Source: an uncultured Actinomycetes bacterium
GTDB taxonomy: Bacteria > Actinomycetota > Acidimicrobiia > Spongiisociales > DATADW01
Length of the DNA stretch: 64,000 bases
Assembly (NCBI GenBank): GCA_963824995.1
Contig: CAWGRK010000016.1
Span: forward strand, 1-64,000
Direction: 5' to 3'
Shown: positions 1 through 64,000 of the stretch, piece after piece
Layout: the number at the start of each line of letters is the position of its first letter
Numbering within the stretch: the stretch's first letter is position 1
Translations under genes and position numbers: made by a program
Notes under the pieces: model-generated
Databases searched by the model: none
The model's input: only the letters and a program-made list of their open reading frames with translations
What the model was told of the DNA's origin: nothing

Positions 1-45
1 TTTGGCGTCACTCAATGCGCCATGACCGCGCCAAGTGACGCCAAA
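1..45. terminator. 12-bp perfect inverted repeat (TTTGGCGTCACT/AGTGACGCCAAA) just downstream of the ABC permease; terminator or REP-like hairpin
   Basis: Arms at 1-12 and 34-45 with a 21-nt loop, 8 nt past the minus-strand stop at 54; may extend beyond the window edge. Confidence 0.45.
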
Positions 46-53
46 AGTGATCT

Positions 54-887
54 TTACTTGAGCAATCCCTCGGTGACACCGGCCACGACTTGGCGGTGGA
101 AGATCACGTAGACCGCCACCATCGGGAGGGTGATGATGGTGAGCGCCGAGAAGAGCAGGCGGTAGTCGGTCACGTAACGACTGGAGAAGGCGAGCAGTCC
201 GGTGGGGATCGTCTTCAGGGCGTCGTTGGTCACGTAGAGCAGGGCGAGCAGGAACTCGTTCCAGGCGCTCAGCGCCGAGAAGATGGCGACGGTGGCCAGA
301 CCGGGACGGAGCAACGGGAGCACCAGCGTGGTGAACATGCGGACATCGCCGCACCCGTCCACCCGGGCCGCCTCGAACAGTTCCGCGGGAAGAGCGTCGA
401 GATACACCTTGAGCAGGTACACCGCCAGCGACAACCCCATGGCGGCGTAGGGGATGATCAGCGCCCACCTGGTGTCCTTCAGGTTGAGGGGCAGCTCCGA
501 ACAGCGAGTTCTGGGCGATGAAGTACGACTGGATGCGGCATCAGCAGCCCGAGGGCGAACAACCCCGAGCAACAAACCCCTCCCCCTGAACTGGAACCGG
601 CTGAGGGCGAAGGGGGCGGTAAGGGCGGCAAAGAGCAGGATCACCAGTACCGCCGCGGTGGTCACGATGACGCTGTTGAGGGCGTAGCCGCCGATGTTGC
701 CCACCTCCCACGCCTCTGCCCAGCTGCTGAAGTCGATGGTCGCGGGCAGGGCGAGAGGAGCGGAGAAGATCTCGCTGTTCGTCTTGAAGCTCGACCAGGT
801 CATCCAGAGCAGCGGGAAGGCGTAGAGAACGGCGAGCACGGCAAGCAAGGCGAAGAACAGCGGGCGGCTCCCGATCAGGCGCCTCAC
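54..887 (-). CDS. Carbohydrate ABC transporter permease (compensating frameshifts near 490-560)
   Basis: EAA loop 'LPAELFEAARVDGC', 'WNEFLLAL', hydrophobic helices; a short out-of-character stretch indicates local frameshifts. Confidence 0.9.
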   Translation of the reverse strand: MRRLIGSRPLFFALLAVLAVLYAFPLLWMTWSSFKTNSEIFSAPLALPATIDFSSWAEAWEVGNIGGYALNSVIVTTAAVLVILLFAALTAPFALSRFQFRGRGLLLGVVRPRAADAASSRTSSPRTRCSELPLNLKDTRWALIIPYAAMGLSLAVYLLKVYLDALPAELFEAARVDGCGDVRMFTTLVLPLLRPGLATVAIFSALSAWNEFLLALLYVTNDALKTIPTGLLAFSSRYVTDYRLLFSALTIITLPMVAVYVIFHRQVVAGVTEGLLK

Positions 888-911
888 GCCGCTGCCTCGC
901 CAACTCCGGTG

Positions 912-1772
912 TCACGCCGTCGGACGCCGCACATAAACCAGGCTCACGGCCAGCACCACCAGCGTCATCACCACAGCCATCGCCGACCCGTAGCCGACCT
1001 CCTGGTTGCGGAAGACCACCTTGACCAGGTACGTGGTGGGGATCTCGGTGGCGCCGTACGGGCCACCGTTGGTCAGGACGTAGAACAGGTCGAACGCCTG
1101 GAACCCGCCGGTGATGCACAACAGCAGCGCCACCTCGATGACGTTGCGGATCATCGGGACCCTCACCCGCCAGAAGCTCTGTATCTCGCTCGCCCCGTCG
1201 ATCCGGGCGGCCTCGACCACCTCGTTGGGTATCTGCTTGAAGCCGGCGTAGAAGATGACCATGTAGAACCCGGCGAAGACCCATCCCGAGACCACCGACA
1301 CCGCAGCGAGCGCGGTGTCGGTGTCTCCCAGCCAGACCCTGGTGAGGCCATCGAGTCCCATCGCCTCCAACCCCGAGTTGACCAGGCCGAAATCGGGGTT
1401 GTAGACGAAGCCCCAGAGCACCGCTACCACCACCATGGGGAGCAGGACGGGGATGAAGAAGGCCACGCGGAAGAACCCGGTCCCCCGCGGACGGGCCGTG
1501 ACCAGACCGGCCAACAACAGCCCGACGAACACCTCGAGGATGATCGTCAGGACGATGTAGATGGTGACGTGGAGGAACGAGGCGCGGAAGATCGGGTCGG
1601 TGGCGGCCCGGACGTAGTTGGCGAATCCCACCGGGTCGAACGGGCCGAACCCGTTCCAGTCGAAGAAGCTGAATCCGGCCGTGGCGATGATCGGTCCCAG
1701 TACCGCGAACGTGAACAGCGCCAGCGCCGGCGCCATCAGCAGGTACGGGGTTGCTCTACGCCGCGGCCGCAT
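912..1772 (-). CDS. Carbohydrate ABC transporter permease
   Basis: 'IPNEVVEAARIDGAS' EAA motif, 'LTNGGP', TM helices. Confidence 0.93.
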   Translation of the reverse strand: MRPRRRATPYLLMAPALALFTFAVLGPIIATAGFSFFDWNGFGPFDPVGFANYVRAATDPIFRASFLHVTIYIVLTIILEVFVGLLLAGLVTARPRGTGFFRVAFFIPVLLPMVVVAVLWGFVYNPDFGLVNSGLEAMGLDGLTRVWLGDTDTALAAVSVVSGWVFAGFYMVIFYAGFKQIPNEVVEAARIDGASEIQSFWRVRVPMIRNVIEVALLLCITGGFQAFDLFYVLTNGGPYGATEIPTTYLVKVVFRNQEVGYGSAMAVVMTLVVLAVSLVYVRRPTA

Positions 1773-1783
1773 CCAGTCCCTCG

Positions 1784-3132
1784 CTACTGGTCGAGTTTGG
1801 CCTGGGCTGCGGTGGCCGCCTCCTCCGGTGTGCGCACCCCACCGAGCACCTCGGCCTCGGCCGCGTACAGGGCGTCGGCGACTTCGAGGTCGTAGCCGGT
1901 GTCGGGCGGGGCGATCAGCGCCTCCGAGCCCTGCATCAATTCCATCAGCGAGAGCAGCCGCGCGTCGATGTCCTCGCGGTCGAGGGCTCCGGTGGCGAGC
2001 GGCGTCCCTCCAGCGTCCACCATCTGCGTGGTGAACTCGGGTGAGGAGAACAGGGTGAGGAAGTCAACCGCGGTGTCGATGTTCTCCGACTGGGCGTTGA
2101 CCACGTATCCGGTGGCCACCGCGATCACGGAGTCCTGTGTCCCCTCACCGGGCATCTCGGGAAGGTTGAAGTAGTCGAAGTTGAGATCGGGCGCCTCCTC
2201 GATGGCCCAGGACACCAGCCAACTCCCGATCGGGTGCATCGCCGCCTCTCCTTGGAAGAAGAGCTGGGCACCCTCGTTGTCGTCGATGGCGTTGGCGCTC
2301 TCATTGACTATGCCGGTCTCGGAGAGCTCGGCGACGTATCCGAGAGCATCGACGATCTCGGGGGAGTCCATCGGGACCGCCTGGGTCATCATCTGGTCGT
2401 ACATCTCCTCGCCGATCACCCGCGACACCATGTGTGATGTCCAGTTGCCCGCCGCCCAAAGATCCTTGTTGCCGGTGGCGATGGGGATGATCCCGGCATC
2501 TTTGATCGTTTGGGATACCTCGATCAACTCGTCCCATGTGGTCGGTGGGGTGAGACCGAGGTCCTCGAAGATGTCGACGTTGTACCACATGACCGTGGTG
2601 ACGTCGGCGTTGCCCGGAACCATCACTACCTTGTCGTCGATCTCCATCCCGTTGTAGGCGCCCGGCTCGAAGTAGCTCCCCAATTCACCATCGACAGCCT
2701 CGGTCAGGTCGGCGACGAAGCCCTCGTCGTACCGGCTCTGGAGCCGGGCCCCGGCCCATTCGAAATACACGTCCGGGGCGTCGCCACCGTTGAGCAGGTT
2801 GGGAAGCCCGATCGTCTGGTAGAGGTCGTCGTCCTGGAAGTTGAACTCGACGGTGACGTTGGGGTTGGCGTCCTCGAAGGCTGCCTTGGCCGCCTCCCAT
2901 ACCGCGATCTGGGCCTCGCCCGGCGAGCCCATGGCAACCCGGAGCGTTATGTCCTCGGCGGTTGCCGCAGCCGTGGTCTCGGCACCACCGGTCGTGGCTC
3001 CCGTGGTTCGGCCGGCTCGGTACCACCGGTGGTCCCTCCACATGCCACCAGCACGAGTGCCATGGAGAGTGCCAGCGGGGTGAGCAGACGGGCCGAAGGC
3101 CGAGTCGGTCTTGGGTTCTTCATCGTTCTCAT
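1784..3132 (-). CDS. Sugar ABC transporter substrate-binding lipoprotein (frameshift near 3020-3045)
   Basis: Signal peptide and lipobox 'LVLVACGG' in ORF 2947-3132 join the SBP_bac_1-type body in ORF 1784-3043 (WYNVDIFEDLGLTPPTTWDEL). Confidence 0.88.
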
Positions 3133-4736
3133 TCCTTTCTTTCGGTCATCTCGGCGAGTGTCATCTCGAGGACATCGCCGAACACCCTGTGTGGATCGGA
3201 TCTGAGACGGTCGAGCGCATCTGCCGCCGCCGACCGATCAGGGTCGGCGGCGATGACGGAGACCGCGTCTGCTCCGGCACGGAACTTCTCGAGCCACGGC
3301 AGCAACTCGGCCTGCAGTCGGCGGTTCTCCATGCCATCCCCGAGCAGGTGGTCGGCGGCGGCGCGCAGGTCATCGGCGAAGCCACCGAGGGCACGCCGGG
3401 CATCGACCGGGTCGCCGTACTCCGATTCGAAGGAGAACCGGTCGAGCGCTTCGGTCAATGCCTTGGATTCGGGCTCGGAGAGACAGCTTGCCCGAACCGT
3501 GTCTGCGAACAGAGCCAGAGGAGCGGCGTCGGAGACACCACCAACCCGTTCGATCGCCGCCCGCCAACTCGTCTCCGGGTCGTAGCCGTTCGGGTCCCAG
3601 AGAAAGTCGGCGATGGTGGAGATGGCGAGCTTGGAAGCTTCGGCGTGTTCCATGGCGTTGGCCAGGATCCCCACGCAGAAGCGGTCGAGATCCCGATCAC
3701 GGTTCTGGTATGGCCCGATGTGCATCTCGTTGGTCATTGCCACGTCGTTGACCGGGTAGTTGTCCCAGTAGAGAGGTGGGCGGTGCGTGGCACGGGCGAA
3801 CCGGACCGCCTCGGTGGCGGTGATGGCGGGCGAGCACACAGCCCTCCCTGTCCAGAACAGATCGACTCGAGGATCGAGATCACCGGCGAGGCGCGTGATG
3901 TACTCCTCGTCGCCGTCGCCCCAATAGAGCGTTGGGCAGACCGCAAGCGGTACCCGGGTTGGTGCCAGTGCCTCGCCGACCCGGTTGGCGGTGGCGGCGT
4001 GGGCGGTCGCCAGATCGGGGAAGGCCTCGATGTCTGCGGGATGCTGTAACCGGTCGGGGATGTCGTCGAGCAGGAGGGCGATCCTCGACGCTCCCAGTCC
4101 GACCAGGTCGAGAATCTTCTCCTCGAGGAGACCGGCGTCCTCGTGGCTGGAGTACCGCATGGACAGGCCCGGGGAGACACCGATCATTGGGTCGATGTCG
4201 AGCGAGCGACACCGTCCGATCAGCGCCTCGAGGCGTCGCCGCCACTCGGCTTGGTGCGGCCTGCGCCAGTCGCGGCGCAAATATGGATCGTCCTTCGGGG
4301 CATAGAGGAATGTGTTGAGCCTCTTTTTCGCCGCGAAGTCGATCATGTCGAGTCGCGCCTCATCGCTCCACGGCGGGCCGTAGTACCCCTCGATGACGCC
4401 CCGCAGGGCGAAGGCGGGACCGCAGAGTTGCTCGCCCCGAACCCATGAAGAAGCCCCGAGCCGATCGCCCAGTTCGATGAGCGCCCAGCGGAGAGAGCGA
4501 GTGCCGCTGACCGTGGCCCGGACCGGCTCACCTGGTGAACCGCAACTGAGGAGGAAGCTCTCGTCGGTGGCTCGGCGGTGCACCGGGTCATAAGCAAGCT
4601 GGGGGTCGGTACTGCAAATCACTTCGACGGCGAGGTCGCTGGGGCCCGAGTGCGGAGTGAGCCCCGCCTGGCGGGCGATCCCGTCGAGTCGCTCGCGCCC
4701 GATCTCTGGAGGCACCGACAGCCACTGAACGCTCAC
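3129..4736 (-). CDS. GH84 beta-N-acetylglucosaminidase (O-GlcNAcase family)
   Basis: GH84 motifs GVIEGYYGPPWS, YAPKDDPY, catalytic LLLDDIP, CPTLY, FWTG, WDNYPVND; no signal peptide. Confidence 0.92.
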   Translation of the reverse strand: MSVQWLSVPPEIGRERLDGIARQAGLTPHSGPSDLAVEVICSTDPQLAYDPVHRRATDESFLLSCGSPGEPVRATVSGTRSLRWALIELGDRLGASSWVRGEQLCGPAFALRGVIEGYYGPPWSDEARLDMIDFAAKKRLNTFLYAPKDDPYLRRDWRRPHQAEWRRRLEALIGRCRSLDIDPMIGVSPGLSMRYSSHEDAGLLEEKILDLVGLGASRIALLLDDIPDRLQHPADIEAFPDLATAHAATANRVGEALAPTRVPLAVCPTLYWGDGDEEYITRLAGDLDPRVDLFWTGRAVCSPAITATEAVRFARATHRPPLYWDNYPVNDVAMTNEMHIGPYQNRDRDLDRFCVGILANAMEHAEASKLAISTIADFLWDPNGYDPETSWRAAIERVGGVSDAAPLALFADTVRASCLSEPESKALTEALDRFSFESEYGDPVDARRALGGFADDLRAAADHLLGDGMENRRLQAELLPWLEKFRAGADAVSVIAADPDRSAAADALDRLRSDPHRVFGDVLEMTLAEMTERKE

Positions 4737-5473
4737 AACGCCGCGACCCTTTCTCGGTAGCGGGCGGCCAACTTGGAGTTGGCGGCGGTCCCCCCGGAGA
4801 GGTTGCTGCTGGTGAACAGATCGACGACGATTCCCTTCTGGGTAAGGACCTCCACGGACTCGGCGACGATGGCATTGATGATGGCCGCACCGGCGACTGT
4901 CGAAGTCGGTGCCACCGGCGACTCCACCCCCTCGATGGTGATGCTGGCGTCGCCCGCGGCGCCATGGTTGTCGATGATCTCGTCTGCAAGCTCCAGCAGA
5001 CTTACCACGTCACCCTCCGAAGCCGATCTCTCGGCATGGGCCACACTGACGATGGCCACGACGCTCGCCCCAGCGGCGATGGCCGCAGCAGCCAGTTCTT
5101 CGCACGCCGCGTTGCCACCGGAGTTGGAGGCCACGATCAGCGTGTCGCCGGCGCGGAATGGCAAGTCGTCCAGCAGGTCCCCGATGATCCCGCGGCGCCG
5201 CTCCAGTTCCGTGCTTCGCTCGGCGCCGGTGTGGAGCATCAGGGAATCCACCAGGATCGGATTGACCGCAGCCAGACCGCCAGCCCGGTAGAACAACTCC
5301 TCGGCGAGCATATGGGAGTGCCCGGTACCGAAGGCATGAACCAATCCTCCGCGGGCCACGGTATCGGCCACCGCTTCCGCTGCTCTCCGGATCGCCGGCC
5401 ATTGGTCGTTGGCGATTGCGGTGAGAATCGTCATCGCCCCTGAGAGATACCTCTGCCCGGCGGTCTGGCTCAT
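4733..5473 (-). CDS. SIS-domain sugar isomerase-like protein (UPF0309-like)
   Basis: FGTGHSHMLAEELFYRAGGL, SNSGGN, PTST motifs; 4-nt overlaps with neighbours. Confidence 0.88.
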   Translation of the reverse strand: MSQTAGQRYLSGAMTILTAIANDQWPAIRRAAEAVADTVARGGLVHAFGTGHSHMLAEELFYRAGGLAAVNPILVDSLMLHTGAERSTELERRRGIIGDLLDDLPFRAGDTLIVASNSGGNAACEELAAAAIAAGASVVAIVSVAHAERSASEGDVVSLLELADEIIDNHGAAGDASITIEGVESPVAPTSTVAGAAIINAIVAESVEVLTQKGIVVDLFTSSNLSGGTAANSKLAARYRERVAAL

Positions 5474-6391
5474 GGAGCCGACCTCACCATCGTGAGCAGC
5501 TGGGCGTAGGGCCCGGGTTCATCCGTCTCCGCCAAGCGCGCCGCACCGTCGAGTGCGGAGCTCTTGGCACCGGTCACTTCCGCCGAGGGGTGACGGGCGA
5601 GAATCCCGGCGCTCACCCGTCCGAAGAAGTCCTCGTTCTCGACGAGCAGCCGACCGCCGAGCGCCACCACCACGTCATCTCCAAGAAAGACGACACCTGC
5701 GGAGACGGTGTCAGCCAGGCGGGAGGCGGCATCGGCAACGATGCTTTCAGCCACCGAGTCGCCTGCGGCCGCCTCGGCGAGCACCGTCGGGGCGAACTGG
5801 GCGATGGTGTCCACCGGCCGGGGCAGTCGGTGGATACGCGAGGCCAACCCGTCGAGCGGGCCGAGGAGGTCTTCTACCGCCGTGGTGAGGGCCGTGGCCG
5901 GTGCGCGACCCTCGTCGGCGGCGAGGGCCCGGCGTATCCCGTTTCGGCCCAACCAGAAGGCCCCTCCTTCGTCACCCAACAGGTAGCCGGCACCGTCAAA
6001 ACGCCGTGAGCGGCCGCTCCCGTCGAGCGCCAGGCACGCCACACCGGTTCCCACCGAGAGCGCGACACCGGTGGTGCCGTCGAGGGCTCCGGCGTGGGCG
6101 ATCACTTCGTCCCCGCACACCCAGACCTCACCGGCACCGGTCACGTCTGCGATCAGACCGGCGAGGTGGAGTCGGGCCTCGGGCGCGTCGGGGACGCGTG
6201 GTGAGTCCGGCGACGATGCGCAAGGGCCGTTCCAGCCGCCCGTTCCAGAGTTGGCGGACGGCGGCGACCACCGCGGCGTCGGTGTCCTCCTCGAGGTGGC
6301 TCACCCCGGGCGCCACCGACACCGGGTGCTCGTTCGAGACCCGCATCCGGATCTGTGACTGGCCCCCGTCTATCCCGACGGTGACGCTCAC
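5470..6391 (-). CDS. BadF/BadG-type N-acetylglucosamine kinase (frameshifted near 6140-6200)
   Basis: N-terminal GIDGGQS (ORF 6128-6391) plus SVGTG and GYLLGDEGGAFWLG (ORF 5470-6144). Confidence 0.85.
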
Positions 6392-7074
6392 GGCAGCCTC
6401 GGCATCTCTGCCGTGAACGCGTTCGGGGTCAGGACGACGTGAAGCTGGTACATGTCGCTGCGGTAGAAACAGGTTGCCGCCATCACCCGGCGCCGGCGGT
6501 TGTCGAGGTAGTCCATCTCGATCCGGAGACAGGGCATCTCCGGGTCGATGCCGAGCACCGCCGCAGTGGCCACGTCGGCATTGGCGGCGCCGATGGTGCT
6601 CGAGGTCTCACCGAGGACGATCCCGAACTTGTCGGCGAGCGTCTCGAAGAGCGAACCGGATAGATCATCTCGGGTGATGCCCCGGACCATCTCGGCCGGC
6701 ATCCAGGTGGTCTCGACCGCGATGGGCGCGTCATCAGCGAGGCGCAGCCGGGTGAACCGGACCTCCTCTTCACCCGGGAGCAATTCAAGGCGACCCGCGC
6801 CCACGGGTCCGGCAGGCCCAACACAGAAGTCAAGGACCCTTGCGCCGGGGGAAAGCCCTCTTCGCCTCATGTCGGCTGTGAACGACGACAAACCGAGCGT
6901 CTTCGCATAGGGCATCTGGGCGACGTAAGTACCCGAGCCGCGCCGGCGTTCCAGCCATCCCTCGGCGACGACTGACTCGATCGCCTTGCGTGCCGTCATC
7001 CGCGCCACGCCCCAACGGACGGCGAGTTCGCGTTCGCTCGGGATCTTCTGCCCGAACTCGAGCCCTGCCACCAT
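6388..7074 (-). CDS. GntR/HutC-family (UTRA) regulator, DasR/NagR-like; frame is open upstream to a CTG at 7113
   Basis: IPSERELAVRWGVARMTARKA HTH, RRRGSGTYV, SFTADM and UTRA domain; heads the GlcNAc operon. Confidence 0.92.
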   Translation of the reverse strand: MVAGLEFGQKIPSERELAVRWGVARMTARKAIESVVAEGWLERRRGSGTYVAQMPYAKTLGLSSFTADMRRRGLSPGARVLDFCVGPAGPVGAGRLELLPGEEEVRFTRLRLADDAPIAVETTWMPAEMVRGITRDDLSGSLFETLADKFGIVLGETSSTIGAANADVATAAVLGIDPEMPCLRIEMDYLDNRRRRVMAATCFYRSDMYQLHVVLTPNAFTAEMPRLP

Positions 7075-7115
7075 GTGGCGCAGTTGCTGGACGGCCTCGG
7101 CGCTCTTGATCAGGA

Positions 7116-7200
7116 GTTGGACTATACCGCTTTGGTCTATCGAGGTGTGACAAAACCCCTGAGTCCAACGAAGAATGTCGACCGATTGGTATAGTCAGCT
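7116..7200. promoter_or_regulatory. Two dre-like (DasR/NagR) operators
   Basis: GTTGGACTATACCGCT (7116-7131) and ATTGGTATAGTCAGCT (7185-7200) share an inverted GGTATAGTC core and resemble dre consensus sites. Confidence 0.7.
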
Positions 7201-7222
7201 TGTACCCGACCTGCGAGATTCG

Positions 7223-7816
7223 ATGGTGATCCGAGAGGTCGAGGCGTCGGACCTCGACGCTCTGTATGAGGTCTGCCTCCGCACCGGCGCCGCCGGAGAC
7301 GACGCCACCGCGATGTATGAGGACCCCCGCCTGCTCGGCGAGGTCTACGTCGGTCCTTACGTGATTCTGGACGGCACCATCGGGTTCACCGCGGTGGACG
7401 AGCGCGGTCCCGGCGGGTACGCCCTCGCCGCAGCGGACACCCGACGGTTCGAACAGCAGTGCGAAGCGGATTGGTGGCCGGCCCTGCGCGTCCGCCATCC
7501 CGACCCCGGCGCCCATCCCGCGAACCCGGACGAAGAAATCGTTGCCTTGATCCACCGTCCATCACGGGCACCGGATGCAGTGGTGGACGAATACCCAGCG
7601 CACCTCCACATCGATCTACTCCCCCGTCTCCAAGGCAAGGGGGTCGGAGGGAGGCTCATGAAGAGGTTGCTCGAGGCCCTCGCCGAGCAGAAGGTGACCG
7701 GGGTCCATCTCGAGGTGGCACCCGAGAACCAGCGGGCGATCGGGTTCTACCGTCATCTCGGATTCTCCCATCTGAGCCGTCAACGGGGAGGCGTCTTCAT
7801 GGGGATCCATCTGTGA
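7223..7816 (+). CDS. GNAT-family acetyltransferase related to the O-GlcNAcase C-terminal pseudo-HAT domain
   Basis: IREVEASDLDALYEVCLRTG...DPRLLGEVYVGPY...YPAHLHIDLLPRLQGKGVG...NQRAIGFYRHLGF; ATG 7223 preferred over 7175 because the latter would put an operator inside the CDS. Confidence 0.88.
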   Translation: MVIREVEASDLDALYEVCLRTGAAGDDATAMYEDPRLLGEVYVGPYVILDGTIGFTAVDERGPGGYALAAADTRRFEQQCEADWWPALRVRHPDPGAHPANPDEEIVALIHRPSRAPDAVVDEYPAHLHIDLLPRLQGKGVGGRLMKRLLEALAEQKVTGVHLEVAPENQRAIGFYRHLGFSHLSRQRGGVFMGIHL

Positions 7817-7875
7817 CAGGTTGGTGCAACGCGAAGATCGGGTAGGTAGGTCATAGATCGATCAAAGGAGATGCG

Positions 7876-8247
7876 ATGGACTTCAACAGCATCATGATCG
7901 GGTCAGAGGACCCGAAGCGACTGGCGGAGTACTACACGAAACTGTTCGGGCCTTCGGTATTCGAGAGTGAAGACGACTTCACCGGATGGCAGGTGGGGAG
8001 CGGTTGGATCACCGTTGGACCGCACGACCAAGTCAGCGGTCGCAACGCCCAGCCGGGGCGGATCATGTGGAACATCGAAACCCCCGACGTCAAGGCCGAG
8101 TTCGAGCGGCTCAAGGCTGCCGGCGCCAACGTCGTCAAGGAGCCATATGAACCCGGGGAGGGAATGTGGATCGCCACTTTCTCCGATCCCGATGACAACT
8201 ACTTCCAGTTGATGAGCCCGATGAGCGAGCAGGCGCCCTCGGCCTAG
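7876..8247 (+). CDS. VOC/glyoxalase family protein
   Basis: AAGGAG RBS; 'LAEYYTKLFG', 'ATFSDPDDNYFQL'. Confidence 0.9.
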   Translation: MDFNSIMIGSEDPKRLAEYYTKLFGPSVFESEDDFTGWQVGSGWITVGPHDQVSGRNAQPGRIMWNIETPDVKAEFERLKAAGANVVKEPYEPGEGMWIATFSDPDDNYFQLMSPMSEQAPSA

Positions 8248-8267
8248 ATCCAACCAAGAAGGAACAA

Positions 8268-8682
8268 CTAGGTCTGCGGCGGTTGGGGTACCCACTCCCA
8301 GGTGTCCTGGAAGAACAGGCAGAACGGGTGCCCCGCCGGGTCGAGCATGACCCGTCACGTCATCCTGCGGTTGGTGGTCGGCCTGCTCTGCACCCGCTTC
8401 GACCGCCCACGCCACCGCAGCATCGAGGTCATCGACTGCGATGTCGAGATGGCTCATCATCTGCTGATCACCTTGCGCCGCCGGCCACAGGGGGCGCACA
8501 TAGATCTACTCCTGTTGGAACGAGAGCCCGGGGCCGCCATGAGGCGGCTTGAGCACCACCCAGTCGGGGTCTGGTTGCTGGAGTGACCAACCCAACAGCC
8601 GTTGGTAGAAGTCGGCGAGGGCCCGGGGATCCGGGGCATCTAGCACGGTCGCCGAGAGTTCGAGACGGGGACGGTGGCTCAC
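8268..8682 (-). pseudogene. VOC family protein interrupted by an in-frame TAG (8506-8508) and a frameshift near 8352
   Basis: Manual translation: ATVLDAPDPRALADFYQRLLGW...GLSFQQE*IYVRPLWP...QMMSHLDIAVDDLDAAV...(shift)VMLDPAGHPFCLF. Confidence 0.7.
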
Positions 8683-8691
8683 CGACCCACG

Positions 8692-9481
8692 CTACCCGGC
8701 GTTCAGGCGGACCAGCAGCGGGGCGTGATCGGAGGGCTTGGTCCCCGGAACCGTGCTCACCTTGCGATAAGCCCGCTCCACCGAGGCTGCTTGCAACCGC
8801 CGGGGCGAGATGCGTGCTCACCAGGGCATGGTCGATGCGCAAGCCATATCCCTTGGGGAAATGCCCGGCGCGGTAGTCCCACCAGGTGAACCCGGGCTCG
8901 TCCGGGTTGAGGTGCCTGAAAGCATCGATGTAACCGGTGTCGCGCACAGAAGCCCATCGGGATCGTTCCTCCGGGGTGATGTGGGTTGCACCGTGCACCT
9001 GGGACGGGTCCCAGACATCGAGATCCGTGGGACAGACGTTGAAGTCACCGGCAATAACCGAAGGTGCAGTGGCAAGTGACTCTGCTCGGTCGGCCATGGC
9101 CTCCAGGAACCTCAACTTGGCGGCGAACTCGTCGGTGCCAACCATCCGGCCGTTTGGCACGTAGACACTGACGAACCGCACATCGCCAACGGTCCCCTCG
9201 ATCCAGCGCGCCTGATCGGGTTCGGGCTCACCCGGCAAGCCGGTGACGACATCGCTGATACCCATTTCATCGCGGGCGAGTATCGCCACCCCCGCCCAGC
9301 GGCCCGCCGAGTGATCGGCGGCGACATACCCGGCTGCATGGAGGGGGAGGTGGGGGAATCCTCCCGGCGTGGACTTCGTCTCCTGGATGAGCGCCACCTC
9401 GGGCCGGTGCAGCTCGAGCAAGGAGAGCAGGCGTGGGAGGCGGGTGAGGAGCGAGTTGACGTTGTACGTCACCACGAGCAC
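8692..9481 (-). CDS. xth: Exodeoxyribonuclease III / AP endonuclease (frameshift near the 3' end)
   Basis: TYNVN, QETK, YVPNG, GDFN, WWDYR, RIDH; terminal KPSDHAP motif recovered in a shifted frame ending at 8692. Confidence 0.92.
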
Positions 9482-9723
9482 GGGTCGGCGAGCCTAACTC
9501 GGCTTGCCCGGCGGGAGGCCGCCGGGCATTTCCAATCGTGCGGCCTTCGGCCGCGAGCCGCGGCACCCCCAATTTCGGAAGGAACGACAAGAGATTCACA
9601 GCATTTCGATCTCTCATCAGCCGAAAAGCGAGAATTCTCGAACAAAGCCTGCACGCACGATCGACTGTTGGCGATGAGAATCCAGGCTGTTCCCGGTCAG
9701 CAACCGTTTCATGAGGAGGATCA

Positions 9724-10185
9724 ATGGCCGACGGCGTCCGGTTCCGCACGACGATCGTTCAATCGGGCAAGAACACAACCGGCATCGAGGTCCCACCCGA
9801 GGTCGTCGAGGCGCTGGGCGCGGGCAAGCGCGCCAAGGTGAAGGTGACGATCGGGGATTACACATACCGGAGCAGCCTCGCCTCCATGGGCGGCGTCCCG
9901 ATGGTGTCACTGAGCGCCGAGAACCGAGCGGGTGCCGGCGTCGCCGGTGGTGACGAGGTCGAGGTCGAGTTGGCAGTGGACCTCGAGGAGCGAACCGTCA
10001 CCGTGCCGCCCGACCTCGCCTCGGCGATGGATGCGGTCCCAGCGGCCCGTGCCACCTTTGACCGCCTGTCGTACAGCAACCAGAGCTGGCACGTTCTCCA
10101 GATCGAGGGGGCGAAGACAGACGAAACCAGGCAACGCCGGATCGCCAAATCCGTCGACGCTCTCGCCGCCGGCCGTCCCCGCTGA
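9724..10185 (+). CDS. DUF1905 / YdeI-OmpD-associated (OmdA) family protein
   Basis: TGIEVPPEVVEALG...VPPDLA...FDRLSYS...AKTDETRQRRIAK; GAGGAGG RBS. Confidence 0.88.
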   Translation: MADGVRFRTTIVQSGKNTTGIEVPPEVVEALGAGKRAKVKVTIGDYTYRSSLASMGGVPMVSLSAENRAGAGVAGGDEVEVELAVDLEERTVTVPPDLASAMDAVPAARATFDRLSYSNQSWHVLQIEGAKTDETRQRRIAKSVDALAAGRPR

Positions 10186-10229
10186 CAGCAGGGCCCACTC
10201 GACAACCTCAGCCGACGGGTTCCATGCGA

Positions 10230-11182
10230 CCCTCCCGCCATTGGATCGACCGAGACCCGGTGTCCGATTTGGAGTCCGTTGGCATCCACCCGGAAGCTGG
10301 CCCAGCATGGTGCTCGTGGACCAGCCGCTGAGATCACCGCTGGTGCGACGATCGCGTCCAGTCGAGACAGCCAGGTATCCGGCGGCGGCGGCTTGGGCGG
10401 CCACGTAGCTGGGTGTCGCTGCGTGTACCGCTCCCGATAGACGCGCTTGCGAACACCTCACCCGTAGGGCCGACAGCGGTCTGCTCGGAGGACGGCAACC
10501 ATTGGACGGGGCCGAGGACCCCCTCGGCGGCAGATCCGGCGGCTCCCAGGAAGGCGGGAATCCCGGCAGCCACGCAACCGACGAGCCGCGCAGTCGAGGA
10601 ACGCACCACGGCCACGTCCTCCTCGAAACGCCCCACCACCAGCAACGCGCCGTCGGGTTCAAACGATAACGATGAGGACTCCCAGGCAGCCATCGGCACC
10701 GTGTCCACGGGGAGCGACGACCGTTCCGCATGCCTAACCGCTCCCTTGGCGACGAGATTGGCGAAGCGCCCAGCGCCGTGGACAACGGTCAGACGTTCAC
10801 ATCCCCGCGCCATGGCGACGTCAACCAACGGGGTGAAGTAGCCCGAGGCAGGCGCTGCAACCATCGGCGCCCAGGGACGGGCCAGGTCATCGGCCGAGCC
10901 ACCGTGGTTCCATATGACAGTGGAGCCATCTACCGCCGCCAGCGCCTGTCGCACCAGGCCACTTCCGTACGGGCCGAGCAGAATGTCCTCGCCGGCCCGT
11001 TCTCGGTACGCAGACTCCGCTGAGGCACGTAGATCCACCACTTCGAGGTCGATGCCAACGTCAACGCTCCACAACTCGAGCCCGCGGCGGGCATCTTCGC
11101 TCTGCAGCCGTAGCGTCCCGGTGAGGTCCAGAGCGGTGAAGGCGCGCAGACGAGCCACTCCGTCATTTTGGGACCGTCTCAT
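10230..11182 (-). CDS. Type 1 periplasmic-binding-protein fold (branched-chain amino-acid SBP-like), no signal peptide, frameshifted C-terminus; 3' end approximate
   Basis: LLGPYGSG, WNHGGSAD, EGVLGPVQW, then YVAAQAAAAG and TSTMLG..FRVD in shifted frames. Confidence 0.65.
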
Positions 11183-11196
11183 GGAAGTGGCGAGAG

Positions 11197-11643
11197 TCAG
11201 GCAGCATCGAGCATGAAGACGGGGTGTTCCGTCACCTCCGAGCGCCAGACGGTGAGGGGGTCATCCACGCTGGCGTCGAAGTAGGGACTCAACATTCGAC
11301 GCAGCATGGTCCCCCGTGCCGACAGGCTGTCACGCAGTACCTTGCTCGCCTCCTCGACCGGCAGCGGCGTCGCGGTGACCTCGAAACGCCGGCCTCGCCT
11401 GGTGATCTCGCCTCTTCCGGAGCGCTCCAGGTTCTTGACCCAATCGACTCGCCCGTAAGCGGCGACGAGAAGCCATCCATCACCCGCCGGGGCGAGAGCA
11501 ACCGGGGTCGATCGGAGTATCCCGGTGGTGCGGCCCGGGACGGTGAGCAATGCCATGGGACCGGCGGGCACGGGGAGCTTGGTGATGAAGGCAACGACCC
11601 TGTTGTAGAAGCGGGCTGTGGCGGTGTGGCGATAGGCCCTCAT
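11197..11643 (-). CDS. Deazaflavin (F420)-dependent nitroreductase family protein
   Basis: LLTVPGRTTGILRSTPV, LVAAYGRVDWVKNL, HPVF; AGAGGA RBS before ATG 11643. Confidence 0.85.
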   Translation of the reverse strand: MRAYRHTATARFYNRVVAFITKLPVPAGPMALLTVPGRTTGILRSTPVALAPAGDGWLLVAAYGRVDWVKNLERSGRGEITRRGRRFEVTATPLPVEEASKVLRDSLSARGTMLRRMLSPYFDASVDDPLTVWRSEVTEHPVFMLDAA

Positions 11644-11667
11644 GACATCCTCTGGTAGTCTGAAACT

Positions 11668-11699
11668 TACGAAGAACATATTATACGAACTTCATATTA
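11668..11699. promoter_or_regulatory. Tandem imperfect palindromes in an AT-rich divergent promoter; probable MarR operator
   Basis: TACGAAGAACATATTA (11668-11683) and TACGAACTTCATATTA (11684-11699). Confidence 0.6.
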
Positions 11700-11700
11700 T

Positions 11701-12167
11701 ATGTCAACCGTAGGACGTGGCGCCCTGCTGAGACGGATCCAGGAAGGGATGCGTGATCTCACGTCCCGGCTGCATCAGTTGAACGACGCGGTGGGCGACC
11801 ATGTCGAGCTGAGTGGGAATGACATCGAAGTGCTCGATCTCATCGGACGATACGGCCCGATGACACCAGGCGCCCTCGGTGCACGGACCGGGATCCACCC
11901 CGCAACGCTCACCGGCGTGCTCGACCGGCTCGAGCGGGGAGACTGGTTGGTCCGAAGGCCCGATCCCGACGATCGGCGCCGTGTGCAAGTGGAGGCACGG
12001 TTCGACAGGGCGGGGGAACTGGCCCGCCTCTATGCACCCATGCTGAGGTCGCTCAACGAGATCTGCTCCGACTACAACGTTGGAGCAGCTTGAGGTGATC
12101 GCCGGTTTCCTCGATCGCGCCGTCCGATGCTGGGGCCATTGCCGCAGCCGACCTTCGAGAGGACTAG
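11701..12167 (+). CDS. MarR family regulator (frameshifted near the C-terminus)
   Basis: MTPGALGARTGIHPATLTGVLDRLE...PDPDDRRRV; continues EQLEVIAGFL in a shifted frame to TAG 12165-12167. Confidence 0.88.
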
Positions 12168-12169
12168 GG

Positions 12170-12434
12170 CTACTCGACGGGTTCGATCCAGCGAAGTCGT
12201 GACGAAGCTGACCCTCACCGCGCTCTCGGTTCGAACTGCGACCATCAGCACCGACTGGCAGTTCGGACATCGCAGCACGACACCCGGCGCCTCGGTGAAG
12301 GCGAGCACCGCCCCAAGCGGGTTGATGGCGCCGCACCCGTCGCAGCACCCTCGGGCGGAGGTCATCTCCCGGCCGAACACCTCGATGAGAAGCCCGCCGA
12401 CGGCGTTGCCGTCGAGGTGGCGGTCATCGCTCAT
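12170..12434 (-). CDS. Small Cys-rich protein (DUF6510-like)
   Basis: LDGNAVGGLLIEVFGREMT..CCDGCG...PGVVLRCPNC; ATGA overlap with the upstream reductase. Confidence 0.75.
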
Positions 12435-13191
12435 GGGGTACCTCCTGACGGCCCGAAACGCTCGGTCTTGACCCTTCCCGGATCGTGGCCGAGGTCGGTC
12501 AAAGCCGTGGCTACCGCTTCGACCAGGCCGGTGGGTCCGCACACGAAGCACAGGGGATCGTCGGACGGTGGCCAGGCGACCTTGGACAGAAGCTCGTCTG
12601 TCGATGCGCCCGCGGTGGCCGGTCCATCCGGCGGTTGAGATCGGGTCAGGGTGTGGATCACATCGACTCCCGGCATCGACGCGACCGTCCTCCAGTTCTG
12701 TCGCGGTAGATCACGTCATCCCAACTCCGCGACGAGAGCAACAGCACCGCACCGGGACCTCGCTGCCCGAGCGCACCCTCGAGCGGATCATGGCCATCAG
12801 CGGCACGAGACCGCTGCCCCCCGCCACGAGCAGCAAAGGCCCGCCCTGATCGGGCTCCCATACGAAATAGCCGCCGATCGGTCCGCGTAGCTCGACCTGG
12901 TCGCCGACCACCAATTCCTCGACGAGGTAGGGCGAGACCTCGCCATCTGCGATGAGCTCGACCGTGATCGTGATCCGCTCCCCGTCGGCAGGGGTGGCGA
13001 TCGAGTAACTCCGTTGTGCCTGGTAGCCGTCTTCGGCGGTCAGACCGGATGTCGAGGTGTTGACCGGGGAGGTGGCCCTCCCATCCCGGGCAGCGAAGCC
13101 CGATGCTCCTCACCTTGGCCGTCTCGTCCACCAGGTCGGCCACCTCGGCGAGTTGCCAGCTCAGTCGCCGGCGTAGCGCTGTTCCCGCCAT
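12431..13191 (-). CDS. Ferredoxin reductase-like FAD/NAD oxidoreductase (several frameshifts)
   Basis: HLPGQHLDIR, RGPIGGYF, LLVAGGSGLVPLMAM, FVCGPTGLVE, KTERFG spread over three frames. Confidence 0.85.
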
Positions 13192-13768
13192 GGGTCACCG
13201 TATTCGTGATAGCCGTATGACTCCCAGAAGCCACGCCGGTCGGTGTCGCTCGAGCTCGATGGCGGTCACCCATTTGGCGCTCTTCCAGAAGTAGAGGTGG
13301 GGGACGAGCAGGCGCGCCGGGCCGCCGTGCTCGGAGGCGAGCGGCTGGCCATCGAAGTCGGATACGACCCACGCCTTGCCGCCGATCAGGTCGCCGATCG
13401 GCAAGGTTGGTGGTGTACCCGCCATAGGAGTGGATCAGGGCGAACGCCGCTTCGGGCTTCCTGTCGGCCAACAGTGCGTCGAGCGACACTCCCCGCCAGG
13501 TCGTATCGAGCTTCGACCACTTGGTGACGCAGTGGATGTCCACCGTCACCTCCTCGGCGGGGAGCGATTGGAACTCCTCCCAGGTCCACGAGCGCGGAGG
13601 ATCGACCAGTCCACCCACGGTCAGCGTCCACTGCTCCAGCGCTATCCGTGGGGTGGGTCCCGCCGAGAGCACCGGGAAGTCCTTCGTCACGTACTGCCCC
13701 GGAGGCACCCGCCCTTCTGGCACTTCGGCCTGCCGCCGTCCTCTGAAACCTCTGCTGACGAAACTCAA
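13161..13768 (-). CDS. Sulfite oxidase-like molybdopterin oxidoreductase (frameshifted)
   Basis: [64 protein letters not shown]. Confidence 0.88.
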
Positions 13769-14011
13769 AGGCCGCTCCCGCTTCGGTCAAGATCTGCGAG
13801 TCGGGCACCACAGCCCGTCTCTCCCCGCCAAAGCTACCGACCCAACGGTGCGGACTCCCGGTTGGGACCGCCCATGAGTGTCTCATGGCGATGTCAATCG
13901 GATGGACTCATGGGCGTGCTTGGCATCGACCGGTCTACTCTCCCGACGTATCCGCGGGCGACGAGTGTGATCGGTCCTGGGACCGGGCCACCGCCCCGGA
14001 CAGGGGGAAGG

Positions 14012-17000
14012 ATGAAGGCATCGCGCTCCCTCGCTGCGCCTCCGTCTACTCGGCGCGGTGACTGCGGAGCTCAACGGCGAGCGGCTCGAGGGCCTCGATG
14101 CCCCGAGGGTCCAGCTTCTGTTGGCGCGGCTCTCGGTGTCCGACGACGACGCCGCTCGATCGGGGCCGGCTCGCCTACGAGCTCTGGCCCGACACGAACG
14201 ATTCCCAGGCGCGCACCAATCTCCGGCATCTCCTCCATCAGTTGCGCTCAGGACTCCAACGTGGCGACGAGCTGATCGAGGCGACCGGTCAGACCATCAG
14301 ATGGCGGCCGGGCTCAGTGCGTTTCCGACGTGGCCGCGTTCGCCAAGGCCACCGAGGAGTGGAGATTTCGAAGGGGCGGTTGACAGCTACGGCGGAGACC
14401 TGCTTCCCGGTAGCTACGACGAGTGGGTACTGGCTGAGCGAGACCGCTTGCGCGCCTTGGCGGTCGAGGCAAGGAGGGTGCTCGCCGAGAAGTCGGCTGC
14501 CAACGGCGATCATGCGGCGTCTGCGGAGCATGCCAGGGAGCTCATCAGGCTCGATGACCTGAGCGAGCCGGGTTATCTGTTGCTCATGGAGGCGCACGCT
14601 CGCCGTGGTCATCGAGCCGAAGCGCTCCGCGTGTACCACGCCTGCCGCCAGGTGCTCGAGCGGGAACTGGGCGTCGAGCCAGGGGAGGGACTGCAACTCG
14701 CCTACGAGCGGATCCGAAGCGATCAGCCCTCGGCAGCATCCCCCGCCCCCATTCCGACCACCTCGCCATTCGTCGGACGCGACGTCGAGTTCGAAACAGC
14801 CTGGTCGTCGTGGGAGGCGGCCTCGGCAGGAGATGTCCCCATGCTTTTGGTCAGCGGGGAGGCCGGAATCGGAAAGACCCGGCTGGTCGAGGAGTTGGCC
14901 CGTGCCTGCGCCGCCGCCGGGGCCATGGTGGTCCGCGCTCGTGGCTATCAGGCAACCGGTCGGCTCCCCTGGGCACCGATCGTCGAATGGCTCCGCAGCC
15001 CTCCGATACGTGAGCGGATCGGTGATCTCCCCGAGGTGTGGCGCATCGAACTCGCCCGTTTGATGCCCGAGCTCATCGAGGCCTATCCAAACCTGCCGAG
15101 ACCGGCACCGGTGGCCGACGAAGCACAGCGTCGTTTGCTGCTGGACGCGGTTACCAGGGCGCTTCGGTGGGGAGACGAACCGAGACTGTTGGTGATGGAT
15201 GACCTGCAATGGTGCGATGCCGACACGATCGAGGCGGTCGGCTATCTCCTCCATGGCGGCGGAGGGTCACCTCTGCTCGTGGCCGGCACCGTGAGGGCGG
15301 AAGAGGCAGCCGACAACGAGCCTCTGGTGATGCTCCGCACCGCGCTGGGCCACCAGCAGCGGATCGTCGATCTGCTCCTCAACCCGCTCGACGCCGACGC
15401 CACGGCCGAGCTGGCACAGCGCCTGTCGGGTCGGGAACTCGACGAAGCGACGCTGGCCCAGATCTACAGCAACACCGATGGCAACCCGCTGTTCGTCATC
15501 GAGACGCGTGCGAGCCGGGGTCGGCAACGATGGTGGCCGGACGCTCACTCCTACCGTGCGCAGCGTCATCCAACAGCGGCTCGCCCAGCTCTCCCCGAGT
15601 GCGCGCCAAATGGCCGACATGGCGGCCGTCGTCGGGACGAGGTTCTCGCTCGATCTCCTGGCAGCAGCCAGCGGTATCTCTGAGGAGAGCCTGGTGGCGG
15701 ATCTCGACGAGCTGTGGTTGCGCCGGATCGTCAGGGAACTCGGGTTCGGATACGACTTCAGCCACGACCGCATCAGGGAGGTGGTGACCGAGGCCATCCC
15801 TCCTGCCCGCCGCCGCCAACTGCACCGCGCCGTCGCCGACGGTCTGGTTGAGCTCGCCGGCGGTCAAATCGGCGCCGTGAGCTCCCGGTTGGCGGTTCAC
15901 TACGAGGAAGCCGGGTTGGTGGCCGCCGCGGTCGAGGCCCATCAGCGGGCGGCTGACCACGCCCTACAGCTGTACTCACTGGGCGACGCCATGATGTCCT
16001 TGCGCTCCGCTCTCGCCCTGCTGGAGCATCTTGCCGCCCGGCGATGGCCGCGACCGAATCGAGCTCGATCTGCGAACCACATTGGCCGCGGCGATGGCGG
16101 CGAGCGTCGGTTACGCCTCCCAATCGGCCGAACAGCAGTACCAGCGGGCGGCGGACCTCTCTCTAAAGCTGGGATTGCCGGTCAGCTCACCGGTCCTCCG
16201 TGGATTGGGTCTCAACGCGGTGGTGACCTCCAGGTTCCAGCCGCGCCGACTCCCTTGCCAAGGAGCTGCTGCAGAGGGAATGACGAGCCGATCGCCGTGA
16301 CCGAGGGTCACTATCTCCTCGGCGTCAGCGCCTTCTGGCAGGGAGACCTGACAGGTGCCAGACGCAGTCTCCAGGACGCCATCGACTCATACCGACCCGA
16401 ACTTGGCCCCGAGCACCTCGCCCGGTACGCCCAAGATCCGAAGGCGATCTGCCTGGTACGGCTCGCCGCAACGGAGTGGTGGTTCGGTGAGCTGGGCAAG
16501 GCTCGGGAGCTGGCCGAAGAAGCACGCCGCTTCGCCGACTCGCTCGACCATCCCAACACGCTCGGCTATGTGCTCAACTGGATCGGCTTGCTCGCCGTCG
16601 AGGCCGACGACCGGGATCGTCTCTCCGATCTGGTCGATGACCTGAAGACGCTCCTGTCGGGCCACCAGCTGTGGTATCCCGAGACCGGCCGCATCCTCTA
16701 CCAGGGCTGGCTCGACGTGATGGATGGGAACCGGGCGGTGTCGACGGCGTGCGGGCGTCGGTCGCCGGATGGCTCTCCGACAAGGGGATATCGCACCTGT
16801 CGTACAACCTCTGCATGCTGGCTCGTAGCGGTTTGCTCACCGGGGAATCTCGAGGTTGCCCGAGCCGCCGTGGCCCAGGCAAAGCTACGGAGCGCCGAGC
16901 ACGGAGAGGACTTCATGGAACCCGAGTTGTGGCGACTCGATGGCGAGATCGCGGCCCGAGACGGCGATATCGAGCAAGCCAGGTGCCAGCTTCGCCCTGG

Positions 17001-17094
17001 TGTCGACGTGGCCCGGCGACAAGGAGCGGTGTGGCTCGAGCTGAAGCTCGTCGAGAGCATCGAGCGTCTCGGCGACCGACCCGGCAAGCCATGA
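14012..17094 (+). CDS. SARP/AfsR-type regulator (wHTH-BTAD-AAA ATPase-TPR), multiple frameshifts
   Basis: LRLRLLG.., LWPD..ARTNLR, BTAD (EALRVYHAC..LERELGVEPG), Walker A GEAGIGKT, DDLQWCD, GNPLF, YDFSHDRIREV, TPR-like tail. Confidence 0.85.
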
Positions 17095-17254
17095 GCACCT
17101 CGCTGCCGTCCTGGCGCGGATCGACCAGTTCCGTCGACGTTCCCTACGTGCGATCGGGTGGCCGCTCTGCTCGGCTGAGAGGCGAGCGACGCTCCTGGAA
17201 CGGCGACTGGAACGCGTCATGCCGCACTCTTCCGGTAACCAGAGAGGAGATCCC

Positions 17255-18667
17255 GTGTCTTCAACGATCGAGCAACTGCGCAGCCGGGTTCGTGGCGAGG
17301 TGATCGAACCCGCCGACGAGGGCTACGAGCAGCACCGCAAGGTGCGAAACGCAATGCATGACCGGCGACCGGCGGCGATCGTGCGCTGTGTGGATGCCGC
17401 CGACGTCATTGCCGGACTGGACTACGCCCAGTCGGCGGGTCTCGAGGTGGCGGTGAGGGGCGGCGGTCATAGCGTGCCCGGCTTCGGCACCTGGGACGAT
17501 GCGGTCGTGATCGACCTCTCGCCGATGCGAGGTGTGCGGGTCGATCCGGCCGATCGGACCGCCCGGGTCGGCGGCGGCGCCACCTGGGGGGATTTCGACC
17601 ACGCAACCCACGCCTTTGGTCTGGCGACCACCGGGGGGATCATCTCCACCACGGGTGTCGGCGGGCTGACGCTGGGTGGAGGGATCGGGCATCTGGCAAG
17701 GGCGCACGGCCTGTCGTGCGACAACCTGATCTGTGCCGATGTGATCACCGCCGACGGGCGTCAGGTCACGGCCAGCGACTACCAGCATGAGGATCTCTTC
17801 TGGGCACTCCGTGGCGGTGGCGGCAACTTCGGAGTGGTCACCGCGCTCGAGTTCCGACTCCACGAGGTCTCGACGATCGTCGGTGGTCCGCTGTTCTACG
17901 AGCCGGACGATGCCGCCGCGGTGCTCGATTTCTACCGCCGTTTCGTGGACCAGGCACCCGAGGAATTGGGCATCTTCTTCGGCTGGCAGATCGCCCCACC
18001 TCTCCCCTTTGTCCCCGAGGATCGGGTCGGCGATCTCTTCTGCGCCCTGGTGGTCTGCTGGTCGGGACCAGCAGACGAAGCCGAGAAGGTGCTCGCCCCG
18101 GTCTACGAGGTGGCACCGGTGGTGGCGGAGCACGTTGGTCCCATGCCATACCCGGCGCTCAACGGCGCCTTCGATGGGCTCTTCCCACCGGATCTCCACC
18201 ACTACTGGAAGACCGACTTCGTCACCGAGATCAGCGACGAGGCGATCGCCGCACACGTCGAGCACGGCAAGAAGACGCCATACGTGAGCTCGACGATGCA
18301 CCTCTACCCGATCAACGGAGCGGTGCAACGGATCGGGTCGGCGGACACCGCTTTCGCCCAGCGGGACAAGAACTTCGCCGCCGTCATCGTCGGAGCCTGG
18401 CCCGACCCCGCCGACACCGAGGCCAACACGGAATGGGTACGGGACTACTACGCCGCCATCCACCCCTACTCGGGAACCGATGCCGGGTACGTCAACTTCA
18501 TGTCGGGGGACGATGGTCACAAGTTGGCGGCCACCTATGGCGAGAACATGGATCGACTGGCAGAGGTGAAGGCCACGTACGACCCGGACAACGTGTTCCA
18601 CATCAACCAGAACATCGCACCGAAGTCGACGAGTCAGACCAGGGAGTGGGCGGGAGTGGGGCAGTGA
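17255..18667 (+). CDS. FAD-binding oxidoreductase, berberine-bridge-enzyme/VAO family
   Basis: RGGGHS flavinylation motif, GVGGLTLGGGIG, LFWALRGGGGNFGVVT, YVNF, KATYDPDNVF; GAGAGGAG RBS before GTG 17255. Confidence 0.93.
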   Translation: MSSTIEQLRSRVRGEVIEPADEGYEQHRKVRNAMHDRRPAAIVRCVDAADVIAGLDYAQSAGLEVAVRGGGHSVPGFGTWDDAVVIDLSPMRGVRVDPADRTARVGGGATWGDFDHATHAFGLATTGGIISTTGVGGLTLGGGIGHLARAHGLSCDNLICADVITADGRQVTASDYQHEDLFWALRGGGGNFGVVTALEFRLHEVSTIVGGPLFYEPDDAAAVLDFYRRFVDQAPEELGIFFGWQIAPPLPFVPEDRVGDLFCALVVCWSGPADEAEKVLAPVYEVAPVVAEHVGPMPYPALNGAFDGLFPPDLHHYWKTDFVTEISDEAIAAHVEHGKKTPYVSSTMHLYPINGAVQRIGSADTAFAQRDKNFAAVIVGAWPDPADTEANTEWVRDYYAAIHPYSGTDAGYVNFMSGDDGHKLAATYGENMDRLAEVKATYDPDNVFHINQNIAPKSTSQTREWAGVGQ

Positions 18668-19100
18668 TCACACGCCACGCCCCAATTCGCTCAGACCCTG
18701 AGGGGGAGGGAACGGGCGGTCGACCGGCCCCGACGGCAATCCCGGTTGTTGTCAGCGGGTCGGATCGACCGCCTCGATCCCACTGAGTTGGGGCAGGATC
18801 TTGATGACGAGCAGGCCCATCGCGTCGGGTTTGTGTGCGTCGTTTGTGTCGACCACCAGCTGGGCTCCGGCCCGGCGAGCTTGCCGAACCGGTCGATGAT
18901 TTCGTCGGCACTCTCGAGGGAGTCCCGCCAGGCATTCGGCTCGAAAAGCGAGACCGACTGCAGATTGACCCGCTCTATCTCTTGGACGGTCGCCCCACGG
19001 CGAGCCGTGCTCGGCGAGTACGGCGACTTCTGACGGAGCTGGTAGGTGCGCCGGCGATGACTCAGGGATGGGATACTGAACGTCCGCACCGGCGGCTCAC

Positions 19101-19173
19101 GGGGACGTAGCTCAGCTGGAAGAGCACCTGCTTTGCAAGCAGGGGGTCGTGGGTTCGAGTCCCATCGTCTCCA
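19101..19173 (+). tRNA. tRNA-Ala (TGC), no encoded CCA
   Basis: GGGGACG...CGTCTCCA acceptor stem with G3:U70, TAGCTCAG D arm, CCTGC-TTTGCAA-GCAGG anticodon arm, GGTTCGAGTCC T arm. Confidence 0.97.
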
Positions 19174-20254
19174 CTAGGCAATGCAGATCAGAGCCTTGAA
19201 GACCCCGCGTTGGTGGTCAACGAGCGGCTGGCTCGACCTTCACGTCACCAAAGCGTGACTCAGGGATAAGGGCGGTCCATGCGCGATCGACCACCGATCG
19301 GTGCACGCTGCAGCACGTGCCTCCGCCAGATCCGTTTGGTACTGGCGCCTCGATCTGGCGCGGCCGAGGGCGCAAGGCGTCCCCGATAGGTAAGGCTGCC
19401 GGCCTGCAGCGGAGATCGGACTAGTTCGTCCTACCGCCTTGTCGCCAGGAAGACATATTCCTTGCCGGGCCGATCGGGAGCGTCACGAGCTTCGTCAACC
19501 CGGAAGCCCGCTGCCTCGAGCGAGTCGGCGATCTCGTCGTAGGAGCGAAAGCGCAGCGTCGATTCCGACACCAGGGTGGTGCCGTCGTCATGGAACACGA
19601 TCGTGCCGCGGAAGGTCACGAAGGGAAGCGATACGGAGACGACCTCGCTCCAGGTCTCAACCACGCCTATGCCATCGAGCTCGACTCGCTGGAAGGAGTC
19701 GACGGGATTCCAATCGAGCCACACCTTCCTCTCGGGCCGCCGGCTCTCGAACACAAGAGAACCGCCCGGCCGAAGCACTCGGCGCGCCGCCTCGAGCGTC
19801 TCGGCCCACTCGTGGTCTTCCAAGAAGACCTGGGCGACGTTCCCGGTCATGGTTGCGAGGTCGACTTGCATCGGCGGCAGATCCGCCGCCACGCCATGGA
19901 CCCAGCGGACGAGGTCAGCTCCGACCTTTCGACGCGCGACCGCCAGCATCGCCGCCGCGGGGTCCACGCCGACGACTTCGAGGCCCTCGTTGGCAAGAAG
20001 GCATGCGAAGGTGCCCGTGCCGCAGCCGATATCGACCGCTGAACGCGCCCCCAGCTCCTGAGCGACGGACAGGTAGGGGTCGAGGTCGCTCCGATCAGAG
20101 TCGAGATCGTCGTAGATGTCGGCAAGCCGTGGCTCGTCGAAGATGCGATCAGGCACCGCGCGAGCCTGCCACACGGCGACGACGGTCGGCCGGGCGTTCT
20201 CACGTCAGCCGCTTGCAAGCAGGGGGTCGTGGGTTCGAGTCCCATCGTCTCCAC
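19133..20254. mobile_element. Minimal tRNA-Ala-integrated island bounded by a 42-bp direct repeat (attL/attR-like)
   Basis: TTGCAAGCAGGGGGTCGTGGGTTCGAGTCCCATCGTCTCCAC at 19133-19174 and 20213-20254; no integrase between them. Confidence 0.8.
19431..20156 (-). CDS. Class I SAM-dependent methyltransferase (island cargo)
   Basis: VDIGCGTG, GVDPAAAMLAVAR, MTGNVAQVF, LRPGG; start GTG 20156 (alternative 20174). Confidence 0.9.
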   Translation of the reverse strand: MPDRIFDEPRLADIYDDLDSDRSDLDPYLSVAQELGARSAVDIGCGTGTFACLLANEGLEVVGVDPAAAMLAVARRKVGADLVRWVHGVAADLPPMQVDLATMTGNVAQVFLEDHEWAETLEAARRVLRPGGSLVFESRRPERKVWLDWNPVDSFQRVELDGIGVVETWSEVVSVSLPFVTFRGTIVFHDDGTTLVSESTLRFRSYDEIADSLEAAGFRVDEARDAPDRPGKEYVFLATRR

Positions 20255-20300
20255 CAACCCTCAGCCCGGGTCCGGCATCGCCCCCGCGTACCATGCCGAC

Positions 20301-20954
20301 ATGGAGTCGCCATACTCGGTTCGCTACCGGGAGTACGCCGAGGCGATCTGGGAGATCGAGGAAGAGGGCATCCCGGTGATCCAGGCCCGGGTGGCCGATT
20401 GGCTCGGTGTGAGCCGTGCCAGCGTCAACGAGATGGTGCACCGCATGGCCGACGAGGGGCTGCTCGATCTCGACGACCGGATCCGGCTCACCGAGGAGGG
20501 CAGGCACCTGGCGGCGGTGATCGTCCGCCGCCATCGGCTGGCCGAGCGCTTCCTCTCCGACGTTCTCAAGCTCCCTTGGGACCGCGTCCATGCCGAGGCC
20601 GAGGTGTGGGAGACCACCATCTCCGATCAGGTCGAGGAAGCGATGTGGGCGGTGATGGAGGATCCCAAGACCTGCCCGCACGGCAACCCCATACCTGGCG
20701 CCGGGTACAAGCCGCCGAGGATGAAGCCCATCGTCGAGATGGAGGTCGGCGAGTCGATGCGGCTCGAGCGGATCTCCGAGGAGTTGGAGCTCGACGCCGA
20801 GCTGATGGGGTTCCTCGACCGAAACGGGTTGCGGCCTGACGCCAAGGTCGAATTCGTGGGCCACGACGGCCAATCCGGCGTCACGGTCTTGGTCAACGGG
20901 TCGGACGTGGCGATCGGCTCATTCGCAGCCGAGCGTCTCTTCGTATCCGAGTGA
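20301..20954 (+). CDS. DtxR/IdeR/MntR-family metal-dependent repressor with FeoA domain
   Basis: EYAEAIWEIEEEG..QARVADWLGVSRASV, RRHRLAERFL, HAEAEVWE, CPHGNPIPG. Confidence 0.93.
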   Translation: MESPYSVRYREYAEAIWEIEEEGIPVIQARVADWLGVSRASVNEMVHRMADEGLLDLDDRIRLTEEGRHLAAVIVRRHRLAERFLSDVLKLPWDRVHAEAEVWETTISDQVEEAMWAVMEDPKTCPHGNPIPGAGYKPPRMKPIVEMEVGESMRLERISEELELDAELMGFLDRNGLRPDAKVEFVGHDGQSGVTVLVNGSDVAIGSFAAERLFVSE

Positions 20955-21020
20955 CATCCGGGCATCTTCGAGGTCCCGGCTCGGTTCTACGATGAGACTT
21001 TCGATAGGCGAGGAGCAGCC

Positions 21021-22199
21021 ATGCGCGATGCGGTGATCGTCGATGCGGTCCGCACCCCGGTCGGCAAGAGAGGCGGGAAGCTCAAGGATTGGCACCCGGT
21101 CGACCTGGCGGCACACACCCTCAAGACCGTCGTGGAGAGGAACGACCTCGACCCGGCATTGATCGACGACGTGATCATGGGAACGGTCATGCAGACCGGC
21201 GAGCAGTCGGTCAATGTCGGCCGCAACGCCGCCCTTGCCGCCGGCTTCCCCGAAGAAGTGCCGGGGACCACCATCGACCGTCAGTGCGGCTCGTCGCAGC
21301 AGTCGGCCCACTTCGCCGCCCAGGGAGTGATGGCGGGCGCCTACGACGTCGTGATCGCCGCCGGCGTCGAGTCGATGACACGGATCCCGATGGGGATCAC
21401 CACCCAGCAGGGACCTGGTTTCCCCTTCGGACCGAAGATGCTCGAGCGCTACGACCATGGGCTCGTTCCTCAGGGCCTCTCAGCGGAGATGATCGCCGAG
21501 AAGTGGGGCACAAGCCGCACCGAGCTCGACCGGGTCAGCTTTGAGTCGCATATGCGGGCGGCCCAAGCCACCGAAGAGGGCCGGTTCGAAACCCAGATCG
21601 TCCCCACTCCGGTGACCCTCGAGAATGGGAACGAAGAGGTGATGACCCGCGACGAGGGGATCAGGGCCGACACCACCGAAGAGAAGCTGGCGACGCTCAA
21701 GCCGGTTTTCAAGATCGACGGGCTGATCACGGCGGGCAATTCATCACAGATCTCCGATGGTGCCGCCGCCGTCCTCATCATGGGCGAGGACACCGCCGAC
21801 GAGCTCGGCATGCAGCCGATGGCGCGCTTCGTCGGGTTCTCGCTGGCCGGGGTCGATCCGATCATGATGTTGACCGGGCCCATCCCGGCCACGACCAAGG
21901 TGCTCGAGAAGACCGGGTTGACCATCGACGAGATCGACCTGTTCGAGGTGAACGAGGCGTTCGCATCGGTGATCACCGCCTGGCGGCACGAGCACGGTGG
22001 CGGTGACCCCGACGCGCTTTGGGAGAGGACCAACGTCAACGGCGGCGCCATCTCGCTCGGTCACCCTCTGGGCGCCTCGGGGGCAAAGCTGCTCACTTCG
22101 CTGGTGCACGAGCTGCAACGCAGCGGGAAGCGCTACGGGTTGCAGACGATGTGCGAAGGGGGCGGGATGGCGAATGGGTTGATCATCGAGCGGATCTGA
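21021..22199 (+). CDS. Acetyl-CoA C-acyltransferase (thiolase)
   Basis: RQCGSS, NEAFA, GHPLGASG, CEGGG; GAGGAG RBS. Confidence 0.96.
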   Translation: MRDAVIVDAVRTPVGKRGGKLKDWHPVDLAAHTLKTVVERNDLDPALIDDVIMGTVMQTGEQSVNVGRNAALAAGFPEEVPGTTIDRQCGSSQQSAHFAAQGVMAGAYDVVIAAGVESMTRIPMGITTQQGPGFPFGPKMLERYDHGLVPQGLSAEMIAEKWGTSRTELDRVSFESHMRAAQATEEGRFETQIVPTPVTLENGNEEVMTRDEGIRADTTEEKLATLKPVFKIDGLITAGNSSQISDGAAAVLIMGEDTADELGMQPMARFVGFSLAGVDPIMMLTGPIPATTKVLEKTGLTIDEIDLFEVNEAFASVITAWRHEHGGGDPDALWERTNVNGGAISLGHPLGASGAKLLTSLVHELQRSGKRYGLQTMCEGGGMANGLIIERI

Positions 22200-22335
22200 G
22201 GCGCTCTCTCCTGTCCGTTGACACGACGAGTGCTGACAATCGTCTGCTCACTCGGACTCTCCGGTAACTCTCATTTCGACGGCGCGCTCGCCCATCTCGG
22301 TTCCTCGCGGGATCGGCTCGCTTGAGTCCGGCCAG

Positions 22336-22365
22336 CAGAAAGCCCCGGCAGTCCGGGGCTTTCTG
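22336..22365. terminator. Bidirectional intrinsic terminator
   Basis: CAGAAAGCCCCGG-CAGT-CCGGGGCTTTCTG, a 13-bp perfect stem between convergent genes. Confidence 0.85.
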
Positions 22366-22386
22366 TCTAGCGGCTACTGATACGAA

Positions 22387-24039
22387 TCACGGATCGATGA
22401 CGATCGTACAGACCAGCGTCTGTCGGAGCCAGGTCGGTGAGGGCCAGGCTCCCGTCGCCGGTCACTGGATCGGTCTCGGCATCGGCCGACCACGCAGTCG
22501 ATGGTGGAAGCGGTCCCACCCTCGATCTGGCTGTCCACCGTCACCGTGACGTTGGTCAGCGGCGTGTTGCTGAAGCTCACCGTCTCCCCGCCGTAGGGGT
22601 CGTCGTCGCAGGTGGCCGCGTTGTCCACCGTGACCGACTTGGTGGTGTCGCCGTCAGCGACGTAGCCCGCAGGCACCGTCTCCACCACGTCGTAGTCACC
22701 GAAGAGCAGCCCGTCGACGCAGGCCTGGCCGTTGACGTCGGTGGTCACCGGCGTACCGGCGATGGTGAAGTCGACACCCGCATGGGGCCGGACACCATTC
22801 ACGGCGCGGCGTGCTTCTCGGTCTTGGTGAGCAGGATCGCACCACGCTGACGCGGGTCGACGAAGGTCACCGTCGACCGTCTCGTCGGCCACCACCGTCA
22901 CGTGCTGGAACGCCGGGTTGGGCAGGTCGTGGCCCGTTGGGGCGACCGTCTCCACCACCCAGTACTCGCCCTGGCTGATGGCGGTGAAGTCGCAGACACC
23001 GGCACCGTGATGCAGTCGTCAACGAAGGTGTCCTCGGCTCCAGGCGAACCACCGACCGGGGCGTTGTCGGCCAGCAGGTCGAACTCCGCTCCGTCGAGCA
23101 GGGCGGGCGGAGTGGCGTCGTCGTGCTTGATGACGTGGATCGAGCCGCAGAGGCTGAAGTTGGTCGCCAGCGGGGCGATGAAGTCCTTCAGCGCCGCCGT
23201 GAACGAGTCGGACGACCGGCTCTTCAGGTAGGCGCGAGCCGAAGCCAACACACTCGTCTTCACCGGCCAGGGCATCGAAGTCGATCTGCGCCTCACCGAA
23301 GGTGCGGGGCGAGATCGCTCCGAGCCCGTCGACTCGGCAGCGGGATCGCCGTGGTGTTGATCGAGCCGGTGGCCAGGCCGGCCGCGGTCAGGTTCACCCT
23401 CGTGCCCCAACACGGGGTCGAGTTGTTCGCCTGACACTGGCTGCCTGGTCCCGAGGTCACCCACCGGGAGAGGAACAGCTGCGGGTTGGTACCGCCCTGC
23501 GCCAGGTCGTACTGGATGAGCACGTCGCCCGCGGTGCGAACCGGGGTCACGCCGTTGGCCGAGAGCACCGACGACTGGTTGAACTCGAAGTCCATGTTGG
23601 TCGTGCCGTTCGGCTCCTGGACTCGATGCCAGTAGATGTTGAGGAACCGATCACCTGTAGGTGTCGTCTCCAGATACCCACCGAAGGTGAGCAGGTCGCT
23701 CTTGTTGGGCGGGATGCTGCCGTCGACCACCGTGGGTACCGCGGTGTCCTCCTTGGTGCCCTGGCCGAACGAGTCGTCACCCGAGCCGGTGGGCAGGTCC
23801 GCCTTGCGGCGTTCCTGATCTTGTCCAGTGCCTTGCGGGATGCTGGCCCAGTCCTCTGACGGTGCCGGGTCGTCGAGTTTGAGGTTGGCGTCGGTGTCGA
23901 TCTCGAAGTCACTGCCGGGCAGCGAGACCTCGGGGTGTGATGCGAGTGCTGTAAAGGTCGGCACGACCACCAGCACCATGGTGATCGCCAGAAGCAAGGG
24001 AAGCTTCCTGCGAAGGTTGTTTGGTTTCAAAGAACTCAC
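22387..24039 (-). CDS. Secreted protein with SpaA/prealbumin-like (CnaB-type) repeats, several frameshifts
   Basis: Signal peptide (RRKLPLLLAITMVLVVVPTFTALA); 'G.Y.VVETVAPTGH' and 'GDYDVVETVPAGY' repeats, KSRSSDSFTAALKDFIAP, ends CTIVIDP. Confidence 0.7.
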
Positions 24040-24883
24040 CCCTTCTACAAACCGATTAGCGCATATGCGCGTGACTCAAAGATGCTCTCTGAAAGAATCA
24101 CCTCCCCTCAATGAGCCACTCCGAACATGCACAGAACGCATCCCTAGGCGTTGACCTCGGCCCATCACGCCCTGCACTCCCGCCGCAATGCGGGGTCGCC
24201 ATTTTCCGACGCATGGGACTGCCGAGTGACCCCCCCGGGTACTGCGTCTCCCAAGCGGCAGCATGCGCCGTCCCCGGTCACAATACAATGGTAAAGATTT
24301 CGCGATCTCAGCCGCGCCCGCAGCACCGGTGTCGGTTCGCCCCCGCGTCACGGGCCGCTGACGATCGCGATGAAGGCGACGTGTTCTTGGCCAACTCGGG
24401 GACGAACATTGCACGATATATCTCGCAAGGCCGGCGCCACCTAGCGGTCCCTTCGTCTTGACACGCCACACGCCATTCGTCCATCACCGCGAGCTCGTTT
24501 TGGGTGTGAAAGTCATGGTGATTTCCTCGCCCTTATGGAATCGCCTGACCTGTCGGGCGTACACTCGATCCTCCGAACGAAGTTGGAGCGAACAAACGCT
24601 CCAACCCTCCTGCGGGCTCGGCGCGCTCCGAGCCGGGAGGGACCAGATGGCGAGGCAACGATCATCATCCCGGATGAGCTCCACGAGGCATCGAGCGGTG
24701 GCGGGACCGACTCGCTCCCGGGAATGCGAGAAGGCGCTGAGGAAGGAAATATGCTGGATCGTCCGAAAGCTGACCCCTGAGAACCATCAACCCGACGACT
24801 CCAATCCGCCGTTCGGATAGAACCACTTGGCACGGATCGCTCGATGGTCTTCATCAACGCTCCGCCAGCCGCGGCGGGAAGTC

Positions 24884-25129
24884 GTGACCTTCATCGATGT
24901 CCTGATCGCGTTGGCGATCGGGGCAGCCATCTGGTTCTTGGGCAGGTGGTTCATTCGGATGCTGGCGACACCGCCTCCCGAGGTGGACCCCGACGACGTG
25001 GTCCCGGTGAGGCAGGACTACCGCTGCTCGGTCTGCGGGACCGAGGTGACCATGACCGTTTCCAACCAGGGGGAGTTCAGCCCGCCGAAGCACTGCCGCG
25101 AGGAGATGGACCCGGTTTGGCGTCCTTGA
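24884..25129 (+). CDS. Small membrane protein with a zinc-ribbon-like C-terminus
   Basis: N-terminal TM helix then YRCSVCGTEV...PKHCREEM; TTGA overlap with the next gene. Confidence 0.8.
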   Translation: MTFIDVLIALAIGAAIWFLGRWFIRMLATPPPEVDPDDVVPVRQDYRCSVCGTEVTMTVSNQGEFSPPKHCREEMDPVWRP

Positions 25130-25761
25130 GCCGCCCTATCAAGGGCGTCGTGCTCGACGTGGGTGAAACCCTGGTCGACGAGACCGAGTATTGGGGCCGG
25201 TTCGCCGACCGACTCGGGGTGTCGCGGCTCACCTTTTTCGCCACCCTTGGTTGGCTCATCAAGTCGGGCGCCCCCCACCAAGACGTGTTCGACCTGCTGG
25301 CACCGCAAACCGACTGGCGGTCCCTGGTCACGGATGGAGAGGCTCCGTTCGGTGCGTCGGATCTCTACTCCGATGCCCTCCCGACCATCGAGCGGCTCCG
25401 CAGGGCAGGGTTGTTGGTGGTAGTGGCGGGGAACCAGCCAGAGTCGGGAGAGCGGGCGCTCGCTGATAGCGGCATCAGGGCCGATCTGGTGATCAGCTCG
25501 ACTCGCCTCGGTGCTGCCAAGCCCGACCCGCGGTTCTTCTCCGAACTGGCGGTGGCGGCCAACTTGGATCCGTCCTACATGGTGTCGGTGGGTGATCGGG
25601 TGGACAACGACGTCCTCCCTGCGGTCGAGGCCGGTATGGCGGCCATCCACGTGAGACGCGGCCCCTGGGGCGTTGCCCACACCGACCACCCGGGCGCCAC
25701 AATGGCCTCCGCCACCGTCGCCTCGCTCACGGAGGTCGCCGACCTTCTTGCACCCGTGTAA
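25126..25761 (+). CDS. HAD-superfamily hydrolase
   Basis: VLDVGETL, GNQP, KPDPRFF, VGDRVDNDV. Confidence 0.9.
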   Translation: MSRPIKGVVLDVGETLVDETEYWGRFADRLGVSRLTFFATLGWLIKSGAPHQDVFDLLAPQTDWRSLVTDGEAPFGASDLYSDALPTIERLRRAGLLVVVAGNQPESGERALADSGIRADLVISSTRLGAAKPDPRFFSELAVAANLDPSYMVSVGDRVDNDVLPAVEAGMAAIHVRRGPWGVAHTDHPGATMASATVASLTEVADLLAPV

Positions 25762-25774
25762 TCACACAATTGTA

Positions 25775-25807
25775 GTTATCCAAGGTTGTGGATAACCCTG
25801 TGGACGA
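25775..25807. promoter_or_regulatory. DnaA-box cluster
   Basis: Perfect TGTGGATAA (25787-25795) flanked by 7/9 boxes TTATCCAAG (25776-25784) and TGTGGACGA (25799-25807); GTTATCCA...TGGATAAC inverted. Confidence 0.7.
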
Positions 25808-25891
25808 GTGGGGTGAGTGGAGTGGGTGGCCGTTGAGGGGAGTTCTCACGCCGCTGGTCGAGCGGAGCCCCCGTAACGCGACTTCCGGGGT

Positions 25892-25931
25892 CCGTCTGCC
25901 GTCTGCCGTCCGCCGTCCGCCGTCCGCCGTC
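25892..25931. repeat. Heptamer tandem repeat (CCGTCYG)n, about 5.7 copies
   Basis: CCGTCTG CCGTCTG CCGTCCG CCGTCCG CCGTCCG CCGTC abutting the crgA stop. Confidence 0.9.
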
Positions 25932-26173
25932 TATCTGTAATTCGTCGTCATCAAGAAGCCGGCGGCTAGGACGACGAGACCGCCGATGAGGACGAGATAG
26001 TCGAGTTGGAAGACGTACCGGGCCACGACGGCGAGGACGCCGATGCCCATCAACCCGAACATGGTCACGACGTACCAGGTGGGGGACGGGGGCTTCTTCT
26101 TGACCGATGGCGTCGCTCGGAAGGGCTGCTGGGGACGCGCCCCCTTCTTCTTGCGTGTCTTCGACTCGGGCAT
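25931..26173 (-). CDS. crgA: Cell division protein CrgA
   Basis: MPESKTRKK..PSPTWY..MFGLMGIG..GFLMTTNYR, two TM helices, divergent from trpG next to pknB. Confidence 0.88.
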   Translation of the reverse strand: MPESKTRKKKGARPQQPFRATPSVKKKPPSPTWYVVTMFGLMGIGVLAVVARYVFQLDYLVLIGGLVVLAAGFLMTTNYR

Positions 26174-26209
26174 GGGTGAGAGGGTAGCCGCGGGCGTTAG
26201 CGTGCTCTC

Positions 26210-26774
26210 GTGAGCAGGGTGCTGGTGATCGACAACTACGACTCGTTCACCTTCAATCTCGTCCAGTACCTCGGCGAGCTGGGCGCCGATCCCGTGGTCC
26301 ATCGCAACGACGAGATCACGCCCGAAGACGCACTGGAGATCGAGCCGGACCGGCTGGTGATCTCGCCCGGGCCCGGGCCGGCCCGAGGACGCCGGGAACT
26401 CGATCGAGGTACTGCTCCGGTTGGCCCCCAACGTCCCCACGCTCGGTGTGTGCCTCGGTCACCAGGTGTGGTTGCCGCTTACGGCGGCAAGATCGACCTC
26501 GCTCCCGAGCCGCGCCACGGAAAGACATCGAGGGTCCGTCACGACGGCCGAGGGGTGTTCGCCGGGCTGGCGAACCCGTTCACCGCCACCCGGTACCACT
26601 CGCTCGCCGCGGTGTCGCTGCCCGAGGAGCTCGAGCCGTGCGCATGGAGCGAAGACGGTGTCATCCAGGGTGTGCGGCACCGCGAGCTGCCGGTCACCGG
26701 GGTCCAGTTCCACCCCGAGAGCGTGCTCACCACTGAGGGCAAAGAAGCTGCTGGCGACGTTCCTCGACGCTTGA
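26210..26774 (+). CDS. trpG: Anthranilate/aminodeoxychorismate synthase component II (frameshifted)
   Basis: IDNYDSFTFNL, ISPGPG, LGVCLGHQ, TRYHSL, GVQFHPES across two frames. Confidence 0.9.
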
Positions 26775-26795
26775 CCCGGGCGGGCTGGCTCATGG

Positions 26796-28728
26796 CTATG
26801 GCGCCACCGTCGTCGAGGGGATGGGTGGGTGGCACCGTCGTCGGAGGCACGGTTGTTGGTGGTGGCCCTTCCCCGAGTATCACGGTCACGACCGATCCCG
26901 GTTCGACCGCGTCGCCGGCTGAGGGTGTCTGATCTACCACCCGCCCGTCGAGGGCGGGGTCGTCCACCGGCCGGGTGCCCGCTTCGGCATACCTCAAGTT
27001 CCTGTCGGCGAGCAACGCCTGAGCCTCTCCACGGTTGAGCCCGGAGAGGTCAGGCACCTCGACCGGTTCGGGACCGGAGGAGATGAAAACGGTCACGGTG
27101 TCGCCTGCCCGGACGGTGGATCCGGCGGGCGGTTCGGTTCGGATCACCTGACCCTCGGTGACGTCGTCGTTGGCTTCGCGACGTATGTCAGGGATGAGCC
27201 CGAGTGACCCCAGTTCGGCACGAACCTGGTCCTCGGTGAAGCCGCGGTAGTCGTCGAGCGTCGAGCTCTGTCGTCCGCTCGACACCACGACATCGACCGT
27301 GGTCCCCTCGGGGGCATCGGTCCCCGGTGGCGGGTCTTGGGCGATGATCAGACCCTCGGCGAAGCTGTCGCTCGGCTGCTCGGTCACGTTCCCCAACTCG
27401 AGCTCTTGGGCCTCGAGGAGCTGTCGGGCATCGTCGAGCGTCAGCCCGACGAGCGGTGGTACCCCGAATACCTCCTGACCCTGGGACACGACGAGGGTGA
27501 CCTCCGACCCTTCCTCGATCTCGTTGCCCCCTGGCGGTTCGGTGCGTATTGCGATACCCGACTCGAACTCGTCGCTGAACTCACGCTCGATGCTGGCGAT
27601 CCTGAAACCCTCGCCCTGCAGTTCGGACAGCGCTTCCTGCTCGGGCAACCCTTCCACCAGGGGCACGGCGACGAGCACCGCTTCCGGCTCCGCCTGAAGC
27701 TGGCGGAAAAGGAGGAACAGGCCCAACCCGAGAAGGAGCAGCAGTCCGAAGGCGGTGAGTATGAAAGGAAGCTGACCGCCGCGGGGCTCCGAGGCGGCGC
27801 GATAAGCCTCGTCGGGAGGGACAGTGGGCGGGGGGACCTCCTGGCGGCCATACATCTGGGTCGCTTGGTCGGTACCCACCGCAGCCGCCGCCAGCGGAGT
27901 CTCGCCGCGCATGAAACCGAGCAGGTCCCGCCTCATGTCATCGGCCGACTGGTACCTGTTGTCCGGATCCTTCGCCATGGCGTGCAGGGCGATGGCGTCG
28001 AGCGAACTGGGCACGTCGACGTTTTCCGTAGATGGTGCTGCCGGATCGGAGGAGACGTGCTGGTAGGCGACTGCCAGTGGGCTCTCGCCCTGGAAGGGGG
28101 GCCTCCCGGCGAGCATCTCGTAGAGCACCACCCCCAATGAGTACACGTCGGAGCGGGCATCGACAGGGACGCCTTGAGCCTGCTCCGGGCTGAAATAGCT
28201 GGCGGTCCCGATAACGGCCCCGGTTCGGGTTAGCTCCTGGGAGTCGTCCCATGCCCTCGCGATGCCGAAGTCGGCCACTTTCACCGTGCCGTCGCGAGCC
28301 AGGAGGATGTTTCCCGGCTTGACGTCTCGGTGGACCAACCCGGCGCGGTGCGCCACGGCCAGGGCGGATGATGCCTCGGCGGCGATCTCGGCGGACCGTC
28401 TGGGGAGGAGTGGTGCGTCGCTGCGCAGCACGTCGCGCAGCGATCGCCCGTCCACCAGTTCCATGACGATGAAGTAGGTGGAGCCGTCCTCCCCCCAGTC
28501 GTATATGGAGACGATGTTGGGATGGCTCAGATTCGCCGCCGCCTGGGCCTCGCGGCGGAAGCGGCGGACGAAAGCGTCATCGGCGCTGTATTGGGGGTGG
28601 AGAACCTTGATCGCCACGCGCCTACCGAGGAGACGGTCGCGCGCCCCGAAGACGTCAGCCATTCCGCCGCGTGCGATGAGACCTTCGATCTCATACCGAC
28701 CGGCGAGCACCTGTGATTGGTCCATCAA
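26796..28728 (-). CDS. pknB: Stk1/PknB PASTA-domain Ser/Thr kinase
   Basis: ARGGMADV, VAIK, HRDVKPGN, DFGIA, SYFSPEQ, TM helix, four PASTA repeats; true stop probably 26796 after a 1-nt shift in the PT-rich tail. Confidence 0.95.
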
Positions 28729-28789
28729 GGATCCGACCTGGGAAGCCGAGCGATTCTAGGGATGGCCCCCCTATGGGTCGTGGACCCGC

Positions 28790-30244
28790 TCAAGTTCCAC
28801 GTTCCAACCAGGCGGCGAGGACGCGCTGAGCTATCGGGGCTGCGACCGTTCCCCCGCTACCGCTCTGTCCGGCGTCGCCGCCGTCCTCCACCACAACCGC
28901 TATGGCGATCGTCGGGTTCTCGACAGGTGCGAACCCGATGAACCACACGTCGGGCGCACCCCCGTCCGGGGCCTCATCGGTGCCGGTCTTTCCCGCCACC
29001 CGGAACCCGGGGACGGTGGCGGCGGTACCGGTCCCGGAGGCGACCACCTGCTCCATCAGATCGGAGAGGATGGCGGCACTCGCCGGGGAGAGCGCCCTCA
29101 TCCACACCGCGGGCTCGACCTGCTCGCGGACCGCGCCATCGGCATCCACCACCCGGGTGACCAGATGCGGCTCCATGATCTGACCCTGGTTGGCGATGGC
29201 GGATGCCACGACGGCCATCTGCAGGGCAACCGCCTGCACATCGCGTTGGCCGATAGCGCTCTGGGCCAGTGCTGCCAGGTCCTCCCCCGGGTTGGGGAAA
29301 CTCGATGCGAGCGGCTCCCAGTCGAATGGGATGTCCTGGTTGAAGCCGAAAGCATCTGCCTGGGCGGTCACCGTGTCGCTGCCCATGTCCATCGCCATCT
29401 GTGCGAACGTGGTGTTGCACGACTTGCGGAACCCCTCCCGCATGGTGACCGAGACGCCGTCATTGCACACCCCGCCGTCGGCATTGGAGATGGTTGCCGT
29501 GCTACCCGGCAGGTCCAACTCGACCGGGTCGGGAAAGCTGTCCTCCGGCCCGGCGAACCCGCTGTCGAGCGATGCGGCGGTGACCACCGGCTTGAAGCTC
29601 GATCCGGGTGCATACGACTCACCGGTGGCTCGATCGAGCAGCGGGTTCGAGGGATCTGCCAGCAACTCCTCCCTGGCGGCGACCGCTCCCGCGCCGACGA
29701 AGAGGTTGGGGTCGAAGGACGGAGTCGAGACCAGGGTGAGTACCTCGCCGGTTTGCGGCTGTATCGCCAGAACGGCACCGCGCTGGTCGCCAAGGCCATC
29801 GAAGGCGACCCGCTGCAGTTCGGGGTCGATGGCTATCTGGACGTTGCTCGGCCGCAGATCTCTGCCCAGAAGCGCATCGATCAGATCGGAGAGGGTTATG
29901 TCGCGTCGGGATCGAAGGTCGTCCGCCCGAACCTGCTCGATGCCGTCGGCACCGAAGGCGAGCGAGGTGTAACCGACGGCATGGGCGAACGGCTCTCCCT
30001 CGGGGTACGTCCGTCGGAATCGCTGCGGGTCGTCGGGGTCGGCCACGGATTCGGCGAGGACGGTGCCGTCGGCGGCGACGATCAGCCCACGCTCCTTGCC
30101 GGCCTCGCTGAGCGCAGTCCTGGCGTTGCGGGGGTCGTCCCGATACGTCTCGGCGGCGATGGCCTGCACCCACGTCACCGTGAGCAGCAGCGCGCTGAAC
30201 CCGGCGAGCATCACCAGTGCCACGCGTCGGGTAGGTCCGTTCAT
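28790..30244 (-). CDS. pbpA: Class B penicillin-binding protein PbpA
   Basis: N-terminal TM, PGSSFK (SxxK), SCN, GKTGT; ATGA overlap with rodA. Confidence 0.93.
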   Translation of the reverse strand: MNGPTRRVALVMLAGFSALLLTVTWVQAIAAETYRDDPRNARTALSEAGKERGLIVAADGTVLAESVADPDDPQRFRRTYPEGEPFAHAVGYTSLAFGADGIEQVRADDLRSRRDITLSDLIDALLGRDLRPSNVQIAIDPELQRVAFDGLGDQRGAVLAIQPQTGEVLTLVSTPSFDPNLFVGAGAVAAREELLADPSNPLLDRATGESYAPGSSFKPVVTAASLDSGFAGPEDSFPDPVELDLPGSTATISNADGGVCNDGVSVTMREGFRKSCNTTFAQMAMDMGSDTVTAQADAFGFNQDIPFDWEPLASSFPNPGEDLAALAQSAIGQRDVQAVALQMAVVASAIANQGQIMEPHLVTRVVDADGAVREQVEPAVWMRALSPASAAILSDLMEQVVASGTGTAATVPGFRVAGKTGTDEAPDGGAPDVWFIGFAPVENPTIAIAVVVEDGGDAGQSGSGGTVAAPIAQRVLAAWLERGT

Positions 30245-31539
30245 CCCAGCCGTTCCTCGTGCGACACCCGCGCCAAAAGCGTGACCAGCAAGAGGCTGGA
30301 GACCAGGGAAGAGCCGCCGTACGAGACGAAGGGGAGCGCCAATCCGGTCAGCGGAAGCAGCCGGACAACGCCCCCGATGATGAGAAAGGTCTGCAGGCCC
30401 AGCGTTACCGCCAGTCCGGCAGCGAGCAGTTTGCGAAATGGGTCGCGACTCCGCAACGAGATCCCGAACCCGATCCCGACGAGGAGGGCGAATGCGGAGA
30501 GCGTGGCGGCGGTTCCCGCCAACCCCAACTCCTCTCCGATGGCGGCGAAGACGAAATCGGTGGATGCATTGGGTATCAGGTCGGGGCGACCCAACCCAAG
30601 TCCCGCCCCCGACAGGCTCCCCGAGGCCATGGCGAAGAGGCTCTGGGCGATCTGGTAGCCGCTGTCGGCATAGTCGGCGAACGGGTCGAGCCAGGCGGTG
30701 ACCCGCCTCTGGACGTGGTCGAAGGCGGCCCAGGCGGCCACGGCGCCGCCAAGCGCCAGACCGACACCGCCGAGGACGTACATAGCTCGACCTGTCGCCA
30801 CATAGAGCATGGCGACGAAGACCCCGAAGAGCAACAGCGATGCTCCCAGGTCCCTCTGGTAGACGAGGACGACGAAGCTCGCCGCCCAAGCCGCCAGCAC
30901 CGGGACGAGTTGACGGGGCTCGGGTAGGGCGAGCGGTCCCAGACGGCGACTCCCCTCGGAAAGAGCAGGTCCTCGCTCGGCGAGAAAGCTGGCGAGGAAG
31001 ACGACGAGGAGGAGCTTGGCGATTTCGCCAGGTTGGAACTGGAGGGTCAGTGGGCCGAGCACCAGCCGGACCCAGAGCCGTGACCCGTTCTGCTCGAAGC
31101 CTTGGAGGGGCAGCGGGCCGTTGCTGGGGAGCAGAGGAAGCAGCAGGAGGATCAGCGCCGCCATGAGAAATATGTACCGGTAGCGGCGGAGCAGAGCGAG
31201 ACCGCTCCTTCTCACCCACAGGAGCAGGCCGATGGAGAGCCCGGAGGCGATCAACAACCACCATCGCTGCAGCCCCGCCCGAGCCGGGTCGAGCCGGTAG
31301 ACCACGGTGAGCCCAATGGCGCTGAGCAGGGCGGCCAACGGGAGCAACAACGTGTTGGCGTTCGGCGCCGTCTGCCGTATTGCCAGGTGGAGCCCGCCAA
31401 AGGCGATGAGGAACATGAGAAAGGTGAGCCCCGCCCTGGCGTCGAACCCGGTCCCAGCCGCCAACCCGACCAGCACCACGCCGAGCGTCGCAAGCCCCGC
31501 GGCGGCAACGATCAACCCAGCTTCAGCAGTGCGGGGCAT
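30241..31539 (-). CDS. rodA: SEDS family protein RodA/FtsW
   Basis: FQPGEIAK, QRDLG, TDFVFAAIGEELG, PLTGLALPFVSYGGSS. Confidence 0.94.
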   Translation of the reverse strand: MPRTAEAGLIVAAAGLATLGVVLVGLAAGTGFDARAGLTFLMFLIAFGGLHLAIRQTAPNANTLLLPLAALLSAIGLTVVYRLDPARAGLQRWWLLIASGLSIGLLLWVRRSGLALLRRYRYIFLMAALILLLLPLLPSNGPLPLQGFEQNGSRLWVRLVLGPLTLQFQPGEIAKLLLVVFLASFLAERGPALSEGSRRLGPLALPEPRQLVPVLAAWAASFVVLVYQRDLGASLLLFGVFVAMLYVATGRAMYVLGGVGLALGGAVAAWAAFDHVQRRVTAWLDPFADYADSGYQIAQSLFAMASGSLSGAGLGLGRPDLIPNASTDFVFAAIGEELGLAGTAATLSAFALLVGIGFGISLRSRDPFRKLLAAGLAVTLGLQTFLIIGGVVRLLPLTGLALPFVSYGGSSLVSSLLLVTLLARVSHEERLG

Positions 31540-31543
31540 GAGA

Positions 31544-31730
31544 CTCGTTCGCTTCGCTCACTCGAGACGAAAGACGGCAGACGGAAGACGGCAGCCAATC
31601 CAAATCCGTCCTCCAGCACGGGGTAGAGGATCCGCTGCGACCTTCCAATCCGTCCCCCCGCAGGGGGGAAGGGACCCGCTGAGGAGCAGCGGGTAGGGGA
31701 GCCGCCGAACCCCCAACGAAGATCGCTGTG
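31544..31730. repeat. Palindromic/REP-like intergenic segment with heptamer repeats between pstP and rodA
   Basis: (GACGGMA)n at 31566-31594; CCCCCCGCAGGGGGG hairpin; ACCCGCTG-AGGAG-CAGCGGGT hairpin at 31674-31694. Confidence 0.55.
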
Positions 31731-31734
31731 GGCT

Positions 31735-32439
31735 TCACTCGATGGCGTCGGCGATGGCGACGGTGATGTTGTCGTGACCGCCGGCGGTGTTGGCGGCCTC
31801 GATGAGCGCCCACACGACCTCCTCCGGCGCACCGGAGCCGAGAAGCGGGAGGATGTGGTCATCGTCGATCATCGCGGTGAGCCCATCGGAGCACAGAAGA
31901 AGACGATCTCCCGGTTCCAGCGGTTCCTCGAACTCGTCCACCTCGAGGTGAAACTCCAACCCCAGAGCGCGGGTGACCAGGCTCCGCTGGGGGTGGTTCT
32001 CCGCTTCCTTCTCGGTCAACCTGCCGCTGGCCACATACTCGGCGACGACGGAATGATCCTGGGTCAACCGGCGAAGCTCGCCCTGACGAAGCAGGTAACC
32101 CCGGCTGTCACCGACATGGGCGAAACGCGCCGCGCCGCTGTTCTCGAGACGGGCAAGGGTCATCGTCGTGGCCATCCCGGCAAGACGGGGGCGGTTGGCC
32201 ACCTCCGCCAGGATCGCCCGGTTGGCAGAGAGCACGGCTTCCGCCGGCGCGAGATCGGGGTCGGAGGCGACCTCGATCGCCAGCCTGCTCGCCACCTCGC
32301 CACCAACGTGCCCCCCGAGACCGTCGGCGACCACGAGCAGAACCTCGTCACCGGTGCCGGCGCCTGTGGGATGGACCGCGTCCTCGTTGATAGGGCGTGC
32401 CCTGCCCGGGTGGGTCGCCGTCGACCACAGGTACCTCAC
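31735..32439 (-). CDS. pstP: PP2C-family Ser/Thr phosphatase (soluble, no TM tail)
   Basis: GRARPINED, VADGLGGH, HVGDSRGY, LCSDGL, GGHDNIT. Confidence 0.93.
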   Translation of the reverse strand: MRYLWSTATHPGRARPINEDAVHPTGAGTGDEVLLVVADGLGGHVGGEVASRLAIEVASDPDLAPAEAVLSANRAILAEVANRPRLAGMATTMTLARLENSGAARFAHVGDSRGYLLRQGELRRLTQDHSVVAEYVASGRLTEKEAENHPQRSLVTRALGLEFHLEVDEFEEPLEPGDRLLLCSDGLTAMIDDDHILPLLGSGAPEEVVWALIEAANTAGGHDNITVAIADAIE

Positions 32440-32849
32440 TTCACCTCCAAGACGGTTTTCCCGATCTGAACCGCATCGCCCCGGTTGAGGTCGAGGGGCG
32501 ACGACACCCGGCGGCCATTGACGTAGGTGCCGTTCGTGCTCCCCAGGTCGTGGAGCACCAATCGCCCGTCCTTGGCGACGAAGCGGACGTGGAACTCGGA
32601 AGCGTAGGGGTCCTCGATCTTGATGTCGGCCTCGTTGCTCCGGCCGAGCACCATCACGTCACGAACCGTCACATCCAAACCAGGCTGGGCATCCGACCTG
32701 ACCACCACCAGGCGGGCCCCGGCCCGCTTTGCCCTCCTCGGCTCGGTGACCCCGAGATAACGAACGAGGGCGCGGGCGATCTGCCACACGAAGAGGTAGA
32801 TGAGCGCGAGGAATATCAGCTTGAGGAGGGTGAGGACCAGAGCAGGCAT
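32436..32849 (-). CDS. fhaB: Membrane-anchored FHA domain protein FhaB/FipA
   Basis: N-terminal TM, LGRS, ASEFH, DLGSTNGT. Confidence 0.88.
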   Translation of the reverse strand: MPALVLTLLKLIFLALIYLFVWQIARALVRYLGVTEPRRAKRAGARLVVVRSDAQPGLDVTVRDVMVLGRSNEADIKIEDPYASEFHVRFVAKDGRLVLHDLGSTNGTYVNGRRVSSPLDLNRGDAVQIGKTVLEVK

Positions 32850-32859
32850 CGCAGAACCG

Positions 32860-33510
32860 TCACGCCGTCCGGAAGGTGTACGGGATCGGCCCGAACGAGA
32901 TCACCGATGTCGTAGGGAGGCTGGTGGGGCCTTCCACCAGCAATCCGTCGAGAGTGGTCCCATTGGCCGACCCGAGATCGTCGATCCAGGCGCTCCCGGC
33001 CTCACGCCAGATCAGGGCATGGATGCGACTCACCCCGGGGTGGATGAGCACGGCATCGCACGAAGAGGAGCGCCCCACAACATCCCGGTTGTGAAGGAGC
33101 CCCGCCCGCTCGCGCCCCATCAAGTAGGCCCACGCCGGACGGTCGCCGGGCCGTGTCACCCCTCGACAGCCGACGGTTCCCGGTGTGACCGACTCATCGA
33201 GCACGACGCGCACCGTGCACGGTCCCTCGAGTCGCCATCCCCGCTCCCCCGCGGTCTGCTCCAGTCCCGCGGCCAACTCGGTGACCAGCGGGTCGGGTAC
33301 CTCGACATCCTGGAGGTCGGCGGGATGTATGGAGATCGTCCATTCGTTCGAGACCCCGGGCCCCGAAGGTGTCTGGTGCACGGTCAGATCGGCCTCACGG
33401 ATGAGCCGACCCCCGAGTTCCACCGGATGGAGGTTCCCACGGAAGACCCGTCCGGCGAGCCCGTCCATGAGTCGCTCCAAGCGGCGCTCCAGGTCTCGCA
33501 CCAGTCGCAC
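32860..33510 (-). CDS. fhaA: FhaA (DUF3662 + FHA)
   Basis: LERRLERLMDG..F...LHPVEL N-domain; VGRS, VSRIHA, DLGSANGT. Confidence 0.88.
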   Translation of the reverse strand: MRLVRDLERRLERLMDGLAGRVFRGNLHPVELGGRLIREADLTVHQTPSGPGVSNEWTISIHPADLQDVEVPDPLVTELAAGLEQTAGERGWRLEGPCTVRVVLDESVTPGTVGCRGVTRPGDRPAWAYLMGRERAGLLHNRDVVGRSSSCDAVLIHPGVSRIHALIWREAGSAWIDDLGSANGTTLDGLLVEGPTSLPTTSVISFGPIPYTFRTA

Positions 33511-33598
33511 CGGCGGGAGTGTAAGTGGGGCACCCTCATAGGCCAGTCGGCTGGGGCGACGGCAGACCGGGCTGGTACCATCTCCGTGCCAGATCCCC

Positions 33599-33682
33599 GG
33601 GCGAGTGGCGGAATTGGCAGACGCGGAGGATTCAGGTTCCTGTGGGCTTACGCTCGTGGGGGTTCAAGTCCCCCCTCGCCCA
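33599..33682 (+). tRNA. tRNA-Leu (CAG)
   Basis: GGGCGAG/CTCGCCC-A acceptor, TGGCGGAATTGGCAGACGCG D arm, TTCAGGT loop, long variable arm, GGTTCAAGTCC. Confidence 0.96.
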
Positions 33683-33706
33683 CCCTCCCCCGACCGGAGA
33701 CGAACC

Positions 33707-34714
33707 TTGTTCCCCCAGGATCCCCGCCGACGCAGGAAGCGCCGCCGGTACCTGGTTCCCCTCATCGTCACAGCACTGCTTCTGATCGCCTGGGGAGCGA
33801 CCTCTCTTCGCAGTGACGACAGGACCAGGGTCGGCTTCTTCGACGCGCTCGTCCAGCACGCAGAGACTCAGTCGGCGACCGCCGTCGGCTTCCAACAACT
33901 CCTCGCCACGTTGAGCAGCGTCGATCGAGACCTGGTATCCGACCGGATGGCCGAACTGCGCGAGGAACTGACCGCATCCACCGAGCAACTCGACCAGGAA
34001 GAGGTCCCAGAAGGTGCCGAGGCCGCCAGCGCCCTGTTCGACCTTGCCCTCGAGGAGTGGGACGCTGGGCTGGCCGCCTTCGACACTTCGCTGCTCGCCG
34101 TGGCCGACGACCCGGAGTCGGAGGAGGCGGTCGAGGGACTGGCCGGCTCCATCCAGCGGATCGCAGTGGGGGATCTGCTCTACCGCCGTTTCCTCGAGGA
34201 ATCCGAGGCCCTGCGCTCCAACCTCGATGTGGCCGTCGCCTCCACATATCCCGAAGTCAGCTTCATTCCCGAACGATTCGCAGGAACGAGCGCCGCAGCC
34301 AGCATCGCCGGGACGGTTCGAGCCAATCCCTCGCTCGACCTCAACCCCGACATCGAGATCAACCAGGTCAGCTTCGAGCCGGAAGCGGTGCTCAACACCG
34401 AGGATCAACTGGTCGTGCCGGCAACCAACGAAGTGAATGTCAGCGTGGTCGTCGCCAACGTGGGAAACGTGCCCCGACGCGGTGGCCAGTTGCGGGTCCG
34501 ACTGGAGAACGCTGACGGCGACGTGGCCGAGACCATGTCGGCTTCCTATCCGGAGTTGGACGCCCGTGCAAGCACGAGCGTCACCTTCGACCCGGTGCCC
34601 GTCGAACCGGGGTTCGACTATGTGTTGGTGATAACGCTCGTAGCCGGTGATGGCGAACAGAACCTCGAGAACAACGTGGAAGAGGTTCCGTTCTCGGTCA
34701 ACGCTGCGGGCTGA
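33707..34714 (+). CDS. Membrane-anchored hypothetical protein with helical region and C-terminal CARDB/Ig-like domain
   Basis: Basic stretch plus TM, acidic helical region, 'VSVVVANVGN...GEQNLENN'; start TTG 33707 because the ORF upstream overlaps the tRNA. Confidence 0.7.
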   Translation: MFPQDPRRRRKRRRYLVPLIVTALLLIAWGATSLRSDDRTRVGFFDALVQHAETQSATAVGFQQLLATLSSVDRDLVSDRMAELREELTASTEQLDQEEVPEGAEAASALFDLALEEWDAGLAAFDTSLLAVADDPESEEAVEGLAGSIQRIAVGDLLYRRFLEESEALRSNLDVAVASTYPEVSFIPERFAGTSAAASIAGTVRANPSLDLNPDIEINQVSFEPEAVLNTEDQLVVPATNEVNVSVVVANVGNVPRRGGQLRVRLENADGDVAETMSASYPELDARASTSVTFDPVPVEPGFDYVLVITLVAGDGEQNLENNVEEVPFSVNAAG

Positions 34715-34742
34715 GACCGCTCCGCCGGTACGATCGCAACCC

Positions 34743-36005
34743 ATGCTCGATCCGGCTTTGCTGCGTGAAGACCCAGAGCGGGTCCGTCGCTCCCTGGAGC
34801 GCCGCGGAATGCAGGTTGACATCGACGGCCTGGCCGAACTCGACAGCCTCCGTCGCCAGGCGCGTCATGCGGCCGAGGAGGTGCGTGCCGAGCAACGGGC
34901 CCTGGGCAAGACGATCGCCCAACTCGACGGCACCGAGAAGGAGGCGGCGATCTCCACTGCCGCCAGGCTGGCTGACTCCTATCAGACGCTCTCCGCCCGC
35001 GCCGAGGAACTCGACGCCGGCTTCCTCGATGGTTGGGCAGATCTTCCCAACCTGGTGGACGACACCGCTGCCGATGGGCTGACCGAGGACGACTCTGTCG
35101 AGATCCGTCGCGTGGGAGATCCGCCGCGCTTCGATGGTGACCCCGCCGACCACCAGGCACTGGGGGAGGCCCTCGGCGTCATCGACATGGAACGCGCTTC
35201 CAAGGTCTCGGGTGCCCGATTTGCCTACCTGGCGGGCGACGCCGTGCTGCTCGAGATGGCGCTCCTGCGCTGGGCGATCGACCGCGTCGCCCCTCACGGG
35301 TTCACACCTGTCATGCCGCCGGTGCTGGTCAGGGAGAATGCTCTGTACGGGACCGGGTTCTTCCCCGAGGCGCGAGACCAGGTGTATGCGTTCGAAGCCG
35401 ACGGCCTTTTCCTAGTGGGGACGTCGGAGGTGTCGCTCGCAGCGCGCCACACCGACGAGATCCTCGATCTCTCCAACGGCCCGATCCGATATGCCGGGAT
35501 CTCCACCTGCTTCCGACGCGAGGCCGGCACATACGGGAAGGACACCCGCGGGGTCTTCCGGGTTCACCAGTTCGACAAGGTGGAGATGTTCAGCTTCACC
35601 CGCCCCGAGGAATCGGTGGCCGAGCACGAGTTGCTGCTCACCGTCGAGGAGGAGATATTCACCGCCCTCGGGATCCCGTATCGCGTTGTCAACACCGCCG
35701 CCGGCGACCTGGGCCCGTCAGCCGCCAAGAAGTACGACATCGAAGCCTGGTTCCCCTCGCAGCAGCGTTACCGCGAGCTGACCTCGTGCTCGAACACCAC
35801 CGACTACCAGGCACGACGGCTACGAATACGCCATCGCGGCGAAGCGGGGACCGAATTGGTGCACACCCTCAACGGGACGGCGATGGCGGTCCCGAGGACG
35901 GTGGCGGCGATCATGGAGAACTTCCAGCAACCCGACGGCTCCGTCTTGATTCCCGACCCCCTCCACCCCCACACCGGCTTCGACCGAATGGTTCGTCGAG
36001 GCTGA
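34743..36005 (+). CDS. serS: Serine--tRNA ligase
   Basis: N-terminal coiled coil, GTSEV, CFRREAG, HQFDKVE, ELTSCSN, HTLNGT. Confidence 0.97.
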   Translation: MLDPALLREDPERVRRSLERRGMQVDIDGLAELDSLRRQARHAAEEVRAEQRALGKTIAQLDGTEKEAAISTAARLADSYQTLSARAEELDAGFLDGWADLPNLVDDTAADGLTEDDSVEIRRVGDPPRFDGDPADHQALGEALGVIDMERASKVSGARFAYLAGDAVLLEMALLRWAIDRVAPHGFTPVMPPVLVRENALYGTGFFPEARDQVYAFEADGLFLVGTSEVSLAARHTDEILDLSNGPIRYAGISTCFRREAGTYGKDTRGVFRVHQFDKVEMFSFTRPEESVAEHELLLTVEEEIFTALGIPYRVVNTAAGDLGPSAAKKYDIEAWFPSQQRYRELTSCSNTTDYQARRLRIRHRGEAGTELVHTLNGTAMAVPRTVAAIMENFQQPDGSVLIPDPLHPHTGFDRMVRRG

Positions 36006-36012
36006 GGGGTAT

Positions 36013-36214
36013 CGGCGTTCTGTGGGCCCGAACCGCGCCTCTGCAACACCTCGAACCCAGGGTTGCTCCGGACCGCTCGACCCGGCGTTCTGTGGGCCCG
36101 AACCGCGCCTCTGCAACACCTCGAACCCAGGGTTGCTCCGCACCGTTCGACCCGGCGTTCTGTGGGCCGAACCGCGCCTCTGCAACACCTCGAACCCAGG
36201 GTTCGCTCCGGACC
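36013..36214. repeat. 70-bp tandem repeat, about 2.9 near-identical copies
   Basis: Unit CGGCGTTCTGTGGGCCCGAACCGCGCCTCTGCAACACCTCGAACCCAGGGTTGCTCCG... starts at 36013, 36083 and 36153. Confidence 0.92.
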
Positions 36215-36238
36215 GCCGTCCGCCGTCCGAAAGACAAG

Positions 36239-36510
36239 GACCGTGCACCCCTCCATCGAGTACCTGTCCGGTGGTGCTACTCGTCGATCGGCTCCGGCCA
36301 GGCGCTCCCACGGCACCCGGGGCGGACCACTTAGGGCTGCTTCCTTCCGGACCTGACCCGGTTCGCGGCGCCCCGCCGCGGAGGACCCAACCTTCAACAC
36401 CGATCTTCGAGCGCGTGCCGCCGGGTGGTGGCCCTCAGGAGGGGGACTCAGCCCCGCATCGAGAGGGTTTCGGGTACAGGGCACCCCTAACGCCCCGCCT
36501 AGCACGGCCC
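36239..36510 (-). ncRNA. ffs: Large (Alu-domain-containing, Bacillus scRNA-type) SRP RNA
   Basis: GGTCAGGTCCGGAAGGAAGCAGCC helix-8 motif; 5' GCCGTGCTAGGCGGGG..GGTGCCCCTGTACC pairs with 3' GGTGCACGGT; about 270 nt. Confidence 0.92.
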
Positions 36511-36529
36511 TTGGGCGCGATGGTAGCGG

Positions 36530-36622
36530 TGGCGGAGGGAGCGGGATTTGAACCCGCGAGGCGGGATTACCGCCTACACGCTTTCCAGGCGTGCGCACTA
36601 GGCCGGACTATGCGATCCCTCC
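36530..36622 (-). tRNA. tRNA-Ser (GGA), CCA encoded
   Basis: GGAGGGA acceptor, CACGC-CTGGAAA-GCGTG anticodon arm, long variable arm, GGTTCAAATCC. Confidence 0.96.
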
Positions 36623-36639
36623 AGACCCTTAGTGTATCG

Positions 36640-37122
36640 GTGGTGGCTGACCCGCCCTTCGAGAAGGCGATGCGGCTCGCCCTCGAGCAGGCGGCGCTGG
36701 CTGCCGGTGAGGGAGAGGTCCCTGTGGGTGCGGTCCTCCTCGATTCCGACGGCAATCCGGTGGACGCCGATCACAACCGGCCCCGCCAGTTGAACGATCC
36801 AACCGCCCACGCCGAGATGCTCCTGCTGTCGAGGGTGTCCCGACACCGTTCCCACGGCCGTCTCGAGGGTCACACGCTGGTGGCGACCCTGGAGCCGTGC
36901 GCCATGTGCGCCGGGGCCGCGGTGCTCGCCCGGCTGGATCGGATCGTTTACGGAACGCCCGACCTGAAGGCCGGCGCATGTTGGAGCCTTTACAACATCC
37001 CCCAGGACCGCCGGCTCAACCATCACATCGACCTGGTGGCGGGGGTGCTCGAAGTTGAGTGCGCCGAGCTCCTTTCCGGGTTCTTCGCCGAACGGCGCGC
37101 CGATCAGGGCACAGCCAGCTGA
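36640..37122 (+). CDS. tadA: tRNA adenosine(34) deaminase
   Basis: GEVPVGAV, DPTAHAE, TLEPCAMCAGA, DLKAGA. Confidence 0.93.
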   Translation: MVADPPFEKAMRLALEQAALAAGEGEVPVGAVLLDSDGNPVDADHNRPRQLNDPTAHAEMLLLSRVSRHRSHGRLEGHTLVATLEPCAMCAGAAVLARLDRIVYGTPDLKAGACWSLYNIPQDRRLNHHIDLVAGVLEVECAELLSGFFAERRADQGTAS

Positions 37123-40110
37123 TCAGCCAGCCTCGATCACCGGGACCGACCCGAGTTGATCGACAGAAAGGTCGTCGGCACTACCCGTGCTGACCGGCGG
37201 AACTGTGAGACCGTCCTCCTGAGCGCCTTCTTCCGGTGTCGCCACGTCGAGGATCCGAGTGTCGTTGACGCCGCCGGCGCCACCGCCGATGCGGAACTGC
37301 GACGCTTCGGCGGATACATCTCGCACTCGGCGCACCCCGGGGGAGGGGAATCCCTCCTGGCTGAGCAGCGCCACGGCATAGCCCCACGAGGCGGGGTCAC
37401 CCTCGGGGAGGAGTTGGCGGGGGAGGCGGGCGACGACCCTGCCATCCTCCGAGAAGACGGTCACTTCGAAGGAGGGGCGGGTCTCTTCGGTAGTGCCGTC
37501 GGTCCCGGCCAGGTACAGAGCCGGTTCCCATCCCTCGACGGTGAGGGCTTGCTCCCATCCGTAGCCCTCGGGGAGTGCGGCGTTGCGGCCGGGGAGGAGG
37601 GTGCGACTCCCCGTCCCTTCCCCTGGGTCGGTATCCAAGTACAGGTCGAAGGTCTGCACCGATAGACCGCTCGGAGACCCCCATGGGTTCTGGATGGGCG
37701 CGGCGACATCGAATGTGACGACCACCTCGTCCCCTTCGACCCCAAGCTCGAACCCGGTCAGGTCGTAGCTTCCCGGCGTGAAGACAGGATCGGTCGGGTA
37801 GACGTAGGACCCGGGCCCGTGGTCGTCCCCGGTCGGGTCCTCCATGGTGAGGGCGACGGCAACGTCGGAGATGTCGGGGACGGTCAGACCCATCGGCCCG
37901 GCCCGAGGGAGGGGTCGCGGGCCGGCGGTCGGATCGACCAGTTTGGCCAAGACCACATCACCCGACTCAACCGCGTCGTCGAGAGGAATACCGATCTCGA
38001 TCACGTCGCCGATGGCGGACGGAACCTCCTTGCACACCTCGGGGTGACGGACCCCTCCCGGCGGACAGAGTGACGCAGCCTCTCCGTCCCAGAGGATCAC
38101 CGACGTGGCACCGAAGCCGAGCGGCACGCCGTCGAAGGTCGTGGCCACCTTGTCGCCACTGGGGGCGCCGAGGTAGATCTCGAAGCCACCGGTCGATGGC
38201 AGGTCGAGCATCATCGAGAGCGTTTCCTGATCGAACCCCCAGCGGAGCACTGCCTGATCGACCAGATAGGCGCCCGCCTGGTCCCACTCGGCCTCCTGCT
38301 CGCCATCGATCGTCGCCGTGAAGAGCCCGGCGGGCTGCCCCTCGGCGGCGATCGGGTCCTCGGAAATGATGGGGATGGCGACGAAGTCGGGGATTTCCTG
38401 CCCCATGGACAGGTAGACCTCTCCAAGCAGGGCGCGGAATGCGGTGTCGAAGTATTTGTCGTCGCCGGACTCCTGGTCGGACCCGTACCACCAGAACCAG
38501 TCCGATCCCTCGGCGAACAGCATCGCCTCGTAGGCAGCGTCCAGGTCTTCCGGTGATGCTGTGCCGTCGCTCTCGGCCGAATCGAGATCGTCTCTCACCT
38601 GGGCGAGGTACTCCCAGGCGGTGGCTTCTTCCTCCTCGCCGATCCACGTAGCGAAGTTGGGCTGGAACCAGGAGGCGGGGAACACCTCGTCGAGCGGGTC
38701 GGGGTCGCCAAAGCGCTCCAGGTACCCGGATGGGGTGATCGTCTCCACCCAATCGCTCTCAGAGATTCGCGTGTAGAGCGCCCGGAGGAAGTCCTTACCG
38801 TCGTTCTCGTAGCTCTCCCAAGCGTTCTCACCGTCGAGCACCACCGAGACCACGGCTGGCAGGTCCGGGTTGTCGTAACCGACCTCGTCGAGTTGGTCGG
38901 CTATGTCCTCGAGCCGTGCCATGAAATCGTCGGCTGCCGCCTCGGCTCCGGTCCCCGAATACTCGAAGCCGATCAGGTCGGAGAGCAGGTTGTCCCGGAA
39001 GAACATGGGGACGGGTGGGTTTCGGCTGAGCGTCGCCTCCCAAGGGCGGTAGAGAATGTCGGCCTCGGCCACGACGTCATCGGCGTCGCGGGTGAACGAG
39101 CCGATGTCCAGCGACTGGGCCAGCACGTCTTCCCCGGTCGCTACCCACTGCACGTCGTTCTTGGAGAAGAGCGACATCACCAACTGGGCCACCGCCCCCT
39201 CACCCGGCCACATCCCCTGGGGTCGTCGTCCAAGCAGACGCTCCGCCGTATCGAGCCCTCGGATGACCTGCTCGTCTGCGTCCACCACCTCGCTGAACCC
39301 GGTCTCGGGGAGCAGAGCAGCAGGGTCGCCCACCGCCGCCAACGACTGATCGGCTATCAGGGGGAGTATGGGATGAGCGAGGGGTGTGGTGGTCACCTCG
39401 ATCAGACCGTCGTTCCACATTTCGGCGTGAAGCGGTATCACCTCCTCGACGATGCGCAGATGTTCGGCGAGAACGGTCTCCTTGTCCTCCTCGTCAAAAC
39501 CGCTCCCCTTATCCACCAACGCCGACAGAGGTTCCTGCTCGAGGAAGGAGGGATCGGTCCAAGCCAGGTTGAACAGCACCTGGAGATCGGTGATGTCGTC
39601 GTCGGCCCAGGACTCTGGGGGCAGGGTGCGCATCGTCGCCAACTCGGCGAAGCGGGGGAAGCGGTCGATGATGCGCGGGTTGACGTCGAAGAACCGCTCG
39701 ACGACGAACCGACGCTGGCCGCGGGTGAGGTCTTCGGCAGGAATCACCGTGTGCTGCCAGTAGCTGTCGACGGCGCCCTCGGTGATGTCCTCCAGTTGGA
39801 GGAGGAGGGTTGGGGTCAGGTTGAAGGTCACGTTAAGTTCGGGGAACTCCCCGACCAGTGTCGCCATGTCCAAGTAGTCCTTGGCGGCGTGGAGACGGAC
39901 CCAGGGTCGGGAGACCACCCCGTCGAAGTCCTTCGGGTAGAGCGGCTGGTGCTGGTGCCACATCAGGTTGAGGTAGATCCGAGGCTCGGCAGTAGCGGTC
40001 GAAGGCGGCACTGCGCTGGAGGTGGGTGCACCGGTTCCGTCGTCGGGGGTCTGCCCGGTACAGGCGGCGACGAGCACCAGGGCCAAGCCGGCTGCAGCCG
40101 TCGCTCGCAT
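37123..40110 (-). CDS. GH57 amylopullulanase lipoprotein with C-terminal glucodextranase/DOMON-like domain
   Basis: Lipobox LVAAC; WHQHQP, GMWPGEGAV (Glu nucleophile), LDGENAW (Asp), AEGSDWFWW; DPTGDDHGPGSYVYPT and NPWGSPSGLSVQ. Confidence 0.92.
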   Translation of the reverse strand: MRATAAAGLALVLVAACTGQTPDDGTGAPTSSAVPPSTATAEPRIYLNLMWHQHQPLYPKDFDGVVSRPWVRLHAAKDYLDMATLVGEFPELNVTFNLTPTLLLQLEDITEGAVDSYWQHTVIPAEDLTRGQRRFVVERFFDVNPRIIDRFPRFAELATMRTLPPESWADDDITDLQVLFNLAWTDPSFLEQEPLSALVDKGSGFDEEDKETVLAEHLRIVEEVIPLHAEMWNDGLIEVTTTPLAHPILPLIADQSLAAVGDPAALLPETGFSEVVDADEQVIRGLDTAERLLGRRPQGMWPGEGAVAQLVMSLFSKNDVQWVATGEDVLAQSLDIGSFTRDADDVVAEADILYRPWEATLSRNPPVPMFFRDNLLSDLIGFEYSGTGAEAAADDFMARLEDIADQLDEVGYDNPDLPAVVSVVLDGENAWESYENDGKDFLRALYTRISESDWVETITPSGYLERFGDPDPLDEVFPASWFQPNFATWIGEEEEATAWEYLAQVRDDLDSAESDGTASPEDLDAAYEAMLFAEGSDWFWWYGSDQESGDDKYFDTAFRALLGEVYLSMGQEIPDFVAIPIISEDPIAAEGQPAGLFTATIDGEQEAEWDQAGAYLVDQAVLRWGFDQETLSMMLDLPSTGGFEIYLGAPSGDKVATTFDGVPLGFGATSVILWDGEAASLCPPGGVRHPEVCKEVPSAIGDVIEIGIPLDDAVESGDVVLAKLVDPTAGPRPLPRAGPMGLTVPDISDVAVALTMEDPTGDDHGPGSYVYPTDPVFTPGSYDLTGFELGVEGDEVVVTFDVAAPIQNPWGSPSGLSVQTFDLYLDTDPGEGTGSRTLLPGRNAALPEGYGWEQALTVEGWEPALYLAGTDGTTEETRPSFEVTVFSEDGRVVARLPRQLLPEGDPASWGYAVALLSQEGFPSPGVRRVRDVSAEASQFRIGGGAGGVNDTRILDVATPEEGAQEDGLTVPPVSTGSADDLSVDQLGSVPVIEAG

Positions 40111-40146
40111 CGGGTGAGTGTATGGCTCTGCGCCAGTTGGCCCGGA

Positions 40147-40932
40147 TCAGCCCCGCTTCGCCAATGCCCGGGCGGCCAGCGACCATCCCAACACGGTCCA
40201 CGCCGTCACCACCAGCAGCGATGGTCCGACATCGGTGACCAACCCATCGGTCAGCCCGGCGCGCAACAGGTTGGCGATGTGCCAGAAGGGGAGCACTCGC
40301 TGAATCGAGGCAAGCCAGTCGGGGAACCGCTCGATGGGGACGATGATCGGGGTGAAGAGCAGGACGAAGAAGATGATCACGTTGGTGATCAGGTTGGTCA
40401 CCCGCGGCTCTGGTATCGCAACCGCCATCCCGAAACCGACCGAGCTGCCCATCAGCGCGGTAAGCAGCGCCACCGGTAAGACCCACCAGTGCGGCGCCAG
40501 CGCCACGTCGTAGCGAGCGGCGGCGACCCAGATCGTGGCAGCCACCCCGGGGAGCACCAGAAGGGTGAAGAGGGTGAACGTCGATGCCACCGTCACGGTT
40601 CGAGGAATCGGCAGCGACCAGGTGAATTCGTGGGTGCCCCTGACTCTGTCCTGCATCACGACGATCGGAACCAGCACGAATCCGACGGGGATGAGGGCCA
40701 GCGCGGCCACCCCGGTCACCAGGTAGAGGCGGGTCAGATCGTCGAGCTGCGGCCCCAAGTAGAACCCGTACATCAGAGCCGACCCCACGCCGAGGACGAG
40801 TTGGCTGAAGAACAGGGCAATCAGCATCTGACCCTGACGGGCCAGATCGAACCGGAGCATGACGAGATAGGAAGCCAGCCAGTGACCTAGGCCACGGCGG
40901 ACCCCGATCCCGTCGATCGTGGTTGCTGTCAC
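40147..40932 (-). CDS. ABC-2 type exporter permease
   Basis: Six TM helices, FTWSLPIPR; GTGA overlap with the upstream permease. Confidence 0.88.
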   Translation of the reverse strand: MTATTIDGIGVRRGLGHWLASYLVMLRFDLARQGQMLIALFFSQLVLGVGSALMYGFYLGPQLDDLTRLYLVTGVAALALIPVGFVLVPIVVMQDRVRGTHEFTWSLPIPRTVTVASTFTLFTLLVLPGVAATIWVAAARYDVALAPHWWVLPVALLTALMGSSVGFGMAVAIPEPRVTNLITNVIIFFVLLFTPIIVPIERFPDWLASIQRVLPFWHIANLLRAGLTDGLVTDVGPSLLVVTAWTVLGWSLAARALAKRG

Positions 40933-41711
40933 TTGCGTCTCCCCAGTACCCAGCCGGTCAACGCCAGAGCCGCCAGCGTCCAGACGGTGATCACCACATA
41001 TGCCATGGCCACGTTCTCCCCGGTGCTCATTCCGAGCGAGTCGCGGATCACCACCCCCATCGGGTAGAACGGCAACACCCGGTGAACATCTGCCAACCAG
41101 GTGGGGAGGTTCTCCGGGGGGAAGTTGATCGGTGTGAAGCCCAAGATCCCGAAGACGAGCACCTGGGTGAGAAGCACCGTGATGCCGGGCGAGGGGATGG
41201 CGTGGGCAAAGGCGTACCCGATGAGCGTTGCCGACACCAGCGTCAGTCCCATTGCAGGGAGGACCGTCCACGACACGTCGTACTGGATCCCATAGCGCCA
41301 TGCCGCCACGAGCAGGGCGGCAATGGCACCGGGCAGGGCCAAGAGGGCGTTGATCACCACCCACGCCGCGGTGGTGGAGGAGCGAGGGATGGGCAGCGAC
41401 CAGGTGAAGTCGTATGTGCCGTCCTCCTTCTCCGATGCGACCAATTGCGGTCCGAGGACAATCCCGACGGTGAGCAAAGTGACCGTTGCCGCACCTGTGG
41501 CCAGATAGAGGGCGATTTCGGACGTCATCGTGGGGAAGAAGAGACCCATGCCCACGGCGAAGCCGACACCGAACAGGATCTGCACGACGACGACGATCGG
41601 TAGGACGTTGCGAAGGGTGGTGAGTTGCCACCGCAACATCACCCCGAGTGAGTCGAGCCAGCGCCCCCAGCCGCGGCGCACCAAGGCGGTGGTCTGGGCG
41701 ACGGCGGTCAT
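40929..41711 (-). CDS. ABC-2 type exporter permease
   Basis: Paralogous to its neighbour (YDFTWSLPIPR, LPTWL..HRVLPF). Confidence 0.88.
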   Translation of the reverse strand: MTAVAQTTALVRRGWGRWLDSLGVMLRWQLTTLRNVLPIVVVVQILFGVGFAVGMGLFFPTMTSEIALYLATGAATVTLLTVGIVLGPQLVASEKEDGTYDFTWSLPIPRSSTTAAWVVINALLALPGAIAALLVAAWRYGIQYDVSWTVLPAMGLTLVSATLIGYAFAHAIPSPGITVLLTQVLVFGILGFTPINFPPENLPTWLADVHRVLPFYPMGVVIRDSLGMSTGENVAMAYVVITVWTLAALALTGWVLGRRK

Positions 41712-41754
41712 CGGACGCTCACAACGAAGCTCTCATAGGCGAGGCCGCGCGCTA

Positions 41755-42711
41755 TCACGCCGCCGCCTCCTCGATGTGTGTCGAGGTGTGGCCGGTCAGC
41801 CTGATGTAGATGTCCTCGAGAGTGGTCGCGCCCAAGGCGTACTCCTCGGCGACACCACGGGCCATCAACTGCTGTGCCCAGGCGATCCCATCCGATGCGG
41901 CCGCCTCGTCGATCACGGTGACCAGGTTGTTGCCAACGCGGGCATGGTGATGAACGAGCGAGGGGAAGTCCGGATCTTCCTCGCCGGGGACCATCATGAC
42001 CTGGAGTCGGAGGCGACCGCGGTCTCCCGCCTTCAACGAAGACGGCGTGCCCTCGGCGACCAGCCGTCCCTCATTGATTACCGCCAGGCGGTCCACCGAC
42101 TTTTCCGCCTCCATGACGTTGTGGGTCACCAGGAAAACGGCAGCTCCCTCGTCGCCGAGCCGGCGGACCTGCTCCCACAGCAGCCGGCGCCGCAGCGGGT
42201 CCACGTCGTTGGTGGGCTCGTCGAGGATCACCACCCGACCGGGCCACACCGTCACCATCACGAATCCGACCAGGCGGCGCACGCCGCCGGAGAGCTTGGC
42301 CCCGACCGTGTCACGCCACTCACCCAGCTGAAGCCCCTCGATCAACTGCTCGCCGCGCTGTCTGACGGCCTCGTCGGGACCGCCGCGGATCAACCCTCCG
42401 AGGTGGACCGCCTCTCTCAGTTTGAAGGACTCGATGGGTACCGGGGCCTGGGGCAGGTAGCTGCACAGTTGCCGAGCGGCATCGGGATCGGCGACCAGGT
42501 CAACCGGCCCGAGCGTGATCGAACCCGACGTCGGCTTGAGCAGCCCGATGACCTGCTTGACCAGTGTGGACTTCCCGGCGCCGTTGGGACCGAGCAGGCC
42601 ATAGACCTCGCCTGGCTCCACCGTGATCGTGATCGCGTCGTTGGCCCGGGTCTTACCTTTGTCGTAGCTCTTGGTGACTTCTTCGGCGTGAAAGGTCCAG
42701 CGCTCGCTCAC
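41755..42711 (-). CDS. ABC exporter ATP-binding protein
   Basis: GPNGAGKS, LSGG, ILDEPT, LVTH; GAGGAG RBS before GTG 42711. Confidence 0.93.
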   Translation of the reverse strand: MSERWTFHAEEVTKSYDKGKTRANDAITITVEPGEVYGLLGPNGAGKSTLVKQVIGLLKPTSGSITLGPVDLVADPDAARQLCSYLPQAPVPIESFKLREAVHLGGLIRGGPDEAVRQRGEQLIEGLQLGEWRDTVGAKLSGGVRRLVGFVMVTVWPGRVVILDEPTNDVDPLRRRLLWEQVRRLGDEGAAVFLVTHNVMEAEKSVDRLAVINEGRLVAEGTPSSLKAGDRGRLRLQVMMVPGEEDPDFPSLVHHHARVGNNLVTVIDEAAASDGIAWAQQLMARGVAEEYALGATTLEDIYIRLTGHTSTHIEEAAA

Positions 42712-43316
42712 GGAGTCCTCCTCTTGGTCGGGTAGAAGACGAATGCGAATGCGGAGACCGGGTCCTCGTCGGCCTGGGTGTCCTCTTCGGTCATCCGTCG
42801 CACCAGGTCCTCCACCTCGCGGGCGAACTTCTCCGCCTTGGCCTCGGGGAGCCGGACCAGACACCGCCCCACCGCCAGCAACTGGTGCTCTCCGATCTCG
42901 TCGAGACGGACGACGCCGGAGCGGACCGCCCTGGTGAAGTCTGCCCTGGTCGTGTCGAGGACGGTGGTGAGGAGCGCCTCCGCCATCTCGTCGCCTGTTG
43001 CCTCCTCGAGGATCCCGGGGCCTGGTCGAAACTCCTTCGCCGCCGCCACGTAGACCCGCTCGTTGAGTGCCCGGGCCTTGCGCTCCCCGACCACCCGGAT
43101 CAACCCGTTCTGCTCCAGCATCTTGATGTGGTGGTACAGACGGGTCCGGGGAACCGCCATCTCCTCGGCGATCTCCTTGACGCTCAGCGGTTTCACCAGC
43201 AGTTCGATGATCTGCAACCGGGTCGGGTCAGCCAGGGCCCTCAGAGATTCGAGATCCTCGATCCAGAACGTGTCCGGCAAATCGTCTGTCTTGCGCTTCC
43301 TCAGTTTGGCGAGCAT
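42708..43316 (-). CDS. ArsR-like winged-helix regulator
   Basis: LRALADPTRLQII..SVKEIAEEM..RTRLYHHIKMLE..ERVY. Confidence 0.88.
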   Translation of the reverse strand: MLAKLRKRKTDDLPDTFWIEDLESLRALADPTRLQIIELLVKPLSVKEIAEEMAVPRTRLYHHIKMLEQNGLIRVVGERKARALNERVYVAAAKEFRPGPGILEEATGDEMAEALLTTVLDTTRADFTRAVRSGVVRLDEIGEHQLLAVGRCLVRLPEAKAEKFAREVEDLVRRMTEEDTQADEDPVSAFAFVFYPTKRRTP

Positions 43317-43325
43317 TCATACCAT

Positions 43326-43384
43326 CCCAACGTTCAAGCTATCTGAACGTTGGGCAGTATTGAACGCAGTGAGCACAAAGTCAA
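43326..43384 (-). promoter_or_regulatory. Sigma70-type promoter with a downstream 11-bp inverted-repeat operator
   Basis: Minus strand TTGACT (43379-43384), 17 nt, AATACT (43356-43361), then CCCAACGTTCA-N7-TGAACGTTGGG (43326-43354). Confidence 0.7.
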
Positions 43385-43430
43385 GATAAATTGGAACAAA
43401 GCTTCACGTCCGCCGTCCGCCGTCTGGCTG

Positions 43431-44363
43431 TTACCCCTTGACGGCTCCCGCGGTCAAGCCCCCAACGATCTGACGTTGCAGCACCAGGAAGAGCAGCACG
43501 ATCGGCGTCGCACCGACAACCGCTGCTGCGGTGATCAGGCCCCACTTGGCGGTGTACTGGCTGGTCGCGAAAAGGCTCATCCCCACGGCGTAGGTGTACT
43601 GGCTCGTGTCGGTGAGGAGGAAGGTGGCGAGCAGGACCTCGCCGTAGAACCCTATGAAGCTGATCATGAAGATCACCACTAGAACCGGCCGGGTGAGGGG
43701 AAGGATGATTCCCCAGAACACCTGCCAGGACGTCGCCCCATCGACTTTCGCCGACTCGTCGAGAGAATTGGGGATGGAGTCCATGAAACCCTTGAGCAGG
43801 AAAGCGTTGAACCCGATGGCCCCGCCGAGGTAGACGAGGATCAGCCCGATATGGGTGCCGAGGCCGGCGGCAGGAATCACCACCCCGATCTGAAGAAGCA
43901 GCGCGAATAGGGCAATGAAGCCCAAGAAAGCCGGGAACACCTGGATGAGCAGCAGTGCCGTCAGACCGGCCCGCCGTCCTCGGAAGCGAAGCCGGCTGAA
44001 GGCATACGCAGCCAACGAGGCGATGAAGAGCGTGCTTACGGCTGCCACCAACGACACCTTGAGTGTGTTCAAGAGCCAGGTGCCGAACGGCGTCAATGGG
44101 TTCTCGAACAGACCCTGGAAGTTCTCCAGCGTTGCACCCTCGGGGATCAGGGTCGCCGTTGCCAGCGAGTCCACCGGGTTTATCGATGAGGTGACGATCC
44201 AGGCAATCGGAAAGAGTGCAAAGAGCACGCCGAGCACGAGCAGGAGGTGGCGCCACCCCAGTTCTCTGATCCAGCGGCGCGGTGACAACCGAGGTGCGAC
44301 GAACTCGTCTTCGGGCAGTGGAGTCAGGTCGACATTGGAGGATGCGACATCAGGGGCTGCCAT
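43431..44363 (-). CDS. malG: Maltose/maltodextrin ABC permease
   Basis: AAYAFSRLRFRGR, IQVFP, KGFMDSIPNSLDESAKVDGA, GGLTAGAVKG. Confidence 0.85.
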   Translation of the reverse strand: MAAPDVASSNVDLTPLPEDEFVAPRLSPRRWIRELGWRHLLLVLGVLFALFPIAWIVTSSINPVDSLATATLIPEGATLENFQGLFENPLTPFGTWLLNTLKVSLVAAVSTLFIASLAAYAFSRLRFRGRRAGLTALLLIQVFPAFLGFIALFALLLQIGVVIPAAGLGTHIGLILVYLGGAIGFNAFLLKGFMDSIPNSLDESAKVDGATSWQVFWGIILPLTRPVLVVIFMISFIGFYGEVLLATFLLTDTSQYTYAVGMSLFATSQYTAKWGLITAAAVVGATPIVLLFLVLQRQIVGGLTAGAVKG

Positions 44364-45969
44364 AGATCTCCTCCAATCTGCGAGTGAAACGGAAGCTGTA
44401 GGCGGCGATGAGCATCACGATCAGGAAGATGATCACGGTTAGCGCCGACGCCAGACCGAACTGCTGGCCAGCGCCTTGCGAATAGGCCAGTCCAAATGTG
44501 AACGAGATGAGGATGTCGGTGTGTCCCACCGGGACCGCGGCGTTGGCGATCGGCGGTCCGCCATCGGTGAGCAGGTAGATCAGGTTGAAGTTGTTGAAGG
44601 CGACGGCGAATGAGCCGATCAGCAGCGGTGCTATCCCCACCATCAACAACGGGAAGGTGATCTTGCGAAAAACGCTGGTGGAGCGCGCCCCATCGACCCT
44701 GGCCGCCTCGAGCAACTCCGCAGGGATCGCAGTCAGCGCCCCGGTAACGATCAGGAACATGTAGGGGAAGGTCAGCCAACTGTTGACGATCAGGAGGGCG
44801 ACTTTCGCCCAGAAGGGATCAGCGAGCCACGCCGGTGAGCTGCCGCCGAAGATCCCCAGGATGGGGTCGATGATGTCCCCTACCTTGCCGTACTGCGGGT
44901 TGAACAGACCCCGCCAGACGATGATGCTGATGAACCCGGGGATGGCGTAGGGCAGGATCAAGAGTGAGCGATACAGCTTCTTCCCACGCATTCGCTCATC
45001 GTTGAGGGCGACCGCCAACGACATCCCGAGCGCGAGCGAGAGCACGACGGAGAGAGCGGCGAAAACGACCGTCCAGATGAAGACCTGGACGAGCGGACCG
45101 CGCAGCCGAGCATCGGTGAGAACCGCGGCGAAGTTGGCGAACCCGATGAAGTCGTGCCAGCCCGGCTCTATGACCTGGTCACCACAGACGAAGTTTCCCT
45201 CGACAGCCGGACATTCGGTCCCGGTGGTGGTGTCGATCAAGACCCCCTTTTCTGTGTCGTAGACGTACTGCTGGGTAGACGTCACCAACTCGGCACTCGA
45301 CACCGTGACCGGCTGGATCACCCCCTGACCGGGGACGTCGAGCACCAAGCCCTGGAGTTCCTCCGCCCTGTTGAACAACTGGATCGACGGGATGAGGGTC
45401 AGATCATCGATCTGCTCTGGGGGTCCTTCCGACACGTCTATACCCGGATCCTCGAGCGGCGTTGTGCTCGGCTCGGCGTCGCGCGGCCGAGGCACCCCGA
45501 AATACACCTGGCCGTCTTCGGAGAAGGCAAGAAAGGTCAGCTCGCCGGCCGGATCCTCATAGACCGCGAGCTCCAAGCTGATGGCGCCGGCGCCGCCCGT
45601 GGCTTCCCGGGATTCGAGTTGCTCGATCACCTGACTCTTGTTGAGGAAGTTTCCCGTCTGCCAGTTGGTGAGTGAGACGTATGCGGTGTAGAGGATGGGG
45701 AACACGGCGAACATCGCGACCAGCCACAGACCTGGCGCCAGCCACCGCATCGCCTGGGCTCGCGGTGAGAGATACGCCCAGTTGATGAATACGGCGCCGC
45801 CGACCATCAGTACGAGCAGCGGCCACAGAGAGTTGGTGATCATGACCGGGATTGCCCAGATCACCAGCGCATCGAGGATGGCGAGGATCGCCGTCTTGAT
45901 CCAGAAACCCCGCCCGATACGCGGAGAGGACAGGGTCGTTGCCGGTGCCCTGTCCCCTCCTTCAGTCAC
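44350..45969 (-). CDS. malF: Maltose/maltodextrin ABC permease with large extracytoplasmic loop
   Basis: RSLLILPYAIPGFIS, PYMFL, EAARVDGA, FNNFNLIYLLTDGGP, GHTDILIS. Confidence 0.85.
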   Translation of the reverse strand: MTEGGDRAPATTLSSPRIGRGFWIKTAILAILDALVIWAIPVMITNSLWPLLVLMVGGAVFINWAYLSPRAQAMRWLAPGLWLVAMFAVFPILYTAYVSLTNWQTGNFLNKSQVIEQLESREATGGAGAISLELAVYEDPAGELTFLAFSEDGQVYFGVPRPRDAEPSTTPLEDPGIDVSEGPPEQIDDLTLIPSIQLFNRAEELQGLVLDVPGQGVIQPVTVSSAELVTSTQQYVYDTEKGVLIDTTTGTECPAVEGNFVCGDQVIEPGWHDFIGFANFAAVLTDARLRGPLVQVFIWTVVFAALSVVLSLALGMSLAVALNDERMRGKKLYRSLLILPYAIPGFISIIVWRGLFNPQYGKVGDIIDPILGIFGGSSPAWLADPFWAKVALLIVNSWLTFPYMFLIVTGALTAIPAELLEAARVDGARSTSVFRKITFPLLMVGIAPLLIGSFAVAFNNFNLIYLLTDGGPPIANAAVPVGHTDILISFTFGLAYSQGAGQQFGLASALTVIIFLIVMLIAAYSFRFTRRLEEIYGSP

Positions 45970-46002
45970 GGTCGCAAACCTAGGTCATATCCGACGCAGC
46001 CG

Positions 46003-47373
46003 TCACGGCTGGGGTACACCTACCGCCGACTGCACCTGTTCGGCGGCGGTCCCCATGGCCTCCTCTGCATTCACCTCACCGTTCCGGAGCAGAAGCAATT
46101 GGTCGCCAAGCGGCCCCCAGACCGAGCCCATCTCCGGGATGTTGGGAAGCGGTATGCCGTCCGCTGCTGATTCGTTGAAGGTCTGTGCCACCGGATCGTC
46201 GGCAGCGGCCGCCTCGAACACGGCGGTGAACGTAGGCAGCCGGTAGTCGGCTGCGTACAACGCCTCCATCGTCTCCTGCGTCGCAACGTAGTCGAGCAGG
46301 AATGAGGTAGCCAGAACCTTGTTCTCGCCGAACGCGTTTATGAAGAAGCCCTGCGCCCCGACGAACGGGGCCGGGGTGTTGCCCTCGATAGTGGGGAGCT
46401 TGGCCACGCTCCATGGCACTTCGACGCTCTCCTCGTTGAGTCCACCGAGCTCCCAGGGGCCGGTGATCCAGAAGGGCTGGCTCCCCTCCAGGAAGAGGTT
46501 CTTGGCAGTGTCGTAGTTGGTCGAGGCGATCACGCCGTCGTCGACGAGGGTCTGGAGTACCTCGACCCCGGCGAGCGACTCTGGAGTGTCAAGCCCCACA
46601 TCCGAGGGGTCAAACCCGGTGGCGGGATCGAACCGGAAGATGTAGCCACCACCGGCCGAGATGAACGGATAGTGGTGGTAGGCGTCAGGGCCATCGCCGC
46701 CGCCCGGCAGCCCGATGCAGTTCTCGATGTCGGCCAATCCCTCACAGGCCGCCACAGCCTCTTCGATGCTCGCAGGCGGCTCGGGGACAAGGTCGGTGTT
46801 GTAGTAGAGGGCGATGGCTTCGTACCCGTATGGGACGGCGTATAGCTGGCCGTCAACAGAGAAAGCAGTCAATGACAGCTCGAAGAAGTCCCCACTCTTC
46901 GAACCGAGGTCGACCGGCTCGATCACGCCGTTCGTCGCCAGCTCACCCGTCCAGTCGCTCGCCCCGATGAAGAGATCCGGCCCCTCGCCGGCCGGCGCCT
47001 GCGTCGTCACTTGCTCACGGATACTCCCGAAGTCGACAATCTGCACCTGGACGCTGACCCCTGTGGCGTCGGTGAATGCCGGGCTGATCTCCTCGATGAC
47101 TGCCGCTCGCAGTTCGTCGGCCCAGATCACCAGGTTGCCGGCAGCACCCGCCGTGGTGTCGGTCGCGCCCGCCGTGGTGTCGGTTGCGCCAGCGGTTGTC
47201 TCCGTAGCCGCTGTTGTGTCCACCGCAGCAGCGGTGGTTCCAGTGCCTGCAGCGGTGGTGTCAGCGCCACCGGCCGCAGTTGTGTCGGTAGTGTCACCGC
47301 CTCCGCAAGCGGCGATGACGATGGTCAACACCGCAAGCAAAGCAAACAGGGTGCTCCGTGGTCGAGTGTTCAT
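46003..47373 (-). CDS. malE: Maltodextrin-binding lipoprotein with Thr/Ala-rich linker
   Basis: Lipobox IAACGG, (TDTTAGA)n linker, LVIWAD, GPDLF, ITGPW, PFVG, PNIPEMGSVW. Confidence 0.85.
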   Translation of the reverse strand: MNTRPRSTLFALLAVLTIVIAACGGGDTTDTTAAGGADTTAAGTGTTAAAVDTTAATETTAGATDTTAGATDTTAGAAGNLVIWADELRAAVIEEISPAFTDATGVSVQVQIVDFGSIREQVTTQAPAGEGPDLFIGASDWTGELATNGVIEPVDLGSKSGDFFELSLTAFSVDGQLYAVPYGYEAIALYYNTDLVPEPPASIEEAVAACEGLADIENCIGLPGGGDGPDAYHHYPFISAGGGYIFRFDPATGFDPSDVGLDTPESLAGVEVLQTLVDDGVIASTNYDTAKNLFLEGSQPFWITGPWELGGLNEESVEVPWSVAKLPTIEGNTPAPFVGAQGFFINAFGENKVLATSFLLDYVATQETMEALYAADYRLPTFTAVFEAAAADDPVAQTFNESAADGIPLPNIPEMGSVWGPLGDQLLLLRNGEVNAEEAMGTAAEQVQSAVGVPQP

Positions 47374-47498
47374 CCGTCCTCCTCTTCAACACGAAGAGCG
47401 CCCCCTTTGAAGCAGGCACCCGTGAGCCGCGGAGTGTACGCCTCGCCGAGCTGACGCATGTGGGCGGGACTCGGTCCACCGGTAGAATCGACCGACCC

Positions 47499-47589
47499 GG
47501 AGGGATCGCATAGTCCGGCCTAGTGCGCGGCACTCGAAATGCCGTAGGGGGTTACCACCCTCTCGTGGGTTCGAATCCCACTCCCTCCG
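47499..47589 (+). tRNA. tRNA-Ser (CGA)
   Basis: GGAGGGA acceptor, CGGCA-CTCGAAA-TGCCG arm, long variable arm; TAGAAT -10 at 47483-47488. Confidence 0.96.
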
Positions 47590-47592
47590 CGA

Positions 47593-47625
47593 GAAGACGG
47601 AAGTCGGAAGACGGAAGTCGGAAGT
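47593..47625. repeat. Heptamer tandem repeat (GAAGWCG)n
   Basis: GAAGACG GAAGTCG GAAGACG GAAGTCG GAAGT directly after the tRNA. Confidence 0.85.
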
Positions 47626-47745
47626 ACTGACAACCCCGAGCAGACTGCGGCTGTGTTGGGGAGCCGTATCTCCCGCGGTGTCGACTCATGTCGGTGACGC
47701 GCTTTTGTTGTCATTGGTCTGACCGGTTGGCCGGAAGACCGACGT

Positions 47746-47832
47746 GGAGGGATGGCCGAGCGGTCGAAGGCGGCAGTCTTGAAAACTGCCGGGCCCATTC
47801 GGGTCCCGTGGGTTCGAATCCCACTCCCTCCG
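47746..47832 (+). tRNA. tRNA-Ser (TGA)
   Basis: GGAGGGA acceptor, GCAGT-CTTGAAA-ACTGC arm, GGTTCGAATCC. Confidence 0.96.
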
Positions 47833-47899
47833 CTCCGCAGACGGAAGACGGAAGATCGGAAGCCAGAAGAGTCGCGACGCTCCTCGGGGAGATTGACCG

Positions 47900-49228
47900 A
47901 TGGTGACGACTCGTTACGCCCGGAGTGGTGATGTCAACATCGCCTACCAAGTGGTGGGCGCGGGGGAGCGCGACCTCGTCTATGTGCCGGGGTGGGTATC
48001 CAACATCGAGGTGATGTGGGAAGACCCTGGGTTGGCGCGGTTCCTCAATCGGCTGGCTTCCTTCTCGCGGCTGATCACCTTCGACAAGCGCGGTACCGGG
48101 CTGTCCGATTCCGTCCCCGTCGAGGACCTGCCGACGCTCGAAGTCCGGATGGACGACCTGCGGGCGGTGATGGACGCCGTCGGCTCGGAGCGGGCAACGC
48201 TCTTCGGACACTCCGAAGGCGGCAATATGTGCATCCTCTTTGCTGCAACGTACCCAGAGCGGTGCGACTCGCTGATCCTGACTGGGAGCTACGCCGCCAG
48301 GGTCCGCCGCGACGACTATCCCTGGGCACCGACCACCGAGGACCGATTGGCCGAGATCGATGCAGTCGAACGGAAGTGGGGCGATCCCGAGATCTTCAGC
48401 TACCTAGTGCCCAGCAGGGCGGACGACCAGGTTTTCCAGGCGTGGCTGCAGAGATATCAGCGACTCTCGGCGAGCCCGCGTGCTGCGGCGGCGCTGTTGC
48501 GGATGAACACGATGATCGACGTGACCGCGGTGCTCCCGTCGATATCGGTTCCGACCCTGCTGCTCTACCGAGTGGACGACATTGACGTCAAAATCGAGGA
48601 AGGCCGCTATCTGGCATCGAGGATCCCCGATGCGAGGCTTGTCGAACTCCCCGGCGCCGATCACGGCTTCTGGGGGGGCGATACGGAAGCCATCATCGAG
48701 GAGATCGAGGAGTTCATCACCGGCCACCGCGACGTGGCTGGTCCCGAGAGGGTGCTGGCGACGGTCCTCTTCACCGACATCGTCGATTCGACCAAGCAGG
48801 CGGTATCGCTCGGCGACTCGGCGTGGCGGGATCTGCTTGACCGGCACCATGCGACCGTTCGAGTCGAGCTGCAGCGGTGGCGGGGCAGGGAGATAGCCAC
48901 CGCAGGCGACGGGTTCTTCGCAACGTTCGACGGGCCGGCCCGAGCCATCCGGTGCGCCCAAGCCGTCTCCTACGGCGTCCGCTCGCTGGGTATCCGGGTC
49001 CGCTGCGGTCTGCACACCGGTGAGGTGGAGACCAGAGGGGATGATGTCTCTGGCCTGGCTGTCCATATCGGTGCCCGGGTAGCCGGCCTCGCCGGCGCCG
49101 GTGAGGTGCTCGTATCTAGGACGGTGAAAGACCTGGTCGCCGGTGCTGGGTTCGAGTTCCACGATCGCGGCAGCCACGAGTTGAAGGGAGTCCCCGATCG
49201 TTGGGAGGTATACGAGGTGGCGCACTAG
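47900..49228 (+). CDS. Alpha/beta-hydrolase plus class III adenylate/guanylate cyclase fusion (LipJ-like)
   Basis: FDKRGTGLSD, GHSEGG; LFTDIVDST, AGDGF, GLHTGEVE, AVHIGARVA. Confidence 0.92.
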   Translation: MVTTRYARSGDVNIAYQVVGAGERDLVYVPGWVSNIEVMWEDPGLARFLNRLASFSRLITFDKRGTGLSDSVPVEDLPTLEVRMDDLRAVMDAVGSERATLFGHSEGGNMCILFAATYPERCDSLILTGSYAARVRRDDYPWAPTTEDRLAEIDAVERKWGDPEIFSYLVPSRADDQVFQAWLQRYQRLSASPRAAAALLRMNTMIDVTAVLPSISVPTLLLYRVDDIDVKIEEGRYLASRIPDARLVELPGADHGFWGGDTEAIIEEIEEFITGHRDVAGPERVLATVLFTDIVDSTKQAVSLGDSAWRDLLDRHHATVRVELQRWRGREIATAGDGFFATFDGPARAIRCAQAVSYGVRSLGIRVRCGLHTGEVETRGDDVSGLAVHIGARVAGLAGAGEVLVSRTVKDLVAGAGFEFHDRGSHELKGVPDRWEVYEVAH

Positions 49229-49231
49229 GAC

Positions 49232-49276
49232 GCCATCTGCCATCTGCCATCCGCCGTCCGCCGTCCCCTGTCCGCC
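49232..49276. repeat. Heptamer tandem repeat (GCCRTCY)n
   Basis: GCCATCT GCCATCT GCCATCC GCCGTCC GCCGTCC after the cyclase stop. Confidence 0.85.
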
Positions 49277-49314
49277 TGACTACCGTGGTCGTGCCGGGTC
49301 CCCTCCCGGCGCAG

Positions 49315-49406
<92 letters not shown>

Positions 49407-49440
49407 GAGGCTTCCCGGGTCGAGTCTCCCCGTTGTGACG

Positions 49441-49950
49441 ATGGCAAACAGCGAACACGACACCGTATACACCCGGCCGCTCCGTTCCGATGAGGTCGGG
49501 TTTCTCCAGGAGATGCTCTATGCCGCGCTGGCGTGGCGTCCTGACGCCACGTTGCCGCCGGTGGAATGGGTTCTCGCCCACCCGCAGGTGTCGATCTTCC
49601 ACGAAGGGTGGGGCAGGCACGGTGATGTCGCCTTGGTGGCCGAAGTGGACGACCGACCGGTCGGGCTCGTCTGGTACCGGTACTTCACCGAGGAAGCCCA
49701 CGGGGAGGGGTTCGTCGATGAGGTGACTCCGGAGCTGGCAATTGCGGTGGTTGACGGCTACCGGGGCCGGGGCATCGGACGGTTGTTGATGAACGCCGCC
49801 CACGAGCAAGCGCGGATCGACCGAATCTCACGGATCTCGCTGAGCGTCGATCCCGAGAACCCGGCAAGACAACTCTACGAGTCGCTCGGATACGCCGAGT
49901 ACGAGCCAGGAGACGGGCTCGACAGGATGGTCCTTGGTCTCGCCGACTGA
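49441..49950 (+). CDS. GNAT family N-acetyltransferase
   Basis: PELAIAVVDGYRGRGIGRLL, SLSVDPENPARQLYESLG. Confidence 0.9.
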   Translation: MANSEHDTVYTRPLRSDEVGFLQEMLYAALAWRPDATLPPVEWVLAHPQVSIFHEGWGRHGDVALVAEVDDRPVGLVWYRYFTEEAHGEGFVDEVTPELAIAVVDGYRGRGIGRLLMNAAHEQARIDRISRISLSVDPENPARQLYESLGYAEYEPGDGLDRMVLGLAD

Positions 49951-49976
49951 TCGCGGCTCCGGTCACCCCATTCGAA

Positions 49977-50510
49977 TCAATTTCGCCGGATGCGGTAGAG
50001 GACGTGCCGGCGGAGTGGCGAGTTCACGGAGAGCCGGGGATGGTCGAAGTCGTCGTTGGGGTCATGGCTCATCCCAAGCCGCTCCATGACTCGTCTCGAC
50101 GGCCAATTCTCCTCGGTGGTGCACGAGACGATCTCCGCCAATCCGACTCCGTAGCCAAACCGGAGTGAGGCCAACCCCGCTTCGGTGGCATAGCCCTTGC
50201 CCCAGTGCTCCTTGCCGAGACGCCATCCCACTTCGACCGGCGGCGGATCAAGCGGAATGAAGCTCTGCACGCTCAGCCCCACGAACCCGGCAAACGGGAT
50301 TTCTCCCGCGACCTCGACCACCCACAGCCCAAAACCCCGTTCATCCCACCCCTGCTCGATCGAGTCGGCGAGGGCGTCGGATTCTTCCCTGGTGAGGGTG
50401 CGCGGGAAGTAGCGCATCACGTCCGGGTCGGCGTTGATATCGGCGAACGGCACTCGATCCTCGTCTCGCCAACGCCGCAGGTGCAGTCGCTCGGTTCGGA
50501 TCTCGATCAA
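49977..50510 (-). CDS. RimJ/RimL-type GNAT acetyltransferase
   Basis: IRTERLHLRRW, NADPDVM, VEVGWRL..WGKGYATEA, SRRVMERLGM. Confidence 0.92.
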   Translation of the reverse strand: MIEIRTERLHLRRWRDEDRVPFADINADPDVMRYFPRTLTREESDALADSIEQGWDERGFGLWVVEVAGEIPFAGFVGLSVQSFIPLDPPPVEVGWRLGKEHWGKGYATEAGLASLRFGYGVGLAEIVSCTTEENWPSRRVMERLGMSHDPNDDFDHPRLSVNSPLRRHVLYRIRRN

Positions 50511-52177
50511 TGACCCTCCACCCACCTTCGGACCTGATCGCCGAGCACGCCGAGCGTCACCGAGCCTGATGTGAGGACCGTGTCGTGGAAGCCGGAGATG
50601 TCGAAGTCACTCCCCAGCTCACGCTCGGCATCGGCGCGGAGTCTGGTGATCTCCAATTGGCCCATCTTGTAGGCGAGGGCCTGGCCGGGCACGCCGATGT
50701 AGCGGTCCACTTCCACCTCGATGACCGAAGGTGCGACCGCGCTCCAAGAGGTGAAGAAATCAACCGCTCTCTGCCGTGTCCAACCAAGGGCGTGGATCCC
50801 GGTATCGACCACCAGCCGACCAGCACGCCACGAGTCGGCGGAGAGCATTCCCATCCGGTCGAGATCGGTGGAGTAGAGACCCATCTCGTCGGCGAGACGC
50901 TCGGCGTACAGCCCCCAGCCCTCGGCGAAGGGGATCACCAAAGCGTGACGACGGAACATGGGTAGGTCGCGCATCTCGGCGGCCAGGGCAACCTGGAAAT
51001 GGTGACCCGGGACCGCCTCGTGAAAGGCGATCGACTCCGCCTCGAACCTCGCCCGGGTACCGGGCTCGTGCGTATTGACGAAATATATGCCCGAGCGAGA
51101 CCCGTCGGGGGCGGGCGGGTAGTAGTACGCAGGTGGAAGATCGGCGGCCAAAGCATCAGGAACCGGCATGACCGCGCACCCCGCTTCGGGCATCACACCG
51201 AACCATCTCGGTGCATCCTCGATGGCGCGGGCGATCACTTCCTCGGCGGCATCGACGATCTCGGCTGCTGTGGTGAACCGGAGCGAGGGGTCCTCGCGCA
51301 GCCGGCTGAGAATGGCGTCGAGGTCTGTCTCGTCGATGGCGCGCCGCCCGACCTCGGCGTACTCATCGGGTAGGTGCTCGGTTGCTATCTCGGTCCCGAT
51401 CCGGTGTATCTCCTCGGGGGGTGTCGGAAGAGAGGTGAACACCGCTGCCAGGCGCTGGTAGGCGTCGTCGCCACCCTCGAGGTGGGTCACACCGGGGCGC
51501 TCGGCCGACCGGGAGATGGGCAGGATCTCGTCGGCGATCATCTCGCGGTAGCGGACGAACCCGGGTCGGATCTCCTGCTCCACCATCTCGGCAACGCGCG
51601 CCCTCCATGCTTCTGCCCCGTCCCAATCGGCGGGGAGCGTCGCCTGGGTGAACGGGTCTGATTCCACGGGGGACGCCAGGTACTGGTCGATCTGGTGGAG
51701 CACCCTTCGCACATTGACGTCTACCGGGGTCTTCCCCGTGGCCAGTTGGTGTCGGTGACGATCCGCCGCCTGAACAAGCAGCTCCGGAATCCCGCCATAC
51801 CGCCGAATCAGTTTCTCGGCCTGGGAAGGCTCGGCCACGGACATGAGCGCCGCGGCCCGCAGCAGGGTGCTGTGGGGGCCGATCATCGGGTCGCATGGAG
51901 CCACGACCAGGTCGATATCGATCATCTCTGCTTCGGAGTGGAGCTCGTGGAGCAGCATGGACCTCGTGACGTCGTCGCCGTCGTTCTCGGTGTCGAGCCC
52001 GGTCACCTCTTCGTGCATCCGGAGCAGGTCCCGACGATGCTCTTCAGCCGCTGCGACGGTCAGGTCCGGGAGTCGGTCGTCGAACCTGTGGTCGCCGAGC
52101 AGGGTTGCTCTTACCGGGTCCCACTCCATCGACAATTTCCAGAACCTCTGGCAGAGGTCATCGAGGCCCAGATCCAC
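50507..52177 (-). CDS. DUF885 family protein (putative metallopeptidase-like)
   Basis: AYY.PP..DGSR.G, FHEAVPGHHFQ, EGWGLYAE, RLVVDTGIH, EVDRY..PGQALAYK. Confidence 0.92.
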   Translation of the reverse strand: MDLGLDDLCQRFWKLSMEWDPVRATLLGDHRFDDRLPDLTVAAAEEHRRDLLRMHEEVTGLDTENDGDDVTRSMLLHELHSEAEMIDIDLVVAPCDPMIGPHSTLLRAAALMSVAEPSQAEKLIRRYGGIPELLVQAADRHRHQLATGKTPVDVNVRRVLHQIDQYLASPVESDPFTQATLPADWDGAEAWRARVAEMVEQEIRPGFVRYREMIADEILPISRSAERPGVTHLEGGDDAYQRLAAVFTSLPTPPEEIHRIGTEIATEHLPDEYAEVGRRAIDETDLDAILSRLREDPSLRFTTAAEIVDAAEEVIARAIEDAPRWFGVMPEAGCAVMPVPDALAADLPPAYYYPPAPDGSRSGIYFVNTHEPGTRARFEAESIAFHEAVPGHHFQVALAAEMRDLPMFRRHALVIPFAEGWGLYAERLADEMGLYSTDLDRMGMLSADSWRAGRLVVDTGIHALGWTRQRAVDFFTSWSAVAPSVIEVEVDRYIGVPGQALAYKMGQLEITRLRADAERELGSDFDISGFHDTVLTSGSVTLGVLGDQVRRWVEGH

Positions 52178-52561
52178 GAGTGCTCCCGTTGATGAGTGAA
52201 TCGATGTTGCCAGAACGGCGGGAGTGATGGCGCCTCACCCGCCGATTCAGGCACCACGGAGAGTGGTCACAAAGTCACTTGGCAAGGCCGTCCCTTTGGG
52301 GTAACGTCCGATGAACGGGCGGTAACCGGGGGGTTGACCGCCGGGGGGAACTGAAGACAGGGGAGTGGGAAGCGTGGGGACGCACGGCTTTGGCCGTCCC
52401 GTTGCTCGTGGGCGGTCGCCAGCGAAGTGGGTTCACGAGGTGGGTGGTGAGCCGCGTGAGCTGGCCGAGGTGGTCCCCCCGGGCCTCCCCATAGTCGAGG
52501 TAAGGGGACCCACCCAGCCGCTCCGGCCCTCGTCCATCGTCGATCGACCCGGGGCGAAGAG

Positions 52562-53302
52562 ATGATCGCCGCGTCGAACGATGCCCCTCCGATCCTCGGA
52601 GCCCAGACATTCTCACCTCGGCTGGTCTACCGGACGATCAAGCGGGCCACCGATGTTCTGGGAGCACTCATCCTCGGCATTGCACTGATCCCGGTACTGG
52701 TGACCATCGCCATCGCGGTCCGACTCGATAGCCCCGGGCCTGCCATCTACCGACAGGAGAGGATCCGCGGTCGAAGGGTGCGAGTCGGTGCCGGATGGGA
52801 GTGGAGACTCGAGCCCTTCATTTTGCACAAGTTCCGGACGATGAAAGAGGACGCAGATTCGAAACTGCACGAGGAGTACATGGCCGCCTACATCGACGGA
52901 GATGAGGATCGGATGGCCTTCCTCCAGGGTGACGGGTCCGAGCCCGGCTCCTACAAACTCACATGCGATCCACGGGTCACCCGCATCGGTTCGCTGCTCC
53001 GCCGCCTGAGCCTCGACGAGCTTCCCCAGTTGTGGAACGTCCTGAGGGGAGAGATGAGCCTTGTCGGACCCCGTCCACCTTTGCGGTACGAGGTCGACCT
53101 CTACGAGGACCGCCACCTCAGGCGTATGACCGGAACTCCAGGACTGACCGGATGGTGGCAGGTCCGAGGACGGTGCGAGACCGACTTCGAGGAGATGATC
53201 AACCTCGATCTGGAGTACATCGATCGTCAATCAGTCTGGTTCGACCTGAAAGTGCTGGCACTGACGCTGCCGGCGGTCGTCTCCCGGAGAGGAGCTGGAT
53301 AG
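52562..53302 (+). CDS. Priming phosphoglycosyltransferase (Bac_transf sugar transferase)
   Basis: [55 protein letters not shown]. Confidence 0.95.
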
Positions 53303-54436
53303 GTGGACCGCTTGAAGGTAGGAGCGATCGGTTGCGGGTACTGGGGACCCAACCTGATCAGGAACATCGTCGAGATTCCGTCGGCCTCGCTGGAGGCGGT
53401 GGCCGACCTGGACCAGACCCGGCTGGACCACATCCAATCTCGGTATCCATCGATCCGACTTGCGACCACTGACTACACGAAGCTCTTCGACCTCGACCTA
53501 GACGCCGTCGTCGTGAGCACTCCGCCAGCCACCCACTTTGAATTGGTGCGTGCCTGCCTCGAACAAGGTCTGCACGTTCTCGTGGAGAAGCCGCTCACGA
53601 CAAGCAGCTTGCATGCTCGTTCGTTAGTGAAGTTGGCCGAAGAGCGTGACCTGATTCTGATGGTCGGCCACACATTTGAATACAACCCCGCGGTCCACAT
53701 GTTGCGCGACATGATCGCCGATGGCGAGTTGGGTGAGATTCACTACGTTGACGCCATTCGTGTCGGCCTTGGACTCTTCCAGGACAAGTTGAATGTGTTG
53801 TGGGATCTGGCACCCCACGACATCTCGATCCTCTTGCACATTCTCGGTGAGGCGCCGATCACGGTAAGTACGACCGCTGCTGCATGTGTTCAAGAGTCTG
53901 TCGAAGATGTGGCATACATGACTCTCTCCTACCGCAGCGGCATCATCGCCCATACCCGGATGAGTTGGCTCGATCCATGCAAGACGCGTCGCATAACCGT
54001 CGTTGGCAGCAAGAAGATGGTCGTGTACGACGACGTTGAGAGTTTCGAGAAGATCAAGGTCTACGAAAAGAGCGTTGACGCGATCCGCCACACCGATACG
54101 TTCGGGGAGTTCCACTTCGACTACCACCACGGCAATGTCGTGAGTCCGTTTATCCGCTTTGAAGAACCCCTTCGGCTCGAGTGCACCCATTTCTTAGAGT
54201 GCATCCAAGACGGTGCGCTGCCGTTGACCGACGGGCGGAACGGCCTGCGTGTTGTCGAGATCATCGAAGCTGCGCAGCGATCGCTCATCAGCGGAGGTGT
54301 GCCGCTCCCCATAATTTCGGCGGTGCCTTCTACGAGCAATGGGCACCAAGTGGTCAATGGCCGCCACCGGGGCTTGCGCCCGGTCGCCAGTCAACCGGAA
54401 CTGGTCGCTCAAATGGTCGCAGGGGGCTTGGATTGA
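53303..54436 (+). CDS. Gfo/Idh/MocA oxidoreductase (NDP-sugar 3-dehydrogenase-like, WbpB/GnnA type)
   Basis: IGCGYWGPNL, VLVEKP, VGHTFEYNP, WDLAPHD, SWLDP.K.R. Confidence 0.9.
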   Translation: MDRLKVGAIGCGYWGPNLIRNIVEIPSASLEAVADLDQTRLDHIQSRYPSIRLATTDYTKLFDLDLDAVVVSTPPATHFELVRACLEQGLHVLVEKPLTTSSLHARSLVKLAEERDLILMVGHTFEYNPAVHMLRDMIADGELGEIHYVDAIRVGLGLFQDKLNVLWDLAPHDISILLHILGEAPITVSTTAAACVQESVEDVAYMTLSYRSGIIAHTRMSWLDPCKTRRITVVGSKKMVVYDDVESFEKIKVYEKSVDAIRHTDTFGEFHFDYHHGNVVSPFIRFEEPLRLECTHFLECIQDGALPLTDGRNGLRVVEIIEAAQRSLISGGVPLPIISAVPSTSNGHQVVNGRHRGLRPVASQPELVAQMVAGGLD

Positions 54437-55665
54437 CTCGAGCACGTGTTGAGAACAACCCGGTCTTCCGTCATGTGGCCGGAGAGCCAAACGGCACGGG
54501 ACCATTACCGGAGAAGATGCAGCGAGCCCGCCAACGCGCAGCGAAGAACCCGCGTTGGTCGATCGCGGTCCCCTTTGTCGATCTACATGCCGACTACCTA
54601 CCCATCAAGGAGCAGGTGGATCGAGCCTTTCGAGAGGTGCTCGAGCGCGCCGACTTCATCATGGGCCGCGAGGTAGCAGAGTTCGAATCGTCTTTCGCCG
54701 CGTACTGCGGAGTCGACCACGGCGTCGGGGTCGATTCTGGTTTCTCGGCGATCGAGCTGATTCTCCGGGCCTACGAAATCGGACCCGGGGACGAGGTAAT
54801 CACTGCGGCTAACACCTTCATCGCCACCGTCACCGCCATCGACATCACCGGCGCTCGTCCCGTGCTTGTCGACATCGACCCCGACTCCTACAACCTGGAC
54901 CCGGAACGCGTGGCTGAGGCGATCACGCCGGCGACCCGGGCCATCATTGCAGTTCACCTGTACGGCCATCCCGCCGACATGGACGGATTGCGGGCCGTCG
55001 CCGACGAATTCGACCTGCTGCTCGTCGAGGATGCCTGCCAAGCCCACGGCGCCCGCTACCGGGGACGTAGGACCGGCGGGTTGGGTGATGCGGCGGCCTT
55101 CAGCTTTTACCCGTCCAAGAACCTCGGGGCGTTTGGCGACGGCGGTTTGGTGGCCACCAACGATGTCCGCCTGGCCGATCGGGTGCGAATGTTGCGCAAC
55201 CTTGGCGCGTCCGAGAAGTACCACCACGATATAAAGGGCTTCAACCGGAGGCTCGACACCCTCCATGCGGCTGTCTTGCAGGCCAAGCTCCCTCACTTGG
55301 ACGACCGCAATGAGTCACGATCGAACGCTGCGGCCATCTATCAGGATCAACTCGACGGGCTTCCCATAACCACTCCGATCGAAGCGGCGCACGTGGAGCA
55401 CGTCTATCACCTGTACGTCGTGCAAGTGATAGACCGTAGCGCCCTGCAGAAATACCTGATTGACCTAGGGATAGCAACCGGCATCCACTATCCGATTCCG
55501 GTTCACCTTCAGACGGCTTACCGCTTTCTCGGATACGAGCCGGGGAGTTTCCCGATAACGGAGTCTGCGGCCTCTCGCATCTTGTCGCTACCCATGTACC
55601 CAGGTGTGACAGCCGACGCTCTGGCGCACACAACGGAGTCGATTCGCTCCTTTTACACAGAATAG
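54433..55665 (+). CDS. DegT/DnrJ/EryC1/StrS PLP aminotransferase (NDP-3-keto-sugar aminotransferase-like); start uncertain (54433 TTG or 54517 ATG)
   Basis: VPFVDL, VHLYGHPADM, EDACQAHGA, FSFYPSKNLGAFGDGG, HVYHLYV, IHYP.P.H, SLPMYP. Confidence 0.93.
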   Translation: MTRARVENNPVFRHVAGEPNGTGPLPEKMQRARQRAAKNPRWSIAVPFVDLHADYLPIKEQVDRAFREVLERADFIMGREVAEFESSFAAYCGVDHGVGVDSGFSAIELILRAYEIGPGDEVITAANTFIATVTAIDITGARPVLVDIDPDSYNLDPERVAEAITPATRAIIAVHLYGHPADMDGLRAVADEFDLLLVEDACQAHGARYRGRRTGGLGDAAAFSFYPSKNLGAFGDGGLVATNDVRLADRVRMLRNLGASEKYHHDIKGFNRRLDTLHAAVLQAKLPHLDDRNESRSNAAAIYQDQLDGLPITTPIEAAHVEHVYHLYVVQVIDRSALQKYLIDLGIATGIHYPIPVHLQTAYRFLGYEPGSFPITESAASRILSLPMYPGVTADALAHTTESIRSFYTE

Positions 55666-55674
55666 AGACTGGAA

Positions 55675-57705
55675 GTGGAACTGAAACAGTATTTCAAAGC
55701 AGTGAAGCGTTGGTGGTACGTGGCACTGGTGGCCATGGCGGTGACGTCATTCGCCACGGTCGTATTCGTCACCGAACAGCCGGACGTGTACGAGTCGACA
55801 GGTACCTATGTTGTCCGGCCTCGGGCGGTGAGTCCCGATGAGGCCATTGACGCAGTGGACACGCTCAACCGAGGCACCGAGATCATCAGCTCGACCTTCG
55901 CCCGCATCGCGCAGAGCGACGTCATAAGGGATCTTGCCGAGGAGAACGTCCGCCCAGTTTTCCGTGGGGAGGGACTGGAGGTTGCCGGGACGGTCGTCAC
56001 CGGTACCAACATCATCGAGATCACTGTTCAGGGACCCAATCCTGAAACGGTCTACCAGTTGGCCGTGGCCATCGGCGACGAGGTGGTGCGGTACGTAAGT
56101 GAACTCGACGACGCATTTGTTCTAGCTCCCCTGGACGCGCCGGCCATGCCCGAAGAGCCCGTTGGACCGAACCGGCCGCTGACCGTGGCAACCGGGGTTG
56201 CGCTTGGTGCGATCCTCGGCATCGTGCTGGCCATTGTCGCCCAGTACCTGAGCGAGTCTCGCGTGAAACCTGATCGGGAAGATGCCGAACCGGAACACGA
56301 GATAGCGCTCAGCACGCCTTCCCCAACTCCCGTACTGCCCCGGACTCCCGTACTGCCCCAGATGGGCGACGAAAGAGCGTTCCGCTACCGGCTCTCTGAG
56401 GAGATGGCCCGCGCCGACGGTGCCCCATTCAGTCTCGGCATCCTGCGCCTCGGGGAGTCAGATGGGGCCGGGCGAGAGTTGGGCTCCGGACAAGTCGTCA
56501 AACGGTTGGCTCGGGAGAACGCCAGCGTGCTCCGGCAGGTCGACGTGGTGGCAGATCTGGGTGATGGGTCCTATGTAGTGCTCTTCCCCGGCACACCTGT
56601 CGAGCAGGCCGCCGACCTGATGAATGCGTGGGAGGTCGCAATCCGGTCGTCCTCACGCGCAGTCGGAGCTCACTCCTCGACGGCGGTGGGCGTGTATGGC
56701 TACGGCTTCGATGACCCAGCAGCGGGGCAACGCCCACCGGCGCTGTCACCACTGGTGTGGAGGTTGGAGAGTCTCGTCGATGCGTGGAGTGGCAGCCCAC
56801 CCCGACACGAAGCGGGTAACGGCCACGCCAATACGCTGCCCCCCCGTCCCCCGACGGCGAGCGTTTCGCAACGGAAGGCAGGCGGCGCCTATCGAAACAT
56901 GACCTCTGTTGCTGGAACCGAGCCGCCAGTGAGACCCGTCGCCGAGCCACCGCGTCGCCGGTCCGTTCTCGGGGGATCCGAGATCGAAGAGATCCTCCAT
57001 CGGACGACGGTTGCCGTCATGACTCTGGGCGAGCGCGGCACCATGGCACATCCGGAACCAGCCGCTTCGCCATTCGTGCCGTTGGTCCGGGTCGACAGTT
57101 ACCGCTCGCTCGGCGAGATGGTGCTCGTCCGGATGGCGGCCGATCTCGACAGACCGGCAGAGGCAGCGCAGTTGGCCGCCGAGATCATGGCGGCATTGGG
57201 AGCGGAAGACGATGACGCTGCAGCAGCGATCGACACGTGGGCGCGCAACCGGTTCTTCGCGAGGCACGTCGCCGAGACCGATCGCAATCCCGAGATATGG
57301 CACCTGCGCAGCAAAGAGGGGTTGCTTCACGCTTTCGTATACGGCCCGCTCTGCACCCGCAGCGCCATACTCCAGTTCCGCTCCGGTTTGATCCAAGCCG
57401 TCGTCGACGGGCTCAAGCTCCAGATGCGGGATGCGATCGACGGCGACAGGCTGGATGACGTAGCAGTCATCGACGAACGCCTCCGCGAAATGCGCACCTT
57501 CGACATCACTGTCGGTTGGCTGTATGAGGGGACCATGCCAGAAGCGCGCCTTCGTTATCCATGGCGGGATGACCGAGGACAGCCTCAGGGATGGGCTCCG
57601 GACTTCGCTGAGGGCATCCGGCCCAACCTGACCCCGTTGCAGCGGCTCGGTCTGCTGGCTGCGCCCGTCCTGCGTTGGGAGGAGCTCGAGGCGCTTTCGG
57701 GCTGA
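55675..57705 (+). CDS. Polysaccharide chain-length regulator (Wzz/CapA-like) fused to a degenerate GGDEF domain and a PglX/BrxX C-terminal-like domain
   Basis: MELKQYF..KRWW plus two TM helices and 'LDAPAMPEEPVGP' (PCP); AFRYRLSEEMAR..RQVDVVADLGDGSYVVLFP (GGDEF fold); FFARHV..NPEIWHL and QPQGWAPDFAEGIRPNLTPL. Confidence 0.8.
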   Translation: MELKQYFKAVKRWWYVALVAMAVTSFATVVFVTEQPDVYESTGTYVVRPRAVSPDEAIDAVDTLNRGTEIISSTFARIAQSDVIRDLAEENVRPVFRGEGLEVAGTVVTGTNIIEITVQGPNPETVYQLAVAIGDEVVRYVSELDDAFVLAPLDAPAMPEEPVGPNRPLTVATGVALGAILGIVLAIVAQYLSESRVKPDREDAEPEHEIALSTPSPTPVLPRTPVLPQMGDERAFRYRLSEEMARADGAPFSLGILRLGESDGAGRELGSGQVVKRLARENASVLRQVDVVADLGDGSYVVLFPGTPVEQAADLMNAWEVAIRSSSRAVGAHSSTAVGVYGYGFDDPAAGQRPPALSPLVWRLESLVDAWSGSPPRHEAGNGHANTLPPRPPTASVSQRKAGGAYRNMTSVAGTEPPVRPVAEPPRRRSVLGGSEIEEILHRTTVAVMTLGERGTMAHPEPAASPFVPLVRVDSYRSLGEMVLVRMAADLDRPAEAAQLAAEIMAALGAEDDDAAAAIDTWARNRFFARHVAETDRNPEIWHLRSKEGLLHAFVYGPLCTRSAILQFRSGLIQAVVDGLKLQMRDAIDGDRLDDVAVIDERLREMRTFDITVGWLYEGTMPEARLRYPWRDDRGQPQGWAPDFAEGIRPNLTPLQRLGLLAAPVLRWEELEALSG

Positions 57706-57734
57706 CGGCACCTTCCCGTCGAGGGGGAACCTTC

Positions 57735-58820
57735 TTGGAACAGAAAACGACAATTGCACCTGGTGATCGTCATGCCGCCGCGGAGCGACGGGGCTTGGCG
57801 ACATCTGGCGCGCCCGCGAGGCCTGGTCCGATCCACATAGGCGGCCTCGATCGTTCCGGCAAGACAACTATGCGCGGGTTCCTCGCGTCACATCCCAATA
57901 TCGCGATCCCCGAGGTCGGCTCGAACATGTGGACGTACTTCTATGGACAGTACGGAGACCTGCGACGGCCCGAGAACCTCGAGAGCTGCCTCCAGGCGAT
58001 GCTTCGCTACAAGCACGTGCGGTTCCTCGATCCTGACCCCGATCGGATCCGGCGTGAGTTCAGAGAGGGCAACCAGACCTACGCAAGCCTCTTCGACTTG
58101 TTCCTGATGCATTACGCCGAACGCCGGGGCAAGCCGAGGTGGGGCGCCCAGACCGGGCTCATCGAAAGCTACGCGGATCATCTCTTTTCCTCGTATCCGG
58201 GGGTGAAGGTCATCCATATGGTGCGCGACCCCAGGGACCGCTACCAGGCGTCGTTGGAGAAGTGGCCAGACGGAAGAGGCAGGGCCGGTGGAGCCGTCGC
58301 CAGGTGGCGGTATTCGCTCGCTCTCGCCGAGCGCAACAGCAGGCGGTATCCCGATGACTACTTGGTGGTGAGATTCGAGAGCATGGTCGAGGATCCCGAG
58401 GCGGTGGTGCGCTCAGTGTGCGCCTTCATTGGCGAGGACTTCCAGCCCGCGATGATGGACATGGGCGATGCCCCGAAGCATCGCGCTCTCCTCGCAGAGG
58501 GATCGGATCCCGAGGCGCCCGACCGGCTGCTGTCGGACCGTCACGTCGGTCGCTATCGCTCGAGCGTGTCGCCCGCCGAGCTCGCCTTCATCCAACTCCA
58601 TGCGGGGCGCCTGATGAAGACGTACGGCTATGCCCCTGAGGAGTTGAAGCTGCCTGCTGGTGATTGGGCACGCTTCGCGGTCGTTGACTGGCCCAGTCAG
58701 ATGGCCCGGATGTTCACCTGGCGCGCCGTCGAGGAGGTCAACCAGAGATTTCCCGCCTTCTTCGGCAGAACCCCGGGGAAGCGCATGATCATCGACGAGC
58801 CGGTTGGGGTGGCGTTGTGA
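57735..58820 (+). CDS. Sulfotransferase family protein
   Basis: IGGLDRSGKTT..LASHP, KPRWG, IHMVRDPRDRYQAS, VRFESMVEDPE; GAGGGGG RBS before TTG 57735. Confidence 0.85.
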   Translation: MEQKTTIAPGDRHAAAERRGLATSGAPARPGPIHIGGLDRSGKTTMRGFLASHPNIAIPEVGSNMWTYFYGQYGDLRRPENLESCLQAMLRYKHVRFLDPDPDRIRREFREGNQTYASLFDLFLMHYAERRGKPRWGAQTGLIESYADHLFSSYPGVKVIHMVRDPRDRYQASLEKWPDGRGRAGGAVARWRYSLALAERNSRRYPDDYLVVRFESMVEDPEAVVRSVCAFIGEDFQPAMMDMGDAPKHRALLAEGSDPEAPDRLLSDRHVGRYRSSVSPAELAFIQLHAGRLMKTYGYAPEELKLPAGDWARFAVVDWPSQMARMFTWRAVEEVNQRFPAFFGRTPGKRMIIDEPVGVAL

Positions 58821-59707
58821 ACGGCCGCCGAGGGATCTCCGATGAGACTGCGATGAGCCCGATCTTCATCGGAGGTCTTTCCCACAGTGGGAAGACTCCG
58901 CTCGGAACGGCTCTGTCGTCTCATCCCCGGATCGTCGTCACCCGCAAGACCTACTTGTGGACTCGCTACTTCAACCGCTTCGGCGACTTGGGGGTGCCCG
59001 CAAACCTCGATCGTTGTCTCGCCGCTCTCATGGTCGACTCGAATGTGACCGCGCTTCGGCCGGATTGGGAGGATGTGCGGGAAGCGCTCGGGAAGGAACC
59101 CCGGACGTATGGCGGGCTGTTCGGTCTCCTCCACCAGCAACACGCCGAGCGGTTGGGTAAGTCCCGGTGGGGTGATCAGCTCGGCTTGGTCGAGCAATTC
59201 GCCCCGGCCATCTTCGACTCCTTTCCGAGGGCCCGCTTCGTCCACATGGTGCGGGACCCGCGTGACCGAGGAACGGGCGACCGACGGGGAAAGCTCGGCT
59301 GGGAGACGGCGCGCTGGGTGCACTCAGCCGACCTCGCCGCCGAGCAACGCCGTCGCTATCCGGACCGCTATCTGGTCCTTTGCTATGAAGATCTGGTAGG
59401 GGCGCCGGCATCGACATTGGGCCTCGTGATGGATTTCCTCGACGAGGAGGTGCGCCCGGGGATGATGGACGCTCTGCAGCACTCTCTCGGCTCTGGCGCC
59501 GATCGGGCGAAGGTTGTTGCAGCTCGCACGGCAAATGACTCCGCTGCCGGTTTTCTGGAATACCAGGCCCGCGCCCAGTTCAAGGCGCTGGGATACCAGA
59601 CGGCTGCCACGACTGACCGGATTCCATTGCGGCCGGTCGAGCGGGCGGGGATGGCGGCGTGGCGCCTCATCCATCGGGGTTCCCTCACGAGGCGGGCCCA
59701 GCTGTGA
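58817..59707 (+). CDS. Sulfotransferase family protein (divergent)
   Basis: IFIGGLSHSGKT..LSSHP, RWGD, FVHMVRDPRDR, YEDLV..P. Confidence 0.82.
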   Translation: MNGRRGISDETAMSPIFIGGLSHSGKTPLGTALSSHPRIVVTRKTYLWTRYFNRFGDLGVPANLDRCLAALMVDSNVTALRPDWEDVREALGKEPRTYGGLFGLLHQQHAERLGKSRWGDQLGLVEQFAPAIFDSFPRARFVHMVRDPRDRGTGDRRGKLGWETARWVHSADLAAEQRRRYPDRYLVLCYEDLVGAPASTLGLVMDFLDEEVRPGMMDALQHSLGSGADRAKVVAARTANDSAAGFLEYQARAQFKALGYQTAATTDRIPLRPVERAGMAAWRLIHRGSLTRRAQL

Positions 59708-60684
59708 ACGCTCGAGGTCCGGTGTTCGTCGCAGGATTGGAGCGGAGCGGCACCAGCCTGATGTTCGCCTTGCTCGCATCTCACCCCAATCTGGCGATGA
59801 CCCGGCGCACAAACCTCTGGACCTATTTCTTCGATCGATACGGCGACCTGGCCGAACCCGCCAACTTGGACCAGTGCCTGCAGACCATGTCCCGCTACAA
59901 GCGGCTAGTCGTCCTCCAGCCAGATTGGGCGCGGCTCCGTGAGGATTTCCAAAGAGGCGAACCGAGCTACGGGCGGCTCTTCGATCTGCTGGAGAGGCAA
60001 TACGCCGATCGGCTGGGGAAGCCGCGATGGGGCGACAAGTCGCTCAACACCGAGCGGTACGCCGGTCCGATCGTTGAGTCCTACCCCGAAGCGCGCATCC
60101 TTCACATGGTGCGCGACCCCCGCGACCGGTTTGCTTCAGTCATGGCTCGCTGGAAGGTGCGCCGTGGCGGCGCCGGCGCCGGTACCGCCGAGTGGCTGTC
60201 CTCTGTGAAGCTTGCTGAGCGGAACCTGAGGTACCACTCCGGTCAGTACCTGATCGTGCGGTACGAGGACCTCGCTTCAGCTCCAGAGTCCACGCTACGA
60301 GAGGTCTGCGCATTCATAGGCGAGGACTACGCACCTCAGATGATCGGTATGGCGGGTGCCGAGGCCTTCCGCGACCAGGGAAGCAACAGCTCGTACGGGG
60401 CTCGGGAAGTTGGCGTCATCTCGACCGAGTCGATCGGGCGGTTCGCCCAGGTCCTGTCGCCTCGTCAGATCGCCTTCATCCAAACGGTTTCCCGCAAACG
60501 GATGACCTCGCTGGGCTACGACCCGCAGCCGATCGCTCTCGGGCTCGAGGAGAGGGCCCGCCTCCTCGCGGTCGACATGCCGCTCGAGCTCGGCCGGTTG
60601 ATGGCGTGGAACGCCCGCCACGAGGTTCAGAACAGGGCCGGGCGCACCGTGCCCGGTTACAGATTGGTGGAGGGGGGGGCATGA
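59704..60684 (+). CDS. Sulfotransferase family protein
   Basis: VFVAGLERSGTSLM..LASHP, RWGDKS, HMVRDPRDRFAS, RYEDL..PE. Confidence 0.9.
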   Translation: MNARGPVFVAGLERSGTSLMFALLASHPNLAMTRRTNLWTYFFDRYGDLAEPANLDQCLQTMSRYKRLVVLQPDWARLREDFQRGEPSYGRLFDLLERQYADRLGKPRWGDKSLNTERYAGPIVESYPEARILHMVRDPRDRFASVMARWKVRRGGAGAGTAEWLSSVKLAERNLRYHSGQYLIVRYEDLASAPESTLREVCAFIGEDYAPQMIGMAGAEAFRDQGSNSSYGAREVGVISTESIGRFAQVLSPRQIAFIQTVSRKRMTSLGYDPQPIALGLEERARLLAVDMPLELGRLMAWNARHEVQNRAGRTVPGYRLVEGGA

Positions 60685-62174
60685 CCGCCCGGCACATCAA
60701 GGACACCAGGCTGGTCGCCGGCGGGCGGGGCTGGCGGGCGCTGCGCACGGGTGCGCTGGTGACGTCGGCGGCGGTCGGCGGGGCGGCCGTGGCGTACCTG
60801 CTGGTCGGGGGGCAGCTGGTCATGGCCTTGGCACTGTTGCTGGCGTTTCCCGCTTTCCTCGTGTTGCAGCGATACCCGATTGCAGTGATCTCCGTCTGGC
60901 TGCTGGCCGCTCCGTTCCTCACCTCCAACGAGCAGGGGACCTCCGGCCGAACCGTCTTCTGGCTGGTCCATCGGGCATTGCCCGTTGTGGCAGTGCTTGC
61001 CGTGGTGATCACCAGGATGGTGGGTATCCGACGCCGTCCGCTTCCCCGACTGGGCTGGCCCGAGCTGGCCATGGCGGCGTATGTCATCTCCACCGTGTTG
61101 TCGGTGGCCTTCACCTCTCCCGAGGTCGAGGCGACGCTCTACCTGCTCTACGACCGGGTATTCGTCCCGATGTGCCTCTACTTGCTGATTCGCCTCCTCG
61201 AGCCGGGGGAGCGCCAACTGAGACTGCTGCTCCCTGTCCTCGGATTCGTGCTGGTCAGCCAATCTCTGATCGGCGCCCTCTCCTGGATCTCGCCGGAACT
61301 ACTGCCGGCGGGCTGGCTGGGCCGCGAGGGAACCCGAACCGTTGGATCTCTGCAGCACCCCAATGTTTTCGGCACGACGATGCTGCTGTGCGGAGCGATG
61401 CTCCTGCACGGGGCGCTCAGCAGCCCTCCAGGCAAGCGGGCCCGACGTACCGTGCTGGTCGCTGGGTTCATCCTCGCTCTGGCCATGGTGTTCTTCACCT
61501 ACTCGCGGGCGAGCTGGCTGGCGGGAGGCGTAGTGGTGCTGGGGCTCGCCTTCGTCTACCGCCGGTTCACCGCGAAGTTCGCATTGGTGATCGGCCTCGC
61601 CTGCATCCTGCTACTGGGCTCCGGCCTCATCAGCGGCCAAGCCGAGATAGCCGCCCAGCGGTTCAATGCGGAGGAATCAGCGCTCAGTCGACTCCCGATT
61701 GCGCTTGGGTCGACCCGCATGTTCCTGGAGAAGCCCGTCGGTGGCTGGGGATACGGGAACTTCGACCGTTACAACTACCAGTTCCAGGGAGCAGTCGACG
61801 GTCTGGTGGTCCCCGATAAGGAACACCCGTCCCACAACCTCTATCTGACGATCCTCGCCGAGCAAGGAATCATCGGTCTGTTCCTGTTCCTGTTTCCTGT
61901 GCTGTGGTGGCTTGGCGTCACGAGATCCAGCCTACGGAAGTTGCCTCCGTCGGGGCTTATCAGCCGCAACCTCATACGGGTCCTCTGGCTCGGGATGGCC
62001 GCCTTCTTCATCGTCACCAACTTCTCGAACCTCCGCGTGGTGATAGGCACCGGCCTGTGGTGGATGACACTGGGCCTGATCGCCTCGGTGCTCGAGCGCT
62101 ACCGCAAGGATGAACTTCCTGGGCAGGAGGGCCAGAACTCAGTTCCGGCTGACGCTGGCCGGGTGACGCCATGA
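60681..62174 (+). CDS. O-antigen ligase/Wzy polymerase family membrane protein
   Basis: Many TM helices, RTVGSLQHPN, TYSRASW, P..GWGYGNF, HPSHNLYL..LAEQGIIG. Confidence 0.9.
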   Translation: MTARHIKDTRLVAGGRGWRALRTGALVTSAAVGGAAVAYLLVGGQLVMALALLLAFPAFLVLQRYPIAVISVWLLAAPFLTSNEQGTSGRTVFWLVHRALPVVAVLAVVITRMVGIRRRPLPRLGWPELAMAAYVISTVLSVAFTSPEVEATLYLLYDRVFVPMCLYLLIRLLEPGERQLRLLLPVLGFVLVSQSLIGALSWISPELLPAGWLGREGTRTVGSLQHPNVFGTTMLLCGAMLLHGALSSPPGKRARRTVLVAGFILALAMVFFTYSRASWLAGGVVVLGLAFVYRRFTAKFALVIGLACILLLGSGLISGQAEIAAQRFNAEESALSRLPIALGSTRMFLEKPVGGWGYGNFDRYNYQFQGAVDGLVVPDKEHPSHNLYLTILAEQGIIGLFLFLFPVLWWLGVTRSSLRKLPPSGLISRNLIRVLWLGMAAFFIVTNFSNLRVVIGTGLWWMTLGLIASVLERYRKDELPGQEGQNSVPADAGRVTP

Positions 62175-63145
62175 GCCCTGCGATCGAGCAGAAGTGGGTG
62201 TCCTGGCTCGACTCGGATGCCTGGCGCAGCTTCGGTAGGTCGAGCATCGGCGCCACCATCTTCGAAAGCCGTGTTTATCGTGCCGCAGACACGGCCCGCC
62301 GTTACGTGCGGGCCGGTCTGAGCACGCTGCGGCATCCCGACCTGTTCTCCGGGGTCGAGACCTTTTGTGCCTTCATTGGGCACGTGAAAAGCGGAGGGAC
62401 CTTGCTGGGCACGCTACTCGACGCCCACCCCCGGGCCCTCGTCGCCGATGAGGCCGACGCCTTCCGCTACGTCGCAGCCGGGTTCGGCCGCGACCAACTC
62501 TTCCACCTGCTCCTCAAGGGGTCACGCCGCGAGGCGCTGAAGGGTCGCGTGACCGCCCGCCGCCTCGGGGCCTACGACTTCGCCGTTCCTGGGCAGTGGC
62601 AGGGGCGGGCCACCCGGGCGCAGGTGATCGGCGATTCACGGGCAAGTCCAACGACGCGACTTCTGGGCCGCCGTCCAGAACTGTTGGACCGATTGCGGTC
62701 GGTCCTGGGCAGTGTCGAGGACCGCTACGTCCATGTGGTTCGCAATCCCTTCGACCCCATCAGCGCCATGGTGATGCGAGGCCGGCGGAGCATCGAGGAT
62801 GCCACCGCTGACTACGCCGCACAGTGCGCCCGTCTTCTCGACCTGCGGAGCATCCTCCCAAGCGGTCGGGTCCTCACGGTGAGGTACGAGGAATTCACCG
62901 AGCAGCCGAAGGCTGGGCTGGCTCGCGCGTGCGGGTTTCTCGGTCTCGACCCGGTGCCGGATTACTTGGATTCATGCGCCGCCATCGTGCAGCCGGGACA
63001 GCAACGGGAACGGGGTGCCGTCGACTGGACCCCGGCCGCGGTCGACGCGGTTGAGGGGCTGATCGAGACGGTGCCCTTCCTCGCCGGCTACGCCTACGAA
63101 GCGCCTGCGCCAGGAGCTAAGACCGACGACGGGAGGAGGCGGTGA
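62171..63145 (+). CDS. Sulfotransferase family protein
   Basis: FIGHVKSGGTLLGTLLDAHP..ADE, VIGD, HVVRNPFD, RYEEF..P. Confidence 0.82.
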   Translation: MSPAIEQKWVSWLDSDAWRSFGRSSIGATIFESRVYRAADTARRYVRAGLSTLRHPDLFSGVETFCAFIGHVKSGGTLLGTLLDAHPRALVADEADAFRYVAAGFGRDQLFHLLLKGSRREALKGRVTARRLGAYDFAVPGQWQGRATRAQVIGDSRASPTTRLLGRRPELLDRLRSVLGSVEDRYVHVVRNPFDPISAMVMRGRRSIEDATADYAAQCARLLDLRSILPSGRVLTVRYEEFTEQPKAGLARACGFLGLDPVPDYLDSCAAIVQPGQQRERGAVDWTPAAVDAVEGLIETVPFLAGYAYEAPAPGAKTDDGRRR

Positions 63146-63921
63146 CGATCATCGAGTTGGCCGGCGCCCCCGGTGCCGGCAAGACCACCATGGTGCCCGA
63201 GGTGCAGGAGGCCTGCCGGGTCGCCGAGCTCACCCCCTACACGACGGTGGAGGCCGCTCGCCCCTTTGCGGCGCGAACCCTGCTCGGCCGGACGGTGGCC
63301 ATTCTCCCGAAAGAGGCACGGCGCGCTGCATTATGGGGAGTGTTCCGTCTCTACTCGGCGGGACACTCGGTCCGCTTCGTACTGCAACGCCGCAGCCTGG
63401 CGTCGCTGGTTTTTCGCAGCCAGCTCCGTCGCCCGGCCGAGTCAGACTCCCGGCGGCGTCGGGTTCTCTACTGGTGGTACCGCATGGCCGGGGCCCATCA
63501 GTTCGTCCAGGCGCATGGGAAGTCCGGGGAGGCGCTGATTCTGGACGAGGGTTTCGTCCACCGCGCTGTGCAGATCTTCGCCTCGGCCGTAGAGCGCCCC
63601 GAGGCGGCGGCGGTGGCCGCCTATGTTGACCTGGTCCCTCCGCCCGATCTGCTGATCCACGTCGCCGCACCCGCCGACGTGTGCCGGCACCGGGTGCGCG
63701 GGCGCGGCGTCTGGTCGAGGCTGCAGCACCGCCGTCCCGCTGAGATCGACCGGTTCGTCGAAAATGCTCACCACACGGTCGAGCTTGCCGTGGCAGCAGC
63801 GCGCAGCAGGGGCTGGCAGGTGATAGAGGTCGCCAACGGGGACCTCGATTCCGCCTCGGCGGCGGCTGAGCTCCGGTGCCGACTGGCGGGCGACGTGCTC
63901 ATCGGGGCCGCCCGTGCTTGA
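63142..63921 (+). CDS. P-loop nucleotide-kinase-like protein (thymidylate-kinase-like)
   Basis: IIELAGAPGAGKTT, LILDEG, PDLLIHV.AP..VC..RV..RG. Confidence 0.75.
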   Translation: MTIIELAGAPGAGKTTMVPEVQEACRVAELTPYTTVEAARPFAARTLLGRTVAILPKEARRAALWGVFRLYSAGHSVRFVLQRRSLASLVFRSQLRRPAESDSRRRRVLYWWYRMAGAHQFVQAHGKSGEALILDEGFVHRAVQIFASAVERPEAAAVAAYVDLVPPPDLLIHVAAPADVCRHRVRGRGVWSRLQHRRPAEIDRFVENAHHTVELAVAAARSRGWQVIEVANGDLDSASAAAELRCRLAGDVLIGAARA

Positions 63922-64000
63922 CACTCGGCTCCCACCGCTGAGTATCCCCAAGCCGGGGCGGGTACTCGGCTCCATACAGGCGCGGTGGCGTCCGGCGGTT
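63914..64000 (+). CDS. Probable start of the next operon gene, truncated by the window edge
   Basis: GTG overlapping the previous gene's end; frame open to the edge (29 codons). Confidence 0.35.
   Translation, partial: MLDTRLPPLSIPKPGRVLGSIQARWRPAV

Follow-up and report, generated by a model that had tools for sequence, protein, structure and literature searches.

Genes at the locus

The gene analysed here lies in a 64-kb stretch of DNA, referred to below as the window, and encodes a protein of 676 aa (P0001). Its GTG start codon follows the stop codon of a DegT-type aminotransferase gene at a distance of 9 nt, its own stop codon is at 57703–57705, and its GC3 of 0.73 matches that of the adjoining genes. 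Genes for an initiating sugar transferase (Bac_transf) and a Wzy_C polymerase/ligase-like membrane protein are found on the same strand (Table 1), placing the gene in a Wzx/Wzy-dependent context, and no flippase was identified within the window. Scanning the 56 other ORFs in the window with PADLOC and Pfam recovered no BREX components, in agreement with a first-pass annotation of this DNA that had noted no other brx or pgl gene nearby, and no separate BY-kinase gene was found among these ORFs.

Table 1. Features of the 676-aa protein gene and of the genes that surround it
Feature	Position (nt)	Strand	Basis
Bac_transf initiating sugar transferase	52562–53302	+	Pfam E 1.5e-55
GFO/IDH/MocA oxidoreductase	53303–54436	+	Pfam E 7.6e-23
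DegT-type aminotransferase	54541–55665	+	Pfam E 7.5e-117
Whole gene, PCP-like protein with PglX-CTD-like tail	55675–57705	+	ORF list, translation
PCP membrane module, residues 1–199	55675–56271	+	Hydropathy, weak profile matches
Degenerate GGDEF-like domain, cytoplasmic, residues ~225–345	56347–56709	+	Weak NCBIfam, PDB phmmer matches
RQVD-VVADL-GDGSY (I-site-like RxxD and degenerate GG(D/E)EF position), residues 287–300	56533–56574	+	Alignment, regex
Proline-rich linker, residues 346–431	56710–56967	+	Composition, low pLDDT
PglX/BrxX-CTD-like domain, residues 432–676	56968–57702	+	Profiles, phmmer, BLASTP, AF2, Foldseek, hhalign
Sulfotransfer_3	57675–58820	+	Pfam E 4.3e-22
Sulfotransfer_3	58817–59707	+	Pfam E 2.7e-17
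Sulfotransfer_3	59659–60684	+	Pfam E 1.8e-29
Wzy_C polymerase/ligase-like membrane protein	60606–62174	+	Pfam E 9.5e-19
Sulfotransfer_3	62171–63145	+	Pfam E 4.5e-14

The N-terminal co-polymerase module

Hydropathy analysis identified two transmembrane helices (TM1, residues 13–34, nt 55711–55776; TM2, residues 167–195, nt 56173–56259), a layout with which the helices at residues 2–34 and 170–194 of the full-length AF2 model agree. They are separated by an outside loop of approximately 130 aa, and a proline-rich stretch, a motif typical of polysaccharide co-polymerases (PCPs), lies directly before TM2. Matches to curated models were weak, with Pfam Wzz (E 0.018, 15.8 bits) and GNVR (E 9.3e-4, 19.5 bits) under their respective cut-offs of 25.5 and 27.7 bits, and the NCBIfam model TIGR01006, which represents CspC-family PCPs, giving E 5.8e-7 and 29.2 bits against a cut-off of 296. 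The last of these matches spans residues 16–207 on model positions 24–212 of 226. The protein thus resembles the Gram-positive PCP-2b proteins (CapA/CpsC; TIGR01006) in its two transmembrane helices, short extracytoplasmic loop and near-full-length model match, but scores 29 bits against 296 and carries a cytoplasmic extension of approximately 480 aa instead of a short tail. Unlike PCP-2a proteins of the Wzc type, it lacks a P-loop tyrosine kinase domain, as no CbiA, AAA_31 or BY-kinase match was found with Pfam or NCBIfam. The two helices, the weak Wzz, GNVR and CspC-family matches and the Wzy-type cluster bear out the original identification as a chain-length regulator, and the role predicted for the window protein is that of a PCP acting in chain-length control or oligomerisation.

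A degenerate GGDEF-like region

Downstream of the membrane module, residues ~225–345 match the NCBIfam models for SiaD (E 4.6e-5) and DgcR (E 2.4e-4), both below cut-off, and TIGR00254 for GGDEF (E 0.0042, 16.8 bits against 37.4). For the Pfam GGDEF model, no match at E<=1 was returned with this protein. When PDB sequences were searched with phmmer, all six matches up to E 0.15 were of the GGDEF type, the best being 6zxm_A (E 4.5e-4). In this alignment, RQVD-VVADL-GDGSY corresponds to RKSD-IISRF-GGEEF, and GDGSY (residues 296–300) falls at GGEEF, so that the GG(D/E)EF active-site motif is not kept. An RxxD (RQVD, residues 287–290) lies five residues before the degenerate position. The region has a pLDDT of only ~55–68 in the full-length AF2 model, and Foldseek gave no GGDEF fold with this low-confidence model. 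The GGDEF part of the first-pass annotation amounts to a weak and degenerate match that is below all curated cut-offs.

Degenerate-GGDEF receptors for c-di-GMP, among them PelD, PssE and YdaK, switch on exopolysaccharide synthesis. The window protein is like them in being membrane-anchored, in belonging to a polysaccharide cluster, and in having a GGDEF-like region with GDGSY and an RxxD at I-site spacing; it differs in that the match is below all cut-offs and in that the domain, known here from sequence alone, is on a PCP rather than on a synthase partner.

A search for other fusions of Wzz, GGDEF and PglX C-terminal parts had been proposed. Word-indexed, length-limited homologue searches with the whole protein and with residues 196–360 returned just one such fusion, P0002, a protein of 670 aa encoded on a different contig of 163 kb, which is 94 % identical over its full length and has the same end-to-end architecture. 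The R and D of the RxxD are retained in P0002 (RPAD). Between these two proteins, conservation is lowest in the GGDEF-like region (85.6 % identity, versus 96–98 % elsewhere), which weakens the idea of a c-di-GMP receptor, and highest in the C-terminal domain (97.6 %).

The C-terminal domain is homologous to the end of PglX/BrxX

The GGDEF-like region is followed by a linker that is probably disordered, residues 325–417 having a pLDDT of <50 in the full-length AF2 model, and then by a C-terminal domain. A likeness of this tail to the C-terminus of the BREX methyltransferase PglX/BrxX had been noticed at 57070–57690 (residues 466–672 of the 676-aa protein), and all of the peptide strings quoted in its support are present in the translation. 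Our analysis confirmed homology between residues 432–676 and the terminal sub-domain of the C-terminal domain (CTD) of BREX-1 PglX/BrxX. The PADLOC PglX model PDLC02528 matched residues 498–667 on profile positions 906–1070 of 1125 (E 5.8e-9), and PDLC02534 and PDLC02518 also matched (E 3.2e-6 and 0.0028, respectively). Searching 1.84 billion representative sequences with residues 454–676 (phmmer) gave 166 matches at E<=1e-3, of which 73 were at E<=1e-10 and 20 at E<=1e-30. The long matches are bona fide BREX-1 PglX proteins: 13 of the 20 tested exceed the 500-bit cut-off of NF033452 (NCBIfam), and Eco57I or MmeI_Mtase was found in 8 of the 29 matches that were scanned with Pfam. The best match to a genuine PglX was to P0034 (E 1.5e-23), and hhalign of a profile built from 15 PCP-type domain sequences against one built from 14 PglX C-terminal pieces gave a probability of 99.94 % (E 8e-37, 202 columns).

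The boundary that had been proposed (from residue ~465) needs a small correction, as the unit is slightly larger and begins at ~432. BLASTP to P0003, a PCP of 902 aa whose domain is 51 % identical, puts the start near residue 432 (nt 56968), and an additional confident helix (residues 434–451) in the full-length AF2 model also extends the domain N-terminally. The reported absence of a methyltransferase motif was upheld, as [NDS]PP[YFW] is missing from the ORF and Pfam found no Eco57I, MmeI_Mtase or N6_Mtase in the 676-aa protein.

Residues 454–676 were modelled with AF2 at high confidence (pLDDT 94.6, pTM 0.88). Foldseek comparison with the PDB at E<=1e-3 recovered only six chains, all of them BrxX/PglX (9ewz, 9ex7, 8zek, two from 8c45, and 8q56; TMq 0.49–0.62), with the next-ranked match at E 0.48, and the full-length model likewise matched only BrxX/PglX. 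The structural comparison proposed with the original claim supports the homology. Because phmmer with residues 454–676 alone finds no relative among PDB sequences, the only match being one at chance level to rabenosyn-5 (E 0.3), the link to the solved BrxX structures needs a profile or the fold; a profile search of the PDB reaches BrxX/PglX at E ~1e-4. No viral look-alike was seen in BFVD (no Foldseek matches at E<=1e-3 with the domain model), and an ESM Atlas feature scan of the domain, with a best score of 0.78, under the useful range, provided no lead. In PMC11842806, the BrxX CTD is said to have yielded no structural homologues and to be specific to type I BREX.

In the model, the helix at 434–451 is followed by a three-stranded sheet with helices that is winged-helix-like (residues 467–556), a long two-helix hairpin (562–618) and a conserved terminal strap (619–676). 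The window domain and the BrxX/PglX CTDs (9EWZ, 9EX7, 8ZEK, 8C45, 8Q56) therefore have the same fold and are homologous in sequence over ~200–245 residues, with W...FF..H, P..WH..S and P....G...N..P.Q..G.L in common. Unlike BrxX/PglX, the window protein is attached to the membrane module of a PCP and has no methyltransferase, TRD, BrxX/PglX N-terminal domain or accompanying BREX operon.

A family of co-polymerases in the Acidimicrobiia

The first-pass annotation had regarded the tail as a unique graft, a view that no longer holds, as the domain marks a whole family of PCP-like proteins of approximately 900 aa. Among the matches listed, at least 51 (51/150) are PCP-type proteins with the N-terminal architecture of P0003, and the domain is carried by ~50 clusters of ~900-aa PCPs. 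All members with a taxon name are from the Acidimicrobiia, to which the family is provisionally restricted. They consist of a PCP, a BY-kinase-like domain, mostly without a P-loop, and the PglX-CTD-like domain, and match BY-kinase families as well as PglX C-terminal profiles. The Walker A position has GK[ST] in only 5 of 55 of these relatives, and there are 0–1 Tyr in their last 25 residues. In the source records they are annotated as 'hypothetical protein' or 'Mrp family ATPase', and two (P0032 and P0050) that look like frameshifted assemblies were left out of the interpretation. A possible third architecture among 34 'fragment' rows was rejected, as the 18 on the PglX side align to the C-terminal halves of PglX (references of >=1000 aa, aligned along the length of the fragments). 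The statement that no protein with such an architecture has been described also stands, as no description of a PCP with a PglX-CTD-like domain was found in the literature searched.

Four related loci, a lower bound obtained with one narrow peptide pattern from a 6-sequence alignment, are all in Acidimicrobiia MAGs and all have the gene order Polysacc_synt_2 – PCP – Polysacc_deac_1, and no BREX genes were found around any of them with Pfam. The neighbours of the window gene differ from these CapD/deacetylase neighbours, and hence the gene contexts point to no conserved partner encoded nearby. The outer loop also differs in length (~130 aa in the window protein versus ~250 aa in the 900-aa family), and in the window variant the GGDEF-like domain appears, from the sequence, to stand in place of the pseudokinase.

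A BY pseudokinase that acts as a phosphorylation-independent scaffold for a PCP-2 is described for EpsV/EcpK of Myxococcus xanthus in PMC12004946, where the partner domain, having lost kinase residues, is proposed to work via protein-protein contacts. The ~900-aa relatives are like this pair in being Wzx/Wzy co-polymerases with a BY-kinase-like domain that mostly lacks GK[ST], but in them the pseudokinase is fused and the PglX-CTD-like domain comes after it; the window protein, unlike both, has no kinase-like domain at all.

In a phylogenetic tree of the domain, the PCP side (54 rows) and the PglX side (34 rows) are split by a single branch with 100/100 support. The window copy is inside the PCP side, where it is the sister of P0003 (100/98), and a quick tree that included the fragments also places it in the PCP clade and not in the PglX clade. 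Because it is nested behind the 100/100 branch, the window copy is not a recently captured pglX remnant but is old and has been maintained vertically. As the tree is unrooted, it gives no direction and neither favours nor opposes the original proposal that a phage-defence domain was co-opted.

Residues retained and lost, and the proposed role of the domain

The PCP and PglX copies were compared using an alignment of 54 PCP-side and 34 PglX rows. Residues conserved across both are G466, P469, L470, W522, F527, F528, H531, P539, W542, H543, S546, P642, G647, N651, P654, Q656, G659, L661 and V665 (window protein numbering). Two sets of residues differ between them. In PMC11842806, D997, D999, I1001 and Y1113 are named as metal ligands of BrxX. 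Their counterparts in the 34 PglX rows are D (82 %)-x-D (91 %)-G-I and Y (94 %), the mapping of D997 and D999 being by motif spacing in the PglX rows and not by direct alignment of E. coli BrxX, with D1012 of the same metal site left out. These columns are not conserved in the PCP rows, and the window protein has A463, S465 and L572. The second is the F-K-x-R-P-I loop of the PglX rows (Y1075-K1076-K1077-R1078-P1079-I1080 in BrxX), which is T-D-x-E-P-E in the PCP rows and T-D-R-N-P-E in the window protein, where R537 is the one basic residue that remains. The K1076E/K1077E and K719E CTD mutations abolish defence by BrxX, as reported in PMC11842806. For the C-terminal 212 aa, the window protein and P0003 each have a pI of 4.9, and values of 8.1–10.4 were obtained for four of the seven PCP-type members checked (P0004, P0008, P0020 and P0023).

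We infer the function of the domain from this pattern of conserved and lost features. The best explanation, to which we assign a probability of about 0.5, is that it would serve protein interactions in the cytoplasm, as a module of a PCP that works independently of phosphorylation in a Wzx/Wzy-type pathway. The gene product would be the co-polymerase, or chain-length regulator, of such a pathway in an Acidimicrobiia-type high-GC actinobacterium, and the polymer a surface polysaccharide that is probably sulfated. The PCP-type domain keeps the structural core without the metal-binding residues and the basic DNA-contact loop of PglX, and because these are missing it most likely neither reads DNA nor senses phage. 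It would more likely be a module for protein-protein docking or assembly in the cytoplasm, replacing the tyrosine-kinase rings or pseudokinase scaffolds of other PCP-2 proteins, with the assembly state or the partners of the co-polymerase as its output. The predicted complex of two copies of residues 454–676 (score 0.00, mark 0.42) speaks neither for nor against self-association. More speculatively, the GGDEF-like domain, which would have lost its active site and has an RxxD at I-site spacing, may make the protein responsive to c-di-GMP in the manner of PelD-type receptors.

Among the alternatives, it is unlikely that the domain retains a nucleic-acid-binding, winged-helix role, in which it would tether DNA or RNA to the membrane machine or bind a nucleotide-like ligand there. 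In favour of such a role, the AF2 model includes a three-stranded winged-helix-like unit, a wHTH extends the DNA interface in BrxX according to PMC12839542, and the strictly conserved polar residues H531, H543, S546, N651 and Q656 could make a ligand site. As the family also includes basic versions of the domain, those of the four members listed above being examples, nucleic-acid binding may be possible in some members. However, none of the basic character of the loop that contacts the DNA backbone in BrxX is seen in the 54 PCP copies, where it is acidic or neutral, the window domain itself has a pI of 4.9, and DNA binding has no obvious role in a co-polymerase.

A bolder and quite improbable reading is that in both homes the terminal sub-domain would not read DNA but would work as a transferable module for docking or switching, through which a sensor is coupled to a machine of several proteins. 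It would license BREX restriction via contacts with BrxC, BrxB or PglZ, and gate PCP assembly in the Acidimicrobiia. In its boldest version, the module would answer a cue derived from infection or a second messenger, and the surface polysaccharide would be remodelled on demand. If so, nature would have provided, in the PCP family, a 'separation-of-function' version of the BREX domain, with which one could look for what the domain binds.

Surface polysaccharides are commonly receptors for phages or shields against them, and it had been suggested that the domain might link phage sensing to polymer synthesis. Outside the PCP family it is carried only by BREX-1 PglX methyltransferases, in which, according to PMC11341690 and PMC11842806, both DNA and Ocr, a DNA mimic from phage, are bound through this region. 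A domain that senses phage or foreign DNA and alters surface-polysaccharide synthesis via the co-polymerase, coupling defence to the envelope, is nevertheless highly improbable. The PCP copies make up a deep clade of their own and have lost both the metal-site residues and the K-K-R loop that BrxX needs for defence. Neither the 56 other ORFs scanned in the window nor the surroundings of the four related loci contain a BREX gene or any other recognisable defence gene, and the polysaccharide clusters that house the family look like housekeeping loci and keep their gene order. Finally, the proline-rich, low-complexity junction (residues 346–431) would fit an artefact, in which either the assembly is wrong or a co-polymerase gene has by chance become joined in frame to a neighbouring pglX remnant found nowhere else, but this is next to negligible given the uninterrupted architecture of P0002 on a separate contig (linker 96.5 % identical), the 51 % identity of the domain to that of P0003, its place in the PCP clade and a GC3 like that of the neighbouring genes.

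Implications

In PMC11341690 and PMC11842806, the end of PglX/BrxX is presented as a region whose function is unknown, and the CTD as one for which no homologues outside type I BREX were found. A second, old home for the terminal sub-domain in membrane co-polymerases provides a comparative handle on that function: both homes share the core of the fold and the strap at its end, and the metal site and basic loop are specific to BREX. For annotation, caution is needed, as partial PglX matches from PADLOC or NCBIfam in the Actinomycetota may be co-polymerases. For work on polysaccharides, the comparison defines a previously unannotated Acidimicrobiia family of co-polymerases that would act without phosphorylation and that have a new output domain in the cytoplasm, and the window variant, with a degenerate GGDEF-like domain replacing the pseudokinase, suggests that chain-length regulation may come under second-messenger control.

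Homology and extent of the C-terminal tail

The target gene encodes a 676-aa protein described in the first-pass annotation as a polysaccharide chain-length regulator (polysaccharide co-polymerase, PCP) onto which the C-terminus of the BREX methyltransferase PglX/BrxX had been grafted. The peptide strings quoted there were all found in the translation, and the span assigned to the graft (57070-57690) corresponds to residues 466-672. Of the PADLOC PglX models, three hit the tail, most strongly PDLC02528 (E 5.8e-9; residues 498-667 aligned to 906-1070 of a 1125-position profile); NCBIfam gave only a weak BREX-5 PglX match (E 0.0075), and in the Pfam scan no model covers the region. An exhaustive phmmer search of 1.84 billion representative proteins, with residues 454-676 as query, returned 166 matches with E<=1e-3, 73 with E<=1e-10 and 20 with E<=1e-30. 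Eco57I/MmeI_Mtase domains were found by Pfam in 8 of the 29 matches scanned, and 13 of the 20 long matches pass the 500-bit cut-off of the NCBIfam BREX-1 PglX model; the long matches are genuine BREX-1 methyltransferases, and in all long PglX matches the matched stretch is the extreme C-terminus. hhalign, comparing a profile built from 15 PCP-type domains with one from 14 PglX C-terminal pieces, gave a probability of 99.94 % (E 8e-37, 202 columns).

In the AlphaFold2 model of residues 454-676 (76-row alignment; mean pLDDT 94.6, pTM 0.88), helices flank a sheet of three strands, a long two-helix hairpin follows, and the C-terminal strap is structured. Foldseek against the PDB found exactly six matches with E<=1e-3, every one a BrxX/PglX chain (9ewz, 9ex7, 8zek, 8c45 A and B, and 8q56, from E. 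coli BrxX or Salmonella PglX; TMq 0.49-0.62), the next best lying at E 0.48. PADLOC, phmmer, hhalign and structure thus agree on the PglX/BrxX-like C-terminus. With the full-length model the same six chains were recovered and the alignment lengthened to 287 columns, since a confidently modelled helix (434-451) is part of the domain unit, and as the BLASTP alignment to P0003, a 902-aa PCP-type relative, starts at residue 432 (51 % identity, 249 columns, E 9e-78), the domain was set at residues 432-676, slightly larger than originally proposed. The equivalent parts of BrxX have been named a three-stranded wHTH and, after it, a coiled-coil-like extension of ~130 residues (PMC12839542).

Features of the window and of related loci
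Feature	Coordinates	Strand	Evidence
Target ORF, 676 aa	55675..57705	+	translation
PglX/BrxX-CTD-like domain, residues 432-676	56968-57702	+	full-length model, Foldseek, BLASTP
Sulfotransfer_3 paralogues x4, surrounding Wzy_C gene	57675-58820, 58817-59707, 59659-60684, 62171-63145	+	Pfam
tRNA-Ser x4 (first on -)	36530-36622, 47499-47590, 47746-47833, 49315-49406		
SRP RNA gene	36241-36507	-	
Seryl-tRNA synthetase	34647-36005		
Cytidine/tRNA deaminase ORF, 366 aa	36022-37122	+	
Hydrolase-cyclase fusion, 442 aa	47900-49228	+	
BTAD + AAA_16 ORF; TPR-containing ORF (together 14058-17094)	14058-15683; 15478-17094	+	
Cell-division/signalling cluster	26539-33510	-	
CrgA	25931-26440		
PCP genes, ~880-940 aa, Acidimicrobiia MAG loci	L001:1028-3853, L002:7988-10639, L003:7847-10480, L004:549-3188		

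Residues retained and lost

In a comparison of 54 PCP-side rows with 34 PglX rows, the residues kept in both groups (target numbering: G466, P469, L470, W522, F527, F528, H531, P539, W542, H543, S546, G549, V555, F609, L613, P642, G647, N651, P654, Q656, G659, L661 and V665) form the helix-wing core and the terminal strap. Three features are confined to the PglX rows: the motif D(82 %)-x-D(91 %)-G-I, with a spacing consistent with BrxX metal ligands D997, D999 and I1001; a tyrosine (94 %) in the column of BrxX Y1113; and F-K-x-R-P-I, corresponding to BrxX Y1075-K1076-K1077-R1078-P1079-I1080. This numbering, counted from the alignment start, gives back K1048, K1076, K1077 and Y1113 of PMC11842806, where the CTD mutations K1076E/K1077E and K719E are reported to abolish defence. 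In contrast, the PCP copies lack the conserved acidic pair at the metal-ligand positions, have V (50 %) or L in the tyrosine column, and carry the loop T-D-x-E-P-E in place of F-K-x-R-P-I; the window protein has A463, S465, L572 and T-D-R-N-P-E at the PglX-specific positions. As its domain is acidic (pI 4.9) but those of four of the seven PCP-type relatives checked are basic, nucleic-acid binding has likely been lost in the window's domain, a claim limited to that protein.

The N-terminal module and the GGDEF-like region

The membrane topology of the target is that of two hydrophobic helices (13-34 and 167-195) around a loop of ~130 aa. Matches to PCP profiles were weak but concordant (Wzz, E 0.018; GNVR, E 9.3e-4; TIGR01006, the CspC-family PCP, E 5.8e-7 with nearly the whole model spanned), all scoring under the curated cut-offs, and point to the polysaccharide co-polymerase superfamily. 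Residues ~225-345 weakly resemble GGDEF domains (NCBIfam SiaD, E 4.6e-5; DgcR, E 2.4e-4; TIGR00254, E 0.0042), no match to the Pfam GGDEF model being reported in the target. All six phmmer matches in the PDB to E 0.15 were GGDEF-type, the best being 6zxm_A (4.5e-4), whose RKSD-IISRF-GGEEF aligns with RQVD-VVADL-GDGSY of the target; with GDGSY opposite GGEEF, the catalytic motif is gone and the RxxD at I-site spacing is kept, as it also is (RPAD) in P0002, a 670-aa relative. This region was modelled with low confidence (pLDDT ~55-68), and Foldseek gave no GGDEF fold match. Between the target and P0002, residues 200-345 (56272-56709) diverge fastest (85.6 % identity vs 96.5-97.6 % elsewhere), with a 6-aa indel at residues 222-227. 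A proline-rich linker (346-431, mostly pLDDT <50) follows. As had been noted, the target includes neither a methyltransferase motif nor a methyltransferase domain.

A family of longer co-polymerases

The graft is not a one-off. Among the 150 matches listed, 51 show the N-terminal architecture of P0003 and 40 that of the BREX-1 PglX P0034; every other piece that the tree places with PglX is a C-terminal fragment of a PglX-like protein. The relatives of ~870-975 aa have two TM helices around a loop of ~250 aa, then BY-kinase family matches (TIGR01007, TIGR03029 and others, with E values as low as 1e-15 but under cut-offs), and at the C-terminal end NCBIfam BREX PglX matches within the last ~150 profile positions only. 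Since Walker A is mostly degenerate (GK[ST] near position 380-410 in 5 of 55) and the C-terminal tyrosine cluster is absent from the ~900-aa relatives, they are fused PCP-pseudokinase proteins with a PglX-like end, the BY pseudokinase signature of P0003-P0165 lying at positions ~370-420. Publicly they are named 'hypothetical protein [Acidimicrobiia bacterium]' or 'Mrp family chromosome partitioning ATPase' and carry no precomputed Pfam domain, and the ESM Atlas neighbours of P0003 are actinobacterial hypothetical and Wzz/CbiA proteins. In two relatives, P0032 (389 aa) and P0050 (836 aa), the match covers just half of the PglX-like domain, and an odd Gly/Arg-rich stretch common to both stands where it should go on; by appearance they are PCP-type genes frameshifted in metagenome assembly.

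A genome scan found four loci, all in Acidimicrobiia MAGs; as it used one narrow peptide pattern, this restriction to Acidimicrobiia is provisional. Polysacc_synt_2 (CapD-like) and polysaccharide deacetylase genes flank the PCP gene in all four, a conserved three-gene core, with glycosyltransferases, acetyltransferases and DegT nearby and no BREX genes around the PCP gene.

Evolutionary placement

In an unrooted maximum-likelihood tree of 88 domain sequences of known architecture (34 fragments excluded), one branch splits 54 PCP-side rows, including the window protein and P0002, from 34 PglX rows (100 % ultrafast bootstrap, 100 % SH-aLRT), and a quick tree with fragments gave the same split (SH-aLRT 98). 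The window protein and P0002 pair as sister to P0003 (100/98), and this nesting indicates that the window's domain was inherited within the PCP lineage. BLAST similarity of the N-terminal 430 residues to the 900-aa family is limited to TM1. The window protein is thus a product of domain shuffling: its PCP module has a short loop, and a GGDEF-like domain takes the pseudokinase's place. This short-loop PCP, GGDEF-like and PglX-like arrangement was found elsewhere only in P0002.

The co-option proposed at first pass, for which an unrooted tree gives no direction, is mildly favoured by amino-acid composition: the PglX carriers range from low-GC to high-GC and every PCP carrier checked is of the high-GC kind, which would fit transfer from BREX into an Acidimicrobiia ancestor. 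Misassembly, or chance fusion to a pglX remnant, is very unlikely given the architecture of P0002, 94 % identical and on a different 163-kb contig, and the nesting on the PCP side.

Gene neighbourhood and other window features

The pathway context is a same-strand cluster with a Bac_transf initiating transferase, a GFO/IDH/MocA oxidoreductase and a DegT aminotransferase 5' of the target, and four Sulfotransfer_3 genes and a Wzy_C membrane protein 3' of it. The cluster encodes a Wzy-type pathway whose polymer is probably sulfated; four sulfotransferase paralogues around Wzy_C suggest that the surface polysaccharide of this actinobacterium is heavily sulfated. If its TTG start is real, the first sulfotransferase ORF shares 31 nt with the 3' end of the target. 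No BREX components were found by PADLOC and Pfam in the 56 other window ORFs scanned, as the first-pass annotation had said of brx/pgl genes.

The remaining window is ordinary actinobacterial chromosome (PknB-FtsW-PP2C-FHA cluster, SerRS, ABC transporters). The conserved cell-division/signalling cluster encodes a PknB-like PASTA kinase, FtsW/RodA, a PP2C phosphatase and a pair of FHA proteins, and CrgA lies close to it; strong PADLOC 'PD-T4-6' matches to the kinase were rejected as defence, being generic kinase-domain matches. A stretch of 13 kb that adjoins the seryl-tRNA synthetase gene holds four tRNA-Ser genes, each with an anticodon of its own (gga, cga, tga, gct). Within the first ~600 nt of the deaminase ORF (domain residues 214-359), the opposite strand carries the SRP RNA gene and one of these tRNA-Ser genes, so the real gene start is probably much later. 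One ORF fuses alpha/beta-hydrolase and class III adenylate/guanylate cyclase domains. The BTAD/AAA_16 and TPR ORFs, in different frames with a ~200-nt overlap, together look like one large SARP/LuxR-type regulator; either there is a frameshift or the second ORF is wrongly long.

Functional considerations

PelD-type proteins are c-di-GMP receptors, and by analogy the GGDEF-like domain may bring c-di-GMP control, a possibility to which we give rather less than even odds. The PglX-like tail would serve a phosphorylation-independent co-polymerase as its cytoplasmic module for docking or assembly, a reasonable reading because BY pseudokinases can govern PCP-2 proteins as scaffolds (PMC12004946). 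The earlier suggestion that the domain links phage sensing to polymer synthesis is unlikely, shared ancestry with PglX being the sole point in its favour.

Our literature search found no publication linking PglX/BrxX to polysaccharide co-polymerases, in keeping with the initial remark that no described protein was known to have this architecture. The last part of PglX is described in PMC11341690 as of unknown function, and for the BrxX CTD PMC11842806 reports no detected structural homologues and calls it specific to type I BREX. As a PCP whose cytoplasmic output domain is new, the window protein provides a comparative handle on this unexplained BREX region and defines an unannotated co-polymerase family in the Acidimicrobiia.
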